From: an uncultured Alphaproteobacteria bacterium
GTDB lineage: Bacteria; Pseudomonadota; Alphaproteobacteria; GCA-002720895
Direction of reading: 5' to 3'
Length of the DNA: 64,000 nucleotides
NCBI GenBank assembly: GCA_902607475.1
Contig: CACLKH010000002.1
Coordinates: forward strand, 20,872-84,871
Of the stretch, positions 1 through 64,000 are shown piece by piece (the first letter of the stretch is position 1; each line of letters opens with the position of its first letter). Under the pieces are notes generated by a model. That model was not told the DNA's origin. It did no database searches and was given only the letters and a program-made list of their open reading frames with translations. The translations under genes were made by a program, and so were the position numbers.

Positions 1-1
1 T

Positions 2-1204
2 GCTACAAAATTTTTTAAAGAAGTTTTATTTGATGCTGAGCATTTTTTTGATGGATTTAAATCAAAAAAAGAATATGCATTAGATTGTATTAAAGTAGCA
101 AATACTTCTGGAGCTAGTTGGGTAGTTCTTTGTGATACCAATGGAGGTACATTACCAAATCAAGTTGAGGAAATTGTAAAAGAAGTTTCTTTGCATATAC
201 CTGGAAATAAATTAGGTATTCATTGTCATAATGATACAGAAAACGCAGTAGCAAATACATTGGCAGCTGTTAGATCAGGAGCAAGGCAAGTTCAAGGAAC
301 TTTTAATGGATTAGGAGAAAGATGTGGAAATGCAAATTTAACCACCATTATACCTACATTAATTTTAAAAATGGGATTAGAAACTTCGATTAGTAAAAAA
401 AAATTAAAAGATTTAACTAAAATATCAAAATTTATTGATGAAAGACTTTTAAGAAAGAATAATTCATCTCTTCCTTATGTTGGCGAATCTGCTTTTGCAC
501 ATAAAGGAGGACTTCATGCTTCAGGTATCCAAAAACATGCAAAAACTTATGAACATATTGAACCTGAGATAGTTGGAAATAAAAGAAATATTATTGTTTC
601 TAATCAATCAGGAAAATCAAGTTTGTCAATTAAACTAAAAGAGCTCAGATTTAAAGTAAATAATAAACAACTTGATTTTTTAATTAAAAAATTGAAGAAA
701 AAAGAGTTCGAAGGTTATTCATATGATGGCGCAGAGGCAAGTTTTGAGCTTTTTATAATGAGAGAACTAACTAAGGTGCCAGATTATTTTAAATTAAAAT
801 CTTTTCAAGTTATCAATGAATATAAAGATTTAAAAGATAACTTAGAAGCAAATAATACTGCTAAAGCAAATGTGGTTGTTAAAGTAAACAAAGAATATTT
901 TTCTAATTCGATTGGTAATGGCCCTGTTAATGCATTGGATAATGCTTTAAGAAGTGTTTTAATTAAATCATATCCTACTTTAAAGAAAATGAATTTAATA
1001 GATTATAAAGTTAGAATACTTACGCCAGATGAAGGGACAAAAGCAATAACCAGAGTTATTATTGAAAGTTCTGATGAAAACAAAAAAAACTGGTCAACAG
1101 TTGGCGTTTCTTCTAATGTTATTAACGCTTCATACATAGCATTAAAAGAAAGTATTACTTATAAATTAATTAAATCAAAAATTAAATCAGCTTTTGAAAA
1201 GTAA
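2..1204 (+). CDS. cimA: Citramalate synthase / 2-isopropylmalate synthase family protein (CimA-like), 5' end cut by the window edge
   Basis: The frame of ORF 191..1204 stays open back to nt 2 (..FDAEHFFDGF..LCDTNGG..). HCHNDTENAVANTLAAV and GLGERCGNANL are LeuA/HMGL-like family motifs, followed by a C-terminal LeuA-dimer-type regulatory domain. Confidence 0.8.
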   Translation, partial: ATKFFKEVLFDAEHFFDGFKSKKEYALDCIKVANTSGASWVVLCDTNGGTLPNQVEEIVKEVSLHIPGNKLGIHCHNDTENAVANTLAAVRSGARQVQGTFNGLGERCGNANLTTIIPTLILKMGLETSISKKKLKDLTKISKFIDERLLRKNNSSLPYVGESAFAHKGGLHASGIQKHAKTYEHIEPEIVGNKRNIIVSNQSGKSSLSIKLKELRFKVNNKQLDFLIKKLKKKEFEGYSYDGAEASFELFIMRELTKVPDYFKLKSFQVINEYKDLKDNLEANNTAKANVVVKVNKEYFSNSIGNGPVNALDNALRSVLIKSYPTLKKMNLIDYKVRILTPDEGTKAITRVIIESSDENKKNWSTVGVSSNVINASYIALKESITYKLIKSKIKSAFEK

Positions 1205-1904
1205 AAAAAATTTTTCTCCAATAATAATTTTATTCGAGCCACAACTGGAAGAAAACATTGGTGCTACAGCAAGAGCAATGCTCAATTTTAATTTTCATAA
1301 TATTAGAATAATTAAAAAGGGATGGAAGCCTAGCAAAGTTACTTTTAAAAATTCAGCAAAAGCAGATGAGATTTTAAAAAATGCAAAAGTATTTAACAAT
1401 TTAGAAGATGCAATTAATGACTTGCATTATATTTTTGCAACTTCTAATAGAAAAAGAGATTTAAATACCGATGTTGTTAATTTAAAAAAAGGGGCAAGAA
1501 TTATAAATAATTACAAAAATTTTAAGGTCGGAATATTATTTGGGCCTGAGAGAAGCGGTTTAACTAACGAAGCGATTTCATTATCTGATAAAATTATTGA
1601 AATACCGTTAAATAAAAATTTTAAATCACTTAATTTGGCGCAAAGTGTACTTTTAGTTGTTTATGAATTATTTAATTTGAATTTATATAACATTAATTCT
1701 GTAAAGAAAAAAAAAACTAAAAAAAAAGAACTGCTTATTTTTTTTAAAGTTTTACAAAATTATTTAGAAAAAGTAAATTTTTTTAAGGTTAAAGAAAAAA
1801 AGAAAATTATGATGAGAAATATTAAAGCAATTTTTAATAAAGCAGAATTAACTGAAAAAGAAGTAAAAATTCTTTTAGGAATTATAAAAAATTTAACAAA
1901 ATAA
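1194..1904 (+). CDS. SpoU/TrmH-family RNA 2'-O-methyltransferase (TrmJ-like)
   Basis: LFEPQLEENIGATARAM N-terminus, GPERSGL and LNLAQSV motifs typical of SPOUT methyltransferases. Apparent TTG start overlaps the cimA-like stop. Confidence 0.8.
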   Translation: MKSKKNFSPIIILFEPQLEENIGATARAMLNFNFHNIRIIKKGWKPSKVTFKNSAKADEILKNAKVFNNLEDAINDLHYIFATSNRKRDLNTDVVNLKKGARIINNYKNFKVGILFGPERSGLTNEAISLSDKIIEIPLNKNFKSLNLAQSVLLVVYELFNLNLYNINSVKKKKTKKKELLIFFKVLQNYLEKVNFFKVKEKKKIMMRNIKAIFNKAELTEKEVKILLGIIKNLTK

Positions 1905-1961
1905 AAAATGTTAATTTATTGACAATTTATGTTTTTTTTAATATTCCTATAACCAAAATAA

Positions 1962-2576
1962 ATGAGTATAAGAAAAAAACCAAAATATAAAATTGATAGA
2001 CAATTAGGTGTTAACCTTTGGGGTAGACCTAAAAGCCCATATAACAAAAGAGAAACTAGACCGGGAGAACATGGCCAAAAAAATAGAAAACCTTCAAATT
2101 ATGCATTGCAATTATCTGCAAAACAAAAATTAAAAAAATATTATGGATATGTTACTGAAAGACAATTTAAAAAATATTATATGCAAGCGTCTGCTGGCAA
2201 AGGAGATTCTGGTCAAATTCTAATCCAATTACTTGAAAGAAGACTTGATTCAGTATTATATAGAATGAAATTTGCTCCAACAATATTTGCTTCGAGACAA
2301 TTTATTTCCCACGGCCATGTAAGAGTTAATGATAAAAAAATTAATATTCCTTCTTATAAAGTAAAGGATGGAGATCAAATTTCTTTAGTAGAAAAGTTTA
2401 AACAAGTTCCATCTGTTATTCTAGCTGTCCAATCTAAAGATAGAGACGTTCCAGAATATTTAACTGTTGATTATATAAAAATGAAAGGTGTTTTTGTTAA
2501 GACTCCAACATTAAAGGATGTGCCGTACCCAGTAGAAATGGAACCCAATTTAGTTGTAGAGTTTTATTCTAGATAA
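1962..2576 (+). CDS. rpsD: 30S ribosomal protein S4
   Basis: 204 aa. KLSNYALQL-type N-terminus, [11 protein letters not shown] and [15 protein letters not shown]4-domain motifs. Confidence 0.97.
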
Positions 2577-2578
2577 AA

Positions 2579-2917
2579 TTAAATCTTTACGTCAATACCT
2601 TTAGTGTTAAATAATTCTAACAATTCTCCACTTTCAAACATTTCTTTTATTATATCGCAACCACCAACGAACTCTCCTTTAATATATAATTGAGGAAAAG
2701 TAGGCCAATTAGTAAATTTTTTCATATTTTCTTTAAAATCATCATCATGAAGGACATCTACATCAATATATTTAACATTCATTTTATTAAGAATTTGTAC
2801 AACATGAGCCGAAAAACCACAACCTGGCATATCTTTTGTACCTTTCATAAATAAAACAATATCATTAGTTTTAATTGTTTCTTTTGCTTCTTCCACATTT
2901 TGAATAGTTATTGTCAT
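2579..2917 (-). CDS. grxD: Monothiol glutaredoxin (Grx4 family)
   Basis: 112 aa with a CGFS active site (PGCGFS) and WPTFPQLYIKGEFVGGCDI. Confidence 0.93.
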   Translation of the reverse strand: MTITIQNVEEAKETIKTNDIVLFMKGTKDMPGCGFSAHVVQILNKMNVKYIDVDVLHDDDFKENMKKFTNWPTFPQLYIKGEFVGGCDIIKEMFESGELLELFNTKGIDVKI

Positions 2918-3147
2918 TTTTCCTCCATTGTTTTTATTGATAATGCATGTAATTCTTCTTTTAGTTCCTCACTTAGACTATTATAAACCATTTTATGTTG
3001 TTCTAGTCTAGTTTTTCCATTAAATTCTTTCGAAGTTATTTCTGCAGAGAAATGATTATTATCTCCAACTAAATCTTTAATAACAACTTTAGCATCTGGA
3101 ATTTTTTTTTTTATTAAACTCTCAATATCTTTAATATTCATTGCCAT
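2914..3147 (-). CDS. bolA: BolA family protein
   Basis: 77 aa with the BolA pattern (..HFSAEITSKEFNGKTRLEQHKMVY..LHALSIKT). 4-nt overlap with grxD, the usual BolA-Grx pairing. Confidence 0.85.
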   Translation of the reverse strand: MAMNIKDIESLIKKKIPDAKVVIKDLVGDNNHFSAEITSKEFNGKTRLEQHKMVYNSLSEELKEELHALSIKTMEEK

Positions 3148-5361
3148 TTAATTATTTATATAGTTAAAAAAATTATTTTCAAAATTATTTTTTAATTCAT
3201 TTAATTTAATTATTTGATTATTAATATTTAAGTAATTTCTTTTCATTATCCCAATTTTAAATAAACTTACTTTATTTTTTTTTGCTAATTCCTTTACTTT
3301 TTCTTCGTTATTAATAATTACAATATAATTGCCAGCATTTTCACCAAATAATATTTGGTAAAATATTTGGTTGTTATTAGTATTATTTGTAAAACTTTCT
3401 TTGATTTCAACACCAAATTGTTTATTAATTAACATTTTTAACAACGATATAATTGTTCCCCCGCTCGATACATCATTACAATATTTTATTAAGTTATTTT
3501 TAAATAAATTTAAAACGAAGTTTCCATTTTTTATTTCTTCATTATAATTTATTGGCGGAGGAGGACCAAGATTTTTATTATTTTTTAAAATAATTCTTTC
3601 TAAAAAACTTGAGCAAGAAATATTATTTGTTTTTTTTCCAATTAAATAAATTTTATCATTTTCTTTTATTAAACTTTTTTTATTTCTAGAGTTTGTATTT
3701 TTTATTAAGCCAATCATCCCAATAACAGGAGTCGGTGAAATTCCAATTTTATTTGTTTCATTGTAAAGAGATACATTACCAGAAATAACTGGAAGGGAAT
3801 ATTTTTTACATGAATTTATTATTCCCTTAACGCTCATAACAAATTGACCCATAATATTTTTATCTTCTGGATTACCAAAATTTAAATTATTTGTAATTGC
3901 TAAAGGGACTGCTCCTGTAGAAATAATATTCCTCCTTGCTTCACTCACTGCATGGATAGTACCAATAAATGGATCATATTTACAATAATTTGAGTTGCAA
4001 TCAGTTGTCATTGCTAAAGATTTTTTTGTACCGTGAACTCTTACAATCGCAGCACCGTAACTTGGAGGTTTAATCGTATCACACATAACCATGTGATCAT
4101 ATTGTTCCCATATCCACTTTTTACTTGTTAAATTTGGACTTTTTAACAATTCAAAAATTACTTCTTTAACCTTATTTTTTTTTGGGAAAACAAATTTCTT
4201 TATTTTTTTAACTTTTTTGGGTTTTACCCAAGGTCTTTTATATTCAGGAGTATTTTTTTCAGTTAATGCAATAGGAATATCAGCAATTACGCTATTATCT
4301 TTTTTTATTATCATCTTTTTAGAATTTGTAATCTTTCCAATTACCGACATATCCAGATCCCATTTATCAAAAATTTTTTTTGCTTTTTTTTCACAACCTT
4401 TTTTTAGAATAATAAGCATACGCTCTTGGCTTTCTGATAGCATTATTTCATATGGACTCATATTTTTTTCTCTTAAAGGAATTTTATTTATATTTAATTC
4501 GATTCCACAATTACCCTTTGCAGCCATTTCAAAAGATGAACAAGTTAACCCGGCAGCACCCATATCTTGAATTGCAACAATCATATTTGTTTGCATTAAT
4601 TCAAGACAAGCCTCCATTACAAGTTTTTCAGTAAATGGATCTCCAACTTGTACTGTAGGTTTTTTTTGTTTTGAGTTATCGTCAAACTCAGCTGATGCCA
4701 TAGTTGCGCCATGAATACCATCTTTACCTGTTTTAGCACCCACGTAGATAATAGGATTGTTAATTCCAGCTGCTTTAGAAAAAAAAAGTTTATTTTTTTT
4801 CGCTACACCAACTGCCATTGCATTAACTAAAATATTCTTATTATAATCTTCATTAAAATAGCATTCACCTCCTACTGTTGGAATACCCATACAATTTCCA
4901 TAATTTGAAATTCCTGAAACAACACCAGATAAAAGATATTTTTGTTTTTTTTGTTTTATATCGCCAAATCTTAAAGAGTCTAATATTGCTATCGGTCTTG
5001 CACCCATTGTAAAAATATCTCTTAAAATTCCGCCAACTCCAGTAGCAGCTCCTTGAAAAGGTTCAAGATAAGATGGGTGATTATGACTCTCAATTTTAAA
5101 AACTATAGAGTCATTATCGCCTATATCTATAATTCCTGCATTTTCACCAGGTCCACAAATTACTATTTTTGATTTAGACGGCAGTTGTTTTAACCATTTT
5201 TTGGAAGATTTATAACTACAGTGTTCGCTCCACATTACAGAATAAATTCCAAGTTCAAGCAAGTTTGGTTCTCTTTTCAAAATTTCTGTTATTTTTTTGT
5301 ATTCAAGATTATTTAGATTATGAATATTAAGTAGTTCTTTTAGATTATTTAATTTGTCCAA
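3148..5361 (-). CDS. purL: Phosphoribosylformylglycinamidine synthase subunit PurL
   Basis: 737 aa. [15 protein letters not shown] and DMGAAGL motifs. Sits in a purL-purQ-purS-purC-purB run. Confidence 0.97.
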
Positions 5362-5362
5362 T

Positions 5363-6052
5363 TTAATTTATACTTTCAAAAATACTTCTAAAAAATTTAA
5401 TACCATTTTCTCCACCTAAAAGTTCTTCTGAACATCTTTCAGGATGAGGCATCATGCCTAAAACATTTCCTTTCAAATTTACAATCCCAGCAATATTCAT
5501 TATCGATCCATTAGGATTATAATTATTTTTTACATTTCCATTATCATTACAATATTGAAAAATTATTTGATTATTATTTTCTAATTCTTTTAAAGTTTCT
5601 TTACTACAGTAATACCTTCCCTCCATATGCGCTATAGGGACATTAATAATTTCATTTAATTTATATTTTTTTGAGACAAAAGTATTATTATTCTTAACTT
5701 TTAAATAAATTTTTTTACAAATAAATTTTAGATTTTCATTTTGTAAAAGTGAGCCAGGTAACATTTTGCTTTCAGTTAAGATTTGAAATCCATTACATAT
5801 TCCAATTATTTTTGTACCATTCTGGGATCTCTTTTTAATTTCCTTCATAATCGGCGAATGTGAACCAATTGCACCACATCTAAGATAGTCTCCATAAGAG
5901 AAACCTCCTGGTAAAATAATTAAATCATAATTTGTAAAATTTTTTTCCTTATGCCAAATATAATCAGGCTTTTTTCCGCATATATTTTTTATGGCCCAAG
6001 AAATATCCCTATCACAATTGGATCCAGGAAATACAACTATTGCTACTTTCAT
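5363..6052 (-). CDS. purQ: Phosphoribosylformylglycinamidine synthase glutaminase subunit PurQ
   Basis: 229 aa class-I glutamine amidotransferase (GICNGFQ, MPHPER). Confidence 0.95.
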
Positions 6053-6055
6053 TAT

Positions 6056-6298
6056 TTATTTTAAAAACTTAATTTTATATTTTTCAGTTAAAGAATTAGT
6101 CAAAACATCTTCACACATTTTTTCTATATTCTTTTTTTCTTTATTTGACGAACTTGTATTTAAATCAATTTCAATTAACTTTCCTTGTCTTACACTTTTT
6201 ACATTTTTAAATCCAAGACTATTTAATGATTTTTTTATTGTGTTGCCTTGAGGATCTAAAATTGCATCTCTAAGCATTACTTCGATCTTAATCTTCAT
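6056..6298 (-). CDS. purS: Phosphoribosylformylglycinamidine synthase subunit PurS
   Basis: 80 aa. V.LR..ILDPQG pattern, positioned between purC and purQ. Confidence 0.85.
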   Translation of the reverse strand: MKIKIEVMLRDAILDPQGNTIKKSLNSLGFKNVKSVRQGKLIEIDLNTSSSNKEKKNIEKMCEDVLTNSLTEKYKIKFLK

Positions 6299-7185
6299 TT
6301 TATAAACTCTTTTGTTAATTCTGTTACAAGTTGATACTTGTTTGCAACTTGAGATAAATCTTCGCCATCTCTAAAAGATTGTTTATCTAATTGGTTTCCA
6401 GGATTGCCACCTGGCCAAATACGCCAGCTATCATTATCAACAACATCAGATAGTACTAAAAGTTTATCTTTTGATCGAAAACCTAACTCAAATTTTATAT
6501 CTACGAGGTGTACAGGACCATCATTAGTAGAAATGTTTTTCCAACTTTTTTCTATAGCTTTAAAGGAGGGAATAACAATTTTATTAATAGCACTGTCTAT
6601 TTCTTGTGGATTAAGCAAGATTTTAGAAGTCATTAAAGCTTCGCCTTTAATGGGGTCTTTTGCTGAATATAATTCCCATTGATCTCCAAGCTTGATATAT
6701 GGATCTGTATATACGCCATCAGCCCATTTACCATCTACTAAATATTTTTCTCTAGCTTCATTTTCATCCATTTGTATAGGCTTATCTACATTAGGTGGCA
6801 TTACAACAGCATGTTTGTGAAATATTTCCCATACAGGCTCTTTAAAACAAAAAGGTTCTCCCTTATTATCGTAGTCTGGGTTACGTTTTAAGTAACTACC
6901 AAAAGCATAACGCCTAACTACAAATTCAAGTGGTAACATATTACATTCTTCATGTAGCATTGTGTTTGGCGATGTTAGGTCAATAAAAGATGTAGGTATA
7001 TTATTTTTCCCAAGCATTTTAAATACATTCGATGCTTGTATTGTTTTTTGTATTCCAATATCAGTCAGTTCTTCTTTTTTAGCGGCATCCCCACCTGTTA
7101 AAAAATCTTTTGAAATCATATTAATTGTAAAAGGTTTATCACCCTTTTTAATTAATTTTGTTTTACCTTCAACTAAAGTAGTCAT
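6295..7185 (-). CDS. purC: Phosphoribosylaminoimidazole-succinocarboxamide synthase (long form)
   Basis: 296 aa. EGKTK start motif, LPLEFVVRRY, DIKFELG. In the pur gene run. Confidence 0.9.
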   Translation of the reverse strand: MTTLVEGKTKLIKKGDKPFTINMISKDFLTGGDAAKKEELTDIGIQKTIQASNVFKMLGKNNIPTSFIDLTSPNTMLHEECNMLPLEFVVRRYAFGSYLKRNPDYDNKGEPFCFKEPVWEIFHKHAVVMPPNVDKPIQMDENEAREKYLVDGKWADGVYTDPYIKLGDQWELYSAKDPIKGEALMTSKILLNPQEIDSAINKIVIPSFKAIEKSWKNISTNDGPVHLVDIKFELGFRSKDKLLVLSDVVDNDSWRIWPGGNPGNQLDKQSFRDGEDLSQVANKYQLVTELTKEFIK

Positions 7186-7237
7186 ATTTGGATATTTTAT
7201 ATTATTTTTTTAAAACAAAAAAATATTTATATATTAC

Positions 7238-8536
7238 TCAAACTTTAAAAACTTTTGAGAAAATATAGTCAATTTTTTTCAAATAATTCTTTTCATTAAA
7301 AAGTTTTTTAAGTTCAGAATCACTTATTATGCCGTTAATTCTTTTATCTTTCTTTATTACATCTAAAAAATTCTCTTTAGTTTTCCATACAGTCATAGAA
7401 TTTTTTTGGACTATATCATAAGCTACTTGTCTATCTACTCCTTTTTTTTCTATAAGTTCTAGCAATAAAGCTTGTGAAAAAACTAAGCCATTTAATAAAT
7501 TTAAGTTTTTTTTCATATTTTCAGGATATATTTTTAAATTTGAAATTAAATTAGTTAACCTAGTAAGAGCAAAATTAAGTCCAATTGTAACATCAGGAGC
7601 CAAAATTCTTTCAACAGACGAATGCGATATATCTCTTTCATGCCAAAGTGCAATATTTTCAAGCATAGGTACAACAGAAGATCTGATATATCTAGAAAGA
7701 CCTGTTAAATTTTCAGATAGAACTGGATTTTTTTTATGAGGCATTGCAGAAGACCCTTTTTGGGTTTTAGAAAAGAATTCCTCAACTTCTCTTACTTCTG
7801 TTCTTTGTAAATGTCTTATTTCAATTGCAATTCTTTCAATAGAACTTGCTATAATTGCAAAAACTGAGAATAAATGAGCGTGTCTGTCTCTTGGAATTAT
7901 TTGAGTTGATATTTTTTCACTTTTCAAACCTAATTTTTTAGCTACAAAATTTTCAATTGCTGGATTAATAGTTGCATAAGTTCCTACCGCTCCTGAAATT
8001 GCACAAATTGATACATCTTCTAAAGCAATTTTTAGTCTATTAAGATTTCTTTCCATCTCAGCAAAAAAACTTGCTATTTTTAAACCAAAAGTAGTAGGTT
8101 CCGCATGTATTCCATGGGTTCTGCCTAAACAAATAGTTTTTTTATATTTTTTAGCTTTTATTTTTAGAGCTTTTAAAAGATTTTTTAAATCATTGATTAT
8201 AATTTCAGTTGCCTGTTTAAGCTGTAAAGAAAAAGCTGTATCAATAATATCTGAAGAAGTAACTCCTTGATGTATATATCTAGAACTTTTCCCAACTTTT
8301 TTTGAGACACTATTTAAAAAAGCTATTACTTCATGATGTGTTTTTTCATCTAACTTTTCAATATCTTTTACATCAATTTTTGATTTATTTTTAATAAGTA
8401 AAAAATCTTTTTTTGGTATTTTTTTATCAATGCAAAGCTTTTCACATATAGCTATTTCTATTTTAAGCCAGATTTCATATCTGTTTTTATCAGACCAAAT
8501 GGAAGAAATTTTTTCGTTAGAGTATCTAGGTATCAT
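7238..8536 (-). CDS. purB: Adenylosuccinate lyase
   Basis: 432 aa with the fumarate-lyase signature GSSAMPHKKNP, a RYS..ISSIWS start and HERDISHSS. Confidence 0.95.
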   Translation of the reverse strand: MIPRYSNEKISSIWSDKNRYEIWLKIEIAICEKLCIDKKIPKKDFLLIKNKSKIDVKDIEKLDEKTHHEVIAFLNSVSKKVGKSSRYIHQGVTSSDIIDTAFSLQLKQATEIIINDLKNLLKALKIKAKKYKKTICLGRTHGIHAEPTTFGLKIASFFAEMERNLNRLKIALEDVSICAISGAVGTYATINPAIENFVAKKLGLKSEKISTQIIPRDRHAHLFSVFAIIASSIERIAIEIRHLQRTEVREVEEFFSKTQKGSSAMPHKKNPVLSENLTGLSRYIRSSVVPMLENIALWHERDISHSSVERILAPDVTIGLNFALTRLTNLISNLKIYPENMKKNLNLLNGLVFSQALLLELIEKKGVDRQVAYDIVQKNSMTVWKTKENFLDVIKKDKRINGIISDSELKKLFNEKNYLKKIDYIFSKVFKV

Positions 8537-8565
8537 TATTTAATATTGTAACAATTTTTTATATT

Positions 8566-9381
8566 TCAATAAGGAGGTTTATGATAATTTTTTGGCGATA
8601 AAGTAAATATTTCATAACCATTTTTAGTTACACCTATGGTGTGTTCAAATTGAGCAGATAATTTTCTATCTTTTGTTACAGCAGTCCAACCATCGTTTAA
8701 AATTTTTACTTTATCTGTACCTGAGTTAAGCATAGGTTCAATAGTAAAAATCATCCCTTCTTTTAACTTTAAACCATGATCTTTTGTTCCATAATGTAAG
8801 ACACTTGGAGCTTCATGAAAATCCCTACCAATTCCATGACCACAAAAATCTTTCACAATTGAAAAATTATTTTGTTTTGCTATTTGTTCTATTGTATATC
8901 CTATGTCACCTAAAGTTACTCCAGGTTTAGTTTTTTTTATACCTTCCATCATAGATTTATAAGTGACTTCTATTAATTTTTTTGCTTTTACATTTGTAGT
9001 TTCACCCACAATAAACATTCTACTAGTATCTCCATGCCAGCCATCTAATATTACAGTTACATCAATATTTATTATATCTCCTTTATCCAAAATTTTTTTT
9101 GAAGGTATACCGTGACACACAACATGATTAACAGATGTGCATATTGATTTAGGGAAACCGTTATAATTTAAAGGAGCAGGTTGCGCTTTATTATTTACTA
9201 TAAAATTATGACATAATCTATCTAGTTCTTCGGTCATTACTCCTGATTGAACATATTTTGTTATAAAATCTAAAGTTTTAGCTGCAAGATTTCCTGCTTT
9301 TCTCATATGTTTAAAATCCAATGGATTATAAATATTTATTTTTTCTTTTTTTGAATTAGACTTAATCTCAAGATTTGTCAT
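8566..9381 (-). CDS. map: Type I methionine aminopeptidase
   Basis: 271 aa. VCHGIP, DVTV..GWHGD, GHGIG, FTIEP and EHT metal-ligand motifs. Confidence 0.95.
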   Translation of the reverse strand: MTNLEIKSNSKKEKINIYNPLDFKHMRKAGNLAAKTLDFITKYVQSGVMTEELDRLCHNFIVNNKAQPAPLNYNGFPKSICTSVNHVVCHGIPSKKILDKGDIINIDVTVILDGWHGDTSRMFIVGETTNVKAKKLIEVTYKSMMEGIKKTKPGVTLGDIGYTIEQIAKQNNFSIVKDFCGHGIGRDFHEAPSVLHYGTKDHGLKLKEGMIFTIEPMLNSGTDKVKILNDGWTAVTKDRKLSAQFEHTIGVTKNGYEIFTLSPKNYHKPPY

Positions 9382-9407
9382 ATTTGATAACTAAAAATAA
9401 TATTCTA

Positions 9408-10142
9408 ATGAAAAAATTAAAAAATCCAACTGCATGTGTAATTATTATTGGAAATGAAATCTTATCTGGAAGAACTTTAGATACTAATAAACAGTATTTA
9501 TGTAAAGAATTAACTTTAAACGGTATAGATGTTATTGAAGCAAGAGTGATAAAAGATAACAAAAAAGAAATTATAAATACAGTTAATGAGGTAAGAAAAA
9601 AATACAATTATGTTTTTACAACTGGTGGAATAGGACCGACACATGACGATATTACTTCGATTTCAATAGCAAATGCTTTTAAAGTTAAATTAATAAAAAA
9701 CAAAGAAGCACTATTGATACTAAAGAAATTTTATAATTTAAAAAATGAAAAGCTTAATAAAGCAAGACAAAAAATGGCATTAATACCTAAAGGTGCCGAA
9801 CTCCTACATAATCCAGTAACTAAAGCTGCAGGTTTTAGAATAAAAAATGTTTATGTCATGGCAGGCATACCTAAAATTATGATTGCAATGTTTAAAAAAA
9901 TTATAAAGAAAATTAAACATGGCATACCTGAAATATCTAAAACAATCCTAATAAATTTTCCTGAAAGTTGTATCGCTGAAGATTTAGAAATTATTCAAAA
10001 AAAATTTAATAATATTGAAATAGGTAGTTATCCATTTATGAATGGAAAAAAAAAAGGAGTAAATGTAGTTTTAAAAGGTAGAAATTTAAATCAAATTCGT
10101 AGTGCAGAGAAAGAAATAAAAAAAATAATTAAATTATTATAA
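9408..10142 (+). CDS. CinA-like / MoCF-biosynthesis (molybdopterin-binding) domain protein
   Basis: IIIGNEILSGRTLDTNKQYL and TTGGIGPTHDDIT motifs. I prefer the ATG at 9408 (MKKLKNP..) over the track's TTG at 9375, which overlaps the divergent map start. Confidence 0.75.
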   Translation: MKKLKNPTACVIIIGNEILSGRTLDTNKQYLCKELTLNGIDVIEARVIKDNKKEIINTVNEVRKKYNYVFTTGGIGPTHDDITSISIANAFKVKLIKNKEALLILKKFYNLKNEKLNKARQKMALIPKGAELLHNPVTKAAGFRIKNVYVMAGIPKIMIAMFKKIIKKIKHGIPEISKTILINFPESCIAEDLEIIQKKFNNIEIGSYPFMNGKKKGVNVVLKGRNLNQIRSAEKEIKKIIKLL

Positions 10143-11486
10143 ATTTTTTTCAGAAGTATTTTTCGGAAAAAAAGATAGCAACCATCCTATTAAAAACCAG
10201 AAACAAATTGCGTTCCAATTTGAAAAAATATTTAAAGAAGGCATCATTGGTAATAATTTAGGAAATAACGATAACAATATTCCTAAAGCAATAATTTGAT
10301 TTGAAATAATTCTTTTATTTTTAAAAATTTTTTTGCATGTAGTAACAATAAAAAAAATAAAAAGCAACAAACCTATTAATCCAGTTTCAGCTAACCAAGT
10401 TAAATAAAGATTGTGAGGATGGCTTGAACAAGTCGGCTCATAGTGTTTTTTTAATCCTTGATTATAATGGCCTTTCCAAGGAGATACGCCATAACCTGTG
10501 CCCAAATGCCCTTTTGATAAGAATTTATCTTTTTCACATGCAATTCTATAATTCTTTAAGCCTATACCAAAAATAGGGTGGTGCGTAAACATTTTAAATG
10601 CTGTTAATGAAAGCGAGCCATATGCAGAATTACTGTAATTTTTTATTTCTTCAATAGTTTTATAATACGTATTGTCTTTTTTATTATTTACATTAGAACT
10701 GTATAAAAATGTACCTACAAAAAATATTGTAATTGCAAAAATAATAATTTTTTTTTTATTCCAGAAAAAATAAATCATAAACACTACGGAAGATATAAAG
10801 ATTGATAAAATAGATGCTCTATGACCACTTTCAAAAATTAGATAAATATTTATTATTAGGAAAGATAACAATAAAATTAGTAGGAAATTATATGATAATT
10901 TTTTTTTTATCATTTTTAAAACTCCAAGTATTATTGGAAAAATAAAGTATGATAAGAAAATACCTGATTTAGGTGCATCCTTAAATGGCCCTGATAATCT
11001 ATTATGACCACCAGCAAATTTAGGAGACTCAAATAATAATTCTCTTAGTTCACTGTATAATGAATAACCAGCAAATTTCTCAATCAACATTTCAATATTG
11101 ACATACATTAAAGTAATTAACGTACAAAAAATTAATCTATTTATATTTTTTTTGTTATTTAAAAAAAAGAACTGCAGTGAAGCAGCAAAAATTACGAATC
11201 TTACCCAACTAATAGATCTTGAAAATGCTAACTCTACGTTATAAGCAAAAAAACTTGTAATTATTAACCAAAAATATATTGCTAAGCAAATTTTTACCCA
11301 GGGCTCTTTTAACCACAACCAATTATTATTTTTAACAGAGAGAAAAATAAAAAAAAATGATGCACCTACAGCTATAATATCTGCTATTGAATTACTAAAA
11401 ACCAAAACCAAAGGTATTAAACAAATACACCATGAAATTATATTGGAAATTATTAAAATATTATTTTCGTTATTTTTTTGATACAT
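10137..11486 (-). CDS. O-antigen ligase / Wzy_C-family polytopic membrane protein
   Basis: 449 aa with about 10 or more hydrophobic helices and a large loop. Carries the family motif HPHNLYLTWLAETGLIGLLLF. Confidence 0.7.
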   Translation of the reverse strand: MYQKNNENNILIISNIISWCICLIPLVLVFSNSIADIIAVGASFFFIFLSVKNNNWLWLKEPWVKICLAIYFWLIITSFFAYNVELAFSRSISWVRFVIFAASLQFFFLNNKKNINRLIFCTLITLMYVNIEMLIEKFAGYSLYSELRELLFESPKFAGGHNRLSGPFKDAPKSGIFLSYFIFPIILGVLKMIKKKLSYNFLLILLLSFLIINIYLIFESGHRASILSIFISSVVFMIYFFWNKKKIIIFAITIFFVGTFLYSSNVNNKKDNTYYKTIEEIKNYSNSAYGSLSLTAFKMFTHHPIFGIGLKNYRIACEKDKFLSKGHLGTGYGVSPWKGHYNQGLKKHYEPTCSSHPHNLYLTWLAETGLIGLLLFIFFIVTTCKKIFKNKRIISNQIIALGILLSLFPKLLPMMPSLNIFSNWNAICFWFLIGWLLSFFPKNTSEKNL

Positions 11487-11494
11487 ATTTTTTT

Positions 11495-12211
11495 TTATTT
11501 TTTAAATAAGAAAACTCTTCTAAAATAAAGTTCTATTAATTTAAAAAAACTATAAATAATTTGTAACTTTGGTATTTTAGAATCACCTTTAAATCTATCC
11601 TTAAAATGAATTGGAATCTCACAGCACTTTAATCCTGAATAATAAATGTAAAAGAAAAATTCAATTTGAGAAGAATAATCTTCTGTATTAAATTTAGATT
11701 TACATAATGTTTTTAAACATTTTTTATTATATATTCTATATGATGTTGTAAATTCATAAAATGGCATTTTTAGAAAAAGATTACATAATTTATTAGCTGA
11801 TCTACTTAAAAAATTTCTTATACCTTTGTATTCAGATTTTCCTCCTTTTATATATCTTGAACCAATTATAAAATCATTTCTTTTCAATTTATTTATAAAT
11901 AAAGGAATTTTTTCTGGATCATGCGACAAATCTGCATCCAAAGTAATTATAGCAATATAATTATTTTTTAAGGCAAAATTAAAACCAGTCCTTAATGCAG
12001 AACCAATTCCCATTTTTTCTTTTCTTTTAATAAGAAATAAATTTTTGTATTTCAATTTTAAACGTTTTACAACTCCCGATGTATCATCTGGAGAGTTATC
12101 ATCAATAATAAGTAAATCAATTTTTTTTTTAGTTTTAAAAACTTTTTTACATAGAATTTCTATATTCTCACGTTCATTATAGGTAGGTGCACAAACCAGA
12201 ATTTTTTTCAT
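11495..12211 (-). CDS. Family 2 glycosyltransferase, polyprenyl-phosphate sugar synthase type (Dpm1/ArnC-like)
   Basis: CAPTYNERENI, IIDDNSPDDT, GIGSALRTG and LDADLSHDP motifs. Confidence 0.85.
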   Translation of the reverse strand: MKKILVCAPTYNERENIEILCKKVFKTKKKIDLLIIDDNSPDDTSGVVKRLKLKYKNLFLIKRKEKMGIGSALRTGFNFALKNNYIAIITLDADLSHDPEKIPLFINKLKRNDFIIGSRYIKGGKSEYKGIRNFLSRSANKLCNLFLKMPFYEFTTSYRIYNKKCLKTLCKSKFNTEDYSSQIEFFFYIYYSGLKCCEIPIHFKDRFKGDSKIPKLQIIYSFFKLIELYFRRVFLFKK

Positions 12212-12275
12212 GTTATAATATTTTTTTACTGTTTAAGTATACTTTAAAATTAGCGTTTAATTTCAAAGCTAAACA

Positions 12276-13214
12276 TTAAATTATTTTTTTTTTATAATAA
12301 TCTGCAAGTTCATACATTTTTAAACATTTTCTTTTAGATTCCGATATCATTTCAAAAACTTTTTTTAAATTTTTTATTTTTTCATCTAAAGGAATATTAA
12401 ATCTTTGAAGATAATTTTTATGTTTAAATGATATGTCTTGATTTGATGTGAAATCTGCTGGGTGAAAAAGAAGGTAAAAATACTTATTATTATTTAAAAA
12501 GTTTTTCAATGATTTAAAAAAAAATTTCCATCCAAATACAAATCCCACTGTATACCATAATGGAATATGCAACTTTGATTTAGTAGGTAAAGGCATTATT
12601 AAAATTTGTTTATCTTTGTTTTTAGTATTTTTTTTTAGTGACTTATTTACAAAAAAAGGTTTTGTTGATAATAAAAAATGATGAATCCAATCTTTTCTAT
12701 CAATCATTCTTAAAAATCTTTCAGACCCTATATGATTGAAAGCATTTACAATATAAAATAAAAATAGGCCAAATGATGGAAATATAGAGTGATCATAAGC
12801 ATAATTTAGATCAATTAGTTTACTTATAATTTTTTTTGATATATTCCAACTTGGAGAAATAAATCCCTTCGGTTCTTTTTTAGTACATTTGTATATAATT
12901 TCATGTGTTTTAAATATTTCTTCATTAATTTTATTAACATTTAAAGAACCTAAATTATGAAGATGCGACCAAGAATGGTTCCCAATTTCATGACCAGCAC
13001 TTGACCAATCTCTAACTCTAGAAAAAATTTCTTTATTTTTTAAATCTTTTCCAATTACAAAAATAGAAATTTTAATATTATGTTTATTTATTACATCTAT
13101 AACTCTATCGAAACCTTTAAAATAACTTGGATCTTTAAATTTTTTTGGAAAACCAAGAGACTCATTTATACTATCAAAATTAAGAGATATGGATATTGGT
13201 TCTATTTTTGTCAC
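12276..13214 (-). CDS. Polysaccharide deacetylase (NodB-homology) family protein, ArnD-like candidate
   Basis: SLNFDS.. N-terminus and a GHEIGNHSWSH metal-binding motif. Confidence 0.75.
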   Translation of the reverse strand: MTKIEPISISLNFDSINESLGFPKKFKDPSYFKGFDRVIDVINKHNIKISIFVIGKDLKNKEIFSRVRDWSSAGHEIGNHSWSHLHNLGSLNVNKINEEIFKTHEIIYKCTKKEPKGFISPSWNISKKIISKLIDLNYAYDHSIFPSFGLFLFYIVNAFNHIGSERFLRMIDRKDWIHHFLLSTKPFFVNKSLKKNTKNKDKQILIMPLPTKSKLHIPLWYTVGFVFGWKFFFKSLKNFLNNNKYFYLLFHPADFTSNQDISFKHKNYLQRFNIPLDEKIKNLKKVFEMISESKRKCLKMYELADYYKKKII

Positions 13215-14038
13215 TTATTAAAGTATAAAGCATTTACAAAATCTCTTAACAAAATTATTTTTCCATTTTTTTTTTTAAAAGTAATAAAATCCTTTTTTTT
13301 TGGTATCGAATTATAACTTGAAACAATTTTTTTTTTAAAACAATTTTTTTTATTAATTTTATATATTATTTTAAGTGATTGATAAATATCAAAAGGATAT
13401 TGATTAAAAATTTTTAGATAAAAACCTATCATCGAGATATTTTTTTTTATTTCTCTTTGTAATAACATTTTCCCTGTATCTATCTTTTCTGAAATAACAT
13501 GGTAAGTAACACCTTGCTCCTTATCATTAATTGTGTTCCAAAAAAAAGGCAATATACCTCTGCCATTCGGTAGAATGCTTGCGTGTTTATTAATTATACC
13601 TTTTTTAACACTTCTAATTAATTTTTTTTTTAATATATCCTGTGTTGTTATTAATAAAATATCTATTTTTTTTTCTTTAATCCATTTAATAAAATTTTTT
13701 TGTTCACAATTTTTTATATAAAAAAAAGGTATATTATTTTTTTTACTTAAATCTTCGAAAGAAGATGGGAACTTTCTGATTTGTCTTATTATTTTTGATA
13801 ATAAAGTAAATGTTGTAAGTAAAAAAAAATTTTTTATCCCAAATGTTTTTAAATACCACAAATATAATTTTTTAGGTTTCAAACCAGCCATTTCTTTTCT
13901 AGATATAAAAATGCCTTTCAAAAAAATATTTTTTTTTTTAAATAATTTTATTGTTTTAGCCCATGTTGGCAGTAAAAAAGTTTGGTCATTACTTGTAATA
14001 ACAGCTATGTTAATATTTTGTAATTTTTCTAATTTCAT
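13211..14038 (-). CDS. Formyltransferase-family protein (Fmt / ArnA N-terminal-like)
   Basis: INKHASILPNGRGILPFFW and GVTYHVISEKIDTGKML match the formyl-transferase core (HxSLLPxxRG, D..G). Confidence 0.65.
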   Translation of the reverse strand: MKLEKLQNINIAVITSNDQTFLLPTWAKTIKLFKKKNIFLKGIFISRKEMAGLKPKKLYLWYLKTFGIKNFFLLTTFTLLSKIIRQIRKFPSSFEDLSKKNNIPFFYIKNCEQKNFIKWIKEKKIDILLITTQDILKKKLIRSVKKGIINKHASILPNGRGILPFFWNTINDKEQGVTYHVISEKIDTGKMLLQREIKKNISMIGFYLKIFNQYPFDIYQSLKIIYKINKKNCFKKKIVSSYNSIPKKKDFITFKKKNGKIILLRDFVNALYFNK

Positions 14039-14048
14039 TGCTACTTAC

Positions 14049-15272
14049 CTATTTGAAAATTCTTTGTTTTTTATAATCAAGATAAAAAATTGAAATAAGG
14101 ATTATGCTTGCTGTTAAAAATAACATATATTTATCATGAATGGCAAATGTTGAGAAAATTAATATATATTTAAAAATTTTACTAGCTTTTTTAAAAATAA
14201 ATTTCCAGTTTAAATTAAATAATAAATAATAAATTGAAGGAATTAAAAGAAATCCCTCGTAATCTTTCAATAAAGGATAACAAATTGTAATTATTAAAAT
14301 ACTTATTGATAAAATTTGTTTTTTTGAAATTTTATTATTTTTAAAAAGAATAATAAATATTGATAATAGAAATAAACCACATATTAAAAACCATAAGAAT
14401 TGTAAAAATATTATGTTTTCCTCAAATATTCTAAAAGTAAAAAATTCTGAAAAACCTTTTAATATTGAATAAAAACCAAAACCACCTCCATATAAATTAA
14501 AGAACTCAGGTGATCTCAAATAAGTTAAATGATTTAGAAAGTCAATAAAAATTACGGGGTTATTAAAATAAGAAAATAGATAAAAAGTTAATATTGTACA
14601 TAGAGATATAAATGTATAATTTAAAAATTTTTTTCTTTCGATTAAAAATAATAAAATTAAAAATATTAAATACGTAATTTTAAACAAACACATTACAGTT
14701 AATATTATAAAAACTGGACGCATATTTTTTTTTTCAATGGCGTAATATAAAGATATTCCTAATAAAGAATATAAAATTATAGTAATGTTACCAGTTAGTA
14801 GACCTGTAAAATTTAAACCTCCAAATGAAAAAAAAAAAATTAAAAGAAAAAAAAAAATATTTTTATTTTTAAAAAATATTTCTTTTATTAAAGTTAAATT
14901 TAAAAACAATATAGGAAATATAATTAAGCCCCATAATATAGTAGACCACAATTGTGTGAAATTAGTAAATATTGAAAACATACTAAGTGTAAAAGGAGGG
15001 TAAAAATATTCTAAAGCATTAGGATAACTATTTAAGCATTCTGATAATGCATTTGGTTTATAAGGATTTATATCATTCAAGTAAGTAATAGCGCCGCATC
15101 TGTAGACTATAAAATCTCCAAAAATTGTTCTTCCACCAATTATTACTTTTTCAAAAAAATTTAAAATTATATTAAAAAAAGAAATAAAAAGTGGGGAATA
15201 AAGTAATAAATTTTTAAGCGTACTATTACTAATAAAAGATTTTACATGTTTTATATAATTTTTGTAATACAA
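14049..15272 (-). CDS. Polytopic membrane protein, GT87/DUF2029-like putative GT-C glycosyltransferase
   Basis: 407 aa, highly hydrophobic. N-terminal loop GDFIVYRCGAITYLNDINPY resembles the GT87 loop. Paralog of 48241..49518 (GGLNFTGLLTGNITI vs GGILFKALTTGNISN). Confidence 0.5.
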   Translation of the reverse strand: MYYKNYIKHVKSFISNSTLKNLLLYSPLFISFFNIILNFFEKVIIGGRTIFGDFIVYRCGAITYLNDINPYKPNALSECLNSYPNALEYFYPPFTLSMFSIFTNFTQLWSTILWGLIIFPILFLNLTLIKEIFFKNKNIFFFLLIFFFSFGGLNFTGLLTGNITIILYSLLGISLYYAIEKKNMRPVFIILTVMCLFKITYLIFLILLFLIERKKFLNYTFISLCTILTFYLFSYFNNPVIFIDFLNHLTYLRSPEFFNLYGGGFGFYSILKGFSEFFTFRIFEENIIFLQFLWFLICGLFLLSIFIILFKNNKISKKQILSISILIITICYPLLKDYEGFLLIPSIYYLLFNLNWKFIFKKASKIFKYILIFSTFAIHDKYMLFLTASIILISIFYLDYKKQRIFK

Positions 15273-15332
15273 TCTTTTGAATAATTTAAATATAAAATTT
15301 ATAGATTATTGATAAATTTATTATAAAACCTT

Positions 15333-16460
15333 ATGAAAAATTTTAAAAGTAAAACAATTTGTATTATAATTGGGACTAGACCTGAACTCATAAAGCAAAT
15401 TCCCATTTATAATCAATGTGTAAAAAGAATTGGTAGAAAGAATGTTTTATTAATAAATTCTGGACAACATAAAAAGTTTTTAAATTTTTATATAAAAGAA
15501 AAAAAAATAAAATTTGATATAACAATAAGAAATAATGAATCTTCTAAATCTTTAAAAGAAAATTTAATAAATTCAATTGATATTTTTTATAAAATTTTTA
15601 AAAAAATTAAACCAAAAATTGTTCTAGTACAAGGAGATACAACAACTGCTGTTGGTTGTGCATATGCAGCATTTTTAAATGATTCAATTATTGCACATAA
15701 TGAGGCTGGTTTAAGAACTTATGATAACATGAATCCTTACCCAGAAGAATTAAATAGAAAATTTATATCATCTGTAAGTAGCTTGCATTTTGCGCCTACC
15801 AGATTAAATATGATGAATCTCGTTAAAGAAGGAGTTGATAAAAAAAAGATTTTTATTGTTGGCAATCCAGGTATCGATAGTTTTTTTTCATTTTTAAAAA
15901 GAAAAAATGATAACACTGCAAGGAAAATAATACAATATGCTCAAGAAAATTTAAAAAAAATAGTTTTGTTAACTGCTCATAGACGTGAAGCCAGAGGAAA
16001 AAATTTAGATAAATGTTTTAAAACGTTAAAAATATTTTTTAAAAAGAATAAAGATTTACTTTTAGTATGTCCAGAACACCCAAATAAATTTGCATCAGAC
16101 AGTATAAATAAATATTTAAAAAAATTAGAGAATTTTTATTTAACAAAACCATTAAGTTATTTAAGCACATGTAAACTTATATTAAATTCTTTATTTGTTG
16201 TAACAGATTCAGGAGGCATACAGGAAGAGTGCTCTACCATTGGCGTGCCTGTTGTAATATGTAGAAAAAGAACAGAAAGACAAGAAGTTTTAAAATTAAA
16301 AATAGGAAAATTAACAGGTTTTAAATCTGCAGATATATTAAATGCTTTGTGTTGGGCAAAGAAAAAAGGAGTTAATTTAAAGTCATGGGAATTCCGTCCA
16401 TACGGAAATGGAAAAGCTTCAATAGAAATTGTAAATATTATTAAAAAAAAATTAGTTTAA
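15333..16460 (+). CDS. wecB: UDP-N-acetylglucosamine 2-epimerase (non-hydrolysing)
   Basis: GTRPELIK, VQGDTTT, HNEAGLRT, PEELNR and DSGGIQEE motifs. Confidence 0.9.
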   Translation: MKNFKSKTICIIIGTRPELIKQIPIYNQCVKRIGRKNVLLINSGQHKKFLNFYIKEKKIKFDITIRNNESSKSLKENLINSIDIFYKIFKKIKPKIVLVQGDTTTAVGCAYAAFLNDSIIAHNEAGLRTYDNMNPYPEELNRKFISSVSSLHFAPTRLNMMNLVKEGVDKKKIFIVGNPGIDSFFSFLKRKNDNTARKIIQYAQENLKKIVLLTAHRREARGKNLDKCFKTLKIFFKKNKDLLLVCPEHPNKFASDSINKYLKKLENFYLTKPLSYLSTCKLILNSLFVVTDSGGIQEECSTIGVPVVICRKRTERQEVLKLKIGKLTGFKSADILNALCWAKKKGVNLKSWEFRPYGNGKASIEIVNIIKKKLV

Positions 16461-17449
16461 AAATTTTTATATATTTTTTTCGAATTCAAATTAAATCCTA
16501 GAATTTTAATTAAAGTGCCTATGCCAGGTACGATATTACCAATTAAAATAGCAAAAAAAGTTCCAAGAAATAACAGAGGGTTTCTTGATATTTTTGCACT
16601 TTCGAAAAAAACGATAGCTAAATAAAATATTAATATATTGGTATATATTTTTCCCCATATAGGATAAAAAAATGCTATTGGAAAGGATAACAAGAAAACT
16701 AAAAAAAATAAAAAAATCAATGATAAAAAATAAAAAAAATTTTTCTTAATTTTTAATAGATTAATTACCCCTTCACCATAAACTAGTCTTTGTCTAAAAA
16801 AATTTTTTAAGTCTCTACTTTTATGGAAAATTCTTACGTTTGGAGAATATAAAATTTTTTTTCCATTTTTTCTTAGTCTTTCACCAAAATCCCAATCTTC
16901 ACCAGTAACTAAATTAGCATTCATCCCACCTACTTTTTTATATGTTTTTTTTTTTAATATTAAATTACAAGTAGGTAAATAGTTACAATATTTTTCTTTT
17001 TTTAAATTTTTTCGAAAGTTTAATACGGTTACTAAAAAACTTCTTCCAGCATTAGAAACACATTTTTCGATATAACTTTGTGAAGGAAAATCTAGTTCGG
17101 TTCCTCCAACAGCTTCAATATTTTTTTCTTTTAATAATTTTATACCATTTTCTAACCAATCTTTACTTGGATAAGCATCACTATCAAGGAAAGCTATAAA
17201 ACTGGTTTTTGTTAAATTTACTGCAATGTTCCTTTTTTCTCCAATTGAAATTGATCCCGTAGATACTAATTTTGTATTTTTTCTTTGTAATAATGATTTT
17301 TTTTTATCTAAATAATCTAAAACTATAATTATAGGAGTATCAGGATACTTTTTTTTACAAACATCCACACAATTAATTAAATTTTTTTCTATTATTTTTG
17401 CTGGTATAATTATTGTTATATCTTTGAGATTTATTTTTTTTTTTACCAC
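16457..17449 (-). CDS. Family 2 glycosyltransferase with a C-terminal multi-helix membrane anchor
   Basis: IIIPA.. start, FLDSDAYP (DxD) and GEDWDFGERL, then about 4 hydrophobic helices. 7-nt overlap with the upstream radical SAM gene. Confidence 0.8.
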   Translation of the reverse strand: MVKKKINLKDITIIIPAKIIEKNLINCVDVCKKKYPDTPIIIVLDYLDKKKSLLQRKNTKLVSTGSISIGEKRNIAVNLTKTSFIAFLDSDAYPSKDWLENGIKLLKEKNIEAVGGTELDFPSQSYIEKCVSNAGRSFLVTVLNFRKNLKKEKYCNYLPTCNLILKKKTYKKVGGMNANLVTGEDWDFGERLRKNGKKILYSPNVRIFHKSRDLKNFFRQRLVYGEGVINLLKIKKNFFYFLSLIFLFFLVFLLSFPIAFFYPIWGKIYTNILIFYLAIVFFESAKISRNPLLFLGTFFAILIGNIVPGIGTLIKILGFNLNSKKIYKNF

Positions 17450-18534
17450 GATTTCCCAAAAACTGATTCAATTAATTCTGGTTGATATTTAATATTTCCT
17501 AAAATATTTAAAGACCATGCGCAATCATAAGTACAATGACAATTAGTTTTTTTTATCCAATTTTTTACATCTAGAGTTTTTTTATTATGCCAGAGAGATA
17601 AAAAATCATAATTAAAATCTCTTATGTTACCTAGTGGTTTGTCTAAAATTTCACATGGGTAAATTGTTCCTTCTGATCCAATTATTCCAAATAATGATCC
17701 TGCATGGCAAGTGCTTGCAAAATAAGGTTTTAAATACTGTTTTTTCATTATTTTATAAAGCATAAAATTTTTTTTATTAATAATCCTACCTTCCAATGTA
17801 TTTGAATTATAATTTTTTAAATTGTTATTTTTATAATCTTCCAAAATTTTATTTGTTAGATATGTATAAGCTTTTAATATTTTTCTCTTTTTATTTTTTG
17901 GTATTTTATATACGCCTTCATCTCTAACTATATTGGCAGTTATTGAATTTACTTTATAATCTTTTTTTAAAGTATCATAAAGTTTTGGAACATTTTTATA
18001 ATTTTCATGAGAACATGTAATTGCAACATTAACCATTATATTTCCAGATATATTTTTCAAAGATTGGTATGATTTCATTGCTTTTTCAAAAAGATTTGGA
18101 ATTTTTCTTATTTTTGCGTGTTGTTTAGGTAAATCATCAATTGATATAGAAATTAAAACTTTTTTTTTCGGAAATTCTTTACTAATTGATTTGGCAAATT
18201 TAACCATTCTTAAAGGCAAGCTACCATTTGAAGGCATAGTTATTGAATCGATATTTGTGTTTTTAAAGTAACACCTAGCAATGTCTAATATTTCTTTTCT
18301 TGCGAAAGGTTCACCGCCGGTTAAATTTACATTTGTTAGATTTGGACCAAGATTTTTTGTTATTTTATCAATTTCATTTACTGTTAATTCATTTTTAAAT
18401 GTTTTTGGATTATCAAAATCAATAAAACAAAACGAACATCTAGCATTGCATCTATTTGTAACAAAATGAACTAAACTAACAGGGTATTTGCGTGCAATTT
18501 GTAAGTTATATGCTAGTGATAATTTTTTTAACAT
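17443..18534 (-). CDS. Radical SAM protein with a SPASM/twitch-like Cys-rich C-terminal domain
   Basis: CNARCSFC (CxxxCxxC) and NLTGGEPF. C-terminal Cys pattern CHAG..PCEIL..CHCTYDC. Paralogous to the C-terminal half of 45324..47375. Confidence 0.85.
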   Translation of the reverse strand: MLKKLSLAYNLQIARKYPVSLVHFVTNRCNARCSFCFIDFDNPKTFKNELTVNEIDKITKNLGPNLTNVNLTGGEPFARKEILDIARCYFKNTNIDSITMPSNGSLPLRMVKFAKSISKEFPKKKVLISISIDDLPKQHAKIRKIPNLFEKAMKSYQSLKNISGNIMVNVAITCSHENYKNVPKLYDTLKKDYKVNSITANIVRDEGVYKIPKNKKRKILKAYTYLTNKILEDYKNNNLKNYNSNTLEGRIINKKNFMLYKIMKKQYLKPYFASTCHAGSLFGIIGSEGTIYPCEILDKPLGNIRDFNYDFLSLWHNKKTLDVKNWIKKTNCHCTYDCAWSLNILGNIKYQPELIESVFGKSW

Positions 18535-18546
18535 TATTTTATTAGT

Positions 18547-19293
18547 TTAATCAAAAATTCTTAGAATAATTAATTTTAAATAATTAAATATTGTTTTAAC
18601 TACATTCATTTTAGATGCTGTTGGTTTTTTTTTGTAATCTAAAATAATTGGAATTTCAAAAAAATTTATATTAGTTTTTCTAAGTTTTAAAAGAATCTCA
18701 AGTTGCATCTCAAAACCAGCAGCAGGTAAATATTTATTTCCAATAATAGAAAAAAAATTTTCTATTGTTTTTTTATCATACAACCTATAACCAGAAGTAA
18801 AATCTCTTATGCCTTTAGTCATAAAAAAAATATTAAAAATAATAAAAGCTGTTAAAGAAAGTAAGTTTCTTAAAAATGGAACGTTTTTCACAAGACTTCC
18901 TTTTTGAAACCTTGAAGCTATAACAACAAAGTTATCTTTTTTTTCTACCTTTCTAAGCATTGTTATAATTTGATTTGGATTGTGTGTGTTGTCACAATCC
19001 ATTAAAACAAGCTTATCATTACCAATACTTTTTTTTTTAAAAAATAAAATAAGTGTATATAAAGTGTTTCCAAGACCTTTATTTTTTTTATTATTAATGA
19101 TTTTTATATTTAATTTTTTTTGAAATTTTTTTGCATTTAAAAGTGTTTTATCTTTTGAACCATCATTTACAATAATAACTTTAATTTTATTAATTTTTTT
19201 TTTTAAACTAATTATAGATTCTAATACTTTTTTAATTGCTTTTTCTTCGTTAAATGCAGGTAACCCTATCCAAATCGTACAATTATTTAACAT
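18547..19293 (-). CDS. Family 2 glycosyltransferase (Dpm1-like)
   Basis: GLPAFNEEKAI, IVNDGSKDKT, NKGLGN and MDCDNTHNP motifs. Confidence 0.85.
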   Translation of the reverse strand: MLNNCTIWIGLPAFNEEKAIKKVLESIISLKKKINKIKVIIVNDGSKDKTLLNAKKFQKKLNIKIINNKKNKGLGNTLYTLILFFKKKSIGNDKLVLMDCDNTHNPNQIITMLRKVEKKDNFVVIASRFQKGSLVKNVPFLRNLLSLTAFIIFNIFFMTKGIRDFTSGYRLYDKKTIENFFSIIGNKYLPAAGFEMQLEILLKLRKTNINFFEIPIILDYKKKPTASKMNVVKTIFNYLKLIILRIFD

Positions 19294-19395
19294 AATTTAT
19301 TGAATTATATATTTAAAATTCCTTATTTACTAAATAAAGTTTATTTTAAATTTTTTATTTTTATTATAATGTAATCTATTTTTTTTTTAAAAATT

Positions 19396-19484
19396 GCCCT
19401 CCTGGCGGAATTGGTAGACGCACAGGACTTAAAATCCTGAGGATCGCAAGATCCGTCCCGGTTCAAGTCCGGGGGAGGGCACCA
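19396..19484 (+). tRNA. tRNA-Leu (anticodon UAA), type II with a long variable arm and encoded CCA
   Basis: Acceptor stem GCCCTCC/GGAGGGC. Anticodon stem CAGGA/TCCTG with loop CT-TAA-AA. T-arm CCCGG-TTCAAGT-CCGGG. Ends in ACCA. It is a GC-rich patch in AT-rich surroundings. Confidence 0.93.
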
Positions 19485-19490
19485 CATTTT

Positions 19491-19754
19491 ATGATAGATT
19501 CAGTTAATTTTTTTGGTTTATTAGGAGGTTTTTTAACTACCATAGCATTTGTTCCACAAGTAATTAAATCTTGGCGTGCTAAAAGCGTTAAAGATTTATC
19601 TTTTTTGTGGTTAATAATTTTTAATTCCGGAGTTACTTTTTGGTTAATTTATGGTTTTTTAAAAAGTGACATTGCAATAATTTTAGCTAATTCTATAACG
19701 CTTATTTTAGCTAGCTCTCTTTTATTCATGAAAATAAAAGAATATTATAGCTAA
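19491..19754 (+). CDS. SemiSWEET / PQ-loop family small membrane transporter
   Basis: 87 aa with three predicted helices and a PQ motif (FVPQVIKSW) in helix 1. Confidence 0.7.
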   Translation: MIDSVNFFGLLGGFLTTIAFVPQVIKSWRAKSVKDLSFLWLIIFNSGVTFWLIYGFLKSDIAIILANSITLILASSLLFMKIKEYYS

Positions 19755-20389
19755 TATTTTACAGGTATTGGGTCTAAGCTTCTCCAAAGATACCAAGTTG
19801 CTACAGTTGACCAAGGCTGCCATTTTTTTTTAAATTTTTTAACTTCTGATTCTTTTAAAGGATATTTTAAATTATAGTTAACAGATACAGCTTTTTGAAG
19901 ACCTATATCTGAAGAAGGAAAGATATTTGGTCTTAAAAGATAAAAAATTAAAAACATTTCAGCAGTCCATCTTCCTATGCCTTTGATTTGTATTAAATCA
20001 TTAATTACTTTTTCATCTTCAATCTTTTTCCATTTTTTTTCTATATTTTTATTTTTTTTAAAAAAATTAGCTAAATTTAATAAATAATTTACTTTTTGTT
20101 TTGAGAAGCCACATTTTGCTATTTCATTTTTTTTAGATTTTAAAATATTGTTCGGTGTTATTTTTTTTATTTTTTTTTCAAGTTTTTCCCAAATAGAATT
20201 TGCAGCTTTTATAGATATTTGTTGACCAGTAATTGATTTTGCTAGAGTTAAAAAGGCATTTTTTTTACTTTGCAATTTTTCTGTTCTATATCTATTGATT
20301 ATTTTTTTTAAAATTATATCTTTTTTTTTAAGTGTATTTATTGCTAATAACCAATTTTTGTTTGTTAATTTAATGATAGTTTTATGCAC
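19751..20389 (-). CDS. alkA: DNA-3-methyladenine glycosylase II family (HhH-GPD) protein
   Basis: IKGIGRWTAEMFLIFYL..PSSDIGLQKA HhH-GPD motif. Apparent GTG start. Confidence 0.75.
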   Translation of the reverse strand: MHKTIIKLTNKNWLLAINTLKKKDIILKKIINRYRTEKLQSKKNAFLTLAKSITGQQISIKAANSIWEKLEKKIKKITPNNILKSKKNEIAKCGFSKQKVNYLLNLANFFKKNKNIEKKWKKIEDEKVINDLIQIKGIGRWTAEMFLIFYLLRPNIFPSSDIGLQKAVSVNYNLKYPLKESEVKKFKKKWQPWSTVATWYLWRSLDPIPVKY

Positions 20390-20755
20390 AATATAAATTT
20401 AAAATTTTCTAGTTATACAATTAATATTAAATTAAGGTCTACTAAAACCGCTAATGCTATTAAAAATATTTTGCCTTTTAAATCAATAGTTAAAACATGG
20501 GGGGAAGAAATATATTTTGAAATACCTATTGAAGAAAGTTTAGATTTAGAAAATAATGCAAAAGATATAATAAATGTTGGAGAAATAGCATATTGGGTTG
20601 AAGGAAAATGTATAGCAATTGGATATGGAAAAACACCAATATCAAAAGGAAATGAAATTAAATTAGCTGCAAGAACTAATATTTGGGGCGATGCAAATTT
20701 AAATGTTAAAAAATTAAAAAATATAAAGGATGGAGATGAGGTTATTATTTCTTAA
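20384..20755 (+). CDS. Cyclophilin-like fold (PF04126-type) small protein
   Basis: 123 aa. TWGEEIYFEIP and GEIAYWVEGKCIAIGYG patterns recall the cyclophilin-like TM1367 family. Confidence 0.55.
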   Translation: MHNINLKFSSYTINIKLRSTKTANAIKNILPFKSIVKTWGEEIYFEIPIEESLDLENNAKDIINVGEIAYWVEGKCIAIGYGKTPISKGNEIKLAARTNIWGDANLNVKKLKNIKDGDEVIIS

Positions 20756-21947
20756 AATTTTTTTTATTTTTCTAATATTTCAGCCAGTTTTTGCATTACC
20801 AATTCCTGGTGAAAAATATTTTATTGATGTTAACTCTCTTTCTGAACCTTATGAAACAAAAAGTGTAGCAAATAGTTATAATTTTGTTAGTGAAAATCCT
20901 TGTTCATTAAAAGCTCCCAAGAATTTTAAAGTTGATTTATTCGCAAAAAATCTTGATGGACCGAGAAATATAAAAGTAGCAAGTAATGGCGATGTTTTTG
21001 TTGTTGAATCATATACTGGCAACATTAAAGTTCTAAGAGATAATGATAACGATGGTAAAAGTGATATGGAAAAGATTTTTGCCAAAGATTTTAACAAGCC
21101 TTTTGGCATAGATATAAATAATGGTTTTCTTTATATTGCAGATACAGATTTTGTATGGAAAATTCCATATATACCAGGTCAATTAGTTCAAAAAAGTAAA
21201 GCAATAAAAGTAACAGAGCCAAATGCTCTTGGAGATAGCAGTGGTCATTGGACAAGAAATATAGCAATTAAAGAAAATAAAATGTATATTGCTATCGGAA
21301 GCAGGGGTAATATAGAAATTGAAGAATATCCAAGAGCAACAATTCAACAATTAGATTTAATTACTAATAAACAAATAAATTTTGCAACAGGCATAAGAAA
21401 TCCTATTGGATTAGATTTTCATCCAATTACCAAAAAACTTTTTGCTGTTGTAAATGAAAGAGATGGAATGGGTGATAATTTAGTACCTGATTATTTCTCA
21501 AAAATTAATCAAGATAATTTTTTTGGTTGGCCTTACTTCTATCTGGGTAACAACATTCAACCAAAAATCAAGATTCCGAAAAATTTTAAGAAAATTTTAG
21601 TTAATGTTCCTGATGTTTTATTTAAATCACATTCAGGACCAATAGATTTTATTTTTTATAATAAAAAACAATTTCCAAAAGAATATTATGGAAATGCCTT
21701 CGTTGCTTTGCATGGATCATGGAATTCGAGTCGACCAGCTGGTTATATGGTAGTCAGAATTCCTTTTAAAAATAATAAACCCATTGGTAACTATGAATCT
21801 TTTGTAACTGGTTTTTGGTTTTCCGGAGATAAACAAGCTAATGTTTGCGGACGACCAGCTGGGTTAGGTATAAGCAATGATGGATCTCTTTTAATTTCAG
21901 ATGATGTTGGCAATAATATTTGGCGTGTATACTACAGTGATAATTAA
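20730..21947 (+). CDS. Secreted sorbosone/glucose dehydrogenase-family (PQQ-dependent beta-propeller) protein
   Basis: N-terminal signal-like LLFLKIFFIFLIFQPVFA. Repeated propeller-like segments, HGSWNSSRPAGY and GRPAGLGISNDGSLLISDD. Confidence 0.7.
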   Translation: MEMRLLFLKIFFIFLIFQPVFALPIPGEKYFIDVNSLSEPYETKSVANSYNFVSENPCSLKAPKNFKVDLFAKNLDGPRNIKVASNGDVFVVESYTGNIKVLRDNDNDGKSDMEKIFAKDFNKPFGIDINNGFLYIADTDFVWKIPYIPGQLVQKSKAIKVTEPNALGDSSGHWTRNIAIKENKMYIAIGSRGNIEIEEYPRATIQQLDLITNKQINFATGIRNPIGLDFHPITKKLFAVVNERDGMGDNLVPDYFSKINQDNFFGWPYFYLGNNIQPKIKIPKNFKKILVNVPDVLFKSHSGPIDFIFYNKKQFPKEYYGNAFVALHGSWNSSRPAGYMVVRIPFKNNKPIGNYESFVTGFWFSGDKQANVCGRPAGLGISNDGSLLISDDVGNNIWRVYYSDN

Positions 21948-21969
21948 TTTTTTTTAAGAGGGTAAAAAT

Positions 21970-22620
21970 ATTTTTCCAATAGGTGACGAAAATCCAACTG
22001 TAAGAAAACCTTTTATAACATACGGGATTCTTGGTTTATGTATTTTGATTTTTTTATGGCAAATTTCACTGCCTGAAGATTTTTTTATGGGAATAAAAAA
22101 TTTTGGGTTAGTTCCTTCAGATATTTACATTTATAAAATTTTTTCTTCCATGTTTTTACATGGAAGTTGGATGCATTTAATTGGTAATATGGCATATCTT
22201 TGGATATTTGGAAATAATATCGAAGATTATTTAGGTCATATAAAGTTTCTAATCTTTTATTTATTTTGCGGAATATGCGCAACTCTTATCCATGTTTTTT
22301 CAGATGTTAATTCTACCATTCCTGTAGTTGGTGCAAGTGGAGCTATTTCAGGAATTTTAGGAGCGTACTTAATACTTTATCCAAGAGCAAAAGTAAAATT
22401 ATTAGTATGGTTTGGAATTGTTACAATTTTAAGAGTTAGGGCGTCAATAGTTTTAATTTTTTGGTTTGTTTATCAATTTTTAAGCGTACTTAAATCAACA
22501 GGTGAAGGAGGAGGGGTTGCATGGTGGGCACATATAGGTGGATTTATTGCTGGAATATTAATAATTTTTTTGTTAGGAAAAAAAAAGTTAGTTGAAAAAG
22601 AAAAGGGACCTTGGGAATAA
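21970..22620 (+). CDS. Rhomboid-family intramembrane serine protease (start uncertain, probably non-canonical)
   Basis: HGSWMHLIGNM, the catalytic GASGAISG motif and the HIGGFIAG His. A conserved-looking N-terminus (FPIGDENPTVRKPFITYGIL) lies upstream of the track's TTG start at 22045. AAGAGGG precedes an in-frame ATT at 21970. Confidence 0.75.
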   Translation: MFPIGDENPTVRKPFITYGILGLCILIFLWQISLPEDFFMGIKNFGLVPSDIYIYKIFSSMFLHGSWMHLIGNMAYLWIFGNNIEDYLGHIKFLIFYLFCGICATLIHVFSDVNSTIPVVGASGAISGILGAYLILYPRAKVKLLVWFGIVTILRVRASIVLIFWFVYQFLSVLKSTGEGGGVAWWAHIGGFIAGILIIFLLGKKKLVEKEKGPWE

Positions 22621-22622
22621 TT

Positions 22623-23495
22623 TTATTTTTTTAATGCCTCAACCATTGTTGTTCCAAGCTCAGCAGGAGATTCTGAAATAATAGTACCTGCAGACTTTAA
22701 AACTTCAATTTTTTCAGGTGCAGTTTCAGCGCCGCTAGATACTATTGCACCAGCATGTCCCATTCTTTTCCCTGGAGGTGCTGTAGCTCCTGCAATAAAA
22801 GCAACAACTGGTTTATTTTTTTCTTTTTTTATAAATTCTGCAGCATCTACTTCGGCTGTTCCCCCAATTTCACCGATCATAATGACACCTTCTGTTTTTT
22901 CATCGGCCATAAATAATTCAAGACATTCTACAAATTTCATACCATTAATAGGATCCCCACCAATTCCTACTACAGTTGTTTGCCCAAGACCAACATCTGT
23001 TGTCTGTTTTCCTGCTTCATAAGATAATGTTCCTGACCTTGAGATAATTCCAATTTTTCCAGGTTTATAAACATATCCTGGCATAATACCCAATTTTGCT
23101 TCGCCGGCTGTGATAATTCCTGGGCAATTTGGTCCTATTAATCTAGATTTTTTTCCTTCAAGATGTTTCCTTACTTTCATCATTTCATGAACAGGTATTC
23201 CATCAGTAATCGCGACAATTAATGGCATTTCTGCATCTATAGACTCTATTATCGCTGCAGCAGCAAATGGAGGTGGAACATAAATTGTAGATGCATTAGC
23301 TCCAGTTTTGTCCATTGCTTCCTTTACAGTATTAAATACCGGTAGATCAAGATGAGTTTGCCCACCTTTTTTTGGTGTTACACCGCCTACAAAATTTGTT
23401 CCATATTTAATTGATTGTTCAGAGTGAAAAGTACCTTGCGCACCTGTAAAACCCTGACATATAACTTTTGTGTTTCTATCAACTAAAATTGACAT
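22623..23495 (-). CDS. sucD: Succinyl-CoA synthetase alpha subunit
   Basis: 290 aa. [19 protein letters not shown] and GHAGAI (phosphohistidine loop). Confidence 0.97.
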
Positions 23496-23497
23496 AA

Positions 23498-24670
23498 TTA
23501 TTTTTTTTCTTTATTTACTGCCTCCACAATTTTTTTCGCTGTTTCACCGAAAGTAGATGCATTTATAAAAGGTAAACCAGATTCTTTTAAAATTTTTCTT
23601 GCCAATTCTATGTTTGTTCCTTCTAATCTGACAACAACAGGCTTTGACATTTTAACTTCATTGGCCGCTGTGACCAGGCCTTCTGCAATAGAATTAGTCC
23701 TCATCATTCCACCGAAAACATTGCACAAAATTCCTTTAACATCTTCATCTGAGTATAATAATTTGAAAGCAGCAGCCACTCTTTCTGGAGTTGCAGCCCC
23801 TGCTATATCCATAAAATTTGCTGGTTTTCCTCCATTTTGTTTAATCAAATCCATTGTTGCCATTGCAAGACCCGCACCATTGACCATCACGCCAACTTCC
23901 CCGTCTAATTTGACATAATTAAGATCATGTTTTTTTGCTTCTAATTCTAAAGGGTCTTCCTCATCTTCATCACGTAGATTTGCAATATCTTCATGCCTGT
24001 AAAAAGAATTTTCATCAAATCCCATTTTTGCATCTAAAGCATAAATATCTTTTTCTTTTGTAATTACCATTGGATTAATTTCTACCATTAATGCCTCAAG
24101 ACTTACTGTTGTTTTATGAATTGCTAGAATAAAATTTGCTGCTTTTTCTATAAGCTCGCCTTCTAAACCTAATTTTAACGCAATGTCTTTAGCTTCATTT
24201 ATTTGCATATCAGAACATGGTTTTAATTTGTGTTTTATTATTTTTTCAGGAGTTTTTTCAGCAACTTCTTCAATTTCCATTCCACCTTCAGTTGAAGCTA
24301 TTACTGTTATTCCATTTGTTTCTCTATCTACAACCATTGAAATATAAAACTCTTTTTCAATATTTGATCCTTCTTCAACATAAAGCTTTTTTACAACCTT
24401 TCCTTTGGGGCCAGTTTGGGGAGTAATAAGAGTTTTACCCATTATTTCATTTGATGCTTTTTCAACTTCTTCAAGTGATTTTACTACTTTAACACCACCT
24501 GCTTTCCCTCTACCTCCAGCATGAATTTGTGCTTTAACAACCCAAATACCAGAATCTAATTCCTTTGCAACATTTATTGCTTCTTCGACCGTAAATGCTA
24601 CTTTGCCATTAGGAACATTAACTCCGTTTTTTGACAATAATTCTTTTGCTTGATATTCGTGAATATTCAA
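23498..24670 (-). CDS. sucC: Succinyl-CoA synthetase beta subunit
   Basis: 390 aa. [12 protein letters not shown] start, ATP-grasp domain, [10 protein letters not shown]. Confidence 0.97.
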
Positions 24671-24761
24671 TTGTTAACTATTTAAAAATTAAAAAGTCAC
24701 TATAAAAAAATTTAAGGAAAATTCAAGTTATTACTATGTTACTTATATTTTTTCTTGCATC

Positions 24762-25727
24762 TTATTTTTTACCATACAAAAGAGTGATATTAATTCTTCT
24801 ATTTTCATAATTTTTTTTAAAATTAAAATTATCAGATGCATGAAAAAGGTTCGAATTAAAAATTATTACCCTGTTTGATTTATATTTGATTCTTTTCATT
24901 TTTGATTTTTTTTTCTTTAAGAAGTTTTTAATTGCTAAATGGTTAGTATTATATTTCTCAAAATCCCAATTTTTTGGAGCTTCTTTATCCCAAATTAATA
25001 GACCACCAGTATTTTTATTTAAATTTGCTTTATCAGGAGTTATCCAAAAGTTTATATTTATTGCAGCAAAATCTGCGTGAATTTTAATACCTTTCATTTG
25101 GTTGTTGCATTTGAAAGCCCATGCCTTAGTTAATGGAAATTTTTTTAAAATTTCAGGATATTGCAACCTAATTTCTTCGCTGATTTGAAGTAATAATGGA
25201 GTGTTAAATCCATTTTCAATAAAAGATCCAATATATCCATTTTTATAATCAAATTCATTCCATATAGAATTTGTTAGGCAGAACGAATATAATTTATCTA
25301 ACACTTCTTTATTTAAAAAGTCATCAATTACCATATACTTAAATTTTTTTTTTAAATTTATCGCGACAATCTTTTTATTATCGTTAATTATTTTTTTTTC
25401 AATTATATCAGGGGGTTGGTAGTAAATTAGATTATTAAAAGTAGGACCTAATTTATATGTAAATTCCTTTGATAAAGTAAAGATATCAGTAGGGTCAGAG
25501 TTTTTAGGTAAAGAGCTATAAATAAATTTATACTTTTTCACGATATTATTAAATTTTTTCGATACTAGTTTTTTTTTTAATAAGTAGCTGATTTGTTCAA
25601 TATCATGTTTTAATTTATTTTTTGAAACTTCATATCTAAAACCTTTACTAATACTTATTTTAAATTCTTCTTCACTTAAAATCTTTTTTGTATTGATAAA
25701 ATTTTTTATCTTATTAACAAATAACAT
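24762..25727 (-). CDS. Hypothetical protein, possible 2OG-Fe(II) oxygenase fold
   Basis: C-terminal half has a HxD...H...R arrangement (IHADFA .. LFHASD .. RRINITLL). No family recognised with certainty. Confidence 0.35.
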   Translation of the reverse strand: MLFVNKIKNFINTKKILSEEEFKISISKGFRYEVSKNKLKHDIEQISYLLKKKLVSKKFNNIVKKYKFIYSSLPKNSDPTDIFTLSKEFTYKLGPTFNNLIYYQPPDIIEKKIINDNKKIVAINLKKKFKYMVIDDFLNKEVLDKLYSFCLTNSIWNEFDYKNGYIGSFIENGFNTPLLLQISEEIRLQYPEILKKFPLTKAWAFKCNNQMKGIKIHADFAAININFWITPDKANLNKNTGGLLIWDKEAPKNWDFEKYNTNHLAIKNFLKKKKSKMKRIKYKSNRVIIFNSNLFHASDNFNFKKNYENRRINITLLYGKK

Positions 25728-25735
25728 TATTAATT

Positions 25736-26188
25736 TTATCTTCCTTTGTAAGGTTTAATTCCAGTATCAGGGATATATATATTTTTTGGAGCTCTTTTAT
25801 TTTCGTAAAAAATATCGATAGGTATTCCACCTCTTGGATACCAATAACCAGATATTCTAAGCCATTTAGGCTTTATAGATTTTAATAATTTTTCAGCTAT
25901 ATAAATTGTACAGTCTTCGTGAAAACATTGATGATTTCTAAACGAATGCATAAAAAATTTAAATGATTTACTTTCCACTAAATATTTATTTGGCAAATAA
26001 TCTATTACAAATTTTGCAAAATCAGGTTGTCCGGTAATAGGACATAGGGATGTAAATTCATTTACCGTTAATCTAACAAGATAGTTTTTATTGTAATTTT
26101 TATTTGGAATTGGATCTAAAATACATTTATCCGGATTATTTAATAAATTTTTATTTTTGCCTAAGTAATTTAATTTAATTTTTTTCAT
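25736..26188 (-). CDS. queF: NADPH-dependent 7-cyano-7-deazaguanine reductase (type I QueF)
   Basis: 150 aa. EFTSLCPITGQPDFA catalytic-Cys motif and ESKSFKFF. Confidence 0.9.
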   Translation of the reverse strand: MKKIKLNYLGKNKNLLNNPDKCILDPIPNKNYNKNYLVRLTVNEFTSLCPITGQPDFAKFVIDYLPNKYLVESKSFKFFMHSFRNHQCFHEDCTIYIAEKLLKSIKPKWLRISGYWYPRGGIPIDIFYENKRAPKNIYIPDTGIKPYKGR

Positions 26189-27309
26189 TTTCTTTTTCTT
26201 TTTGCTTCATATTTAAAATAATTTTTATAAAATTTATCAAATTTATTTTTTTTTATCGCTTCTCTAATTCTTAGCATAAAATTTTGATAATAAGAGATAT
26301 TATGCCAAGTTAAAATCATCAATCCCAGTATTTCATTACACTTAAATAAATGATGAATATAAGCTTTCGAATAATCGTTGCTTGCTGGACAATTTAAATT
26401 TTTATCAAGAATATTCTCATCTTTTTTAAATTTAGAATTTTTTATATTTATAATTCCTGAAGTAGTGAAAGCCAAACCAGTTCTGCCTAAACGCGTTGGT
26501 AATACACAGTCAAACATATCTACCCCATGTGCAATAGATTTTATAATATCACTAGGCATACCAACTCCCATCAAATATCTTGGTTTATCATCTGGCAAAT
26601 AAGGTATTGTTTTATCTATAATTTTAAGCATTTCTTTTTGACCCTCTCCAACTGAAAGCCCTCCTATTGCGTAACCATCAAAATTTATTTCTTGTAATTT
26701 TATTGCACATTTAATTCTTAAGTCTTCATATTTTGCCCCTTGGACAATTCCAAATAAACCAGAATCTTTTTTATTAAAGGCTTTTTTACAACGCCTTGCC
26801 CATCTTAAAGTTAATTCCATAGATTTTTCTGCCTTTTGTTTTGTAACGTTATAATCAATGCATTCGTCTAAAACCATAATAATATTACTACCTATATTTT
26901 GCTGAAATTTGATACAATTTTCTGGTGTTAAATAAAGCAATTTACCATCAATATGAGATCTAAATTTTATACCTTTTTCTTCTATTTTTTTTAATTTTGC
27001 TAATGACCAAATTTGATATCCTCCTGAATCAGTTAAAATTGGTAGTTTACAATTCATAAATTTATGAATACCTCCAAATTTTTTTATAATTTTTTCCCCT
27101 GGTCTAAGCATTAAATGATATGTATTACACAAAACAACTTGTGAGTTTGTTTGTATTATATTTTCAGGAAACATTGCTTTTACATTAGCAATCGTTCCAA
27201 CTGGCATAAATGCCGGTGTATCTATACTTCCTTTAGCAGTCTTTATTTTACCCAGTCTAGCATTTCCGAATTCTTTAATTTTTTTAAAATTAAATTTTTT
27301 AGTACTCAT
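26185..27309 (-). CDS. tgt: Queuine tRNA-ribosyltransferase
   Basis: 374 aa. TPAFMPVGT, LTDSGGYQ, GGLSVGE and DMFDCVLPTR motifs. 4-nt overlap with queF. Confidence 0.95.
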   Translation of the reverse strand: MSTKKFNFKKIKEFGNARLGKIKTAKGSIDTPAFMPVGTIANVKAMFPENIIQTNSQVVLCNTYHLMLRPGEKIIKKFGGIHKFMNCKLPILTDSGGYQIWSLAKLKKIEEKGIKFRSHIDGKLLYLTPENCIKFQQNIGSNIIMVLDECIDYNVTKQKAEKSMELTLRWARRCKKAFNKKDSGLFGIVQGAKYEDLRIKCAIKLQEINFDGYAIGGLSVGEGQKEMLKIIDKTIPYLPDDKPRYLMGVGMPSDIIKSIAHGVDMFDCVLPTRLGRTGLAFTTSGIINIKNSKFKKDENILDKNLNCPASNDYSKAYIHHLFKCNEILGLMILTWHNISYYQNFMLRIREAIKKNKFDKFYKNYFKYEAKRKRK

Positions 27310-27331
27310 AAGTTTTAATATTCAAAAATTA

Positions 27332-27919
27332 TTATAATTTTGAAACAAGAAGATCTACTGGAAGATAAATTTTATACAACCTCCATTTAAAAGGAGTAAA
27401 CTTTAAATCAACTTTTATTGGGTAACCATCGTGATTAAAATCTATCCTAAAAGTATTTAAATTAATGAAAAAAACATAATTAACTTTTTCTCTTATTCTT
27501 TTAACATTTGGTCCTTTAAAGTTAAATTTTTCTTTTTTTATATTTTTTTTTTTCTTATTTATTTTTGGGTTATCTATTTCTTTTTTTAGCATTTCGCTAT
27601 ATTTTTTTGGATCATTTAATAATAACACTATATTCTCAGGGCTTACTATTTCTTCTAAAATAATTTCAATTAAACTATTTCCTAGCAATGTTTTTAATAG
27701 TTGCTTTTCTATATTTTTTTTTTTTCCGATTTTTTTATCAATTATAATCTCCAAATCATCTTTAAAACCTGATCGTAATGATTGCCAATTTATATTGTTT
27801 GTAAAAAACTCGATATCTGATTTTTTAACTGCAACATAAAATTTATATATGTTTATGAAAGGCCATAAAATATAAAGGAAAGATAAAATAAAAAAAATAA
27901 TTAATATTTTTTTTTTCAT
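27332..27919 (-). CDS. Hypothetical membrane-anchored protein (possibly DUF2939-like)
   Basis: 195 aa with one N-terminal hydrophobic helix and a Lys-rich body. Assignment rests on general resemblance only. Confidence 0.4.
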   Translation of the reverse strand: MKKKILIIFFILSFLYILWPFINIYKFYVAVKKSDIEFFTNNINWQSLRSGFKDDLEIIIDKKIGKKKNIEKQLLKTLLGNSLIEIILEEIVSPENIVLLLNDPKKYSEMLKKEIDNPKINKKKKNIKKEKFNFKGPNVKRIREKVNYVFFINLNTFRIDFNHDGYPIKVDLKFTPFKWRLYKIYLPVDLLVSKL

Positions 27920-27922
27920 TTC

Positions 27923-28699
27923 TTAAAAACTAAATTGTTCATTTAATACTTTTTTATCAAAATTATGATCTGGGTCGAATAATAAAGATAATTTAATGGA
28001 CCTGTCTTCTTTAATTTCTACTTTTTTTATATCTTTAATTTCCTTAAAATCTGCACTTACATTAACCGATCTTTTTTTTTCATCTAAAATTATAAAAGTA
28101 ACTTTACTTTTGGAGTTAATAAGCGCACCCCTCCAACTTCTTGGTCTAAAAGGACTAATCGGGGTTAAAGCAAGTAATTTGGAATTCATTGGTATAATTT
28201 GCCCTCTAGCAGACAAGTTGTAGGCGGTGCTGCCAGCAGGCGTTGCTAATAAAATTCCATCACAAACAAGTTCTTTAATTCTTACAATATTATCAATTTG
28301 TATTTTTATTTTTGCTGCATGTCTAGAATTTCTCAATAGAGATACTTCATTAATGGCCATAGCTTGAATTTTTTTACCATCTTTTTTTGTTGCCAACATT
28401 TTTAATACATGCATTTCGGTTTTTTTTGCTTTTTGAAGTCTTTTAATTAAATCTATTTTTTTATATGGATTAGTTAAAAAACCATAATCTCCTCTATTAA
28501 CGCCAAAAATTGGTTTACCAAATTTCATAGAATTATGGAGAGCTGATAATATTGTACCATCGCCTCCAACAGCAACAATCACATCAGCATTATTTATTGG
28601 ATGATTTTTATATTCCTTTTTAAAATTTTTTACAGCAACAATTGCTTTTTTATTTTTTGCTGGAAAAAAATTTATTTTTATTTTTTCGCGATTAAACAT
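27923..28699 (-). CDS. nadK: NAD kinase
   Basis: VIVAVGGDGTIL, the NEV motif and TPAGSTAYNLSA. Confidence 0.9.
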   Translation of the reverse strand: MFNREKIKINFFPAKNKKAIVAVKNFKKEYKNHPINNADVIVAVGGDGTILSALHNSMKFGKPIFGVNRGDYGFLTNPYKKIDLIKRLQKAKKTEMHVLKMLATKKDGKKIQAMAINEVSLLRNSRHAAKIKIQIDNIVRIKELVCDGILLATPAGSTAYNLSARGQIIPMNSKLLALTPISPFRPRSWRGALINSKSKVTFIILDEKKRSVNVSADFKEIKDIKKVEIKEDRSIKLSLLFDPDHNFDKKVLNEQFSF

Positions 28700-28710
28700 A
28701 AAAGATACAT

Positions 28711-29694
28711 TTAACCTCCAGTAACATTCATGGTACGTTCTAGATTTTTATTTGCACTTTCTTTCTGTATTTCAAACTCATGTGACCTAGGTTTTAAATA
28801 AATTGATTTTAGAATTAAAGCTTTTAGATGTTTTTTACTTTTTAAAAGAGCTTCTTTAAGATCAACAAATTTATTATGACCTAAGCAAGAATAAATTCTT
28901 CCAGTGCATGTTAAACGAACTCTATTACAAGATTCACAAAAATTATTAGTAAGCGGTGTTATAAAACCAATTTTTTGATTTGAATTTTTTATTTTTACAT
29001 ATTTTGATGGCCCTCCTGTATTTATATTAGTATTTTCTAGCGAGTATCTTTTTTTTAAAAAAGATCTAACTTTAGTCAAAGGATAGTATTGTTCTAATCT
29101 TATATCATTTTCCATATCCATTGGCATAACTTCAATAAAAGTAATATCAAATTTTTTATTTATGCACCAATCAACCATTTTATCTAGCTCGTTAATATTA
29201 ATATTTTTTAACGCAACAGTATTTATCTTTACTTTTAAACCAATTTTTTTTGCAATTTTTAATCCTTCTAAAACTTTTTCCAAGTTTCCACCTCTAGTAA
29301 TTTTTAAATATTTTTTTGAATCTAATGTATCTAGCGACACATTAATTCTTTTTATTCCATTTTTTTTTATTACTTCTGCGTATTTATATAACTGCGTCCC
29401 ATTAGTTGTAAGTGTAAGTTCTTCTAGATTTGAGTTATTAATTTTCTTTCCCAAATAATCTAAAATAGTCGGCATACCTTTTTTTATTAAAGGTTCACCT
29501 CCAGTAATTCTTATTTTTTTTATACCTAAATCTATAAAAGCAGAGCAAATATTATTTACCTCTTCTGATGAAAGTATTTCTGACTTAGGCAAAAATTCCA
29601 TTTTTTCTTTCATGCAATAAATGCATCTTAAATCACATCTATCAGTAACTGATACACGCAAATAATTTATTTCTCTATCAAAAGTGTCTTTCAT
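28711..29694 (-). CDS. moaA: GTP 3',8-cyclase (molybdenum cofactor biosynthesis protein A)
   Basis: YLRVSVTDRCDLRCIYC radical-SAM motif, ITGGEPL, and a C-terminal CxxCxRxRLT cluster plus a GG tail. Confidence 0.93.
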   Translation of the reverse strand: MKDTFDREINYLRVSVTDRCDLRCIYCMKEKMEFLPKSEILSSEEVNNICSAFIDLGIKKIRITGGEPLIKKGMPTILDYLGKKINNSNLEELTLTTNGTQLYKYAEVIKKNGIKRINVSLDTLDSKKYLKITRGGNLEKVLEGLKIAKKIGLKVKINTVALKNININELDKMVDWCINKKFDITFIEVMPMDMENDIRLEQYYPLTKVRSFLKKRYSLENTNINTGGPSKYVKIKNSNQKIGFITPLTNNFCESCNRVRLTCTGRIYSCLGHNKFVDLKEALLKSKKHLKALILKSIYLKPRSHEFEIQKESANKNLERTMNVTGG

Positions 29695-29784
29695 TTTTTA
29701 AATATTTTTTTTTTTATTTTATCTAGTATAAATTAGATTTTAAAAACATATACTTTATAATAAACAAAAAAAAATGATATTTAA

Positions 29785-30492
29785 ATGATTGAATTAACTG
29801 AAATAATTAAGAATTCTTTTAATCTAATTTTTTCATTAAATCTTGATTTACTTGAAATAATTTTATTATCTTTAAAAATTTCTTTTTTCTCACTTTTATT
29901 CTCATGTATGTTTGGTTTACCATTAGGTTCATTTTTAGCAGTTTCAAAGTTTTTTGGCAGAGGATTTTTAATTTTGTTTTTTAATTCGATGCTGGGGTTA
30001 CCTCCGGTTTTTGTTGGTTTGGTTCTTTATATTATTTTATCTATTTCAGGACCTTTGGGTTCTTTAGAGTTGCTTTATACACCAGTTGCAATGATTATTG
30101 CTCAATTTTGTTTGATAACGCCAATTATTGTTTCGCTTACCAAACAAGTTATAGAACAAATGACTGAAGAATATGATGAACTTTTAAAATCTTTACGAGC
30201 AAATACAAGGGAGAGAATGATGACTATTTTGTGGGATTCTAGATATTCATTATTGACATGCATTCTTGCAGGTTTAGGGAGATCGCTATCAGAAGTTGGG
30301 GCCATTATTATAGTTGGTGGTAATATTGCGCATGCAACACGAGTAATGACAACATCAATTGCATTAGAAACATCAAAAGGAAATTTGGAAATTGCAGTAG
30401 CTCTTGGATTTATATTAATTTTTATCTCAATATTTATAAATTTATTAGTTTCTATTTTGACAGAATTTGCAAAAAAGGCTTCTTATGATTAA
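29785..30492 (+). CDS. tupB: ABC transporter permease, tungstate/oxyanion (TupB-like)
   Basis: 235 aa, about 5-6 helices, with an EAA-like loop (LLKSLRANTRERMMTILW). Operon with an ATPase and a TupA-like binding protein. Confidence 0.65.
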   Translation: MIELTEIIKNSFNLIFSLNLDLLEIILLSLKISFFSLLFSCMFGLPLGSFLAVSKFFGRGFLILFFNSMLGLPPVFVGLVLYIILSISGPLGSLELLYTPVAMIIAQFCLITPIIVSLTKQVIEQMTEEYDELLKSLRANTRERMMTILWDSRYSLLTCILAGLGRSLSEVGAIIIVGGNIAHATRVMTTSIALETSKGNLEIAVALGFILIFISIFINLLVSILTEFAKKASYD

Positions 30493-31231
30493 AAATATTT
30501 TTAAACCATTTAATAATAATTTAAAATCTTTATTACCTATTAATTTTCATAACGTATCTTTAAAATTAGATAATAATTATTTTTTTAATAAATTATCATT
30601 TAAAATTAATACGAGTGGTATCTCAGTATTTATAGGGGCAAATGGTGCGGGAAAATCAACTTGTATTAAATTATTAACAGGCTTAATCAAACCACATTCT
30701 GGTAAAGTATTATTCTCAATAGACAATAAAAATTTAGATACAATCGGTTATGTTCCACAAAAAATAATTCTATTGAGAAGAAGTGTGGAGAAAAATTTAT
30801 TACATACACTTTCAATATCTAATTATCCAACTAATAAAAAAAAACAAAGAGTTAAGGAGATCTTGAAATTTGCAAAATTAGAACACTTAGCAAAACAGTC
30901 GGCGCGTAATTTATCTATTGGACAACAACAATTAGTTTCTATTATGAGGGCGTTAGTAATTAGACCAAGTTTTTTATTTTTAGACGAGCCTTGCGCTAAT
31001 CTTGATCCTAAAACAACACGAATTATTGAAAATCTAATAAAAACAGTATCAAAATCTGGTGTGAAAATAATAATAGTTACACATGATTTATTTCAAGCAA
31101 AAAGATTAGCAAATGATATATTATTTTTTCAAAATGGAAAAATAATTGAACATACAGAAACAAAAAGTTTTTTTAAAAACCCAAGAAGCAAAGAAGTAAA
31201 AGATTTTAAAAAAGGTTTGTTATTAAAATAG
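30485..31231 (+). CDS. tupC: ABC transporter ATP-binding protein (TupC-like)
   Basis: Walker A GANGAGKST, signature LSIGQQQ, Walker B FLFLDEP. I prefer the ATG at 30485 (ATGATTAA overlap with the tupB stop) to the track's TTG at 30467. Confidence 0.7.
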   Translation: MIKNIFKPFNNNLKSLLPINFHNVSLKLDNNYFFNKLSFKINTSGISVFIGANGAGKSTCIKLLTGLIKPHSGKVLFSIDNKNLDTIGYVPQKIILLRRSVEKNLLHTLSISNYPTNKKKQRVKEILKFAKLEHLAKQSARNLSIGQQQLVSIMRALVIRPSFLFLDEPCANLDPKTTRIIENLIKTVSKSGVKIIIVTHDLFQAKRLANDILFFQNGKIIEHTETKSFFKNPRSKEVKDFKKGLLLK

Positions 31232-31240
31232 TAAAATTTT

Positions 31241-32062
31241 ATGATTAATAAATTTAAAATTATATTGTTAATATTTTTTCAATTAATTTTTTTTAAAAAC
31301 ACTATTTCAAAAGAAGATTCTTTAATAATACAATCTACAACTTCAACCAGAGATTCAGGTTTTTATAATTTTATTTTACCTAAATATAAAATAGTTGATG
31401 ATATTAGAATTAAAGTAATCGCCTCTGGCACCGGGCATGCAATAGTAAATGCAAAAAAATGTGATGCTGATATTGTTTTGGTCCATGATAAAACCTCTGA
31501 AGAATTATTTGTGAAAAACGAGTTCGGTTTATATAGAGAAGATTTAATGTATAATCATTTTCTACTGGTAGGCCCTAAATCATTAAACATTAGTGTTAAT
31601 AATGAAAATATTTATCAAGTATTACAAAAGATTTATGATAATAAATTAACTTTTGTTTCTAGAGGAGATAATAGTGGCACTAATAAAAAAGAAATTAGTT
31701 TATGGAAAAATTTAGGTTTAAAAATAAATACAAGAAAAGATCGTTGGTATTTGGAAACTGGTTCTGGCATGGGGGCTTCTTTAAATATAGCAGTAAATAA
31801 AAATGCTATCACATTAACAGATAGAGCTACATGGATTTCATTCAATAATAAGAGAAATCACACTATTCTTGTTGAAGGTGATGAGGATTTATATAATTAT
31901 TATGGGATTATACCTATCAATCCTAAAAAATGCCCAAAAACCGAGGCCGAGTCATCTGAAAAATTTATTAATTGGCTGTTATCAGATAAAGGCCAGGAAT
32001 TAATAAATTCATTTAGAATAAATGGAGAACAATTATTTTTTGGAAATTCGAAAAAAAATTAA
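31241..32062 (+). CDS. tupA: Periplasmic tungstate-binding protein (TupA-like)
   Basis: Signal-like N-terminus. The TTSTRDSGF motif corresponds to the TTTS.DSGL anion-binding motif of TupA-type proteins. Confidence 0.65.
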   Translation: MINKFKIILLIFFQLIFFKNTISKEDSLIIQSTTSTRDSGFYNFILPKYKIVDDIRIKVIASGTGHAIVNAKKCDADIVLVHDKTSEELFVKNEFGLYREDLMYNHFLLVGPKSLNISVNNENIYQVLQKIYDNKLTFVSRGDNSGTNKKEISLWKNLGLKINTRKDRWYLETGSGMGASLNIAVNKNAITLTDRATWISFNNKRNHTILVEGDEDLYNYYGIIPINPKKCPKTEAESSEKFINWLLSDKGQELINSFRINGEQLFFGNSKKN

Positions 32063-34185
32063 GAAGCTTTTTCTACTTCTACTAAGTTATCAGAAAATGT
32101 CGGAGCATTACCCATATCTGCAAGTAATCCTGAACTAATACTATTTACTGTACCAGTTTTACTTTTTTGTCTCCAGTAACCTAATGTGGCAACAACTATT
32201 CCTGGCGCTACATCTTCTGATATTCTAGCATTTCCATGAAAGTCACCTCTATCATTATAAACTTTTACATTCTCCCCATCTTCTATACCTCTGGTATTAG
32301 CATCAATTTTATTAATTATAACAAATTGTTCACCCTGGACTTTCATTTTACTATCCATATTTGCATATTGTGAATTTAAGAATGCATGACTTTTCGGTGA
32401 AATAATATTAAGTGGATATTTTTTTGCTAATTCAGGATTTGTATTTGGAGACTCTGCTGGAGGAACATAATCTGGCAATTCAGGGAGCGGTTCGCCCGGT
32501 TGGTTTCCCTCATACATTTGACGAAATGGACCGGCTACAAAGTTTTTTGCATTTTTTATAATAAAATTACATTTACCGTCTTCAGTTGCGAAATTACCTT
32601 CTTTATGCGGACAACGATCATCTTTAGTTCCAACATTTAATCGAGCATATCCATTTTTTCTTAAATAATCTAAAGTTATTCCCTTGCTTGCAGGAGCACT
32701 CCAGTCAACATAATTCTCTAGACATTCAGAGTCAGACCATTTAAATTGTTCTTCTTTATATCCCATACTTTCTGCAAGTTTTCGAAAAATTTCGTTATTT
32801 GGCAAAGCTTCTCCTGGAGGATCCAAACATTTTTCATTGTATGTAAGATAGAGATGTCCCCATGATAAAATCATATCTTCAAGTTCAGCACCCATAGCCG
32901 CTGGAAGTACAATATCTGCATATGATGCGGTGTCAGATATGAAGTGTTCAGCAGATACTAAAAACAGATCTTCTCTTTTTAAACCTTTAACTATCTTTTC
33001 TGTTTCAGGAGATTGTGTGACGGGATTAGCATTCCAACACATCATTGATTTAATTGGTATATCAGAATGAGTTTCTCCCAAAAGAGCTCTACCTATTTGA
33101 AGAGCATTTATAACTCTTGTATTTTCAGGAATAAGATCTGGTCTACAAATAACATCAAATTTATAAGGGTGTTCCCAAACTGGAAATTGAGTTATGCCTC
33201 CACCAACATGACGCCATGCGCCAGTTAATGCAGGTATACAAGTTACCGCACGTATTGTTTGTCCACCACCATAATGTCTTTCTAAAGCAACTCCCATTCT
33301 AATACCAGCTGGCTGCACAGTAGCTAATTCAAATGCTAATTTTTTTATATCTTCTGCTTTTACACCAGTTATTTTTGATGCCCATTCAGGGGTTTTTGAT
33401 TTAGCATGATTTTTTAATTCATCAAAACCATTTGTATAATTTTTAACGTATTCATCATCTGTTAAACCTTGTTCTATAATTGAATTAATAACACCCATAG
33501 CTAGCGCACCATCTGTTCCAGGTTTTGGTGATATATGCCAATCAGCTGCTTTAGCAGTTCTTGATTTATAAGAATCAATAACTACAACTTTCGCTCCTTT
33601 TTTTTTCGCATCTTTAATAACAGCCCAATGATGAAGATTTGTACTTACACTATTACAAGCCCAAATGACAATGTATTTTGAGTGTATATAACTTTCAACA
33701 TCTAAGCCTGCTGTTGGACCTACTGTTGATAAGTATGCTGTACAAGATCCTTCTCCGCAGAAGGTTCTTTCACAAACAGTCGCTCCCATTTTATTAAAAA
33801 AAGCATCCGCTCCATTTAATCCGTGGACTAGACCTTGATTACCTAAATAACTATATGGAATGATCGCTTGAGGCCCATATTCTTTAATGATTTCTTTCCA
33901 TTTGTCTGTAATTGTCTTAATTGCTTCAGACCATTTAATTCGTTCGAATTTTTTTTCACCTTTGGCACCAACTCTTTTTAAAGGATATAAGAGTCTATCA
34001 GGATGATAATGCTTCTTATCAAAATCTTTTACTTTCACACAAAGACCTCCTCTTGTATATGCATGATCTTTGTTCCCTGTAACGCTAATAAGTTTATTAT
34101 CCTTTATTTCATAGATCATCGAACATGTATCAGGACAATCATGTGGACAACCTCCAAAACCTTTCTTTACTACACTTTTAAGCAT
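32059..34185 (-). CDS. Cytoplasmic molybdopterin (Mo/W-bisPGD) oxidoreductase, substrate unknown
   Basis: N-terminal Fe-S motif GGCPHDCPDTC and MopB-type domains throughout, with a C-terminal beta-barrel (VKVYNDRGDF). No Tat signal. I prefer the start at MLKSVVKK (34185). The track's extra 23 aa (to 34254) would overlap fdhD. Confidence 0.85.
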   Translation of the reverse strand: MLKSVVKKGFGGCPHDCPDTCSMIYEIKDNKLISVTGNKDHAYTRGGLCVKVKDFDKKHYHPDRLLYPLKRVGAKGEKKFERIKWSEAIKTITDKWKEIIKEYGPQAIIPYSYLGNQGLVHGLNGADAFFNKMGATVCERTFCGEGSCTAYLSTVGPTAGLDVESYIHSKYIVIWACNSVSTNLHHWAVIKDAKKKGAKVVVIDSYKSRTAKAADWHISPKPGTDGALAMGVINSIIEQGLTDDEYVKNYTNGFDELKNHAKSKTPEWASKITGVKAEDIKKLAFELATVQPAGIRMGVALERHYGGGQTIRAVTCIPALTGAWRHVGGGITQFPVWEHPYKFDVICRPDLIPENTRVINALQIGRALLGETHSDIPIKSMMCWNANPVTQSPETEKIVKGLKREDLFLVSAEHFISDTASYADIVLPAAMGAELEDMILSWGHLYLTYNEKCLDPPGEALPNNEIFRKLAESMGYKEEQFKWSDSECLENYVDWSAPASKGITLDYLRKNGYARLNVGTKDDRCPHKEGNFATEDGKCNFIIKNAKNFVAGPFRQMYEGNQPGEPLPELPDYVPPAESPNTNPELAKKYPLNIISPKSHAFLNSQYANMDSKMKVQGEQFVIINKIDANTRGIEDGENVKVYNDRGDFHGNARISEDVAPGIVVATLGYWRQKSKTGTVNSISSGLLADMGNAPTFSDNLVEVEKAS

Positions 34186-34232
34186 TTTTTTATAGTATAT
34201 TAGGACAGATATCTCTAAAAATAAATTAAAAA

Positions 34233-35066
34233 ATGAAAAAAAAAGCAATCTCAACCTATAAAGTCCTTAAACCAAAAATAAACAACCAAAAATTAACTAA
34301 GGAAATTTTAGTTACAGACGAGAATAAAAAAAAAATTAAGATGCATTCTGTTGTGGAAAGACCTCTAACTTTATTTTTGAATGATCAGGAAATAGTTACA
34401 ATGATGACAATTTGTGATTATCCAAAATATCTAGCAATAGGTTATTTGTTAAATCAAAACATGCTTAAGAAGAATGATAAAATTACGGGCGTCGATTATG
34501 ATGAAGAAATTAGCACAGTAGTTGTTAGAACTAAATTAAAAACAAATTACGAAGAAAAACTAAAAAAAAAAACTCTTACATCAGGATGCGCCCAAGGTAC
34601 AGTTTTTGGAGATATTATGGAAGAGTTTGAAGAAATTAAACTGTCTAAAACTGCAAAAATTAAAGCTTCATGGATGATTAAATTACTTAAAGAAATTAAT
34701 ACAACTCCTAGTTTATATTTAAAAGCAAGAGCTATACATGGTTGTGTTTTATGTAAAAAAGATAAAGTAAAAGTTTATATGGAAGATGTTGGTAGACATA
34801 ACGCAGTTGATAAAATTGCAGGATATATGTACAAACATTCCATTTCCCCGGTTGATAAAATTTTTTATACAACTGGAAGACTTACTAGTGAAATGATTAT
34901 CAAAACTGTAAAAATGAGAATACCAATCTTAATATCAAGAAACGGTTTTACTTCATGGGGTGTAGAATTAGCAAAAAAATCTAATCTAACACTTATTGGA
35001 AGAACAAAAGGAAAAAGATTTGTAGCGTTATCAGGAATACAAAGAATTGTCTATGACAAAAAATAA
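34233..35066 (+). CDS. fdhD: Formate dehydrogenase accessory sulfurtransferase FdhD
   Basis: 277 aa. ERPLTLFLN, TSGCAQG (catalytic Cys loop), EDVGRHNAVDK and TGRLTSEM motifs. Confidence 0.9.
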   Translation: MKKKAISTYKVLKPKINNQKLTKEILVTDENKKKIKMHSVVERPLTLFLNDQEIVTMMTICDYPKYLAIGYLLNQNMLKKNDKITGVDYDEEISTVVVRTKLKTNYEEKLKKKTLTSGCAQGTVFGDIMEEFEEIKLSKTAKIKASWMIKLLKEINTTPSLYLKARAIHGCVLCKKDKVKVYMEDVGRHNAVDKIAGYMYKHSISPVDKIFYTTGRLTSEMIIKTVKMRIPILISRNGFTSWGVELAKKSNLTLIGRTKGKRFVALSGIQRIVYDKK

Positions 35067-35670
35067 AATATTAGGTGTAATACTGGCTGGAGGTCTTTCA
35101 AGAAGAATGGGAGGTAAAAACAAGTTTTTCAAAAAAATTAATAATATCACTATTCTTGATAGAATAATTTCTAAATCTGCAAAACAAGTAGATAAATTAA
35201 TTATTAATGCGAATATAAGTAAAAATAAGTTTTCTAAATATAAAGTAATTATTGTTAAAGATATTATTGAAGGTTATATGGGGCCATTAGCCGGAATTTT
35301 AACAGGATTAAATTGGGCAAAAAAAAAAAAGTATGAATGGATTGCAACTTATGCTTGCGATGCACCTTTTTTTCCAGATGATTTAGTAAAACAATTTTTA
35401 TGTATAGCAAAAAAAGAAAAAGTTGATATCGTTATCGCTAAATCGAATGGTAGAAAGCATCCAGTATTTGGTTTGTGGTCAATAAAATTATTGAATTCTT
35501 TAGAAAGATATTTGTTGAATGAAAAAAATAAAAAGATAGATTTTTGGGTAAAAAAAAATAGATATAAAGTTCTAAACTTTCCTTATAAAAAAATTGATCC
35601 TTTTTTTAATATTAATAATCCAGACGATTTAATTATAGCTAAGAAAATTTTTCATGAAATGTCTTTGTAA
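35053..35670 (+). CDS. mobA: Molybdenum cofactor guanylyltransferase
   Basis: GVILAGGLSRRMGG and GPLAGILTGL motifs. ATG at 35053 (the track uses TTG at 35047). Confidence 0.85.
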   Translation: MTKNKILGVILAGGLSRRMGGKNKFFKKINNITILDRIISKSAKQVDKLIINANISKNKFSKYKVIIVKDIIEGYMGPLAGILTGLNWAKKKKYEWIATYACDAPFFPDDLVKQFLCIAKKEKVDIVIAKSNGRKHPVFGLWSIKLLNSLERYLLNEKNKKIDFWVKKNRYKVLNFPYKKIDPFFNINNPDDLIIAKKIFHEMSL

Positions 35671-36628
35671 AAAAAAAAGTAATTTTAAAAAGAAAATTAC
35701 AGATATTAGAATTGGAAAATATAATTTTTCTATATATAAGTGTACAAAATGTGGAATTGGAAAAACATATCCCATTCTAACAAAAAAAGAAATAGAGTCT
35801 TTTCATGATGTAGGACAATATAGAGATGAAGAAGGTAAAAGATTTAATAATTTGATTGAATATTTAGTTAATGTTTTCAAAGAGAAACGAGCGAAAAGAA
35901 TAATGAGTTTTAAGTCTGTAGGAAAAATTTTAGATATTGGTGCTGGTAGAGGATTGCTTTTATCTATACTTAAAAAAAAAGGATGGAATGTTGTAGCAAG
36001 TGAAGTTAATCGTAAAACTGCAGATGTTATTAGAAATAGATTCAAACTACCCGTTTTAGAGGGTGATATTGATAAATTTAAAATTAAAAAAAATAGTTTT
36101 GATGTAATTAACATGTCACACGTTCTTGAGCATTTAAAAGACCCAATTTCTGTCATAAAAAAATGTAGATTTATATTAAAAAAAGAAGGTTTTATTTTTA
36201 TTGCAATTCCAAATAATGATAGCCTGCAATCTAAATTTGGAAAAAAACATTGGTACCATCTTTCTTTACCATATCATTTATATCATTTAACAGAGAAGAA
36301 TTTGTTAGATTTACTTAAGTTGAACGGTTTTGAAATAAAATATATAAAACATTTTGATGGAGAAATGAATATTTTTGGCTGGACTCAAACAATTTTAAAT
36401 TGTCTTGGCATTAAAAGAGATTTTCTTTTTGATATTTTGACATATAGATCTTTTAGATCTTTTAAAAATTTAAGAAAACCTAAGAATTTCTTTAATTTTT
36501 TTTCAAATTTATTTTTTACATTTATTTCTTTGATATTAATTCTTCCAATTTCATTTTTATTTTCAATATTAGAGGCGATTATTCAAAAAGGAGGTTGTAT
36601 AGAGGTTTGTGCTCAATTAAAACAATAA
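35654..36628 (+). CDS. Class I SAM-dependent methyltransferase with an N-terminal Cys pair and a C-terminal membrane helix
   Basis: ILDIGAGRGLL (motif I) and DVINMSHVLEHL. C-terminal hydrophobic LFFTFISLILILPISFLFSIL. The start overlaps the mobA stop by 17 nt. Confidence 0.8.
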   Translation: MKCLCKKKSNFKKKITDIRIGKYNFSIYKCTKCGIGKTYPILTKKEIESFHDVGQYRDEEGKRFNNLIEYLVNVFKEKRAKRIMSFKSVGKILDIGAGRGLLLSILKKKGWNVVASEVNRKTADVIRNRFKLPVLEGDIDKFKIKKNSFDVINMSHVLEHLKDPISVIKKCRFILKKEGFIFIAIPNNDSLQSKFGKKHWYHLSLPYHLYHLTEKNLLDLLKLNGFEIKYIKHFDGEMNIFGWTQTILNCLGIKRDFLFDILTYRSFRSFKNLRKPKNFFNFFSNLFFTFISLILILPISFLFSILEAIIQKGGCIEVCAQLKQ

Positions 36629-38508
36629 TTAAATTTTTTAATATTGAAAACAATTCTCCAGTAAAAAAAAAAATATTTTTTTTTTTATTATTTATTTCTA
36701 TTTTTGGAACAATATTTTCTTTTTTATCTCTTTTTATAAATTTTTTTTTTGATTTTGATCAATATAAACTTATTACAGCAGCAGAAAGTATTTCAAAAAA
36801 TAAATTAGGCGGTCTTCCTTATTTTCCTAATAGTTCTAGTGGAGCAGATATCCTTTGGTGGCCTTATATCTTTACTCCTTTATTTTATTCTCTTTTATTA
36901 GATTATATTTCCAATTTATATAATTTTTACTTTATTTTTATTTTAGAATATTTGATAGCAGTTTTTGTTTTAATAATTCTTTCAAGAAAATTATTAAAAT
37001 ATTTAAATGTAAATAAAAATATAGTTTATATATTTATTATAATTTTATTTTTTTCTCCTCTCTTCAACGAATATTTTATTGACACAAAATCTACATACCG
37101 ATGGTGTTTTATTTTTTCTATGCTTTCTATTTATTTTTTATTCAATTTATTTGAAAAAATTAATACAAAATATAAAAGAAGCGATTTATTTTTTTGTGGG
37201 TTTTTTTCCTCTTTGTCTCCTATGGCTTTTATAAGTGTAGGATTACCAATTTTTTTTGGTATACAAATAATTTTTTTTATTCAAAACTTTTTTATTAATA
37301 TAAAAAATAATCCAAAAAAAATTATTAATTTTTCTATTTTCTTTTTTGGATCTTTAATTCCCATATTTTTATTAATAATATATTTTACCAACTTTTCTAA
37401 CGCTTATGATTTTCAAAATTTATATAAATTATTTTTTCATTACAGCGGTGAAGTAGCACCAAACACAATAGGAAATTTTTTTATTAAATATGGATATTTT
37501 ATTAGTTCCTTATTAATAACTTCATACACACAAGTTAGCTTTATGCCAATTTTTATTTTAAGTTTAATTATAAATCTAATATTATTTAAAAATTTAAATA
37601 TAAACCAAAAAACACTTATTAGAACGCTAACAGTTTTTTTTGTATCTTGGTTAATTTTAGCTATTCCATTTAGTGCTCATATCTATGCAGGAAGAATGTC
37701 AATTCTTTACCCATTATTTATTTGTTCATTTATAAATATATTTTTATTTAAATTTAAAGATAAAAGGATATTTAACTTTTTTATTTTTTCTACAGTATTT
37801 ATTTTTATTTTACAGATTCTTTTTAATAATATCATAAGGAATTATGATATTAAATTACTAATAATTCCTGCAACACTGGTTATAATAATTTTTGCATTAT
37901 CTTACTTTTTATATAAAAATAAATACGATTTATTTACTCAAAAGAACTTTTCTATAAATTTATTATTTTACTTTTTTTTTGTTTTCTTTTTATTTAAAGT
38001 TTTTTATTTAAAAATATTATATTTTAAAAACTTTCTTTACGATGATTTAAGAAATTCAAATTTTCAAATCACTTCTTTTAATGATTCTGATACTTATATC
38101 GAACAAACAAAAAAAAAAATAGAAAAATATTTAGTTAATAATGACACTGTTTTAACTAACAAACCTTATACTGATTTTTTTTCAAATAATCCTTTGCAAG
38201 CATTATATAGTTACAGAATTTTTTTAGGCGGTGTTAAACAGGAGCCAGCAGATAAAATATTTCTTTTTTATAAAAATAATCAGAAAAATATAAATTTTTT
38301 TGAAAAAGATTTGGAAATTAATTCTATTTTTTATTTTAAAGGTTTTTACTATAAGATTTTAGAACAAAATAATCTTTACAAAAAAGAAAAATTTTATTAT
38401 GGCGAAAAAACCGATTTATTTAATAATAACTTTATTAAACCGATAATTTTTATTCCAGAAAATAAGATAAAAAAGTATTTTGATTGGAGAAAAGACAATT
38501 TAAAGTAA
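36595..38508 (+). CDS. Large polytopic membrane protein with a C-terminal soluble domain (GT-C-like architecture, unassigned)
   Basis: 637 aa: about 470 aa of Phe/Ile/Leu-rich helices, then about 170 aa of hydrophilic tail. No recognisable motif. Start uncertain (TTG, no nearby ATG). Confidence 0.4.
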   Translation: MYRGLCSIKTIIKFFNIENNSPVKKKIFFFLLFISIFGTIFSFLSLFINFFFDFDQYKLITAAESISKNKLGGLPYFPNSSSGADILWWPYIFTPLFYSLLLDYISNLYNFYFIFILEYLIAVFVLIILSRKLLKYLNVNKNIVYIFIIILFFSPLFNEYFIDTKSTYRWCFIFSMLSIYFLFNLFEKINTKYKRSDLFFCGFFSSLSPMAFISVGLPIFFGIQIIFFIQNFFINIKNNPKKIINFSIFFFGSLIPIFLLIIYFTNFSNAYDFQNLYKLFFHYSGEVAPNTIGNFFIKYGYFISSLLITSYTQVSFMPIFILSLIINLILFKNLNINQKTLIRTLTVFFVSWLILAIPFSAHIYAGRMSILYPLFICSFINIFLFKFKDKRIFNFFIFSTVFIFILQILFNNIIRNYDIKLLIIPATLVIIIFALSYFLYKNKYDLFTQKNFSINLLFYFFFVFFLFKVFYLKILYFKNFLYDDLRNSNFQITSFNDSDTYIEQTKKKIEKYLVNNDTVLTNKPYTDFFSNNPLQALYSYRIFLGGVKQEPADKIFLFYKNNQKNINFFEKDLEINSIFYFKGFYYKILEQNNLYKKEKFYYGEKTDLFNNNFIKPIIFIPENKIKKYFDWRKDNLK

Positions 38509-38519
38509 AAAATAAATTT

Positions 38520-40412
38520 ATGAAAGAAAATTTTTTTTTAAAAAAAAGTACAAATTTTATTCTTTGTAATCCCTTTTATTTTTTTTTAATATTTCAAATA
38601 TTAATTTATAGTGTGTTTCTTTTTCCTACTGAACATGCATTTGAACAGTCGCATGACAAATTAGATTCTGTTTTTTCATATTGGGTTGTTAGGTCATTTC
38701 AAACAAACTTTTTTTTTGATTTTAATTATGTAATACCAAACTTTATTGAATCCTATAAATTAAATTATTTACATATAGGCGATTTGTCGCTTCCTCAAAA
38801 TTTGTTTTTAATATTTGATCCTCCAGAAGCTTTTGTAGTTAATTCAATACTTCTAAGGCTAATTAAATATTTAGGAATGTACTTACTTTTGACTGACTAT
38901 ATTCTTGATAAGTCGCATACATCAAAATGGTATGCTTCTGCAACAGCTTTTTGTTTTTCAATTGTAAAATTTAACATGTTTACTTTAGGAACAGTTTCTT
39001 GCTTGCCTTTATTTATATGGGGAGTATTAAATTTTTATAATAATAAAGAAGTAGTTATAAGTTCATTAGCTGTTCTAGCATACCCTTTTCTATCACCTTT
39101 GGTTTATGGAGGATTTGCAGCTTGTTTATTTATATTTATATTTCATATAATTAAATGTTTTTATTTAAAACAGAATGAGCAAAAGTTTTGGGTATTAGTT
39201 TTCAGTTTTTTTATTCTTTATATTTTAATTGAATCTAGGAGTATATATTCAGTTTTATTTGATGATTACGTTTCACATAGGCTTGATAGTTGGAATGTTT
39301 TAATAAATTTTAATTTTAAAAAATTATTTTTAGATTTTGTAGTAATTTTTTTTAAATCTTCACATACACATCATATATCCCATCATTATCCTCTAATTAC
39401 TATAATTACTTTTTTAGGTTTACTTACCTTGTTTTTGATGAAAAAAAAAATACAAATCCGTAATTTTTTATTAGAAAAGAAACTGTATTTATTGATAATA
39501 TTTTTTTTAATTTTTTTATCTTCTTTGATATCTTCCTTAGATATACAATTGAAGATTGCTTATAATTTTTTTGGCATTCCTCTTGATTTAACTAGATTAG
39601 ATATATTCCTTCCAGTTTGCTGGTACTCATTATTTTGTATTTCTTTATTTATAATTGGAAATAGTTATAAAAAAATAGGAACAAGATTTTTAAATCCTTT
39701 TATAATTATAATTTTTTCTGTTTTTTCTATTTTGCAATTTCCTGGAATTAAAGAAAATATAAAAAAAGAATTAAATATTGAAAATCACGTCGGTCTTAGA
39801 TATTTTTTTATAAATAAATATTTTCCTAGTGTTCTTGATCTAGAATTATCTGAACCTCTAACTGGTTTATACAAAACTTACGACCCTGAAATTCCAATAC
39901 CGTTACATAATCTTAAAAGAGGAAAAATATATAGATCTTCAGGTGTTTATATGCTTAAAGATTATTATGAATTTGAGAATTTTTCTAAGATAAAAGAAGA
40001 TTTACAATTAAAATTAAATTTAAACTTAAATAATTTTAAAACTTTGAGTTTTTTTATTTCTCCTAGTATTGCCCAATACCATGGCTTTTATACTCTAGAC
40101 GGTTTTTTTACTGATTATCCTTTAGAATATTGGTTTAAATTCAATAAACTTTTTAAAAAAGAATTTCAAAAATCAGGTATTAAAATTAATGAAACTAACC
40201 CAAGAAATGGTCTTTTCTCTTTTATATCACCCTTTAGTTTCGAAGATAAAAAAATTAAAAAACTTTCATTCGATACATGTTTGTTCTATAAAATGAATGG
40301 AAAGGTTATTTTTTCTTTTTTTGAAATAGAAAATCATAAAGAAATAGGTTTGAACTTTTTAAATGAATATGGAAATATTAAAGTTTACTACATAGATTAT
40401 TTTAATTGCTAA
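38520..40412 (+). CDS. Large polytopic membrane protein with a C-terminal soluble domain (YfhO/DUF6044-like architecture, unassigned)
   Basis: About 630 aa from the ATG at 38520 (MKENFF..). Multiple helices followed by a hydrophilic region of about 200 aa. Confidence 0.4.
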   Translation: MKENFFLKKSTNFILCNPFYFFLIFQILIYSVFLFPTEHAFEQSHDKLDSVFSYWVVRSFQTNFFFDFNYVIPNFIESYKLNYLHIGDLSLPQNLFLIFDPPEAFVVNSILLRLIKYLGMYLLLTDYILDKSHTSKWYASATAFCFSIVKFNMFTLGTVSCLPLFIWGVLNFYNNKEVVISSLAVLAYPFLSPLVYGGFAACLFIFIFHIIKCFYLKQNEQKFWVLVFSFFILYILIESRSIYSVLFDDYVSHRLDSWNVLINFNFKKLFLDFVVIFFKSSHTHHISHHYPLITIITFLGLLTLFLMKKKIQIRNFLLEKKLYLLIIFFLIFLSSLISSLDIQLKIAYNFFGIPLDLTRLDIFLPVCWYSLFCISLFIIGNSYKKIGTRFLNPFIIIIFSVFSILQFPGIKENIKKELNIENHVGLRYFFINKYFPSVLDLELSEPLTGLYKTYDPEIPIPLHNLKRGKIYRSSGVYMLKDYYEFENFSKIKEDLQLKLNLNLNNFKTLSFFISPSIAQYHGFYTLDGFFTDYPLEYWFKFNKLFKKEFQKSGIKINETNPRNGLFSFISPFSFEDKKIKKLSFDTCLFYKMNGKVIFSFFEIENHKEIGLNFLNEYGNIKVYYIDYFNC

Positions 40413-40414
40413 GA

Positions 40415-41653
40415 ATGGAAAAATTTTCTAAAACAATTGATAGATGCCAAATATCTGGAAAAAAGGATTTAAAAACAATAATATCATTAGGTTTTTTACC
40501 ACCTGTAAATAAATTAAGAAAGATTAATAGCCTTTCGCATGAATCAATTTTTTTTCCTACAGATCTAAAATACTCAAAAAGTTCGAAATTGGTTCAATTA
40601 ACTAATATTGTAGATAAAACAATATTATTTCCTAAGGAATACCCTTATACCAGTAGTACTACAAAAATATTAAGAGAAAATTTTAAAGAATTATATAATG
40701 AATGTTCAAGACTTTTTGATTTATCTCAAAATGATTTAATTATAGATATTGGTTCTAATGATGGAAACTTATTAAGTAATTTTAAAAATAATCATAAAGT
40801 TTTAGGTGTAACGCCTGAAGATATTGGAAAAATTGCAATAAAAAAAGGTATTAAAACTCTAATTAAATATTTTGATGAAAAAACATCAAAATATGTTTTA
40901 AAAAAATTTGGAAAAGCGAAAATTGTAACTGCAACTAATGTATTTGCTCATATAGAAGATGTAGATAAATTAATGAAAAATATTTTAAGAATTTTAGATA
41001 ATGACGGTATATTTATTACAGAGTCTCATTATTTAGTTTCTCTTATTAAAACTTTACAATATGACACTATTTATCATGAACATTTAAGATACTATTCTTT
41101 ACAAAGTTTAAAATATTTATTTGATAAATATGGGCTAGCGATTATACATGCAAAAAAAATTCCAACGCACGGGGGTTCTATTAGAGTATATGCAGCTCAG
41201 AAAGGTAAGTTTAAAATTTTAAACTCAGCAAAAAAAATTTTAAGTTATGAAAAAAAATATATTAATTGGAAAAATTTAAATAAATTTAAGGATGATGTAA
41301 TTAAATCAAAATTAAATTTATATAAAATATTAAGTGGAATTAAAGAAAAAAAACAAAAAATTTATGGTGTAGGCGCTCCTTCAAGAGCGAGTACACTAGT
41401 TAATTATTTAGGATTAACTAACGAAATAATAGAAAATGTTTGCGAGATTGAAGGTTCGTACAAAATTGGAAATTATATGCCAGGAACAAACATACCTATT
41501 GTTTCTGAAAAAAAACTTTTTAAAGAAAAACCTTCTTATGCACTTTTATTGTCTTGGCATATTTCTGATGAATTAATATTTAATTTAAGAAAAAAAGGTT
41601 ATAAGGGAAAATTTATTATTCCACTTCCAACACCTAGAGTAGTTTTAAAGTAA
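40415..41653 (+). CDS. NDP-sugar C-methyltransferase family protein (TylCIII-like, three-domain)
   Basis: N-terminal C..SG....LGFLPPVN region. SAM motif IIDIGSNDGNLL. C-terminal C-methyltransferase domain (YGVGAPSRASTLVNYLGL). The ATG at 40415 lies 2 nt after the upstream stop. Confidence 0.8.
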   Translation: MEKFSKTIDRCQISGKKDLKTIISLGFLPPVNKLRKINSLSHESIFFPTDLKYSKSSKLVQLTNIVDKTILFPKEYPYTSSTTKILRENFKELYNECSRLFDLSQNDLIIDIGSNDGNLLSNFKNNHKVLGVTPEDIGKIAIKKGIKTLIKYFDEKTSKYVLKKFGKAKIVTATNVFAHIEDVDKLMKNILRILDNDGIFITESHYLVSLIKTLQYDTIYHEHLRYYSLQSLKYLFDKYGLAIIHAKKIPTHGGSIRVYAAQKGKFKILNSAKKILSYEKKYINWKNLNKFKDDVIKSKLNLYKILSGIKEKKQKIYGVGAPSRASTLVNYLGLTNEIIENVCEIEGSYKIGNYMPGTNIPIVSEKKLFKEKPSYALLLSWHISDELIFNLRKKGYKGKFIIPLPTPRVVLK

Positions 41654-41669
41654 ATAAAAGAAAGAAAAA

Positions 41670-42617
41670 TTAATTATTTTTTATAATTTTATTTATACCT
41701 GAATCTAAATTATATTTTTGTTTAAACCCAAGATTTTTTATTTTTCCAGTATCAGGACATCTTATTTTTGTAGAACCTTCTCGTAAATTTGTATGTTTTA
41801 AATTAATTTTTTTATTTTTTAATTTTGCAATCTTTAAAGCTAATGCCTTAATCGAAATTTTTTCTTCAGTCCCGATATTATAAATATTTAAATGTTTTCC
41901 TTTTTTTAATAAAAGTTCAAAAGCTTGAATAAAATCATCAATAAAAATAAAAGATCTTATTTCTTTACCTGAACCCTGAATTACAAACTTTTTATTTTTT
42001 TTGTTAATTTTTTTTAATCTACTAATAAATTCTGGAATTACATGTTCATTTCCCATATTTGGTCCATATACATTATGCGGACGAAAAATAATTAATTTTT
42101 TAAAAAATTTTTTTCCGTAATGAACCCCCATTAACTCTGATAATATTTTTCCGCCTCCATAAGAATATCTTGGATTAAAAATATCAGGAATTTTTAAAGG
42201 TTCATTTTCATTAGTTGGTATTTTATTTGGTGTTTGATATACCTCTGAACTTGAAGCAATATACAATTCTTTTATTTTATGATTAATGCATCCTTCAAAT
42301 ATATTTAGATTACCCTTGATAGCTACATCTAAAACATCAACAGGTTTAGAATAGAAGTATTTTGTACCATTTATATATGCTAAATGAATTACAGTATCAA
42401 TATTTTTTAATACTTTATTTAATTGATAATAATTTCTAATATCACCCTTTACAAATTTCACTTGTTTTTTTATCGATGATAATCGTTTTAAGTCTCCTCG
42501 AGTATTGTTATCAAAAATTGTAATTTGATAACCTAATTTGATAAGTAAATGACATATATTTGAACCTACAAATCCTGTGCCTCCAGTTATAAGAAATTTT
42601 TTATTTTTTTTTGACAT
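41670..42617 (-). CDS. NAD-dependent epimerase/dehydratase (extended SDR, UDP-glucuronate decarboxylase/4,6-dehydratase-like)
   Basis: ITGGTGFVGSN Rossmann motif, SSSEVY, Yx3K (YGGGK). I prefer the start MSKKNKKFLITGG at 42617. The track's longer start would overlap the upstream GT2. Confidence 0.85.
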   Translation of the reverse strand: MSKKNKKFLITGGTGFVGSNICHLLIKLGYQITIFDNNTRGDLKRLSSIKKQVKFVKGDIRNYYQLNKVLKNIDTVIHLAYINGTKYFYSKPVDVLDVAIKGNLNIFEGCINHKIKELYIASSSEVYQTPNKIPTNENEPLKIPDIFNPRYSYGGGKILSELMGVHYGKKFFKKLIIFRPHNVYGPNMGNEHVIPEFISRLKKINKKNKKFVIQGSGKEIRSFIFIDDFIQAFELLLKKGKHLNIYNIGTEEKISIKALALKIAKLKNKKINLKHTNLREGSTKIRCPDTGKIKNLGFKQKYNLDSGINKIIKNN

Positions 42618-42637
42618 AATTTTTAAAATAATAAATT

Positions 42638-43363
42638 TTATACTTTTTCTGGTCCTTTTTTTAACCAAGTTGTCCCTAATCCATAGAAATACCATTTAAG
42701 ATATTGAGGTAGCCATTTAAAGATTTTAAATCTACTTGAGCCTTCACATCTTTCTACCCAAATAGCTGGAATTTCAGATATTTTAAATCTTAACCTATTG
42801 CATTTGACTAATAACTCTAACGAATATGCAAAACCTTTCTTTGATTCAATTTTTACTGCATTTATTAATCTTCTTGAAAATAGTCTAAAACCATTACTTG
42901 CATCTTTTACAGGAATACTTGAGAGTAAATAAAGAGAATTTGATGCTAATTTTATAAGGATAGATTTTATTATTGGACATCCTGTCATAGAACCTCCTTT
43001 TACAAATCTACTAGCAACAACAATATCGTTTCCATTGGTAAATTCTTTATACATCTCATCTAATATATTATGATTTTCAAAATCATCTGCTGGGTAAACA
43101 ATAACACATTCAGATTGATTATAATTCATTCCACTAATAACTGCTGTACAAGGTCCTTTTTCAAAGTTTTTTACAAGATGTATTTCAAAATTAAATTCTG
43201 AAAAATTTTTTTTAAAATTAAAAACATCATCTTCATCATTGTCATAACATAATAAAACTCTGAAAGGTGTTTTAACATGATCTTGAAAATTCTTTAAAAT
43301 TTTTAAAATATTTTTGCCTTCATTAAATATTGGAACAATTATATGTATAGGTAATTTATTCAT
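42638..43363 (-). CDS. Family 2 glycosyltransferase (polyprenyl-phosphate sugar synthase-like)
   Basis: IIVPIFNEGKNI, CYDNDEDD, YPADDF and ASRF motifs. Confidence 0.8.
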   Translation of the reverse strand: MNKLPIHIIVPIFNEGKNILKILKNFQDHVKTPFRVLLCYDNDEDDVFNFKKNFSEFNFEIHLVKNFEKGPCTAVISGMNYNQSECVIVYPADDFENHNILDEMYKEFTNGNDIVVASRFVKGGSMTGCPIIKSILIKLASNSLYLLSSIPVKDASNGFRLFSRRLINAVKIESKKGFAYSLELLVKCNRLRFKISEIPAIWVERCEGSSRFKIFKWLPQYLKWYFYGLGTTWLKKGPEKV

Positions 43364-44111
43364 ACTTTTTTTTTATTTTGTTAAATTTTTTTACATTTAG
43401 TGAAGCATCTTTAGCTATATATAAATTTAATTGTTTCATTAAATTTTTCCTTAAAAAAGGTTTCAATTCTGGTAAATATTTTTTATATATTTTATAATCT
43501 GATATTTTTTTACCACCAACATTAATAACTCCCTTGAAATCCGATTTGATTAAATAATATAAATATTTAACTAAAACATTAACTTCAATTTGCGATGTAT
43601 AAATATCTTTTGCTGAATATTTATATTTTAAACTTTGTTTATCAAAGAAACGAGTTCTAACAATAATATAATCATCAACTAATTTTATAAAAAACTCTGA
43701 TGCTAATTTTGTCCATCCATATATATTATATGGGCACAGGTCGCTATCTTCACTGTAATTTCCTTTAATAGAATTATAAACAGCATCAGTTGATATATGT
43801 ACTAATTTAATTTTATTTTTATTTTTATAGTTGTATTTTAATATCTCTTTTACCAAATTAGATGTTCCATTAATATTTACTTCAATAGCCTTATTTGGAT
43901 TATTTTCACAATCCTTTATTCTTGCCATAGCTGCACAATTAATAATTATTTCAATTCTTTTTTTATTTATTATTTTGTAAATTGACTTTCTTTTTAACAG
44001 ATCAAATTCTTTTCTTTTAGGGGCATAGATATTATTAAAAAAGTTAGAACTTAAAATTTTAGAACCTAAATTTCCAGTACCCCCTATGAGTAAAATATTC
44101 TTTTTTATCAT
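43356..44111 (-). CDS. Short SDR, RmlD-substrate-binding-domain-like NDP-sugar reductase/epimerase
   Basis: GGTGNLGSK Rossmann motif, STDAVY, YGWTK (Yx3K). Confidence 0.65.
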   Translation of the reverse strand: MIKKNILLIGGTGNLGSKILSSNFFNNIYAPKRKEFDLLKRKSIYKIINKKRIEIIINCAAMARIKDCENNPNKAIEVNINGTSNLVKEILKYNYKNKNKIKLVHISTDAVYNSIKGNYSEDSDLCPYNIYGWTKLASEFFIKLVDDYIIVRTRFFDKQSLKYKYSAKDIYTSQIEVNVLVKYLYYLIKSDFKGVINVGGKKISDYKIYKKYLPELKPFLRKNLMKQLNLYIAKDASLNVKKFNKIKKKYE

Positions 44112-45319
44112 TAAATAAATTTACAATTGTTTTTTTTACTAGATAGGAAACCCCAAACGTCAATTACAGTTTTACCTTTTAGATTCAATTTTTTGTAAAT
44201 ATTATGTGGAGAACATAAAATTATTAAATTACTTTTATTAATAACTTCATTTAGCGGTTTTAAATTTTTATCAACATTGACATAAGGATCAGTTGTCAAA
44301 ACATCTTTAGCATTAATTTCTAATTCTTTTTTTAATTTATAACTTAATGAATCTCTAATATCATCACTATCGGCTTTAAAAGCCATTCCCAATAATCCAA
44401 TTTTTAATTTTGATATTTTGAAAGTTTTAGTTATTTTTTCATGCAAAAATAAAACTAAACCTTCGTTAACTAACATTGCTTGATGGCCAATTGAAAATTG
44501 GTTTTTATAAAAAGAAGTCAGTTGCATTGTATCCTTAAGTAAACATGGCCCAGCAGAAAAACCTGCAGAAGGAATATTATTAGCACGAGAATAATCTTGT
44601 TTCATGATTTCATTTATTTTTTTATAACTAGCTCCTGCAGCTGAAGATATTTGATAAAATTGGTTTGAAATTGAAAATTCTATATATCTATATGCATTGC
44701 AAAATAATTTACTTAATTCTGCTTCAATTGGAGATGCTTTTACTATCTTTTTTGATATTTTTGAAAAAATTTTAGAAGCTTTTATAAATGCTTTTTCATT
44801 AAAAAAACCTATAATTTGTGGGACTTCTTTTATTTCTTTTATTGCTTTTCCTTGTACAACCCTTTCAGGACAATAAACAATATCAACATCTTTTTTTCTT
44901 TTTGCTATATATTTATTAAGCCAATCAGTTGTATTAGGAGATACGGATGATCTTAATATAATAAGCTGACCTTTAGATAAATAAGGTAAAATACTATCTA
45001 TACATTCTTTGATTACTGAATGAATAGGATTCATGTATTCATCAATCGGTGTTCCAATACAAATAATAATAATATCTTTTTTTTTAATTTCTGAAATGTG
45101 ATTTGAGATAGAAAAAGTTTTTTTTTTTAATATTTTATTTAATAAATTTTTTCCACCTTCTTCTTTATAAGGAAATATTCCATCATTAATTTTCTTTAAA
45201 TTTTCTTTATTTATATCATAAATTGATATTGGAAAATTTGCATTAGCTATACATAAAGAAAGTGGCAAACCAATATGTCCAGCACCGCCTATAACAATTA
45301 TCGATGGTTTTTTAGTCAT
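44111..45319 (-). CDS. Nucleotide-sugar dehydrogenase (UDP-glucose/GDP-mannose dehydrogenase family)
   Basis: GGAGHIGLPLS N-terminal NAD motif, a central GFSAGPCLLKD catalytic-Cys region and a C-terminal GMAFKADSDDIR domain. Confidence 0.88.
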   Translation of the reverse strand: MTKKPSIIVIGGAGHIGLPLSLCIANANFPISIYDINKENLKKINDGIFPYKEEGGKNLLNKILKKKTFSISNHISEIKKKDIIIICIGTPIDEYMNPIHSVIKECIDSILPYLSKGQLIILRSSVSPNTTDWLNKYIAKRKKDVDIVYCPERVVQGKAIKEIKEVPQIIGFFNEKAFIKASKIFSKISKKIVKASPIEAELSKLFCNAYRYIEFSISNQFYQISSAAGASYKKINEIMKQDYSRANNIPSAGFSAGPCLLKDTMQLTSFYKNQFSIGHQAMLVNEGLVLFLHEKITKTFKISKLKIGLLGMAFKADSDDIRDSLSYKLKKELEINAKDVLTTDPYVNVDKNLKPLNEVINKSNLIILCSPHNIYKKLNLKGKTVIDVWGFLSSKKNNCKFI

Positions 45320-45323
45320 TTTA

Positions 45324-47375
45324 TTATTTAAATATAGTACTTGGAATTTTTTTTACCCATTTTTTTATCATAGGTATAGTAAAAAGAGTATTTGTAGACA
45401 TTGCGCATTCATAAGTACACTTACATTCTGTTTTATAAATCCAAGATCTTAATTTTTTTGCTTTATTTGAAAAGAAAAGATCTTTTATTGAAGATTTTTT
45501 GTTCATTGATATTTTTCCAAGATTATCTGATAAAATTTCGCAACTTTTAAGAGATCCGTCTTCCATTATCACATAACTAAGATTACCAGCTGTGCACGGT
45601 GTAACAAATTTATTAAATTTGGCAACATTATAAATAAGTTCTTTTTGAAGAATTTCTTTAAGCATTAAAATTTTTGATCCAAAAAAACTATAATGAGTTA
45701 ATAGCCCATCAAAAATATATTTTTTATATGTATCAACAGTTTTTTTATAATTTTTTATAAGTTTATTTGGTAATGGCGGATGCTTGAGTGAATGATATCT
45801 AAATAAATTTATTGAAATTGCAGATGGATTAAAACTTTTAACTAAGGTTTTAATAAATCCAGGACATTCTTCAGAATTTTGAGGCGTTACTGTTATAATA
45901 AAGTTTAAATATAAATTTTTATATAATTTTTGAAGTTTTTTTAAGTTATTGAAAGTTTTTATTACTTGATCATAAGATCCTTTTCCCCTTATTTTATCAT
46001 GTATTTTTTTTGGTCCATCTAAAGAAAAAAATAAAATAAAATTACCTTTTGGATCAGATTGTAATATTCTCAATGTATCATTAAACGTTTTTTCAGAATA
46101 CCACCCATTAGTTGGAAAAGAAAAAACCTTAGGCCTGCAATTTTTTTTTACTAACCCAACTAATTCAGATAAATCTTTCCTTATAAACGGCTCACCACCT
46201 GCTAGCGAGTACCATAATACTGGACCTATTTCTTTAGTTGTTTTGTTTAAAAGATCTAGATTCATCTCTCCAGGGTCTGGAGCATCTAAAGTTTCTTTAT
46301 AAAAACAATGTTGACATCTTAAATTACATCTAGCAGTGACATAATTAATAATTTGAATTGGTAAACCATTTCTAATTAAAATTCTTTTTAAGCCAACTAA
46401 TAAATCAAAAAATGAAATACAATTATATTTAATTTCATTAATCAACCATTTAAAGAAAGAAAAAGTTGTTCCAAAAATGGTAGATGAGCCAACTAAAATA
46501 ACTGTGAAAATTGATTTAATAAAGTCTGGTATATTATTTTTGTAATAAATTTTTTTTAATAAAAAAGTTTGAAGAATAAAAAAAATAAAAAAAATAGACC
46601 AAAAAAAATTATTAATAAACATTAATGGAGCTATTAAAAAGAATAATCCGGTTAAGATATAAGAACTTTTTAATCTTATAGGCAAATTAATTCTATTTTT
46701 AAGAATTTTAGGATATAAAAACCGCCCTTGGAGAGCATGATTTGATTTATTTAAATAATCTTTTAAAAGACTTATTAAATTAAATTTTTTTAAATGAGTA
46801 GCTTGAAAGCTTGGATCAAATTTTATTTTGTAACCTAATTCTTTACAACGATAAAAAAATTCAATATCTTCATATCCTTTTAGAAATTCATTAAATCCTC
46901 CAGATTTATCATATATTTCTTTTTTAATTAAAAAATGTGACGATGAAAATATTTGATTTTTTTCTGTACCATTTAATAGTCTGTAATTTAAAGTAATATT
47001 CTGAAATTTTGAAAAGAAGTTTTCACCAATTTTATCATCATTATATTTTCCACAAACTATATCAAAATTTTTCAAAGGAAAACTCTGAAGATAATTAGTT
47101 GTTTTTGTTTCAATTAGAACATCATCATCTATAAAGAAAAGATATTTACCAATTGCATTTTTTGCTCCCAAGTTCCTTGTTTCTGAAACATTTTTTAAAT
47201 TTTTAAGGTTTATAAACTTTACTATTGGTTTGTTTATTTTTATATTTTTAATATTAGTAATTATTATAATTTCTTTAAAATTTATTTTTAATAACCTTTT
47301 TAGAATTTCATTTAAGTTTTCTTTTCTAGTTAACGGTATAACAACGGATGTATTTTTAAGCCAGTTTTCTTTCAT
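45324..47375 (-). CDS. Fusion protein: family 2 glycosyltransferase, membrane helices, then a radical SAM/SPASM-like domain
   Basis: N-terminus: VVIPLTRKENL, FFIDDDV, GYEDIEFFYR. Middle: hydrophobic helices (LFFLIAPLMFINNFFWSIFFIFFIL, IFTVILVGSSTIFGTTFSFF). C-terminus: CNLRCQHC, LAGGEPF and the Cys-rich tail PCTAG..SCEIL..CKCTYEC. Confidence 0.8.
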   Translation of the reverse strand: MKENWLKNTSVVIPLTRKENLNEILKRLLKINFKEIIIITNIKNIKINKPIVKFINLKNLKNVSETRNLGAKNAIGKYLFFIDDDVLIETKTTNYLQSFPLKNFDIVCGKYNDDKIGENFFSKFQNITLNYRLLNGTEKNQIFSSSHFLIKKEIYDKSGGFNEFLKGYEDIEFFYRCKELGYKIKFDPSFQATHLKKFNLISLLKDYLNKSNHALQGRFLYPKILKNRINLPIRLKSSYILTGLFFLIAPLMFINNFFWSIFFIFFILQTFLLKKIYYKNNIPDFIKSIFTVILVGSSTIFGTTFSFFKWLINEIKYNCISFFDLLVGLKRILIRNGLPIQIINYVTARCNLRCQHCFYKETLDAPDPGEMNLDLLNKTTKEIGPVLWYSLAGGEPFIRKDLSELVGLVKKNCRPKVFSFPTNGWYSEKTFNDTLRILQSDPKGNFILFFSLDGPKKIHDKIRGKGSYDQVIKTFNNLKKLQKLYKNLYLNFIITVTPQNSEECPGFIKTLVKSFNPSAISINLFRYHSLKHPPLPNKLIKNYKKTVDTYKKYIFDGLLTHYSFFGSKILMLKEILQKELIYNVAKFNKFVTPCTAGNLSYVIMEDGSLKSCEILSDNLGKISMNKKSSIKDLFFSNKAKKLRSWIYKTECKCTYECAMSTNTLFTIPMIKKWVKKIPSTIFK

Positions 47376-47483
47376 TTTTATATAAAAAAAGAAGTTTAAT
47401 TCATAGTATATTGTAATTTATAATTTTTTTTAAATTTATTTGTTTGTCTTTTATTAAAATTAAGAATATTTAGAAAGATTAAA

Positions 47484-48254
47484 TTATCTTTTAATTATTA
47501 TTGCTTGACCAGTTAAATTATAAGAGAAAAAATTATCTTTATTTTTTCTTATTTTATTCACAAAATTTGTAACACCCTCCGTAGTATGATAGCCATAATC
47601 ATCAAAAACTATAACTCCATTTTTTACCATTTTATTCCACACCCAATTATAACAATCTTTTGTAGAATTATATGAATCAACATCTAAATGACAAAAGGCA
47701 AACTTTTTATTTTTGAAACTATTTTTAAAATCATCTGGAAATATACCTTTTACTACTTTTGTATTTTTTAAATTCATTTTTTTTATTAATGCAATTACTG
47801 TTTCCTTTGATGTATCAGATACTTGATGATCTTTAAAATAAGGATCTTTTTTTGAAGTTTTTTTAATTCCAGTGAACGAGTCGCATAAAAAAATTTTAGA
47901 TTTTAAATTTAATAAAGCTATTTTTTTTGCAATTAAACAACCACTTCCACCTTTCCAAACACCGATTTCAATTATATCCCCATTCAAATGAGAAACTTCA
48001 TCAATTAATTGCCACAAATTATAAAGTCTATAAAAATCACACTTTGTATTTTTTTTTATTTGTTTTAGAGTTTCCTGAAATTTTTTATCTAATTTCCATG
48101 GTGTATAAAAACTTTCTGTAATAATAAAGGAGTGTTTTTTTGTATTTATGTCTGAATAAAATAAATATAAAAGAAAAAATAAAAACTTTCTTACTATATC
48201 AATAATTAATCTAGCCAAAGAAAGTTTTAAATGTATTAATTTATCTTTTTTCAA
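47484..48254 (-). CDS. TylF/macrocin-O-methyltransferase-family SAM-dependent methyltransferase
   Basis: GDIIEIGVWKGGSG and HLDVDSYNSTKDCYNWVWNKMVKNGVIVFDDYG match the TylF family pattern. TTG start, N-terminal hydrophobic helix. Confidence 0.7.
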   Translation of the reverse strand: MKKDKLIHLKLSLARLIIDIVRKFLFFLLYLFYSDINTKKHSFIITESFYTPWKLDKKFQETLKQIKKNTKCDFYRLYNLWQLIDEVSHLNGDIIEIGVWKGGSGCLIAKKIALLNLKSKIFLCDSFTGIKKTSKKDPYFKDHQVSDTSKETVIALIKKMNLKNTKVVKGIFPDDFKNSFKNKKFAFCHLDVDSYNSTKDCYNWVWNKMVKNGVIVFDDYGYHTTEGVTNFVNKIRKNKDNFFSYNLTGQAIIIKR

Positions 48255-49518
48255 AATTAAAACCTAATGAATCAATGTTTTTAAATGAATTAAAAATTAT
48301 ATAAAAGAAACTTAGTGTTGATAAAAAAAAAGGTAAATTAATATCCTGAATAACAATACAAGAAATTATTAATACATATTTAAAAATATCTTGATTTATT
48401 TGGAAGTGATTAAAATTAATAATAGTTACTAAATAAAAGAATGCAGGAATAAACAAATAAAAATCATATATTGTCACATATGGATTAATTAAAAGAATAA
48501 TTATAGATCCTAAAGCTATCAATTTAGTTTTATTTTTATTATTTATTTTTAAATTAGTCAATGAGATTCTATAAATCAACCCCCCGATAAAAATAAAAAT
48601 AACGAAAATAAGCCAGATAATATTTGTAAATAATGAAGGTCCAGATAATAAATAGCCATTAAAAATAACAGCAATGTTTGTTGGAAGACTTTCTATGATA
48701 TTTCTTAAACCCAATGTGTGGTTAAAAGAAAAATAAAATTCTCTTGTATTAACTTTTTGCAATTGGCTCAAATATTCTAAAAATAATTTATTTTCAAAAA
48801 TTAGATAATAAAAGTTAACAAATATAATTATTAGAAAAGAAATAATGAAATGCTTAATATATTTTTTTTCATAGATAAATAATCCTAAAAGTGCAAATAA
48901 AAAAAACTGTGGCTTAATTAGTGATATAAAAATTATTATTAAAGAAAAAATCACTTTATAGTTTTTATGTAAACAAAAAATGGCAAATAATAATATTGCA
49001 TAAACTACATTAGAAATATTTCCAGTAGTTAATGCTTTAAATAAAATTCCTCCAAAGGAAAAAAAAATTAATAATGGATAAATTATTTTAAATTTTTGTA
49101 TTGGAAAAATTTTATATGAGAAAAATGATACTGTAATTACTGAAACAATGCTAACTAATAACCATATTTGTTTTATTACATTGAATTCTATTTTGCTTAT
49201 AAATGATAAGAATTTTATGTAAGTTTGACTATAAAAGTAACCTGGCATTCCCCAATCTTTTCCCAGGATGTTTTTCATACAATCAATAAGAGATTGTGGT
49301 GTTCCACTTAAGCCAAAACCATACGGAGATACACCTTCTGAGTAAATTTTTCCTGAACAGTAATTCATTAAAAGATCGTCAAATAAGTATCTATCACCAA
49401 AAACAAACTTTTCAAAAAAATAGTTGATTGTATTTGCTGTAACTATAATTAATAAAATAAAAAAAAATATTTTTAATAAAATTATTGGATCCTTTTTGAG
49501 ATTTTTTATTTTTATCAT
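48241..49518 (-). CDS. Polytopic membrane protein, GT87/DUF2029-like putative GT-C glycosyltransferase
   Basis: 425 aa, paralogous to 14049..15272. N-terminal loop DDLLMNYCSGKIYSEGVSPY. Confidence 0.5.
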   Translation of the reverse strand: MIKIKNLKKDPIILLKIFFFILLIIVTANTINYFFEKFVFGDRYLFDDLLMNYCSGKIYSEGVSPYGFGLSGTPQSLIDCMKNILGKDWGMPGYFYSQTYIKFLSFISKIEFNVIKQIWLLVSIVSVITVSFFSYKIFPIQKFKIIYPLLIFFSFGGILFKALTTGNISNVVYAILLFAIFCLHKNYKVIFSLIIIFISLIKPQFFLFALLGLFIYEKKYIKHFIISFLIIIFVNFYYLIFENKLFLEYLSQLQKVNTREFYFSFNHTLGLRNIIESLPTNIAVIFNGYLLSGPSLFTNIIWLIFVIFIFIGGLIYRISLTNLKINNKNKTKLIALGSIIILLINPYVTIYDFYLFIPAFFYLVTIINFNHFQINQDIFKYVLIISCIVIQDINLPFFLSTLSFFYIIFNSFKNIDSLGFNFEKR

Positions 49519-49532
49519 TTTTTTTTTTTTTT

Positions 49533-50315
49533 TTATTTTTTTTTTAAATTAAATTTTTTTTGATATTTAAAACCAAATCTATGTAATGAGCCAGAGAAAG
49601 TATTTATAAGTATCTTACTGGCATACTCTATGCCATTTAAATAAGAAATTTCTTTTCCGTAAAAAGTTGGAATTGCTATTTCTTTTATTTTGAAATTAGC
49701 TAATTTAAATTGAACTATTATTTCAGTATCAAAATTATAACTATTAGAGTTTAATAAAAATGGAATTTTTTTTAAAGATCTTACATTATAAATTCTATAA
49801 CCAGAATGAAACTCAGATAATTTTGTTCCAAGTAAAAAATTTTGAATTTTTGTTAAAATAATATTTCCTATAAATTTATAAAAAGGCATACCACCTTTAA
49901 TCGCATCCTTTTTATTTATCATTCTTGAACCAAAGACAGCATCATATTTTTTATTAATTATTTCATTTAGTAATTTGGGTAATTTTTCAGGAGCATACTG
50001 TCCGTCACCATGTAACAATACAACATAATCAAAATTATTTCTTATCGCATAAGAATAACCTGCCTTTTGACTGCCTCCATAACCAAGGTTTTTTTTATTT
50101 TGAGCGATATTAATATTGTATTTTTTTTTTTTTTTTAATTTTAGAGCTCTTTTATAAGTTTTATCTTTAGATGCATCATCGTTAATTAATATTTGAGTAT
50201 TATATTTTTCAATACTTTTAGGTATTCTATTTAATACACTTTCAAGAAAATTTTCAACATTATAGGCTGTTACAAGTATCAATATTTTAATACTTTTATT
50301 CTTTTTTTTTAGCAT
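49533..50315 (-). CDS. Family 2 glycosyltransferase (polyprenyl-phosphate sugar synthase-like)
   Basis: LVTAYNVENF, NDDASKDKT, YGGSQKAGY and LLHGDGQYAPE motifs. Close paralog of 53403..54239. Confidence 0.85.
   Translation of the reverse strand: MLKKKNKSIKILILVTAYNVENFLESVLNRIPKSIEKYNTQILINDDASKDKTYKRALKLKKKKKYNINIAQNKKNLGYGGSQKAGYSYAIRNNFDYVVLLHGDGQYAPEKLPKLLNEIINKKYDAVFGSRMINKKDAIKGGMPFYKFIGNIILTKIQNFLLGTKLSEFHSGYRIYNVRSLKKIPFLLNSNSYNFDTEIIVQFKLANFKIKEIAIPTFYGKEISYLNGIEYASKILINTFSGSLHRFGFKYQKKFNLKKK
49852..49898. repeat. 47-nt perfect inverted repeat, arm 1 (inside GT2 49533..50315)
   Basis: The reverse complement of 49852..49898 equals 53814..53860 exactly (aaaggtggtatgcctttttataaatttataggaaatattattttaac), compared base by base. 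Confidence 0.85.
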
Positions 50316-50366
50316 TATTATTTTAAGATAAAAATATTTTTTTCTATCTTATCAATAAAAAAAAAA

Positions 50367-51368
50367 ATGAAAATTTTTATTTCTGGCATTGCAGGGTTTC
50401 TTGGCAGCCATATAGCTGACAAAATGATTTCATTAGGTCATAAAGTCTCAGGATGCGATAATCTGATAGGAGGCTACCTTGATAACGTTCCTGACAAAGC
50501 TAATTTTTACCAAATAGATTGTAACGATTATTCAACAATGGTAAAAATTACTAAGGGAATAGATATTGTTATTCATTGTGCAGCAACGGCCTATGAAGGT
50601 TTGAGTGTTTTTAGTCCAAATATTGTTACTCAAAATATTGTAGGATCATCTGTTTCATTAATTACTGCAGCTATTTCTAATAAAGTTAAACGTATCGTTT
50701 ATTGTTCTTCAATGGCAAGATATGGCACAAACAAAGTACCTTTTACTGAAAACATGATTCCAAAACCTCAAGATCCATATGGTATTGGTAAAGTTGCAGG
50801 AGAAGATTTTTTAAAAAATTTATGTGGTATACATAATGTTGAATGGGTTATAGCCGTTCCTCATAATATAGTTGGACCAAGACAAAAATATGATGATCCA
50901 TATAGGAATGTAGCAAGTATTATGATTAATTTAATGTTGCAAAAAAGACAACCGATAATATATGGAAACGGAAAACAAAAGAGATGTTTCTCTTTTATTC
51001 AAGATGATATTGATATTTTAACTAAATTAGCTTTCAGCAAAAAAGCAAAAAATCAAATAATAAACATTGGACCAGACGAAGAATTTATAACAATTAATGA
51101 ATTAGCAAATACTATTGCTAATTTATTAGCTTTTAATGTTAATCCTATATATAAAAAAGAAAGGCCACAGGAAGTATTTTTAGCCAATTGCTCGGCACAA
51201 AAAGCAAGAAAATTATTTAATTATAAAACTAATTATACTTTAAAAAAAGGTTTAACTGAAATGATTGAATATATTGAAAATAAAGGCGTTAGAAAATTTA
51301 AATACCATCTTGATTTAGAAATAGTTAATAATTTAACTCCAGTTACATGGAAAAATAAAATTTTTTAG
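50367..51368 (+). CDS. NAD-dependent epimerase/dehydratase (extended SDR)
   Basis: ISGIAGFLGSH Rossmann motif, CSSMARYG, YGIGK (Yx3K). Confidence 0.85.
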   Translation: MKIFISGIAGFLGSHIADKMISLGHKVSGCDNLIGGYLDNVPDKANFYQIDCNDYSTMVKITKGIDIVIHCAATAYEGLSVFSPNIVTQNIVGSSVSLITAAISNKVKRIVYCSSMARYGTNKVPFTENMIPKPQDPYGIGKVAGEDFLKNLCGIHNVEWVIAVPHNIVGPRQKYDDPYRNVASIMINLMLQKRQPIIYGNGKQKRCFSFIQDDIDILTKLAFSKKAKNQIINIGPDEEFITINELANTIANLLAFNVNPIYKKERPQEVFLANCSAQKARKLFNYKTNYTLKKGLTEMIEYIENKGVRKFKYHLDLEIVNNLTPVTWKNKIF

Positions 51369-51389
51369 GTTTATTAGGATTTAATTAAA

Positions 51390-52013
51390 TTGAAAAAAGA
51401 AAAAATAATTTTAATTGTTATTATTTCTTTATCAATAATTTATATTCTAAATTGGGTCTGGCATTCAAAATTTACAAATTATTTTATTAGTGAAAAAACA
51501 AGCACAACTAAAAAAGTTAATGAGAATAAAAAGGTATTAATAAAAAATATAAAAAATATTGATAAAATAAATTTAATTGAAGAAAGATTTAAAAATTTAT
51601 ATAAAAAAATTGATTTATCTACTTCAATCGGATATGTAACTGATTTAAACGGTAGCTATGATTGGGTAAGAAATTTTCAGTACACTCAATATACTTTGTC
51701 CCCAGCTATTTTAGATGAAACAAATTATAATGGTTTAATTATAGGAAACTTTACAGATGTAAATGTTGTAAATAAAATTAAGAAACTGGATTATATTTTT
51801 TGTAAAAAAAAAATTAATAAAAACAATAGTTCATATCTAACTATGGATGATTTGTATAAAATTGAAAATCAATTAGTTATTTATTCACCAAAATTAGTAA
51901 ATACAGGATATTTTTATAAAGAGACTTACGATTGTAAAAAAAATTATAAAATATCTATTTTAGAAGAGCTAGGAAATGGAGTAGTTTTATTAAAAATAGA
52001 AAACTTAGATTAA
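51390..52013 (+). CDS. Hypothetical membrane-anchored protein
   Basis: 207 aa, TTG start, one N-terminal helix (IILIVIISLSIIYILNWVW). No recognisable domain. Confidence 0.45.
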   Translation: MKKEKIILIVIISLSIIYILNWVWHSKFTNYFISEKTSTTKKVNENKKVLIKNIKNIDKINLIEERFKNLYKKIDLSTSIGYVTDLNGSYDWVRNFQYTQYTLSPAILDETNYNGLIIGNFTDVNVVNKIKKLDYIFCKKKINKNNSSYLTMDDLYKIENQLVIYSPKLVNTGYFYKETYDCKKNYKISILEELGNGVVLLKIENLD

Positions 52014-52017
52014 AATA

Positions 52018-53250
52018 ATGAACTTTTTAATTTTATTTATTGGATTATTTACAAATTATATTTTTGGTTGTTTTTTTTGTAAAAATTTTTTCTTCAAAAA
52101 TAATGAAGCTGTTTTAGAAAATTTTTTTATTAAAAATTTTTTTGGTTTTTTCTTTACTTCTTCTATTTATTTTTTTTTACTTTTCACATTTAATATTTCA
52201 CCTTTAAAAATTCTATTAACAGAATTATTTTTTCTTATTATTTTTTTATATTTTTCAAAATCATATTTAAAAATTTTTTTTATAGATAAGTTTAGATTTA
52301 ACTTAAAAAAAATAAGAATAAACTTTATTGAAAACAAGATAATTTATTTTTTTCTTGCAATTTATAGTTTTATTTTTTTTTTTAGAAATATAAAATCTCC
52401 GCATGGTGAAATCGATGCTATTAACCATTGGGGAAGAGGCGCAAGATTTTTATTCAGAGATAATGAATTTTGGACAAACAATTTTGATTTAAGATTTCTT
52501 TTTCATACTGATTACCCACTATTTATCCAGTCTACCGTTTCTAGAATTTGGAGTCTTTTAAATTTTGAAACACAGTTAGTACCGATAACTATTCATTATT
52601 TATTTTTTTTAGGTTTTCCTTTAATTTTTTATAAATTAATAAAAAAAATATTTAGTCATAATATTTCTTTAATCTCAACTCTATTTCTAATTTGCTTTCC
52701 GTTTTATTCACAAGTAGCAATGAGTCATTATGCAGATATACAATTATCATTTTTTATGTTTTTAAGTGTTTTTTTTGCATTTAATTTATTTATTAACGAA
52801 AAAAATAATATAAATCCAAATTTGTTCTTTTTTTTAGGATTTTTGACTGGTATTACATCATGGGTTAAAAGTGAAGGTATTCTATTTTCATTGATAGTTT
52901 TTTTATCGTTAATTTTTGTATTTTATTTATATAAAGAAAAATTTTTTTTTAAAAAAATATTTTATTATATTTTTGGTTTTTTTATTTCTTTTATCCCTCA
53001 TTTATCACTTAGTTATATTTTTAAAACAAAAACTGAAATATTAAGATTTCAAACATTATCGGATAAAATTAACTTTATTTCTGATTATCAAAATGTTTTA
53101 GATGTATTGAAATGTTTTTTTATGGAAATGATAAAATTTAATAATTACTCATTAATCTTACTTATTTCTTCAATATACTTTCTAGGTTTTCATTTTAAAA
53201 AACAAAAACATATTATATTTATATTTTCTATATTATTTATATTTTTTTAA
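52018..53250 (+). CDS. Polytopic membrane protein, ArnT/PMT-like (GT-C) candidate, apparently truncated by a frameshift
   Basis: 410 aa with more than 10 hydrophobic helices and an HTDYPLF loop. The ORF stops right after a T7 run. A plausible C-terminus continues in another frame (see 53247..53375). Confidence 0.5.
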   Translation: MNFLILFIGLFTNYIFGCFFCKNFFFKNNEAVLENFFIKNFFGFFFTSSIYFFLLFTFNISPLKILLTELFFLIIFLYFSKSYLKIFFIDKFRFNLKKIRINFIENKIIYFFLAIYSFIFFFRNIKSPHGEIDAINHWGRGARFLFRDNEFWTNNFDLRFLFHTDYPLFIQSTVSRIWSLLNFETQLVPITIHYLFFLGFPLIFYKLIKKIFSHNISLISTLFLICFPFYSQVAMSHYADIQLSFFMFLSVFFAFNLFINEKNNINPNLFFFLGFLTGITSWVKSEGILFSLIVFLSLIFVFYLYKEKFFFKKIFYYIFGFFISFIPHLSLSYIFKTKTEILRFQTLSDKINFISDYQNVLDVLKCFFMEMIKFNNYSLILLISSIYFLGFHFKKQKHIIFIFSILFIFF

Positions 53251-53375
53251 CGCCTCTAGATCCTGTTCTTCATATAAAAACTTCATTAAATAGAATATTA
53301 TTTCAATATCATCCAATAATAATTTTAGCCTTTTTTAGTTTATGTACTAAAATTAAAATAAAGAATAAATTTTAA
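53247..53375 (+). other. Out-of-frame C-terminal continuation (about 42 codons) of the 52018..53250 membrane protein
   Basis: Reading one base later after the T-run gives LTPLDPVLHIKTSLNRILFQYHPIIILAFFSLCTKIKIKNKF-stop. It is open and protein-like, in what would otherwise be a 152-nt intergenic gap (long for this genome). Confidence 0.5.
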
Positions 53376-53402
53376 AAATGTTTTAAGGTGTAAGAATTTA
53401 TA

Positions 53403-54239
53403 TTGAAAAAAAAAAGACTATTGATATTTATCGTTGCTTATAATGCTGAGAAAACTATAGATAAAGTTTTTGAAAGAATACCAAAAAGATTATCAAAGAT
53501 TTATAATATAGAAATACTTGTTATTGATGATTGTTCAAATGATAAGACTTTTGAAGTTTGTAGAAAAATAAAAAAAACAAAAAAATTAAATTTTAAATTT
53601 AATTTTTTTTATAATCCTGTAAATCAAGGATATGGGGGTAATCAAAAAATGGGATATCATTACGCTATAAAAAAAAATTTTGATTACGTTGTACTTCTTC
53701 ATGGTGATGGGCAGTATGCTCCAGAAGCATTACCTAGTCTTTTAGAAAATTTATTAAAAAGAAAATGTGATGTTGTTATTGGCTCTAGAATGGTAAATAA
53801 GAAAATGGCTTTAAAAGGTGGTATGCCTTTTTATAAATTTATAGGAAATATTATTTTAACCAACATTCAAAATTTCTTGCTTAATACAAATTTAGCTGAA
53901 TTTCATTCTGGTTATAGAATATATTCAGTAAATTCTTTAAAAAATATTCCTTTTTACTTAAATACTAATGATTTTCATTTTGACACTGAAATTTTAATAC
54001 AATTTTTTTTAATTGATAAAAAAGTTGAAGAAGTATCTATACCAACATTTTATGGTGACGAAATTTGCCATGTAAATGGTATTAAATATGCATTTAATGT
54101 ATTAAGAGTTACTATGATTGCAAACTTACAAAAATTATTTAATTTTAAATTAACAAAAAAATTTGAAAGAAATAATAATTTAAAATATGATAATTCTAAA
54201 TTCGATAAATTATTGTATAAAGCGGCTAGAAGAAAATAA
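53403..54239 (+). CDS. Family 2 glycosyltransferase (polyprenyl-phosphate sugar synthase-like)
   Basis: TTG start. VAYNAEKTI, IDDCSNDKT, YGGNQKMGY and LLHGDGQYAPE motifs. Inverted paralog of 49533..50315. Confidence 0.85.
   Translation: MKKKRLLIFIVAYNAEKTIDKVFERIPKRLSKIYNIEILVIDDCSNDKTFEVCRKIKKTKKLNFKFNFFYNPVNQGYGGNQKMGYHYAIKKNFDYVVLLHGDGQYAPEALPSLLENLLKRKCDVVIGSRMVNKKMALKGGMPFYKFIGNIILTNIQNFLLNTNLAEFHSGYRIYSVNSLKNIPFYLNTNDFHFDTEILIQFFLIDKKVEEVSIPTFYGDEICHVNGIKYAFNVLRVTMIANLQKLFNFKLTKKFERNNNLKYDNSKFDKLLYKAARRK
53814..53860. repeat. 47-nt perfect inverted repeat, arm 2 (inside GT2 53403..54239)
   Basis: Identical to the reverse complement of 49852..49898. Encodes KGGMPFYKFIGNIILT in both paralogs. 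Confidence 0.85.
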
Positions 54240-54244
54240 ATTTC

Positions 54245-55156
54245 TTATTTTTTGTAATTTCTAATTAATGTAGGTATTTTTTTTATAAAAATATTTTCCC
54301 AATTTGGCATTTGTATATTTAAAAATTTTTCTAGTTTATTAATATTTAAAAGAGAATTTAATGGTCTCTCAGCTATCTTCTGTCTTGTATTTATTTTTGT
54401 GTACATATTAGAATTTATTGGAATTAACTCTACTTTTCTAAGTTTTCCTTGAGAGTATTCAAGAATTTTTTGGGCAAGATTAAAATAATTTATACTACCT
54501 CTTGCAGATAAGTTTAATACTTTAGGATTTATTTTTTTTCTAATTATTTTTTTTAATATTCTAATTGTAGTTGTACTAATAAATTCAGCATCATTTGGGG
54601 TACCTATTTGATTATTAACTAAAAAGATTTTTTTCTTTTTTTTTATTGTTCTTATTATTTTTTTTGGAAAGTTTTCACCTTTTTCATTATATATCCAATT
54701 TAGTCTTAAAATTAAATAACTACATTTTGAAGAAATTATTTCTCTTTCTGCTTCTAATTTACATTTACCATAATAATTTATAGGATTTGCTTTGTCTTTT
54801 TCTCTCCAAGGGTTTTTTTTTTTACCATCAAATATATACACAGTTGAATAATGAACTAAAAAACATTCATTTTCAAATGCCCAATCAGCAATTTCTTTAG
54901 TTGAAGAAACATTAATTTTAAAACATTTTTTTCTATTTTTTTCTGCTTCATCAACTTCTGTAAAACCAGATGCATTAATTATTAAATGAGGTTGGAATCT
55001 GTCTATCTTTTTTTTTATAGAACTTAATTTTTCTAAATTTAATTCTTTTTTTGATAAACACTTAACTTGTTTACTTATTGTTTTTAGTTTTTTTTTAAGA
55101 TGCGAACCTATTTGTCCAGATTGTCCCAGTAAAAGTATCTTATTTATTTTTTCCAT
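54245..55156 (-). CDS. rfbD: dTDP-4-dehydrorhamnose reductase
   Basis: LLLGQSGQIGSHL Rossmann motif, YGKCK (Yx3K), RmlD-length protein. 13-nt overlap with rmlC. Confidence 0.85.
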   Translation of the reverse strand: MEKINKILLLGQSGQIGSHLKKKLKTISKQVKCLSKKELNLEKLSSIKKKIDRFQPHLIINASGFTEVDEAEKNRKKCFKINVSSTKEIADWAFENECFLVHYSTVYIFDGKKKNPWREKDKANPINYYGKCKLEAEREIISSKCSYLILRLNWIYNEKGENFPKKIIRTIKKKKKIFLVNNQIGTPNDAEFISTTTIRILKKIIRKKINPKVLNLSARGSINYFNLAQKILEYSQGKLRKVELIPINSNMYTKINTRQKIAERPLNSLLNINKLEKFLNIQMPNWENIFIKKIPTLIRNYKK

Positions 55157-55695
55157 CTTGGTAAATTTTTCATTTTTTTTAATTCATAACCTAAAGAATC
55201 TTTTTGAGATAAAATTGGCTTTTTTGTCGGCCATTTGATATTTATGAATGGATCATTCCATATAATTTCAACTTGGTTTTTTGGGTAATATTTACAGGTG
55301 CACTTGTACATTACATCAGCAGATTTACTTAGCACTAAATAACCATGGCCAAAACCTTCAGGAACCCAAAGTGATTTTTTCTTTTTTGAATCTAAAATAA
55401 CACCACACCATTTTCCAAATGCTGGACTGTTTTTTCGAACATCTACAACTACATCAAATATTCTACCATTCATAACCGATATTAACTTTCCCTGTAATTT
55501 TGGATATTGAATATGAAGACCCCTTAAAACATTTTTTTTTGAATGTGCAAAGTTTTCTTGAACAATTTTAATATTTAATTTTTTTTTTAAATATTCATCT
55601 TTGTTCCATGATTCAAAAAAAAAACCTCTATCGTCATAAAAAATCTTAGGTTCTATAACACATGGTCCTGACAGATTTAATTTTTTTATTTTCAT
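55144..55695 (-). CDS. rfbC: dTDP-4-dehydrorhamnose 3,5-epimerase
   Basis: 183 aa. DDRGFFFESWN, RGLHIQ and FGHGYLVLS cupin motifs. Confidence 0.92.
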   Translation of the reverse strand: MKIKKLNLSGPCVIEPKIFYDDRGFFFESWNKDEYLKKKLNIKIVQENFAHSKKNVLRGLHIQYPKLQGKLISVMNGRIFDVVVDVRKNSPAFGKWCGVILDSKKKKSLWVPEGFGHGYLVLSKSADVMYKCTCKYYPKNQVEIIWNDPFINIKWPTKKPILSQKDSLGYELKKMKNLPRWKK

Positions 55696-55701
55696 TAAGA
55701 T

Positions 55702-58473
55702 CTATTTATAACTTATAGATGGTTTTTGTATTTTTTCCATTTTTGCGGCGCAATATTTAAATTCTGGAATTTTTCCAAATGGATCCAATTTTGGATTTGT
55801 TAATACATTGGCTGGTGCCTCTTTAAAAGTAAAAGGAAAAAATATAACATTGTTTGGTACATTTCTATCAAATCTTACTTTTACTTCAACCTTTCCTCTT
55901 CTAGTTGCTATTTTAACTTTGTCTCCTGCTTCTATTCCTTGTTTTTTTAATTGTTTTGGATTGAAATGTGCAGTAGCTACTGGCTCAATAGAATCTAAAA
56001 CCTTTGATCTTCTTGTCATAGAACCTGTATGCCAGTGTTCAAGCAATCTTCCAGTCATTAAAATCATTGGAAATTTAACATCTGGGACTTCGTCTGGAGG
56101 TGTAAGTTCGGTTGGAACGATTTTACCTCTTTTATTTTTTGTATCAAAACCATTTGAAAAAATTACCTCTTCCCCTGGTTTGTTTAAATCTTTCACAGGA
56201 TACACAACTGAACTTTCTTTTTCTAATCTTTCCCATGTTAGACCTTTAATCGATGGCATTGTTTCTGCCATTTCAGGAAATACATCTTTCGGATGTTTAT
56301 AATTCCACTTTAATCCTAATCTTTTACCAATTTCATTTATAATCCACAAATCTTGTTTTGTATTTCCAGGAAGAGGTAAGGCTTGTCTACCCATTTGCAC
56401 TTGTCTATTTGTATTAGTAAAACTTCCATTTTTTTCTGGAGCTGCTGAGCTTGGTAAAATAACGTCTGCAAATGTTGCAGTTTCAGTTAAAAACAAATCT
56501 TGTACTACTAAATGTTTTAAATTTGCAAGACCTTTTCTAGCTTCTTGTGTATCAGGATCCGACATTGCTGGATTTTCACCCATTATGTACATTCCTTTTA
56601 TTGATCCATTAATCATACCATGCATTATTTCAACAACAGTTTGTCCAGGTTCTGGATCTAAATTAGATTTCCAAAGTTTTTCTAATTTTTTTCTATTTTT
56701 ATCTTCCTCAACAGGAAAATAGTCTGGAAAAACCATTGGAATTAAACCAGCATCAGAGGCACCTTGAACATTATTTTGTCCACGAAGAGGGTGTAGGCCT
56801 GTTCCTGGTCTCCCAATTTGTCCACACATTAAAGACAAAGCAATTAATGCTCTAGCATTATCAGTTCCATGGACATGTTGGGAAATTCCCATTCCCCAAA
56901 AAATAATTGCTGATTTTGCTTTAGCATAAGTTCTTGCTACTGTTTTAATAGTTTCAACTTTTACACCTGTAATTTTTTCCATTTTTTCAGGTGGGAATTT
57001 TTTAATCTTATTTTTTAAATCTTTAAAACCTTCAGTGAACCCTTTTATATATTGTTGATCGTAAAGTTTTTCTTTAACAATTACATTCATTATAGAATTT
57101 AATAGAGCAACATCAGTACCAGGTCTAAAATTTAAACTTTCAAATGCATATTTATTTAAAGAACTTTTTCTTGGATCTATAACAATTAATTTAGAACCAT
57201 TCTTTGCAGCATTTTTAAAAAAAGTTGCAGCAACAGGATGATTTTCTGTTGGATTTGCACCAATTACAATAATTACTTCTGAATTCTCACAATCATAAAA
57301 AGGATTACTCACAGCACCTGATCCAATAGTTTCTAAAAGCGCAACAACAGATGATGCGTGACATAACCTTGTGCAATGATCAACATTATTAGTTCCAAAA
57401 CCTGTCCTTACTAATTTTTGAAATAAATACGCTTCTTCATTAGATCCTTTAGCTGATCCAAAACCAGCAAGAGAATTACCACCATGAAAATCACGAACTT
57501 TTTTTAGTCCATTTGCTGCACAATCTAGAGCTTCTTTCCAAGAAGCTTTTCTAAAATATTTTAAAGGATTTTTTGGATCAAAAATTTTAGTCGGATCTTT
57601 TTTAATGTTTGGTTTTCTTATAAGAGGTTCTTTTAATCTTTCAGGATTAGTAATATAGTCATATCCAAACCTACCTTTTACACACAATCTATTATGATTA
57701 GAAGGTCCATCTTTTCCATCTATCCAAGCTATTTTATCATTTTTGATATTATATTCTACTTGGCAACCAACACCGCAATAAGGACAAAGTGATTCAATTT
57801 TTTTATCTACTTTTGTATCTGAAATATGTTTTTCATTCATAACTGAAGCCGGCATTAATGCGCCAGTCGGACAAGCCTGTACACACTCCCCACATGCAAC
57901 GCAAGTACTATCGCCCATTGGATCATCAAAATCAAAAACAATTTTTGCATTAGATCCTCTGTTTGCCATTCCTATAACATCATTAACTTGTACCTCTCTA
58001 CAAGCTCTGACGCAAAGATTGCAATGAATACATGCATCTAAATTAACTTCCATAGCACTATGACTTATATCTGGTTTTGGTAGATATTCTTTTTTTGGAA
58101 ATCTACTATTATTAACTCCTAATTTATTTGACCATTGCCAAAATTTTGAATTTTTATCTCGAGCAACACTTCTTTTCGGTTGATCAGCTACAAGTAATTC
58201 AAATACCAATTTTTGAGATGTTTTAGCTCTGTTGGATTTAGTATTAACTTTCATTCCTTCAGTTGGTTTTCTTATACATGAAGCAACTAAAGTTCTTTCA
58301 CCATCAACTTCAACCATACAAGCTCTACAATTTCCATCTGGTCTGTAACCTGGCTTGGGCTCATAACAAAGATGAGGTATATTATCTCCGTGTCGCTTAG
58401 CTACTTGCCAAATTGTTTCACCTTTTTTTGCTGTTACTTTTTTACTATTTAATATGAAACTAATGTCTTTCAT
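55702..58473 (-). CDS. fdsA: NAD-dependent formate dehydrogenase alpha (catalytic Mo/W-bisPGD) subunit, Cys type
   Basis: 923 aa. N-terminal 2Fe-2S (CRACMVEV) and two 4Fe-4S ferredoxin motifs (CIHCNLCVRAC, CVACGECVQACP). CPYCGVGC MopB cluster. Active-site region HCTRLCHASSV has Cys, with no in-frame TGA. Confidence 0.93.
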   Translation of the reverse strand: MKDISFILNSKKVTAKKGETIWQVAKRHGDNIPHLCYEPKPGYRPDGNCRACMVEVDGERTLVASCIRKPTEGMKVNTKSNRAKTSQKLVFELLVADQPKRSVARDKNSKFWQWSNKLGVNNSRFPKKEYLPKPDISHSAMEVNLDACIHCNLCVRACREVQVNDVIGMANRGSNAKIVFDFDDPMGDSTCVACGECVQACPTGALMPASVMNEKHISDTKVDKKIESLCPYCGVGCQVEYNIKNDKIAWIDGKDGPSNHNRLCVKGRFGYDYITNPERLKEPLIRKPNIKKDPTKIFDPKNPLKYFRKASWKEALDCAANGLKKVRDFHGGNSLAGFGSAKGSNEEAYLFQKLVRTGFGTNNVDHCTRLCHASSVVALLETIGSGAVSNPFYDCENSEVIIVIGANPTENHPVAATFFKNAAKNGSKLIVIDPRKSSLNKYAFESLNFRPGTDVALLNSIMNVIVKEKLYDQQYIKGFTEGFKDLKNKIKKFPPEKMEKITGVKVETIKTVARTYAKAKSAIIFWGMGISQHVHGTDNARALIALSLMCGQIGRPGTGLHPLRGQNNVQGASDAGLIPMVFPDYFPVEEDKNRKKLEKLWKSNLDPEPGQTVVEIMHGMINGSIKGMYIMGENPAMSDPDTQEARKGLANLKHLVVQDLFLTETATFADVILPSSAAPEKNGSFTNTNRQVQMGRQALPLPGNTKQDLWIINEIGKRLGLKWNYKHPKDVFPEMAETMPSIKGLTWERLEKESSVVYPVKDLNKPGEEVIFSNGFDTKNKRGKIVPTELTPPDEVPDVKFPMILMTGRLLEHWHTGSMTRRSKVLDSIEPVATAHFNPKQLKKQGIEAGDKVKIATRRGKVEVKVRFDRNVPNNVIFFPFTFKEAPANVLTNPKLDPFGKIPEFKYCAAKMEKIQKPSISYK

Positions 58474-58481
58474 TTTCTTTA

Positions 58482-60179
58482 TTAATTTATATCATTTTGA
58501 AAATATTTTAATACACAATTTACTGGATTAGGAGCGGCTTGCCCTAGACCACAAATTGATGAATCTATCATAACTTTGCTTAAATCGTCTAAAAGTTTTT
58601 TATCCCATTTTTTATTTTCTAATAATTTCACTGCTTTTTCTGTCCCAACTCTGCATGGCGTACATTGACCGCAACTTTCATCCTCGAAAAATTTTAGCAA
58701 ATTAATTGCAATATCTTTCATACTGTCTTGATTTGAAAAAATTACAATTGCAGCTGATCCAACAAAGCATCCCTTTTTATCTAATTCTTTACCAAAATCA
58801 AGAGGAATATCGGCCAATGAGGCAGGCAAAATACCACCCGAAGCACCGCCTGGCAAATAACCTTTAAATACTTGACCTTTTTGCATACCACCGCAATGCT
58901 TATCAATTAATTCTTGGACTGTAATTCCTGCCGGAGCTTTTTTTACTCCTGGATCATTAATTCTTCCTGATACTGAATAAAATCTAAATCCTGATCCACC
59001 ATTTTTACCAAAATTTGAGAACCATTTTGCTCCTTTTTCTAAAATATCTCTTATCCAAAAAAGCGTTTCGACACAATTACATAACGTCGGTCTTCCAAAC
59101 AATCCTTCTTGTACTGGAAATGGCGGTTTATGTCTTGGATACCCTCTTTTTCCTTCAATGCTTTCAAGCATTGCTGATTCTTCACCACAAATATAAGCTC
59201 CAGCGCCTCTTCGAATAATTAATTTACAATGGTTTGTTAAACCTTCTTTTTCAATTTTTTCTATTTCTGTTTTAAGGATTTTGTTAATAAAAGGATATTC
59301 ATCTCTTAAATAAATATAACAAACTTCTGCTTCCACAACCCAAGCAGCAATTAGCGCACCCTCAAGCAAACGATGAGGATCTGTTTCCATACAAAATCTA
59401 TCTTTAAAGGTTCCTGGCTCACCTTCATCTGCATTAACAGCCATCAATCTTGGAGCTGGCTCTTTTCTGGTTAATTTCCATTTTAGACCAGTTGGAAAAC
59501 CTGCACCACCAAGACCTTTGAGATTTGAATCTTCAATTATTTTAATAATTTGATTGGGGTTAATTTTATTTGATAAACATTTTTTTAGAAAATTATAACC
59601 ACCATTTTTTCTATAAGTATTAAAATCTACATATTTGTTAATTTTTGGAGAAAAATCTTTTTTATTAATTATTTCTTCAACTTTTTTTTCATCTGCATAG
59701 TCTACATGTCTATGACCAATTTCTAAAACAGGAGCAGTATCACATCTGCCCATACATGGTGCATTTACAACTCTAATATTTTTGTATTTTTTTTTTAAAT
59801 TACTTAAGAGTTTTTTTGCACCCATCATTTCACATGTGACTGTATCACATACTCTAATTGTTATATCAGCTGGTTTTTCATCATTATCAATAATGTCAAA
59901 ATGAGCATAAAATGAAGCAACTTCGTATACCTCAGCCAAAGGCATTTGCATTATTGTTGCTAGCGCCGTTAAGTGTTTAGCGTGAAGACATTTAAACTTA
60001 TCTTGTATAAGATGCAAGTTTTCAATAAGCATATCTCGAGCTTTTGATTTGTTTTTAAGTAGTAAGATTATTTCTTGTTCTGCATCTTCATCAACAATCC
60101 TACCTTTAGGAAAGAAAACTTTTTTTTCCTTTTTCCTACCTAAATCACCGTTTCCTAATATTTTAATTTTGTTACTCAT
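58482..60179 (-). CDS. fdsB: NAD-dependent formate dehydrogenase beta subunit (NuoF-like) with a fused NuoE/FdsG-like N-terminal domain
   Basis: 565 aa. N-terminal thioredoxin-like 2Fe-2S domain (CDTVTCEMMG..CMGRCDTAP). NADH/FMN site GLGGAGFPTG, EGEPG. C-terminal ESCGQCTPCR 4Fe-4S motif. Confidence 0.88.
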   Translation of the reverse strand: MSNKIKILGNGDLGRKKEKKVFFPKGRIVDEDAEQEIILLLKNKSKARDMLIENLHLIQDKFKCLHAKHLTALATIMQMPLAEVYEVASFYAHFDIIDNDEKPADITIRVCDTVTCEMMGAKKLLSNLKKKYKNIRVVNAPCMGRCDTAPVLEIGHRHVDYADEKKVEEIINKKDFSPKINKYVDFNTYRKNGGYNFLKKCLSNKINPNQIIKIIEDSNLKGLGGAGFPTGLKWKLTRKEPAPRLMAVNADEGEPGTFKDRFCMETDPHRLLEGALIAAWVVEAEVCYIYLRDEYPFINKILKTEIEKIEKEGLTNHCKLIIRRGAGAYICGEESAMLESIEGKRGYPRHKPPFPVQEGLFGRPTLCNCVETLFWIRDILEKGAKWFSNFGKNGGSGFRFYSVSGRINDPGVKKAPAGITVQELIDKHCGGMQKGQVFKGYLPGGASGGILPASLADIPLDFGKELDKKGCFVGSAAIVIFSNQDSMKDIAINLLKFFEDESCGQCTPCRVGTEKAVKLLENKKWDKKLLDDLSKVMIDSSICGLGQAAPNPVNCVLKYFQNDIN

Positions 60180-60232
60180 AGATAAAAAAAATAGCTCCTA
60201 ATAATTACATAACGTTTAAAAAAAAAAAACAA

Positions 60233-60409
60233 TTATAATTCATTTTTTATAATTTCCAGTTCAATTTCTTTACCATTTATAGTTTTTTTTCCAGCATTTT
60301 CAAAATTAACAGTAATAATATCGCCTATTTTTGACTGTACTTGTCCTATTCCCCAATCTTTTTTTTTGGGATGATTAACAAAAATTCCTGGTATTATTAA
60401 ATCGTTCAT
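60233..60409 (-). CDS. Small DUF3553-like protein (58 aa), not in the supplied ORF track
   Basis: Hand translation: MNDLIIPGIFVNHPKKKDWGIGQVQSKIGDIITVNFENAGKKTINGKEIELEIIKNEL. The WGIGQVQS..TVNFE.AGK pattern matches my memory of DUF3553. It fills an otherwise empty gap. Confidence 0.6.
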   Translation of the reverse strand: MNDLIIPGIFVNHPKKKDWGIGQVQSKIGDIITVNFENAGKKTINGKEIELEIIKNEL

Positions 60410-60495
60410 ATATTTATTATCAATTTTTTTATTTTTTTTGTTGAGTTTTTATTTAATATGAATATATTTTTCATCTTAATATATGAATAAATATT

Positions 60496-60915
60496 ATGGT
60501 TAAAAAAAAGAATATTTCTTCAAAATATAAACCTACCGCAAAAGAGCCATTTATGAACCCAAAACAAAAACAGTATTTTAAACAAATACTTACCAATTGG
60601 AAAGAAACACTTTTAAAGGGTTCAACTGAAACTATTTTAAATTTAAAAGAAGATAAAGAGGTTTCAGGTGATTTTGCCGATATTGCCTCGGCTGAAAGTA
60701 CAAAGTCTATTGAACTCCGTACTAGAGATAGAGAAAGAAAGCTTATTAGTAAGATCGATGAAGCTTTAAAGCGTATTGAAAATAATACATATGGTTATTG
60801 TGAAGTAACTGGAAAACCTATTGGTTTAAAAAGACTTGAAGCAAGACCCATCGCTACATTAAGTATAGAAGCGCAACAAATGCACGAAAACCAAGAACAG
60901 CTTAATAATGATTAA
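60496..60915 (+). CDS. dksA: RNA polymerase-binding transcription factor DksA
   Basis: 139 aa. Coiled-coil with the acidic tip (SGDFADIAS), a C-terminal YGYCE..G..I...RLEARP region. Confidence 0.9.
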   Translation: MVKKKNISSKYKPTAKEPFMNPKQKQYFKQILTNWKETLLKGSTETILNLKEDKEVSGDFADIASAESTKSIELRTRDRERKLISKIDEALKRIENNTYGYCEVTGKPIGLKRLEARPIATLSIEAQQMHENQEQLNND

Positions 60916-60992
60916 ATCTCTATAAAACTATATTTCTGATTCGTTTTATATATTAGTTTGTTTTTTATTACTATATTATTTGTTTTTTTTAC

Positions 60993-61020
60993 TTGAATAA
61001 AAGAACAAAAGTAGTACATT
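60993..61020 (+). promoter_or_regulatory. Candidate recA promoter (TTGAAT-16 nt-TACATT) with an overlapping GAAC-N7-GTAC element
   Basis: TTGAAT at 60993..60998 and TACATT at 61015..61020. GAACAAAAGTAGTAC at 61003..61017 is one mismatch from the alphaproteobacterial SOS box GAAC-N7-GAAC. AT-rich background makes chance matches likely. Confidence 0.25.
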
Positions 61021-61063
61021 TATAACTATACTTTTTTTATTTATTTTATTGGAGGATATTAAA

Positions 61064-62179
61064 ATGAAAAAACCTATTTTAAAAACAGTAAGCTCTACTA
61101 TGCAAGAGAGTCAAAAAGTAAAAAAAATTAAAGACGAATCTTTAAATACTGCAATTTCACAAATTGAACAAAGTTATGGAAAAGGTTCAATTATGAAATT
61201 AGGTGACGACAAAAAGAATGTAGATGTAGATGTTATTTCTACAGGATCTATTGGTTTAGATATAGCATTAGGTATAGGTGGGTTACCAAGAGGTAGAATA
61301 ATTGAAATTTATGGTCCAGAAAGTTCTGGTAAAACAACCCTAGCAATACACGCTATTGCTGAATGTCAAAAAACAGGGGGTACTTCTGCTTTTATAGATG
61401 CAGAACACTGTCTAGACCCTTCTTATGCAAAAAAACTTGGAGTAGATATAGATAGCTTATTAATTTCACAACCTGATTCAGGCGAGCAAGCTTTAGAAAT
61501 AGCAGAAACATTAGTTAGATCTAATGCAGTTGATATTTTGGTTATAGATAGTGTTGCAGCACTAGTACCAAAAGCTGAAATAGAAGGTGATATGGGAGAC
61601 TCACACATGGGTTTACAAGCTAGATTGATGAGTCAAGCTTTAAGAAAAGTTACCTCATGTATTTCTAGATCAAATTGTATTGTAATATTTATTAACCAAA
61701 TAAGAATGAAAATTGGAGTTATGTTTGGTAATCCCGAGACAACGACAGGTGGTAATGCACTTAAATTTTATTCTTCAGTTCGTTTGGATATTAGAAGAAT
61801 TGGAGCAATTAAAGACAAAGAAGAAATAATTGGCAACCATACTAGAGTAAAGGTTGTTAAAAATAAACTCGCACCTCCTTTTAGAATGGTTGAGTTTGAT
61901 ATTATGTATGGAAAGGGAATTTCTAAACTTGGCGAATTGATTGATTTAGGTTCTGAGGCAGGAGTAATTGAAAAATCCGGCACTTGGTATTCTTATAAAG
62001 GAGAAAAAATAGGTCAAGGTAGAGTAAATGCAAAACAATTTCTTGCTGAAAGAAAAGATTTAGCATCAGGTATATACAGATCAATTATGGAAGCAAGTGG
62101 TATAGTAAAAGAGAAAATGATGGAAGGAAAAGAAGAAAAAAAAACAATTTCTGAAGATCCCATTAAAGAACCACAATAA
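61064..62179 (+). CDS. recA: Recombinase RecA
   Basis: [11 protein letters not shown] Walker A, IDAEHALD-type motif and [29 protein letters not shown] prefer the ATG at 61064, preceded by GGAGG at 61051..61055, over the track's TTG at 61049. Confidence 0.97.
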
Positions 62180-62236
62180 ATGAAATAATTTTTTATTGCT
62201 AATTAAATTTGCTTGGTACATTCTTAAATATAAGTT

Positions 62237-64000
62237 ATGTATCCAAGCATTTTAATTAGAAAAAAGTTCCTAGATTACTTCAAAAAGAACAATCATCAGA
62301 TTGTTAATTCAAGCTCATTAATTCCTGAAAATGATCCTACCTTATTATTTACTAATGCTGGAATGGTTCAATTTAAAAATATTTTAACAGGAGTCGAGGA
62401 AAGTAACCTAAAAAGAGTTGCAACTTCACAAAAGTGTATCCGTGCAGGTGGAAAACATAATGATCTTGATAATGTTGGTTACACCTTACGCCATCATACT
62501 TTTTTTGAAATGTTAGGAAATTTCTCATTCGGAGATTATTTCAAAGAAGAAGCGATTTTTTATGCATGGGAATTATTAACAAAAGAATTTGAAGTTGATA
62601 AAAAAAAATTGTTAATTACTTTTTTTTCAGAAGATTCTGTTACAGGAAATATATGGAAAAAAATTACAGGTTTTGGAAAAGATAAAATAATTTCTGTGAA
62701 ATCTAAAGATAATTTTTGGTCGATGGGTGAAATTGGGCCATGTGGTCCATGTACAGAAATATTTTATGATTATGGTGAAAAATTTAACGGATCAGTTTCA
62801 AGAAAAGGAATTACAGGCGATAGATATGTTGAAATATGGAATCTTGTATTTATGGAGTTTAATCAAATTGAGAAAAATAAAAGAATAAATTTACTAAAAA
62901 AAAGCGTAGACACAGGAATGGGTCTTGAGAGAATATCGGCATTATTACAAAATACTAATGATAATTATCAAACAGATATATTTAAAGAAACGATTAATTT
63001 AATTACAAAATTATCTAAGTCAGAAAATAAAAATAGTGAAAATCTTAGTGAAAGAATAATAGCTGATCATATTAGAGCATCGTGCCATTTAATTTCTGAT
63101 GGAGTTTTGCCCTCTAATGAAGGAAGAGGTTATGTTCTTAGAAGAATAATGAGAAGAGGAATGCGACATGCGCATATTCTTGGTTGTTCTGAGCCAGTAT
63201 TTTATAAGTTAGCTCCATTAATAATCAATGAAATGGGAGATATTTTTCCTGAATTAAAGAGAGCTGAAACTTTAATTATAGAAACATTAAAAAATGAAGA
63301 GAATAGATTTAAACAAACTATAGATAGAGGTTTAAAAATTTTAAACGATGAGATAAAAAAAACAAAAAATAAAAAGTTATCTGGAAATACAGCGTTTCTT
63401 TTATATGACACCTATGGTTTTCCTTTGGATCTAACTCAAGATATTTTAAAAGATTTAAATATATCAGTTGATTTAAAAACATTTGAAAAAAAAAATGGAC
63501 GAACAAAGAAAGAAAGCAAGACATGCATGGAAAGGATCTGGCGATGTTAAAACTGATAAATTGTGGTATGAAATTTTTGAAAAATACGGATCAACAGAGT
63601 TTGTTGGATACAAAAGTTTAAGAACTCAAGGATTAATAATTCAAATTATAAAAAATAATAAATCTATAAACAAAATAAAACAAAGTGACAAAGCAATAAT
63701 AGTTACAAATCAAACATCATTTTATGGTGAATCAGGAGGTCAAATTGGAGATACAGGAGTAATTAAATTTAATAACAATAAATTTAAAGTTTTAGATACA
63801 AAAAAAATTCTTAAGATGCATTTGCATTATGGAGAAGTTATAAAAGGTAAATTTAAAAAAAATGAAACGGTAAACCTAATTGTTGATAGTAAGAAAAGGC
63901 AAAGAGTTAAGATATATCATTCTGCAACTCATTTACTTCACGCATCATTAAGAAAAATATTAGGCACCAATGTTACACAAAAAGGCTCATTGGTTAGCTT
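62237..64000 (+). CDS. alaS: Alanine--tRNA ligase, interrupted by a 1-nt frameshift in an A10 run; 3' end runs off the window
   Basis: FTNAGMVQFK, RAGGKHNDLDNVG, WSMG..GPCGPC.EIF. The ORF ends aberrantly at 63550. The frame starting at ATG 63495 continues MDEQRKKARHAWKGSGD...HSATHLLHASLRKILG..VTQKGSLV with no stop to nt 64000. Confidence 0.93.

What the first reader, a model, noticed from the sequence alone, without database searches (positions are those of the whole stretch)
16457..18534. The same GT2 plus radical SAM pairing recurs as two coupled genes in permuted order (Rosetta-stone support)
**Seen in the sequence.**
- In island 1 a stand-alone radical SAM/SPASM-like protein occupies 17443..18534 (CNARCSFC, GGEPF, CHCTYDC).
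- Its stop overlaps by 7 nt the start of a GT2 with about four C-terminal membrane helices (16457..17449).
- The radical SAM protein aligns by eye along its whole length with the C-terminal half of the fusion at 45324..47375. Examples are TNRCNARCSFCF vs TARCNLRCQHCF, and PCEILDKPLGNI...CHCTYDCAWS vs SCEILSDNLGKI...CKCTYECAMS.
- Module order differs. The split locus runs rSAM then GT2-TM, whereas the fusion runs GT2-TM then rSAM. The fusion is therefore not simply a read-through of the split arrangement.

**Inference.** Two independent linkages of the same module pair in one 64 kb window argue strongly that the two activities work together.
Basis: partly seen in the sequence, partly recalled or inferred. 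Interest (0 to 1): 0.65.

Follow-up and report, generated by a model that had tools for sequence, protein, structure and literature searches.

The report
Paired radical-SAM and membrane glycosyltransferase module
A radical-SAM enzyme and a membrane-anchored sugar transferase occur here as overlapping genes and again as one fused protein, and the same pairing is kept across many bacteria and archaea, so they almost certainly act together on a cell-envelope sugar, by chemistry not yet known.

Summary
ORFs 17443..18534 (radical SAM, 363 aa) and 16457..17449 (GT2 with C-terminal membrane segments, 330 aa) overlap by 7 nt. ORF 45324..47375 is a GT2-membrane-rSAM fusion of 683 aa.

- **rSAM homology.** The two rSAM modules belong to specific sister families (hhalign E 1.9e-59 over 352 columns). 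No curated family or solved structure scores above about 71 bits.
- **GT2 homology.** The two GT2 modules are reciprocal best hits in the window. They are closer to each other (E 3.4e-24) than to the small DPM1-like GT2s.
- **Linkage.** In 73 assessable species genomes, the stand-alone rSAM lies next to this GT2 in 67. Both gene orders occur (52 rSAM>GT2, 11 GT2>rSAM). Fused forms appear in the main fusion family and at five scattered tree positions.
- **Context.** Neighbours are always sugar-nucleotide, polyprenyl-phosphate or large membrane-protein (some GT-C-like) glycan genes. None are peptide-maturation genes.

The Rosetta-stone reading is therefore supported. The most likely function is to glycosylate a membrane-bound envelope glycan intermediate and then tailor it by radical chemistry. 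The exact reaction is inferred only. I found no literature on this pairing. I rate it a new variant of a known kind, of moderate interest.

The parts
17443..18534 (-). Stand-alone radical SAM enzyme (family A, 363 aa). It has the cluster motif C29-x3-C33-x2-C36, a GGEPF motif, and five conserved C-terminal Cys (C276, C294, C332, C334, C338).
   Evidence: The AlphaFold model has pLDDT 88.7. The nearest folds are anSME, SkfB and BlsE.
16457..17449 (-). MftF-like GT2 glycosyltransferase (family GT2A, 330 aa). It has a D89-S-D91 motif and a C-terminal membrane region. It is the conserved partner of the rSAM.
   Evidence: An orthologue lies adjacent to the rSAM in most genomes.
17443..17449 (-). 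7-nt overlap GTGGTAA between the rSAM stop codon and the GT2 GTG start, suggesting translational coupling. An 11-nt A run follows at 17434..17444.
   Evidence: The same start is used in public gene calls. Most of the 65 orthologous pairs have gaps of only a few nt either way.
18547..19293 (-). Small DPM1/PpgS-like GT2 (248 aa), 12 nt upstream of the rSAM. This family is the most frequent third neighbour.
   Evidence: The family is found in 33-35 of about 80 family-A loci and 20 of 80 family-B loci.
45324..47375 (-). GT2-membrane-rSAM fusion (family B, 683 aa).
   Evidence: The AlphaFold model has pLDDT 86.3 and pTM 0.88. No solved structure spans both domains.
46701..47375 (-). Fusion residues 1-225: GT-A catalytic domain (D83, D85, E169-D170 invariant) plus an interface helix.
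46446..46679 (-). Fusion residues 233-310: two membrane helices and a third hydrophobic segment.
45324..46370 (-). Fusion residues 336-683: rSAM domain (C350, C354, C357, GGEPF) with conserved Cys C594, C612, C651, C653, C657.
41670..45319 (-). Genes downstream of the fusion: nucleotide-sugar dehydrogenase (44111..45319), RmlD-like reductase (43356..44111), small GT2 (42638..43363) and SDR epimerase/dehydratase (41670..42695). The set recurs next to family-B fusions elsewhere.
   Evidence: The same order is seen in L090/L091 and in L096, L104, L113-L115 and L166.
14049..15272 (-). GT87-like polytopic membrane protein (probable GT-C) of island 1. It is a paralogue of 48241..49518.
   Evidence: 26.9 bits, cut-off 25. 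(26% identity over 372 residues, E 6e-18).
48241..49518 (-). GT87-like polytopic membrane protein of island 2.
   Evidence: 23.9 bits, just under the cut-off of 25..

Best explanation
The gene pair and the fusion encode one conserved two-part enzyme. One part is an MftF-like GT2 glycosyltransferase held in the inner membrane. The other is a twitch-type radical SAM enzyme that sits against it on the cytoplasmic side.

**Shown**
- Both parts are homologous between the split and fused forms.
- The linkage is kept across bacteria and archaea.
- The neighbours are sugar-nucleotide, polyprenyl-phosphate-sugar and large membrane-protein (some GT-C-like) genes.

**Inferred**
- The GT2 adds a sugar from a nucleotide sugar to a membrane-bound acceptor. 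The acceptor is most likely a polyprenyl-phosphate-linked intermediate of an envelope glycan.
- The rSAM domain then abstracts a hydrogen atom from that sugar.
- With its auxiliary Fe-S cluster, the rSAM completes an oxidative tailoring step. Candidates are dehydrogenation, epimerisation, decarboxylation or ring rearrangement.
- The product is then flipped and transferred outside the membrane.

My confidence in functional coupling within glycan synthesis is about 0.85. My confidence in the order of steps and a lipid-linked substrate is about 0.35.
For: **Homology**
- rSAM modules: hhalign probability 100, E 1.9e-59, 352 columns.
- GT2 modules: E 3.4e-24, score 176. Scores against small GT2s are 64 and 101.
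- Both GT2s share MftF as their top curated hit.

**Linkage**
- 67 of 73 species genomes have the pair adjacent, mostly with gaps of a few nt.
- Gene order changed at least four times while adjacency was kept.
- Fused GT2>rSAM forms are found in family B, where nearly all of the 120 listed relatives of the fusion (of 202 hits) are about 670-760 aa and carry both domain types, and at five scattered positions among stand-alone clades.

**Tethering**
- The rSAM domain starts right after the last hydrophobic segment. The fusion model has pTM 0.88.

**Context**
- Neighbours include a nucleotide-sugar dehydrogenase, SDRs, WecB, formyltransferases, deacetylases (one HpnK-like at 158 bits), a UbiA relative of decaprenyl-phosphate phosphoribosyltransferase, small DPM1-like GT2s, GT87-like proteins and DUF6044.
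- Both islands in the window hold the same four paralogous parts.

**Cluster site and folds**
- The C-x12-G-x4-C motif plus CxCx3C is conserved in both families.
- Fold neighbours include the sugar-acting enzymes BlsE and DesII.
Against: - No biochemical data exist.
- The acceptor is unknown.
- The GT2 resembles transferases that act on an existing glycoside or small molecule (MftF, EpsD, AglG) more than polyprenyl-phosphate sugar synthases.
- The neighbouring sugar-precursor genes differ between operon types. The constant pair therefore may not act on the variable sugar.
- The third hydrophobic segment leaves the membrane topology uncertain: three full crossings would put the rSAM domain on the wrong side.
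- The nearest folds are equally close to peptide-modifying enzymes.
- The trees are neighbour-joining without support values.
Confidence: 0.6

Rival explanations
1. The rSAM acts first, on a soluble nucleotide sugar, and makes an unusual donor that the GT2 then transfers. The two are coupled by substrate channelling rather than by acting on a lipid-linked product.
For: - Fold and sequence neighbours include nucleotide- or nucleoside-sugar enzymes: MoaA, viperin, BlsE and DesII.
- Sugar-nucleotide genes lie next to both families.
Against: - The fusion places the rSAM after the membrane segments rather than next to the catalytic GT-A domain in sequence.
- The variable sugar-precursor genes around a constant pair argue against a single donor.
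- Neither point is decisive.
Confidence: 0.22
2. A mycofactocin-like or peptide-maturation system. The SPASM-type rSAM would modify a small peptide or a cofactor precursor, and the MftF-like GT2 would then glycosylate it.
For: - The top curated hit of both GT2s is MftF (98.8 and 38.3 bits).
- The rSAM hits peptide maturases such as SkfB, WgkB and PapB at 55-61 bits.
- A GMC oxidoreductase next to some fusions has MftG as its weak best hit at 38 bits.
Against: - All these scores are far below the family cut-offs.
- The rSAM begins 18 residues before the cluster motif and has only one N-terminal helix, so there is no peptide-recognition domain.
- Only 12 nt separate it from the upstream GT2, leaving no room for a precursor gene.
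- None of the neighbour proteins that were scanned matched an MftA, MftB, MftD or MftE family.
Confidence: 0.04
3. The rSAM uses SAM as a building block, as HpnH and ArsS do. It would add the 5'-deoxyadenosyl group to a substrate, and the GT2-like enzyme would then act on the resulting riboside.
For: Both GT2s hit TIGR04283, the arsenosugar-associated MftF-like family, which NCBI names for a pathway that includes an rSAM. The scores are 31.9, 35.9 and, for L061, 89 bits.
Against: - The scores are below the cut-off of 182.
- The rSAM carries an auxiliary-cluster domain typical of hydrogen-abstracting oxidative enzymes.
- No nucleosidase gene was seen among the neighbours that were scanned.
Confidence: 0.05
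4. Coincidence: glycan islands are rich in GT2 and rSAM genes, so the window merely holds two unrelated neighbourings.
For: The window has six GT2 modules.
Against: - The specific sister-family relations hold for both modules.
- Adjacency is seen in 67 of 73 genomes.
- A large fusion family exists.
Confidence: 0.01

Closest known systems
HpnI / HpnK / HpnJ (hopanoid cyclitol-ether pathway)
   Same: A membrane GT2 puts a sugar on a membrane lipid, a deacetylase trims it, and an rSAM enzyme rearranges the lipid-linked sugar (PMC12583986, read). Some fusion loci carry an HpnK-like YdjC (158 bits), an HpnA-like SDR (78 bits) and B12-rSAMs with HpnJ among their top hits.
   Different: HpnJ is a B12-binding-domain rSAM, whereas this one is twitch-type with no B12 domain. 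HpnI scores only 17.8 bits against a cut-off of 310. The context here is polyprenyl-phosphate and GT-C-like glycan genes, with no hopanoid genes seen.
Mycofactocin MftC (rSAM/SPASM) and MftF (GT2)
   Same: MftF is the best curated match for both GT2 modules. That system also pairs a SPASM-class rSAM with a membrane GT2 in one pathway.
   Different: The scores are far below the cut-offs. There is no precursor peptide, no recognition domain and no MftB, MftD or MftE. The neighbours are glycan genes.
Twitch/SPASM rSAM enzymes acting on sugars (BlsE cytosylglucuronate decarboxylase, DesII; also BtrN, from my own knowledge)
   Same: The core fold is the same, with a C-terminal auxiliary-cluster hairpin. 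BlsE has target-normalised TM-score 0.67 and DesII is also matched. A nucleotide-sugar dehydrogenase sits beside the fusion, as a uronic-acid substrate would require.
   Different: Sequence similarity is only about 31 bits. Those enzymes are soluble and act on small molecules. None is fused or tethered to a membrane glycosyltransferase.
Arn and decaprenyl-phospho-arabinose pathways (tailoring of a polyprenyl-phosphate-linked sugar before GT-C transfer; established knowledge)
   Same: The logic of modifying a sugar while it is on the lipid carrier is the same. Parts present here include an ArnC-like GT2 (53.9 bits), a formyltransferase, a deacetylase, GT87-like membrane proteins and, elsewhere, UbiA-like, oxidoreductase and SDR genes.
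   Different: Those pathways use hydrolases or flavin and NAD enzymes for the tailoring step. No rSAM enzyme is known in them.

Membership tests
Radical SAM superfamily (PF04055) | CxxxCxxC cluster motif, a GGE SAM-binding motif, and a Pfam score above the cut-off | tested here: met
   C29/C33/C36 with G73-G74-E75 in the stand-alone protein. C350/C354/C357 with G393-G394-E395 in the fusion. All are invariant. Scores are 56.7 and 47.2 bits against a cut-off of 29.5.
Canonical SPASM domain (PF13186) | Seven-Cys motif binding two auxiliary clusters, and a Pfam score above the cut-off | tested here: not met
   Only five Cys are conserved, as C-x17-C...CxCx3C. The score is 19.4 bits against a cut-off of 21.5. 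Some homologues do carry a precomputed SPASM hit.
Twitch-type auxiliary-cluster domain | A C-x9-15-G-x4-C hairpin after the core, plus further Cys ligands | tested here: met
   C276-x12-G289-x4-C294 is followed by C332, C334 and C338. The same pattern occurs in the fusion. The hairpin strands 282-285 and 290-292 appear in the model. Cluster binding itself was not tested.
Peptide-modifying rSAM maturases | A peptide-recognition (RRE) domain or partner, and a precursor peptide gene | tested here: not met
   Only one helix (residues 2-14) precedes the core. There is a 12-nt gap to the upstream gene. No such partner was found among the neighbours that were scanned.
GT2 glycosyltransferases (PF00535, GT-A fold) | A Pfam score above the cut-off, and a DxD motif | tested here: met
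   Scores are 37.2 and 33.0 bits against a cut-off of 23.3. The motifs are D89-S-D91 in the stand-alone GT2 and D83-D-D85 in the fusion. GT-A fold matches are seen.
MftF (TIGR03965) | A score above the curated cut-off of 280, and a mycofactocin gene context | tested here: not met
   Scores are 98.8 and 38.3 bits. No mycofactocin genes are nearby.
HpnI / HpnJ | HpnI score above 310; an rSAM with a B12-binding domain; a hopanoid gene context | tested here: not met
   HpnI scores 17.8 bits. The rSAM has no B12-binding domain. No hopanoid genes were seen in the window scans.
Polyprenyl-phosphate sugar synthases (ArnC, GtrB, DPM1 type) | Transfer of a sugar to polyprenyl phosphate | not testable with these tools
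   The overall size and architecture are similar. The curated models of this type match the small GT2s of the window, not the GT2-membrane module.
Rosetta-stone (fusion-based) functional link | Both halves of a fusion are homologous to separate proteins that co-occur | tested here: met
   homology; adjacency in 67 of 73 genomes; fusions.

The most novel reading that the evidence does not exclude
The pair is a membrane-bound machine that first attaches a sugar to a lipid carrier and then rebuilds it by radical chemistry into something hydrolases cannot easily recognise. Examples would be a carbocyclic or ring-contracted sugar, as HpnJ makes on hopanoids, or a C-C linked unit. That would define an unrecognised class of envelope sugar in SAR11-type marine bacteria, DPANN archaea and many uncultured lineages.
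Probability: 0.15. Interest if true: 0.8.

Novelty: new variant of a known kind. Interest (0 to 1): 0.55.

Why it matters
Radical SAM enzymes that tailor sugars are known mostly from antibiotic pathways and from hopanoid head groups. Here a distinct twitch-type family is locked to a membrane GT2, either by translational coupling or by fusion.

- The family-A rSAM is found in at least 286 species genomes.
- The rSAM superfamily has about 1,200 clusters at 50% identity.
- It sits in the variable envelope-glycan islands of very abundant marine bacteria.

If the chemistry is worked out, it would add a new reaction to envelope glycan biosynthesis and could help explain surface diversity in these organisms. 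Cultured carriers make it testable. These include Anaerobacterium chartisolvens DSM 27016 (L061) and the complete Pelagibacter genomes (L045, L072).

Tried and rejected
- **Literature.** Five full-text searches on radical SAM with glycosyltransferase, SPASM, Pelagibacter, undecaprenyl, O-antigen or domain fusion found nothing on this pairing.
- **Fold search.** It gave only generic SPASM/twitch and GT-A neighbours. No structure spans both domains.
- **Mirror-tree test.** The correlation between the rSAM and its GT2 partner was Pearson 0.67 and Spearman 0.46. That is no better than for the small GT2 (0.67 and 0.13), so it is uninformative.
- **Viral contigs.** There was one true family-A hit and no family-B hit, so the module is not phage-borne.
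- **First adjacency count.** It wrongly pooled upstream and downstream partners. This was corrected.
- **Apparent split forms of family B.** P0157 looks like a broken fusion. P0217 is a genuine solo rSAM with one membrane helix and no GT2 on its 3.3-kb contig.
- **GT2 homology search.** The word-indexed search found only 40 relatives, all stand-alone, and no rSAM>GT2 fusion.
- **Neighbour counts for divergent membrane proteins.** Single-sequence phmmer has low sensitivity here. A crude count of ORFs with at least seven hydrophobic segments found them in 51 of 80 family-A loci and 41 of 80 family-B loci, but I had no background rate to compare with.
Full report
**1. The observation**

The three ORFs are as described, all on the minus strand: 17443..18534 (363 aa), 16457..17449 (330 aa, GTG start) and 45324..47375 (683 aa).
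- The rSAM stop and the GT2 start share GTGGTAA, a 7-nt overlap. Public gene calls on an 87-kb NCBI contig give exactly the same 330-aa product.
- Pfam finds Radical_SAM (56.7 bits) with a sub-threshold SPASM hit in the first ORF, and GT2 families in the second. In the third it finds GT2 (residues 10-180) followed by Radical_SAM (residues 346-503).
- No curated NCBIfam model reaches its cut-off. The best are NirJ2 at 71 bits for the rSAM and MftF at 98.8 bits for the GT2.
- The window has about 25% G+C. Its closest relatives are marine Alphaproteobacteria and Pelagibacteraceae.

**2. Are the modules the same?**

rSAM modules:
- BLASTP aligns the stand-alone rSAM with the C-terminal half of the fusion end to end: 29% identity, 349 residues, E 3e-38.
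- Each belongs to a large, tight family. Family A had 1002 hits, typically 50-57% identical and about 363 aa. For family B, 202 proteins passed E 1e-5; of the 120 listed, nearly all are about 670-760 aa and carry both domain types.
- The profile-profile comparison of the two families gives probability 100, E 1.9e-59, over 352 columns.
- The best solved structure by sequence is SkfB at only 60 bits.
- Both families conserve the same five C-terminal Cys, C-x12-G-x4-C then CxCx3C. That is a twitch-like site, not the seven-Cys SPASM motif.

GT2 modules:
- They are weaker relatives: 26% identity over 142 residues, E 6e-7.
- They are reciprocal best hits among the six GT2 modules of the window. Neither hits the four small GT2s (E above 0.6).
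- Their family profiles align over the whole catalytic domain with E 3.4e-24 and score 176. Against the small DPM1-like GT2 family the scores are 64 and 101.
- Both have MftF as their top curated hit.
- The membrane regions do not align, but the hydropathy layout is the same.

**3. Is the linkage conserved?**

A scan of one genome per GTDB species found family A in 286 genomes, and 80 loci were kept. They come from Alphaproteobacteria, Actinobacteria, Chitinophagales, Lentisphaerae, Bdellovibrionia, Geobacter, Clostridia, Melainabacteria, Methanosarcinales and DPANN archaea.

Of the 73 loci with an intact rSAM ORF and enough flanking sequence:

| Arrangement | Loci |
|---|---|
| rSAM then GT2, same strand, adjacent | 52 |
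| GT2 then rSAM, same strand, adjacent | 11 |
| Convergent | 3 |
| Divergent | 1 |
| GT2 2.5 kb away | 1 |
| No clear partner | 5 |

- Most gaps are a few nt either way.
- Outside Pelagibacteraceae, the pair is adjacent in 41 of 46 genomes.
- In Anaerobacterium chartisolvens (L061) a family-A rSAM is followed by a GT2 that resembles the fusion's GT2 (159.6 bits).
- A neighbour-joining tree separates families A and B cleanly. It places the GT2>rSAM order at four or more separate positions within A.
- An exhaustive profile search of 1.84 billion representatives found 1196 proteins at E up to 1e-30. Among the best 150 there are five further GT2>rSAM fusions. They lie scattered among stand-alone clades, outside family B proper.

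The pairing has therefore survived repeated rearrangement and has been fused or split several times. These trees carry no support values.

**4. Context**

The only near-universal neighbour of the rSAM is the GT2. Next comes a small DPM1/PpgS-like GT2, in 33-35 of about 80 family-A loci and 20 of 80 family-B loci. After that come B12-rSAMs, AsnB-like amidotransferases and SDRs.

Family B, sampled from 80 metagenome loci, shows recurrent operon types:
- Fusion, nucleotide-sugar dehydrogenase, small GT2, SDR. This is the window's type and is also seen in a Dehalococcoidales MAG.
- GMC oxidoreductase, UbiA-like protein, fusion, SDR, in about 17 loci. The nearest named relatives of the UbiA-like protein are decaprenyl-phosphate phosphoribosyltransferases, at 55-58 bits.
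- An 8-segment membrane protein, fusion, HpnK-like YdjC deacetylase (158 bits), formyltransferase, B12-rSAM.
- Types with 6PGD-like and FGGY kinase genes, or with HAD and nucleotidyltransferase-like genes and DUF6044.

In the window:
- Island 1 holds a Wzy_C protein, an ArnC-like GT2, a deacetylase, a formyltransferase, a GT87-like membrane protein and WecB beside the pair.
- Island 2 holds methyltransferases, DUF6044, the dehydrogenase/SDR set, a TylF methyltransferase and a second GT87-like protein.
- The two GT87-like proteins are themselves paralogues (E 6e-18). The window therefore carries two copies of a four-part toolkit, not just of the pair.
- No peptide-maturation genes were seen among the neighbours that were scanned.

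**5. Structure**

- The rSAM model is confident (pLDDT 88.7). It has a single N-terminal helix before the core, which leaves no room for a peptide-recognition domain.
- Its nearest folds are anSME, SkfB, CteB, SuiB, BlsE, MoaA, viperin and DesII, all at TM-scores of about 0.5-0.67.
- The fusion model has pLDDT 86.3 and pTM 0.88. It shows a GT-A domain, an interface helix (200-220), helices 233-251 and 257-277, and a long helix 282-334 that runs into the rSAM core.
- Basic residues on both sides of the third hydrophobic segment suggest that it does not fully cross the membrane. That would keep both catalytic domains cytoplasmic. This point is inferred, not shown.

**6. Interpretation**

Shown: the two modules are a conserved functional unit embedded in envelope-glycan loci.

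Inferred: the GT2 glycosylates a membrane-bound acceptor, probably polyprenyl-phosphate-linked, and the tethered rSAM then tailors that sugar oxidatively.

The closest working analogy is HpnI/HpnK/HpnJ, where a lipid-linked sugar is deacetylated and then rearranged by an rSAM enzyme (PMC12583986). The Arn and decaprenyl-phospho-arabinose pathways share the logic of tailoring a sugar on its carrier. The module is not a member of any of these families by score or by domain content.

Rivals:
- The main rival is that the rSAM makes an unusual soluble donor for the GT2.
- A mycofactocin-like peptide system is unlikely.
- Chance is excluded.

**7. Verdict**

The finding is real and its interpretation is supported, with two refinements. 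The fusion's gene order also exists as split genes elsewhere. The two linkages in the window are paralogous rather than strictly independent. The family is uncharacterised and widespread. I rate it a new variant of a known kind (a radical SAM sugar-tailoring enzyme, here bound to a membrane GT2), with interest about 0.55.

Noticed in passing
window 14049..15272 and 48241..49518; also 18547..19293, 11495..12211, 42638..43363 and 49533..50315: Both glycan islands carry the same four paralogous parts: a small DPM1-like GT2, a GT87-like membrane protein, the MftF-like GT2 and the rSAM. The two GT87-like proteins are 26% identical over 372 residues (E 6e-18). The small GT2s are also related to one another.
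   Followed up: partly
window 10137..15272: This is an Arn-like gene set. It holds a Wzy_C/O-antigen-ligase-like protein, a GT2 whose best curated hit is the undecaprenyl-phosphate Ara4FN transferase (53.9 bits), a PF01522 deacetylase, a formyltransferase and a GT87-like membrane protein.
   Followed up: partly
window 17434..17444: An 11-nt run of A starts inside the rSAM stop codon and covers codons 2-5 of the GT2. It could be slippage-prone, or it could simply reflect the 25% G+C content.
   Followed up: no
window 19396..19484: A tRNA-Leu(TAA) gene lies at the edge of island 1. The islands have 0.20-0.24 G+C, against 0.33-0.35 in segments such as 22001..24000, 32001..34000 and 56001..60000.
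   Followed up: no
L142, L145, L149, L153, L155-L164 (metagenome loci): A recurrent operon reads GMC oxidoreductase, UbiA-like protein, GT2-rSAM fusion, SDR. The layout recalls the decaprenyl-phospho-arabinose pathway, with a different oxidase family.
   Followed up: partly
L116, L119, L120, L124, L126-L128, L146: An HpnK-like YdjC deacetylase (158 bits to HpnK) lies directly beside the fusion. A formyltransferase and a B12-binding rSAM are often nearby.
   Followed up: partly
L061 (Anaerobacterium chartisolvens DSM 27016); L045 and L072 (complete Pelagibacter genomes): These are cultured or completely sequenced carriers of the pair. L061 combines a family-A rSAM with a GT2 that resembles the fusion's GT2, an intermediate form.
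   Followed up: partly
L010 with L015; L011 with L019: Single genomes (a Rhodospirillales MAG and a Rhodospirillaceae MAG) carry two family-A copies on different contigs, so multiple paralogous modules per genome are common.
   Followed up: no
window 36595..38508 and 38484..40412: Two adjacent ORFs of about 640 aa. The second is DUF6044 and the first has no Pfam hit. A six-segment DUF6044 protein also recurs next to family-B fusions (L137-L150).
   Followed up: no
L092 1554..2840: This is a family-B-type rSAM with one N-terminal membrane helix and no GT2 domain (428 aa). It is flanked by hydrophobic, probably membrane, proteins, so the rSAM can occasionally be membrane-anchored on its own.
   Followed up: partly

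What the first reader, a model, noticed from the sequence alone, without database searches (positions are those of the whole stretch)
45324..47375. Membrane-anchored GT2 glycosyltransferase covalently fused to a radical SAM / SPASM-like domain
**Seen in the sequence.** One 683-aa ORF carries three readable modules:
- An N-terminal GT2 domain (VVIPLTRKENL, DxD-like FFIDDDV, GYEDIEFFYR).
- A hydrophobic block of roughly four helices.
- A C-terminal radical SAM core (CNLRCQHC, GGEPF) followed by a Cys-rich SPASM/twitch-like tail (PCTAG, SCEIL, CKCTYEC).

**Established knowledge.** Radical SAM/SPASM enzymes are known as peptide maturases, anaerobic sulfatase maturases and a few soluble sugar-modifying enzymes (BtrN, DesII, AviX12-type epimerases). 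I know of no characterised case where such a domain is tethered through a membrane anchor to a GT2.

**Inference.** The radical domain modifies the sugar or nascent glycan made by the attached GT at the membrane, for example by epimerisation, oxidation or deoxygenation. An oxygen-labile Fe-S enzyme kept in two copies in a minimal, apparently aerobic genome argues for an important envelope function.
Basis: partly seen in the sequence, partly recalled or inferred. Interest (0 to 1): 0.8.

Follow-up and report, generated by a model that had tools for sequence, protein, structure and literature searches.

The report
Glycosyltransferase fused to radical SAM enzyme
A marine SAR11-type bacterium carries an intact gene that joins a sugar-transferring enzyme to an iron-sulfur radical enzyme; this pairing is widespread and unstudied, and probably edits sugars bound for the cell envelope.

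Summary
ORF 45324..47375 (-) encodes an intact 683-aa protein with three parts:
- a GT2 domain with invariant DxD and ED motifs;
- a hydrophobic block;
- a radical SAM core with a C-terminal twitch-type, truncated SPASM domain. It has five invariant Cys rather than the 7-8 of a full SPASM.

The fusion is not an artefact. Identical or near-identical ORFs lie on independent contigs, and about 70 clusters at 50% identity share the architecture across bacteria, with adjacent gene pairs in a DPANN archaeon.

The "second copy" is a split paralogous pair at 26-28% identity: rSAM 17443..18534 and GT2-TM 16457..17449.

GT2 and this rSAM are coupled in every arrangement seen: fused in both orders, with or without the hydrophobic block, or as adjacent genes. 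Their neighbours are DPMS/GtrB-type GT2s, GT-C membrane transferases, a GtrA flippase and sugar-nucleotide enzymes.

No curated family, solved structure or paper assigns a function.

The best reading is radical tailoring of the sugar handled by the GT2, inside a polyprenyl-phosphate/GT-C envelope glycosylation pathway. The chemistry and substrate remain inferred. I rate it a new variant of a known kind, of moderately high interest.

The parts
45324..47375 (-). Whole ORF: 683-aa GT2 / hydrophobic block / radical SAM-twitch fusion protein (stop codon 45324..45326)
46686..47375 (-). GT2 (GT-A fold) domain, residues 1-230. DxD (F81-I-D83-D-D85) lies at 47121..47135 and E169-D170 at 46866..46871
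   Evidence: Pfam PF10111 and PF00535; invariant columns; Foldseek matches to TarP, ppGalNAcT, RmlT and PcManGT; coordinates
46362..46685 (-). Hydrophobic block and stalk, residues 231-338. Hydrophobic segments at 235-254, 257-273 and 286-310. Basic amphipathic stalk at 311-338 with near-invariant D324 and invariant-looking R331 and R335
   Evidence: family-averaged hydropathy and charge profile; AlphaFold2 helices 233-254, 256-277 and 282-334
45696..46361 (-). Radical SAM core, residues 339-560. C350-x3-C354-x2-C357 lies at 46305..46328 and GGEP 393-396 at 46188..46199
   Evidence: PF04055 at 3.6e-12; invariant columns; Foldseek to anSME, SkfB, BlsE and DesII
45327..45695 (-). Twitch-type (truncated SPASM) domain, residues 561-683. 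C594-x17-C612 (with G607-x4-C612) lies at 45540..45596 and C651-x-C653-x3-C657 at 45405..45425
   Evidence: five invariant Cys; alignment to the SkfB twitch region; PF13186 sub-threshold here but above threshold in relatives; motifs shared with the split family
44111..45319 (-). Nucleotide-sugar 6-dehydrogenase, 4 nt downstream of the fusion. Likely supplier of a uronic-acid donor
   Evidence: TIGR03026 at 258 bits, above its cut-off; Pfam. An ortholog (39% identical in L003) sits in the same position in L003, L089 and L091
43356..44111 (-). Short RmlD-like SDR (251 aa), overlapping its neighbours. A possible reductase partner
   Evidence: Pfam and NCBIfam; the same short SDR precedes the small GT2 in L092
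42638..43363 (-). Small GT2 without TM segments (241 aa), with a DPMS/GtrB-type catalytic domain. The conserved companion of the fused gene
   Evidence: PDB hits DPMS 5mlz at 1.8e-16 and GtrB 5ekp at 3e-8; sub-threshold NCBIfam hits to PgfS, PpgS and AglJ; orthologs 34-60% identical next to the fusion in L001, L003, L089, L091 and L092
41670..42695 (-). NAD-dependent epimerase/dehydratase (341 aa), last gene of the co-directional run
   Evidence: an SDR sits in the same position in L003 and L091
47484..48254 (-). TylF-type methyltransferase, upstream gene in the same run
48241..49518 (-). GT87-like polytopic membrane protein (putative GT-C transferase that uses polyprenyl-P-sugar)
   Evidence: PF09594 at 4e-5, slightly below its cut-off; no PDB or NCBIfam hit
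49533..50315 (-). Second small GT2 without TM segments (260 aa; AglJ, Dol-P-hexose transferase and ArnC-like), first gene of the run
17443..18534 (-). Split paralogue: stand-alone radical SAM-twitch protein (363 aa) with the same Cys motifs (CNARCSFC; C276...C294; C332-x-C334-x3-C338)
   Evidence: hhalign against the fused family gives probability 100 and E = 6e-62; AlphaFold2 pLDDT 86.9
16457..17449 (-). Split paralogue: GT2 with three C-terminal hydrophobic segments (330 aa), overlapping the rSAM gene by 7 nt
   Evidence: orthologs 32-38% identical directly downstream of the rSAM in L093-L095
18547..19293 (-). Small GT2 (248 aa), 12 nt upstream of the split rSAM

Best explanation
**Shown.** The ORF encodes a real bifunctional enzyme. 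It joins a catalytically intact GT2 glycosyltransferase, through a hydrophobic membrane-association block, to a radical SAM domain carrying one twitch-type auxiliary Fe-S site. It belongs to a large uncharacterised family in which this particular rSAM and a GT2 are obligate partners.

**Inferred.** The enzyme works on the cytoplasmic face, inside a polyprenyl-phosphate-sugar / GT-C ('three-component'-like) envelope glycosylation pathway.
1. The GT2 domain transfers a sugar from a nucleotide sugar to a membrane-bound acceptor. The acceptor is most likely polyprenyl-phosphate-linked. In this locus the sugar is probably a uronic acid made by the adjacent 6-dehydrogenase.
2. The rSAM domain cleaves SAM reductively and abstracts a hydrogen atom from that sugar.
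3. A redox-type tailoring follows: dehydration or decarboxylation as in BlsE, or oxidation followed by reduction by the neighbouring SDR, giving net epimerisation. The twitch cluster acts as the electron conduit.
4. The edited lipid-linked sugar is flipped and used by the neighbouring GT-C-type membrane transferases to decorate the envelope.
For: **Architecture and active-site motifs.**

**Coupling of GT2 and rSAM.**
- About 70 fused representatives among the best 150.
- A reverse-order fusion (P0335) and a fusion without a hydrophobic block (P0322).
- Adjacent genes ordered rSAM then GT2-TM in the window and in L093-L095, and GT2-TM then rSAM in L017.
- The fused and split rSAMs are colinear homologues (E = 6e-62) with the same five Cys.

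**Link to polyprenyl-P / GT-C pathways.**
- The conserved companion is a DPMS/GtrB-type GT2. It is present in 13 of the 15 distinct contexts I examined.
- A GtrA_DPMS_TM flippase and a UbiA / SDR / FAD_binding_4 (DPA-type) cassette lie next to the fusion in L090.
- A GtrC-type GT_STM0557_N gene lies in L095.
- PMT_2 GT-C genes sit directly downstream of the stand-alone rSAM in two Planctomycetota loci.
- GT87-like, DUF6044 and PMT_2-like membrane proteins lie in the window.
- The pairing occurs in bacteria, CPR and, as adjacent genes, in a DPANN archaeon. That fits a universal acceptor such as a polyprenyl phosphate.

**Sugar substrate rather than peptide.**
- BlsE, which acts on a glucuronyl residue, gives the highest TM-scores for both models (0.67 and 0.70). 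DesII also matches.
- In the blasticidin pathway a GT that uses UDP-GlcA (BlsD) is followed by the rSAM BlsE (PMC3715490).
- A nucleotide-sugar 6-dehydrogenase lies immediately downstream of the fusion in 4 of 10 fused contexts.

**Precedents for editing lipid-linked sugar donors.** The auxiliary epimerase of three-component systems (PMC11127046). From my own knowledge: ArnD and DprE1/DprE2.
Against: - No experiment exists for any member.
- The GT2 domain is not DPMS/GtrB-like by sequence. Its nearest named families are MftF, EpsD and TIGR04283, all far below cut-off. Polyprenyl-P as its acceptor is therefore unproven, and a separate DPMS-type GT2 is already present.
- Some fusions lack any hydrophobic segment, so membrane-level chemistry is not obligatory.
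- The rSAM domain is more conserved (50-62% identity) than the GT2 domain (31-43%), while the neighbouring sugar-nucleotide genes vary from locus to locus. That argues for a common substrate, not a locus-specific sugar.
- By sequence the closest solved relatives are peptide-modifying (SkfB, anSME) or MoaA. BlsE reaches only E = 9e-6.
- Three hydrophobic segments leave the topology unresolved.
- No radical SAM enzyme has been shown biochemically to act on a polyprenyl-phosphate-linked sugar.
Confidence: 0.45

Rival explanations
1. Donor-side tailoring. The rSAM domain modifies the nucleotide sugar before transfer, as DesII does on a TDP-sugar. The attached GT2 then transfers the unusual and possibly unstable product. 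In this reading the fusion serves substrate channelling, not membrane chemistry.
For: The structural neighbours DesII and BlsE act on nucleotide- or nucleoside-linked sugars. Stand-alone family members are soluble. Some fusions have no hydrophobic block (P0322). In the split form the rSAM gene precedes the GT2 gene in four of the five adjacent-gene contexts whose order I recorded (the window and L093-L095 against L017). Sugar-nucleotide enzymes always flank the pair.
Against: The rSAM is strongly conserved although the flanking sugar-nucleotide genes differ from locus to locus. The GT2 carries a conserved basic amphipathic stalk and hydrophobic block in most members. The association with GT-C, GtrA and DPMS-type genes needs no donor-side step.
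Confidence: 0.2
2. Glycolipid head-group remodelling. The GT2 glycosylates a membrane lipid that is not a carrier. The rSAM then rearranges the sugar, for example by ring contraction to a cyclitol or carbasugar, as proposed for HpnI/HpnK/HpnJ in hopanoids and for calditol synthase Cds.
For: GT followed by rSAM on a lipid head group is the only described precedent for this logic (review PMC13459092). Some relatives carry precomputed hits to Glyco_transf_21, the ceramide glucosyltransferase-type family. In Parabacteroides distasonis a related rSAM lies next to a GT1 annotated with 'lipid glycosylation'. Island A contains a polysaccharide deacetylase, an analogy to HpnK.
Against: No hopanoid or tetraether genes lie nearby. 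No HpnI, HpnJ or Cds family appears among the hits shown. Occurrence in both bacteria and archaea argues against a domain-specific glycerolipid acceptor. The conserved partners are carrier-lipid enzymes and GT-C transferases.
Confidence: 0.12
3. Peptide or protein maturase. The twitch rSAM modifies a peptide or protein residue (thioether, epimerisation or formylglycine-type oxidation). The GT2 glycosylates the same substrate, as in glycocin, sactipeptide or mycofactocin-like pathways.
For: The nearest sequence relatives are SkfB, anSME, PapB, WgkB, ScmE and MftC-type maturases. The nearest named GT2 is MftF. SunS also appears among the PDB hits. The Dehalococcoidales locus L003 also carries a B12-rSAM, an rSAM-SPASM, a 90-aa ORF, an S8 peptidase and an ABC exporter.
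Against: All such hits score 6-10 times below family cut-offs. No conserved precursor-peptide gene or RRE-type domain was noticed across the loci. No sulfatase is conserved nearby. The constant neighbours are sugar and carrier-lipid enzymes.
Confidence: 0.08
4. The two domains have unrelated or partly degenerate activities. For example, the rSAM domain could be only a structural or regulatory Fe-S module, and the fusion could be incidental.
For: No functional data exist. The membrane topology is unresolved.
Against: All catalytic motifs of both domains are invariant across 91 relatives. The coupling recurs in at least four independent gene arrangements. The rSAM domain is the most conserved part of the protein.
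Confidence: 0.04

Closest known systems
BlsD / BlsE of blasticidin S biosynthesis (a glycosyltransferase using UDP-glucuronic acid, then the radical SAM 'cytosylglucuronate decarboxylase', PDB 7vob)
   Same: A glycosyltransfer is followed by radical SAM chemistry on the transferred (glucuronyl) sugar. BlsE gives the highest TM-scores for both models (TMt 0.67 and 0.70). It has a C-terminal CxCxxC site proposed for a second cluster (PMC3715490). Here a nucleotide-sugar 6-dehydrogenase lies next to the fusion.
   Different: BlsD and BlsE are separate soluble proteins of a nucleoside-antibiotic pathway, and the acceptor is cytosine. The sequence relation is weak (E = 9e-6, behind SkfB, MoaA and viperins). 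There is no carrier-lipid or GT-C context.
SPASM/twitch radical SAM enzymes: SkfB (6efn), anSME (4k36), MoaA, CteB
   Same: The partial TIM-barrel rSAM core plus a C-terminal beta-hairpin/helix domain with a Cys-x(n)-G-x4-Cys element. These are the best sequence and Foldseek E-values. The Cys pattern aligns with the SkfB twitch.
   Different: Those enzymes act on peptides, proteins or GTP. anSME and CteB have two auxiliary clusters and 7-8 Cys. Family scores here are far below cut-offs (for example anSME 50.9 bits against 349). None is coupled to a GT2.
HpnI / HpnK / HpnJ (bacteriohopanetetrol cyclitol ether) and calditol synthase Cds
   Same: The logic is the same: a GT puts a sugar on a membrane-embedded molecule, then a radical SAM enzyme remodels that sugar (PMC13459092).
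   Different: These are separate genes in hopanoid or tetraether lipid loci. No homology to them was detected among the hits shown. Their chemistry (ring contraction) is itself only proposed.
Three-component periplasmic glycosylation systems and their donor-editing enzymes (GtrB/GtrA/GtrC; ArnC/ArnD/ArnT; polyprenyl-phosphoribose synthase + epimerase + GT136; DprE1/DprE2)
   Same: The gene context matches: DPMS/GtrB-type GT2, a GtrA-like flippase and GT-C transferases. These systems also supply the idea of editing the lipid-linked sugar before flipping (PMC11127046).
   Different: No described system of this kind contains a radical SAM enzyme or a second, MftF-like GT2. The papers returned have zero occurrences of 'radical SAM'.
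MftF (mycofactocin glycosyltransferase) and the TIGR04283 GT-like protein of arsenosugar clusters
   Same: These are the nearest named GT2 families to the GT2 part. Both work in pathways that contain a radical SAM enzyme.
   Different: The scores are 38-99 bits against cut-offs of 182-280. No MftA/B/C/D/E or arsenic genes are present. In those pathways the rSAM and the GT do not act on consecutive steps on one sugar.

Membership tests
Radical SAM superfamily (PF04055) | CX3CX2C motif that binds the SAM-cleaving [4Fe-4S] cluster | tested here: met
   C350-N-L-R-C354-Q-H-C357, invariant in 91 relatives. PF04055 scores 47.2 bits against a cut-off of 29.5.
Radical SAM superfamily (PF04055) | GGE SAM-binding motif and partial TIM-barrel fold | tested here: met
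   G393-G394-E395 are invariant. The AlphaFold2 model has alternating beta/alpha elements from residue 341 to about 524 and matches anSME, SkfB, BlsE and DesII at probability 1.00.
Radical SAM superfamily (PF04055) | Reductive cleavage of SAM to the 5'-deoxyadenosyl radical | not testable with these tools
   This needs anaerobic reconstitution.
Full SPASM domain (PF13186 / TIGR04085) | Seven or eight Cys (CX9-15GX4C ... CX2CX5CX3C ... C) that bind two auxiliary [4Fe-4S] clusters | tested here: not met
   Only five Cys are conserved downstream of the core: 594, 612, 651, 653 and 657. PF13186 scores 12.8 bits against a cut-off of 21.5 in this protein.
Twitch (truncated SPASM) subclass | Beta-hairpin with C-x(n)-G-x4-C plus one or two further Cys, enough for a single auxiliary cluster | tested here: met
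   C594-x17-C612 with G607-x4-C612, and CxCx3C, align to the SkfB twitch region. Strands at 600-603 and 608-610 lie in the model. Whether the cluster actually binds was not testable.
Glycosyltransferase family 2 (GT-A fold, inverting) | Rossmann-like GT-A fold with a DxD metal/nucleotide-sugar motif and a downstream acidic catalytic residue | tested here: met
   PF10111 scores 38.6 bits and PF00535 scores 33.0 bits, both above their cut-offs. D83, D85, E169 and D170 are invariant. Foldseek matches TarP, ppGalNAcT, RmlT and PcManGT.
DPMS / GtrB / ArnC-type polyprenyl-phosphate glycosyltransferases | Sequence membership of the GT2 domain of the fusion in this clade, with polyprenyl-P as acceptor | tested here: inconclusive
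   For the fused GT2 domain, DPMS 5mlz reaches only E = 8.3e-5 over the N-terminal 110 residues. No such NCBIfam family appears among its hits. Foldseek aligns 334 columns to the membrane GT2 PcManGT. In contrast, the neighbouring small GT2 (42638..43363) matches DPMS at 1.8e-16.
Anaerobic sulfatase-maturating enzyme (TIGR03942) | Score above the family cut-off, two auxiliary clusters and a sulfatase substrate | tested here: not met
   The score is 50.9 bits against a cut-off of 349. Cysteines for a second auxiliary cluster are absent. No conserved sulfatase neighbour was seen.
Mycofactocin system (MftF glycosyltransferase / MftC rSAM) | Scores above the TIGR03965 and TIGR03962 cut-offs, with mftA-E neighbours | tested here: not met
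   MftF scores 38.3 bits (fusion) and 98.8 bits (split GT2-TM) against a cut-off of 280. MftC scores 38-46 bits against 265. No mft genes appear in any locus.
Hopanoid HpnI/HpnJ or calditol synthase Cds | Homology to these proteins and a hopanoid or tetraether locus context | tested here: inconclusive
   No HpnI or HpnJ model appears among the hits listed, but only the best 25 of 67 were shown. No Cds sequence was available for comparison. No shc or tetraether genes lie in the loci.

The most novel reading that the evidence does not exclude
This GT2 / twitch-rSAM module would be a new and widespread enzymatic step: radical SAM editing of a polyprenyl-phosphate-linked sugar on the cytoplasmic face, before flipping and GT-C transfer. 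That would make it an unrecognised fourth component of 'three-component' periplasmic glycosylation. It would generate sugars that have no nucleotide-sugar route, in SAR11, CPR bacteria, DPANN archaea and many other lineages.
Probability: 0.3. Interest if true: 0.8.

Novelty: new variant of a known kind. Interest (0 to 1): 0.6.

Why it matters
Radical SAM enzymes that act on carbohydrates are few, and almost all come from antibiotic pathways. None is known in carrier-lipid-based envelope glycosylation.

This rSAM is coupled to a glycosyltransferase in nearly every locus examined, usually a GT2. It has about 1,600 strong relatives, and the two are covalently fused in about 70 clusters at 50% identity. 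It occurs in the strain-variable surface-glycan islands of the ocean's most abundant bacteria, and in CPR and DPANN organisms.

Working out its reaction would give three things:
- a new sugar-tailoring chemistry;
- an explanation for part of the unknown SAR11 surface structure that phages and grazers see;
- a function for a large block of genes now labelled 'radical SAM protein' or 'glycosyltransferase'.

The fused form is a natural Rosetta stone that names the partner and gives a single polypeptide to reconstitute.

Tried and rejected
- **Artefactual fusion or frameshift: rejected.** The ORF is intact, identical or near-identical copies lie on independent contigs, and many relatives share the architecture.
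- **Full SPASM domain: rejected** in favour of a twitch domain.
- **anSME / sulfatase maturation and mycofactocin membership: rejected** on scores and context.
- **The second copy as a recent duplicate: rejected.** It is 26-28% identical and belongs to a different subfamily.
- **Genome-collection scan.** It was dominated by generic radical SAM genes, because one search pattern (RCNLRCxHC) is too general. Only about a dozen of the 80 loci were true family members, which I sorted out with a motif filter.
- **Phage and plasmid collections.** No close relative. The one useful lead was the Parabacteroides distasonis rSAM + GT1 pair.
- **Promoter and terminator scan of 41-51 kb.** Uninformative in this AT-rich DNA; it found fewer sites than shuffled sequence gives.
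- **Rfam and tRNA scans.** They found only tRNA-Leu at 19396..19484.
- **Literature.** Eight searches found no paper on a GT2-radical SAM fusion or on a radical SAM enzyme in Gtr/Arn-type systems.
- **Membrane topology.** Not settled.
- **N-terminal extensions of the Planctomycetota and Magnetococcales relatives.** I took them for membrane anchors. They look like ORF-calling artefacts in GC-rich DNA.


Full report
**1. The observation**

The ORF lies at 45324..47375 on the minus strand, starts with ATG and encodes 683 aa.

Pfam finds GT2 models over residues 10-180: PF10111 at 1.1e-9 and PF00535 at 7.2e-8. It finds Radical_SAM over residues 346-503 at 3.6e-12. The SPASM model scores only E = 0.15 over residues 594-653, below its cut-off.

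NCBIfam gives many radical SAM/SPASM families, among them WgkB, ScmE, ACGX, anSME, PapB and SkfB. Each scores 40-55 bits against cut-offs of 170-850, so the protein belongs to no curated family. The GT2 part is nearest to MftF, EpsD and TIGR04283, again far below cut-off.

In an alignment of 91 full-length relatives the following are invariant (coordinates checked):
- the GT2 signatures R67-N68, F81-x-D83-x-D85, E169-D170 and H194;
- the rSAM signatures C350-x3-C354-x2-C357 and G393-G394-E395;
- exactly five C-terminal cysteines: C594, C612, C651, C653 and C657.

These five Cys align with the twitch domain of SkfB. A full SPASM domain needs seven or eight, so the tail is a twitch or partial SPASM domain that probably holds one auxiliary cluster.

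AlphaFold2 with this alignment gives a confident model (pLDDT 90.5, pTM 0.91). Foldseek against the PDB matches the C-terminal half to anSME, SkfB, BlsE, SuiB and DesII. It matches the N-terminal half to GT-A enzymes, including the membrane GT2 PcManGT.

The hydrophobic block has three hydrophobic segments (235-254, 257-273, 286-310). A basic amphipathic stalk follows (311-338) with a near-invariant D324 and invariant-looking R331 and R335. In the model the helices are 233-254, 256-277 and one long helix 282-334.

**2. The fusion is real, and it is a family**

The exact protein is on record from an NCBI contig of 87,292 bp. Five further members at 90% identity or more lie on other contigs.

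A word-indexed search returned 203 hits. More than 110 of the 120 listed are full-length fusions at 36-96% identity. The source names that exist include Pelagibacter, Elusimicrobia and Dehalococcoidales, and are only generic.

A profile search of 1.84 billion representatives gave 1,595 proteins at E <= 1e-30. Of the best 150, about 70 are full-length fusions and about 60 are stand-alone rSAMs of 350-400 aa.

Fused or adjacent forms also occur in other lineages:
- fused in Wolfebacteria;
- adjacent genes in Bacteriovoracales and Woesearchaeota;
- a more distant adjacent pair in Desulfosarcinaceae.

**3. The 'second copy'**

A tblastn search of the window finds a split, diverged version:
- an rSAM at 17443..18534 (363 aa, 28% identical to residues 339-667);
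- a GT2 with three C-terminal hydrophobic segments at 16457..17449 (330 aa, 26% identical to residues 62-292), which overlaps the rSAM gene by 7 nt.

The stand-alone rSAM has more than 1,000 relatives, none with a functional name. Profile-profile comparison with the fused family gives probability 100 and E = 6e-62, colinear from the stalk to the C-terminus. The five Cys and several other motifs are shared.

**4. Coupling of GT2 and rSAM**

In three distant split loci (L093-L095) the rSAM is directly followed by an ortholog of the split GT2-TM at 32-38% identity. In a Pelagibacteraceae single-cell genome (L017) the order is reversed.

Other architectures exist:
- rSAM-twitch followed by GT2-TM in one polypeptide (P0335, 743 aa);
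- GT2 fused directly to the rSAM with no hydrophobic block (P0322, 558 aa);
- a fusion with a single hydrophobic helix (P0343, 600 aa).

The constant is therefore the GT2-rSAM pairing. The membrane block varies.

Two further observations widen the picture:
- A related rSAM with the same motifs in Parabacteroides distasonis lies next to a GT1-type 'lipid glycosylation' gene.
- In two Planctomycetota loci the stand-alone rSAM lies directly upstream of a PMT_2 GT-C gene.

**5. Genomic context**

In the window the fusion is the fourth gene of a tightly packed co-directional run (gaps of -58 to +108 nt). In order:
1. small GT2, 49533..50315
2. GT87-like membrane protein, 48241..49518
3. TylF methyltransferase, 47484..48254
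4. the fusion, 45324..47375
5. nucleotide-sugar 6-dehydrogenase, 44111..45319
6. short RmlD-like SDR, 43356..44111
7. small GT2, 42638..43363
8. epimerase/dehydratase, 41670..42695

The small GT2 at 42638..43363 has no TM segment. Its best solved relatives are dolichol-P-mannose synthase (1.8e-16) and GtrB (3e-8). Orthologs at 34-60% identity accompany the fusion in L001, L003, L089, L091 and L092. A small or GtrB-like GT2 is present in 13 of the 15 distinct contexts I examined.

The block fusion / 6-dehydrogenase / small GT2 / SDR is syntenic between this SAR11-type window and Dehalococcoidales-type contigs (L003, L091). L089 has the same order with an extra oxidoreductase gene.

Other contexts add:
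- a GtrA_DPMS_TM flippase and a UbiA / SDR / FAD_binding_4 cassette of the decaprenyl-phosphoarabinose type (L090);
- a GtrC-type GT_STM0557_N gene (L095);
- large polytopic proteins without a family assignment.

The window itself holds four putative GT-C-type proteins: 36595..38508, DUF6044 at 38484..40412, GT87-like at 48241..49518 and PMT_2-like at 52018..53250.

Both GT2/rSAM units sit in low-GC islands. Island A ends at tRNA-Leu 19396..19484.

**6. Mechanism**

*Shown.* Both domains keep their catalytic motifs. They are obligate partners. They live among enzymes that make, edit, flip and use polyprenyl-phosphate-linked sugars.

*Inferred.* The GT2 domain transfers a sugar to a membrane-bound acceptor. 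The rSAM abstracts a hydrogen atom from that sugar, with the twitch cluster acting as electron conduit. The product feeds GT-C transferases.

The specific chemistry is open. The best structural analogue by TM-score is BlsE (0.67 and 0.70). BlsE acts on the glucuronyl residue installed by the glycosyltransferase BlsD from UDP-GlcA (PMC3715490). With a 6-dehydrogenase gene adjacent in 4 of 10 fused contexts, uronosyl dehydration or decarboxylation is attractive for this subfamily.

An anSME- or BtrN-like oxidation, followed by reduction by the adjacent SDR, would give net epimerisation as DprE1/DprE2 do. This is an alternative. Editing of lipid-linked donors has precedent in three-component systems (PMC11127046).

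*Against.*
- The sequence link to BlsE is weak (E = 9e-6).
- The fused GT2 is not DPMS-like.
- Fusions without a TM block exist.
- The rSAM is more conserved than the neighbouring sugar genes would predict.
- The topology is unresolved. All three hydrophobic segments cannot span the membrane if both domains are cytoplasmic, which the need for nucleotide sugar, SAM and a reductant requires. The single-residue break at position 255 in the model suggests a kinked helix paired with the long helix 282-334, but I had no coordinates to check this.

**7. Rivals**

- Donor-side tailoring of the nucleotide sugar (0.20).
- Glycolipid head-group remodelling, as proposed for HpnI/HpnJ and Cds (0.12; PMC13459092).
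- Peptide or protein maturation (0.08).
- Incidental or degenerate fusion (0.04).

**8. Comparison with what is known, and novelty**

The protein is a member of the radical SAM superfamily, of the twitch subclass (by sequence and predicted structure) and of GT2. It fails the membership tests for full SPASM, anSME and the mycofactocin proteins.

No NCBIfam model, PDB entry or paper among those searched describes the fused architecture. None describes a radical SAM enzyme in Gtr/Arn-type systems.

I file it as a new variant of a known kind: carbohydrate-tailoring radical SAM chemistry, here hard-wired to a GT2 and set in a carrier-lipid/GT-C context.

**9.

The argument from oxygen sensitivity is weak. 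The same window encodes MoaA (TIGR02666, 347 bits, above its cut-off), so twitch radical SAM enzymes are normal in this aerobe. The GT2/rSAM units lie in flexible glycan islands, not in the core genome.

**Verdict.** Interest is 0.6.

Noticed in passing
window 9375..19484: Island A is a low-GC glycan island that ends at tRNA-Leu(taa) 19396..19484. It has an Arn/Flm-like gene set: Wzy_C 10137..11486, GT2 11495..12211, polysaccharide deacetylase 12276..13214, formyltransferase 13211..14038, GT87-like 14049..15272 and UDP-GlcNAc 2-epimerase 15333..16460. This suggests an amino-sugar that is formylated or deacylated on a carrier lipid.
   Followed up: partly
window 35654..55695: Island B carries four putative GT-C-type membrane proteins: 36595..38508 (no family), DUF6044 38484..40412, GT87-like 48241..49518 and PMT_2-like 52018..53250. 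It also carries several small GT2s without TM segments (42638..43363, 49533..50315, 53403..54239). Together they look like an array of Gtr-like modules. I recognised no GtrA-type flippase. RmlD (54245..55156) and RmlC (55144..55695) close the island.
   Followed up: partly
window 28711..35670: A molybdenum-cofactor block lies between the two islands: MoaA 28711..29694 (a third, twitch-type radical SAM enzyme, above its family cut-off), a molybdopterin oxidoreductase 32059..34254, FdhD 34233..35066 and a MobA-like gene 35047..35670. GC content is higher here (about 0.35).
   Followed up: partly
window 40406..41653: An NDP-hexose C-methyltransferase (Methyltransf_13/23/14 architecture) lies next to island B's membrane proteins. 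The same gene type recurs near the GT2/rSAM module in L089, and fused to an SDR in L017.
   Followed up: no
L090 8001..14837: In a Tara metagenome contig the fused gene lies next to a GtrA_DPMS_TM flippase gene and a UbiA / adh_short / FAD_binding_4 cassette. The cassette resembles the decaprenyl-phosphoribose to arabinose (DprE1/DprE2) route.
   Followed up: no
L011 9689..14069 and L012 6574..10921: In two Planctomycetota MAGs a stand-alone member of the rSAM family lies directly upstream of a PMT_2 (GT-C) gene, with no GT2 next to it. Their long N-terminal extensions look like ORF-calling artefacts in GC-rich DNA.
   Followed up: partly
L096 8929..11406 (Parabacteroides distasonis plasmid NZ_OY725749.1): In a cultured gut bacterium, a 403-aa 'radical SAM protein' with the same CTAG...G....CEL and CxCx3C motifs is followed by a GT1-type protein annotated with 'lipid glycosylation'. 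This could be a tractable model organism for the family.
   Followed up: partly
P0335, P0322, P0343 (representative proteins): Alternative architectures of the same pairing: rSAM-twitch then GT2-TM (743 aa), GT2 fused to the rSAM with no hydrophobic block (558 aa), and a fusion with one hydrophobic helix (600 aa).
   Followed up: partly
window 16457..17449 and L093-L095: The split GT2-TM proteins share a conserved G-N-x-x-P-G-x-G motif in the third hydrophobic segment (possibly a re-entrant loop) and a C-terminal K-[IL]-Y-[KR]-N motif. A similar 'KKIYYKNN' lies in the loop at residues 274-281 of the fused protein.
   Followed up: no
L093 4462..7907 and L094 5938..7560, 11017..12963: B12-binding radical SAM genes and asparagine-synthase-like amidotransferase genes recur next to the split rSAM/GT2-TM pair in two unrelated contigs. 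A B12-rSAM also lies in the Dehalococcoidales locus L003.
   Followed up: no
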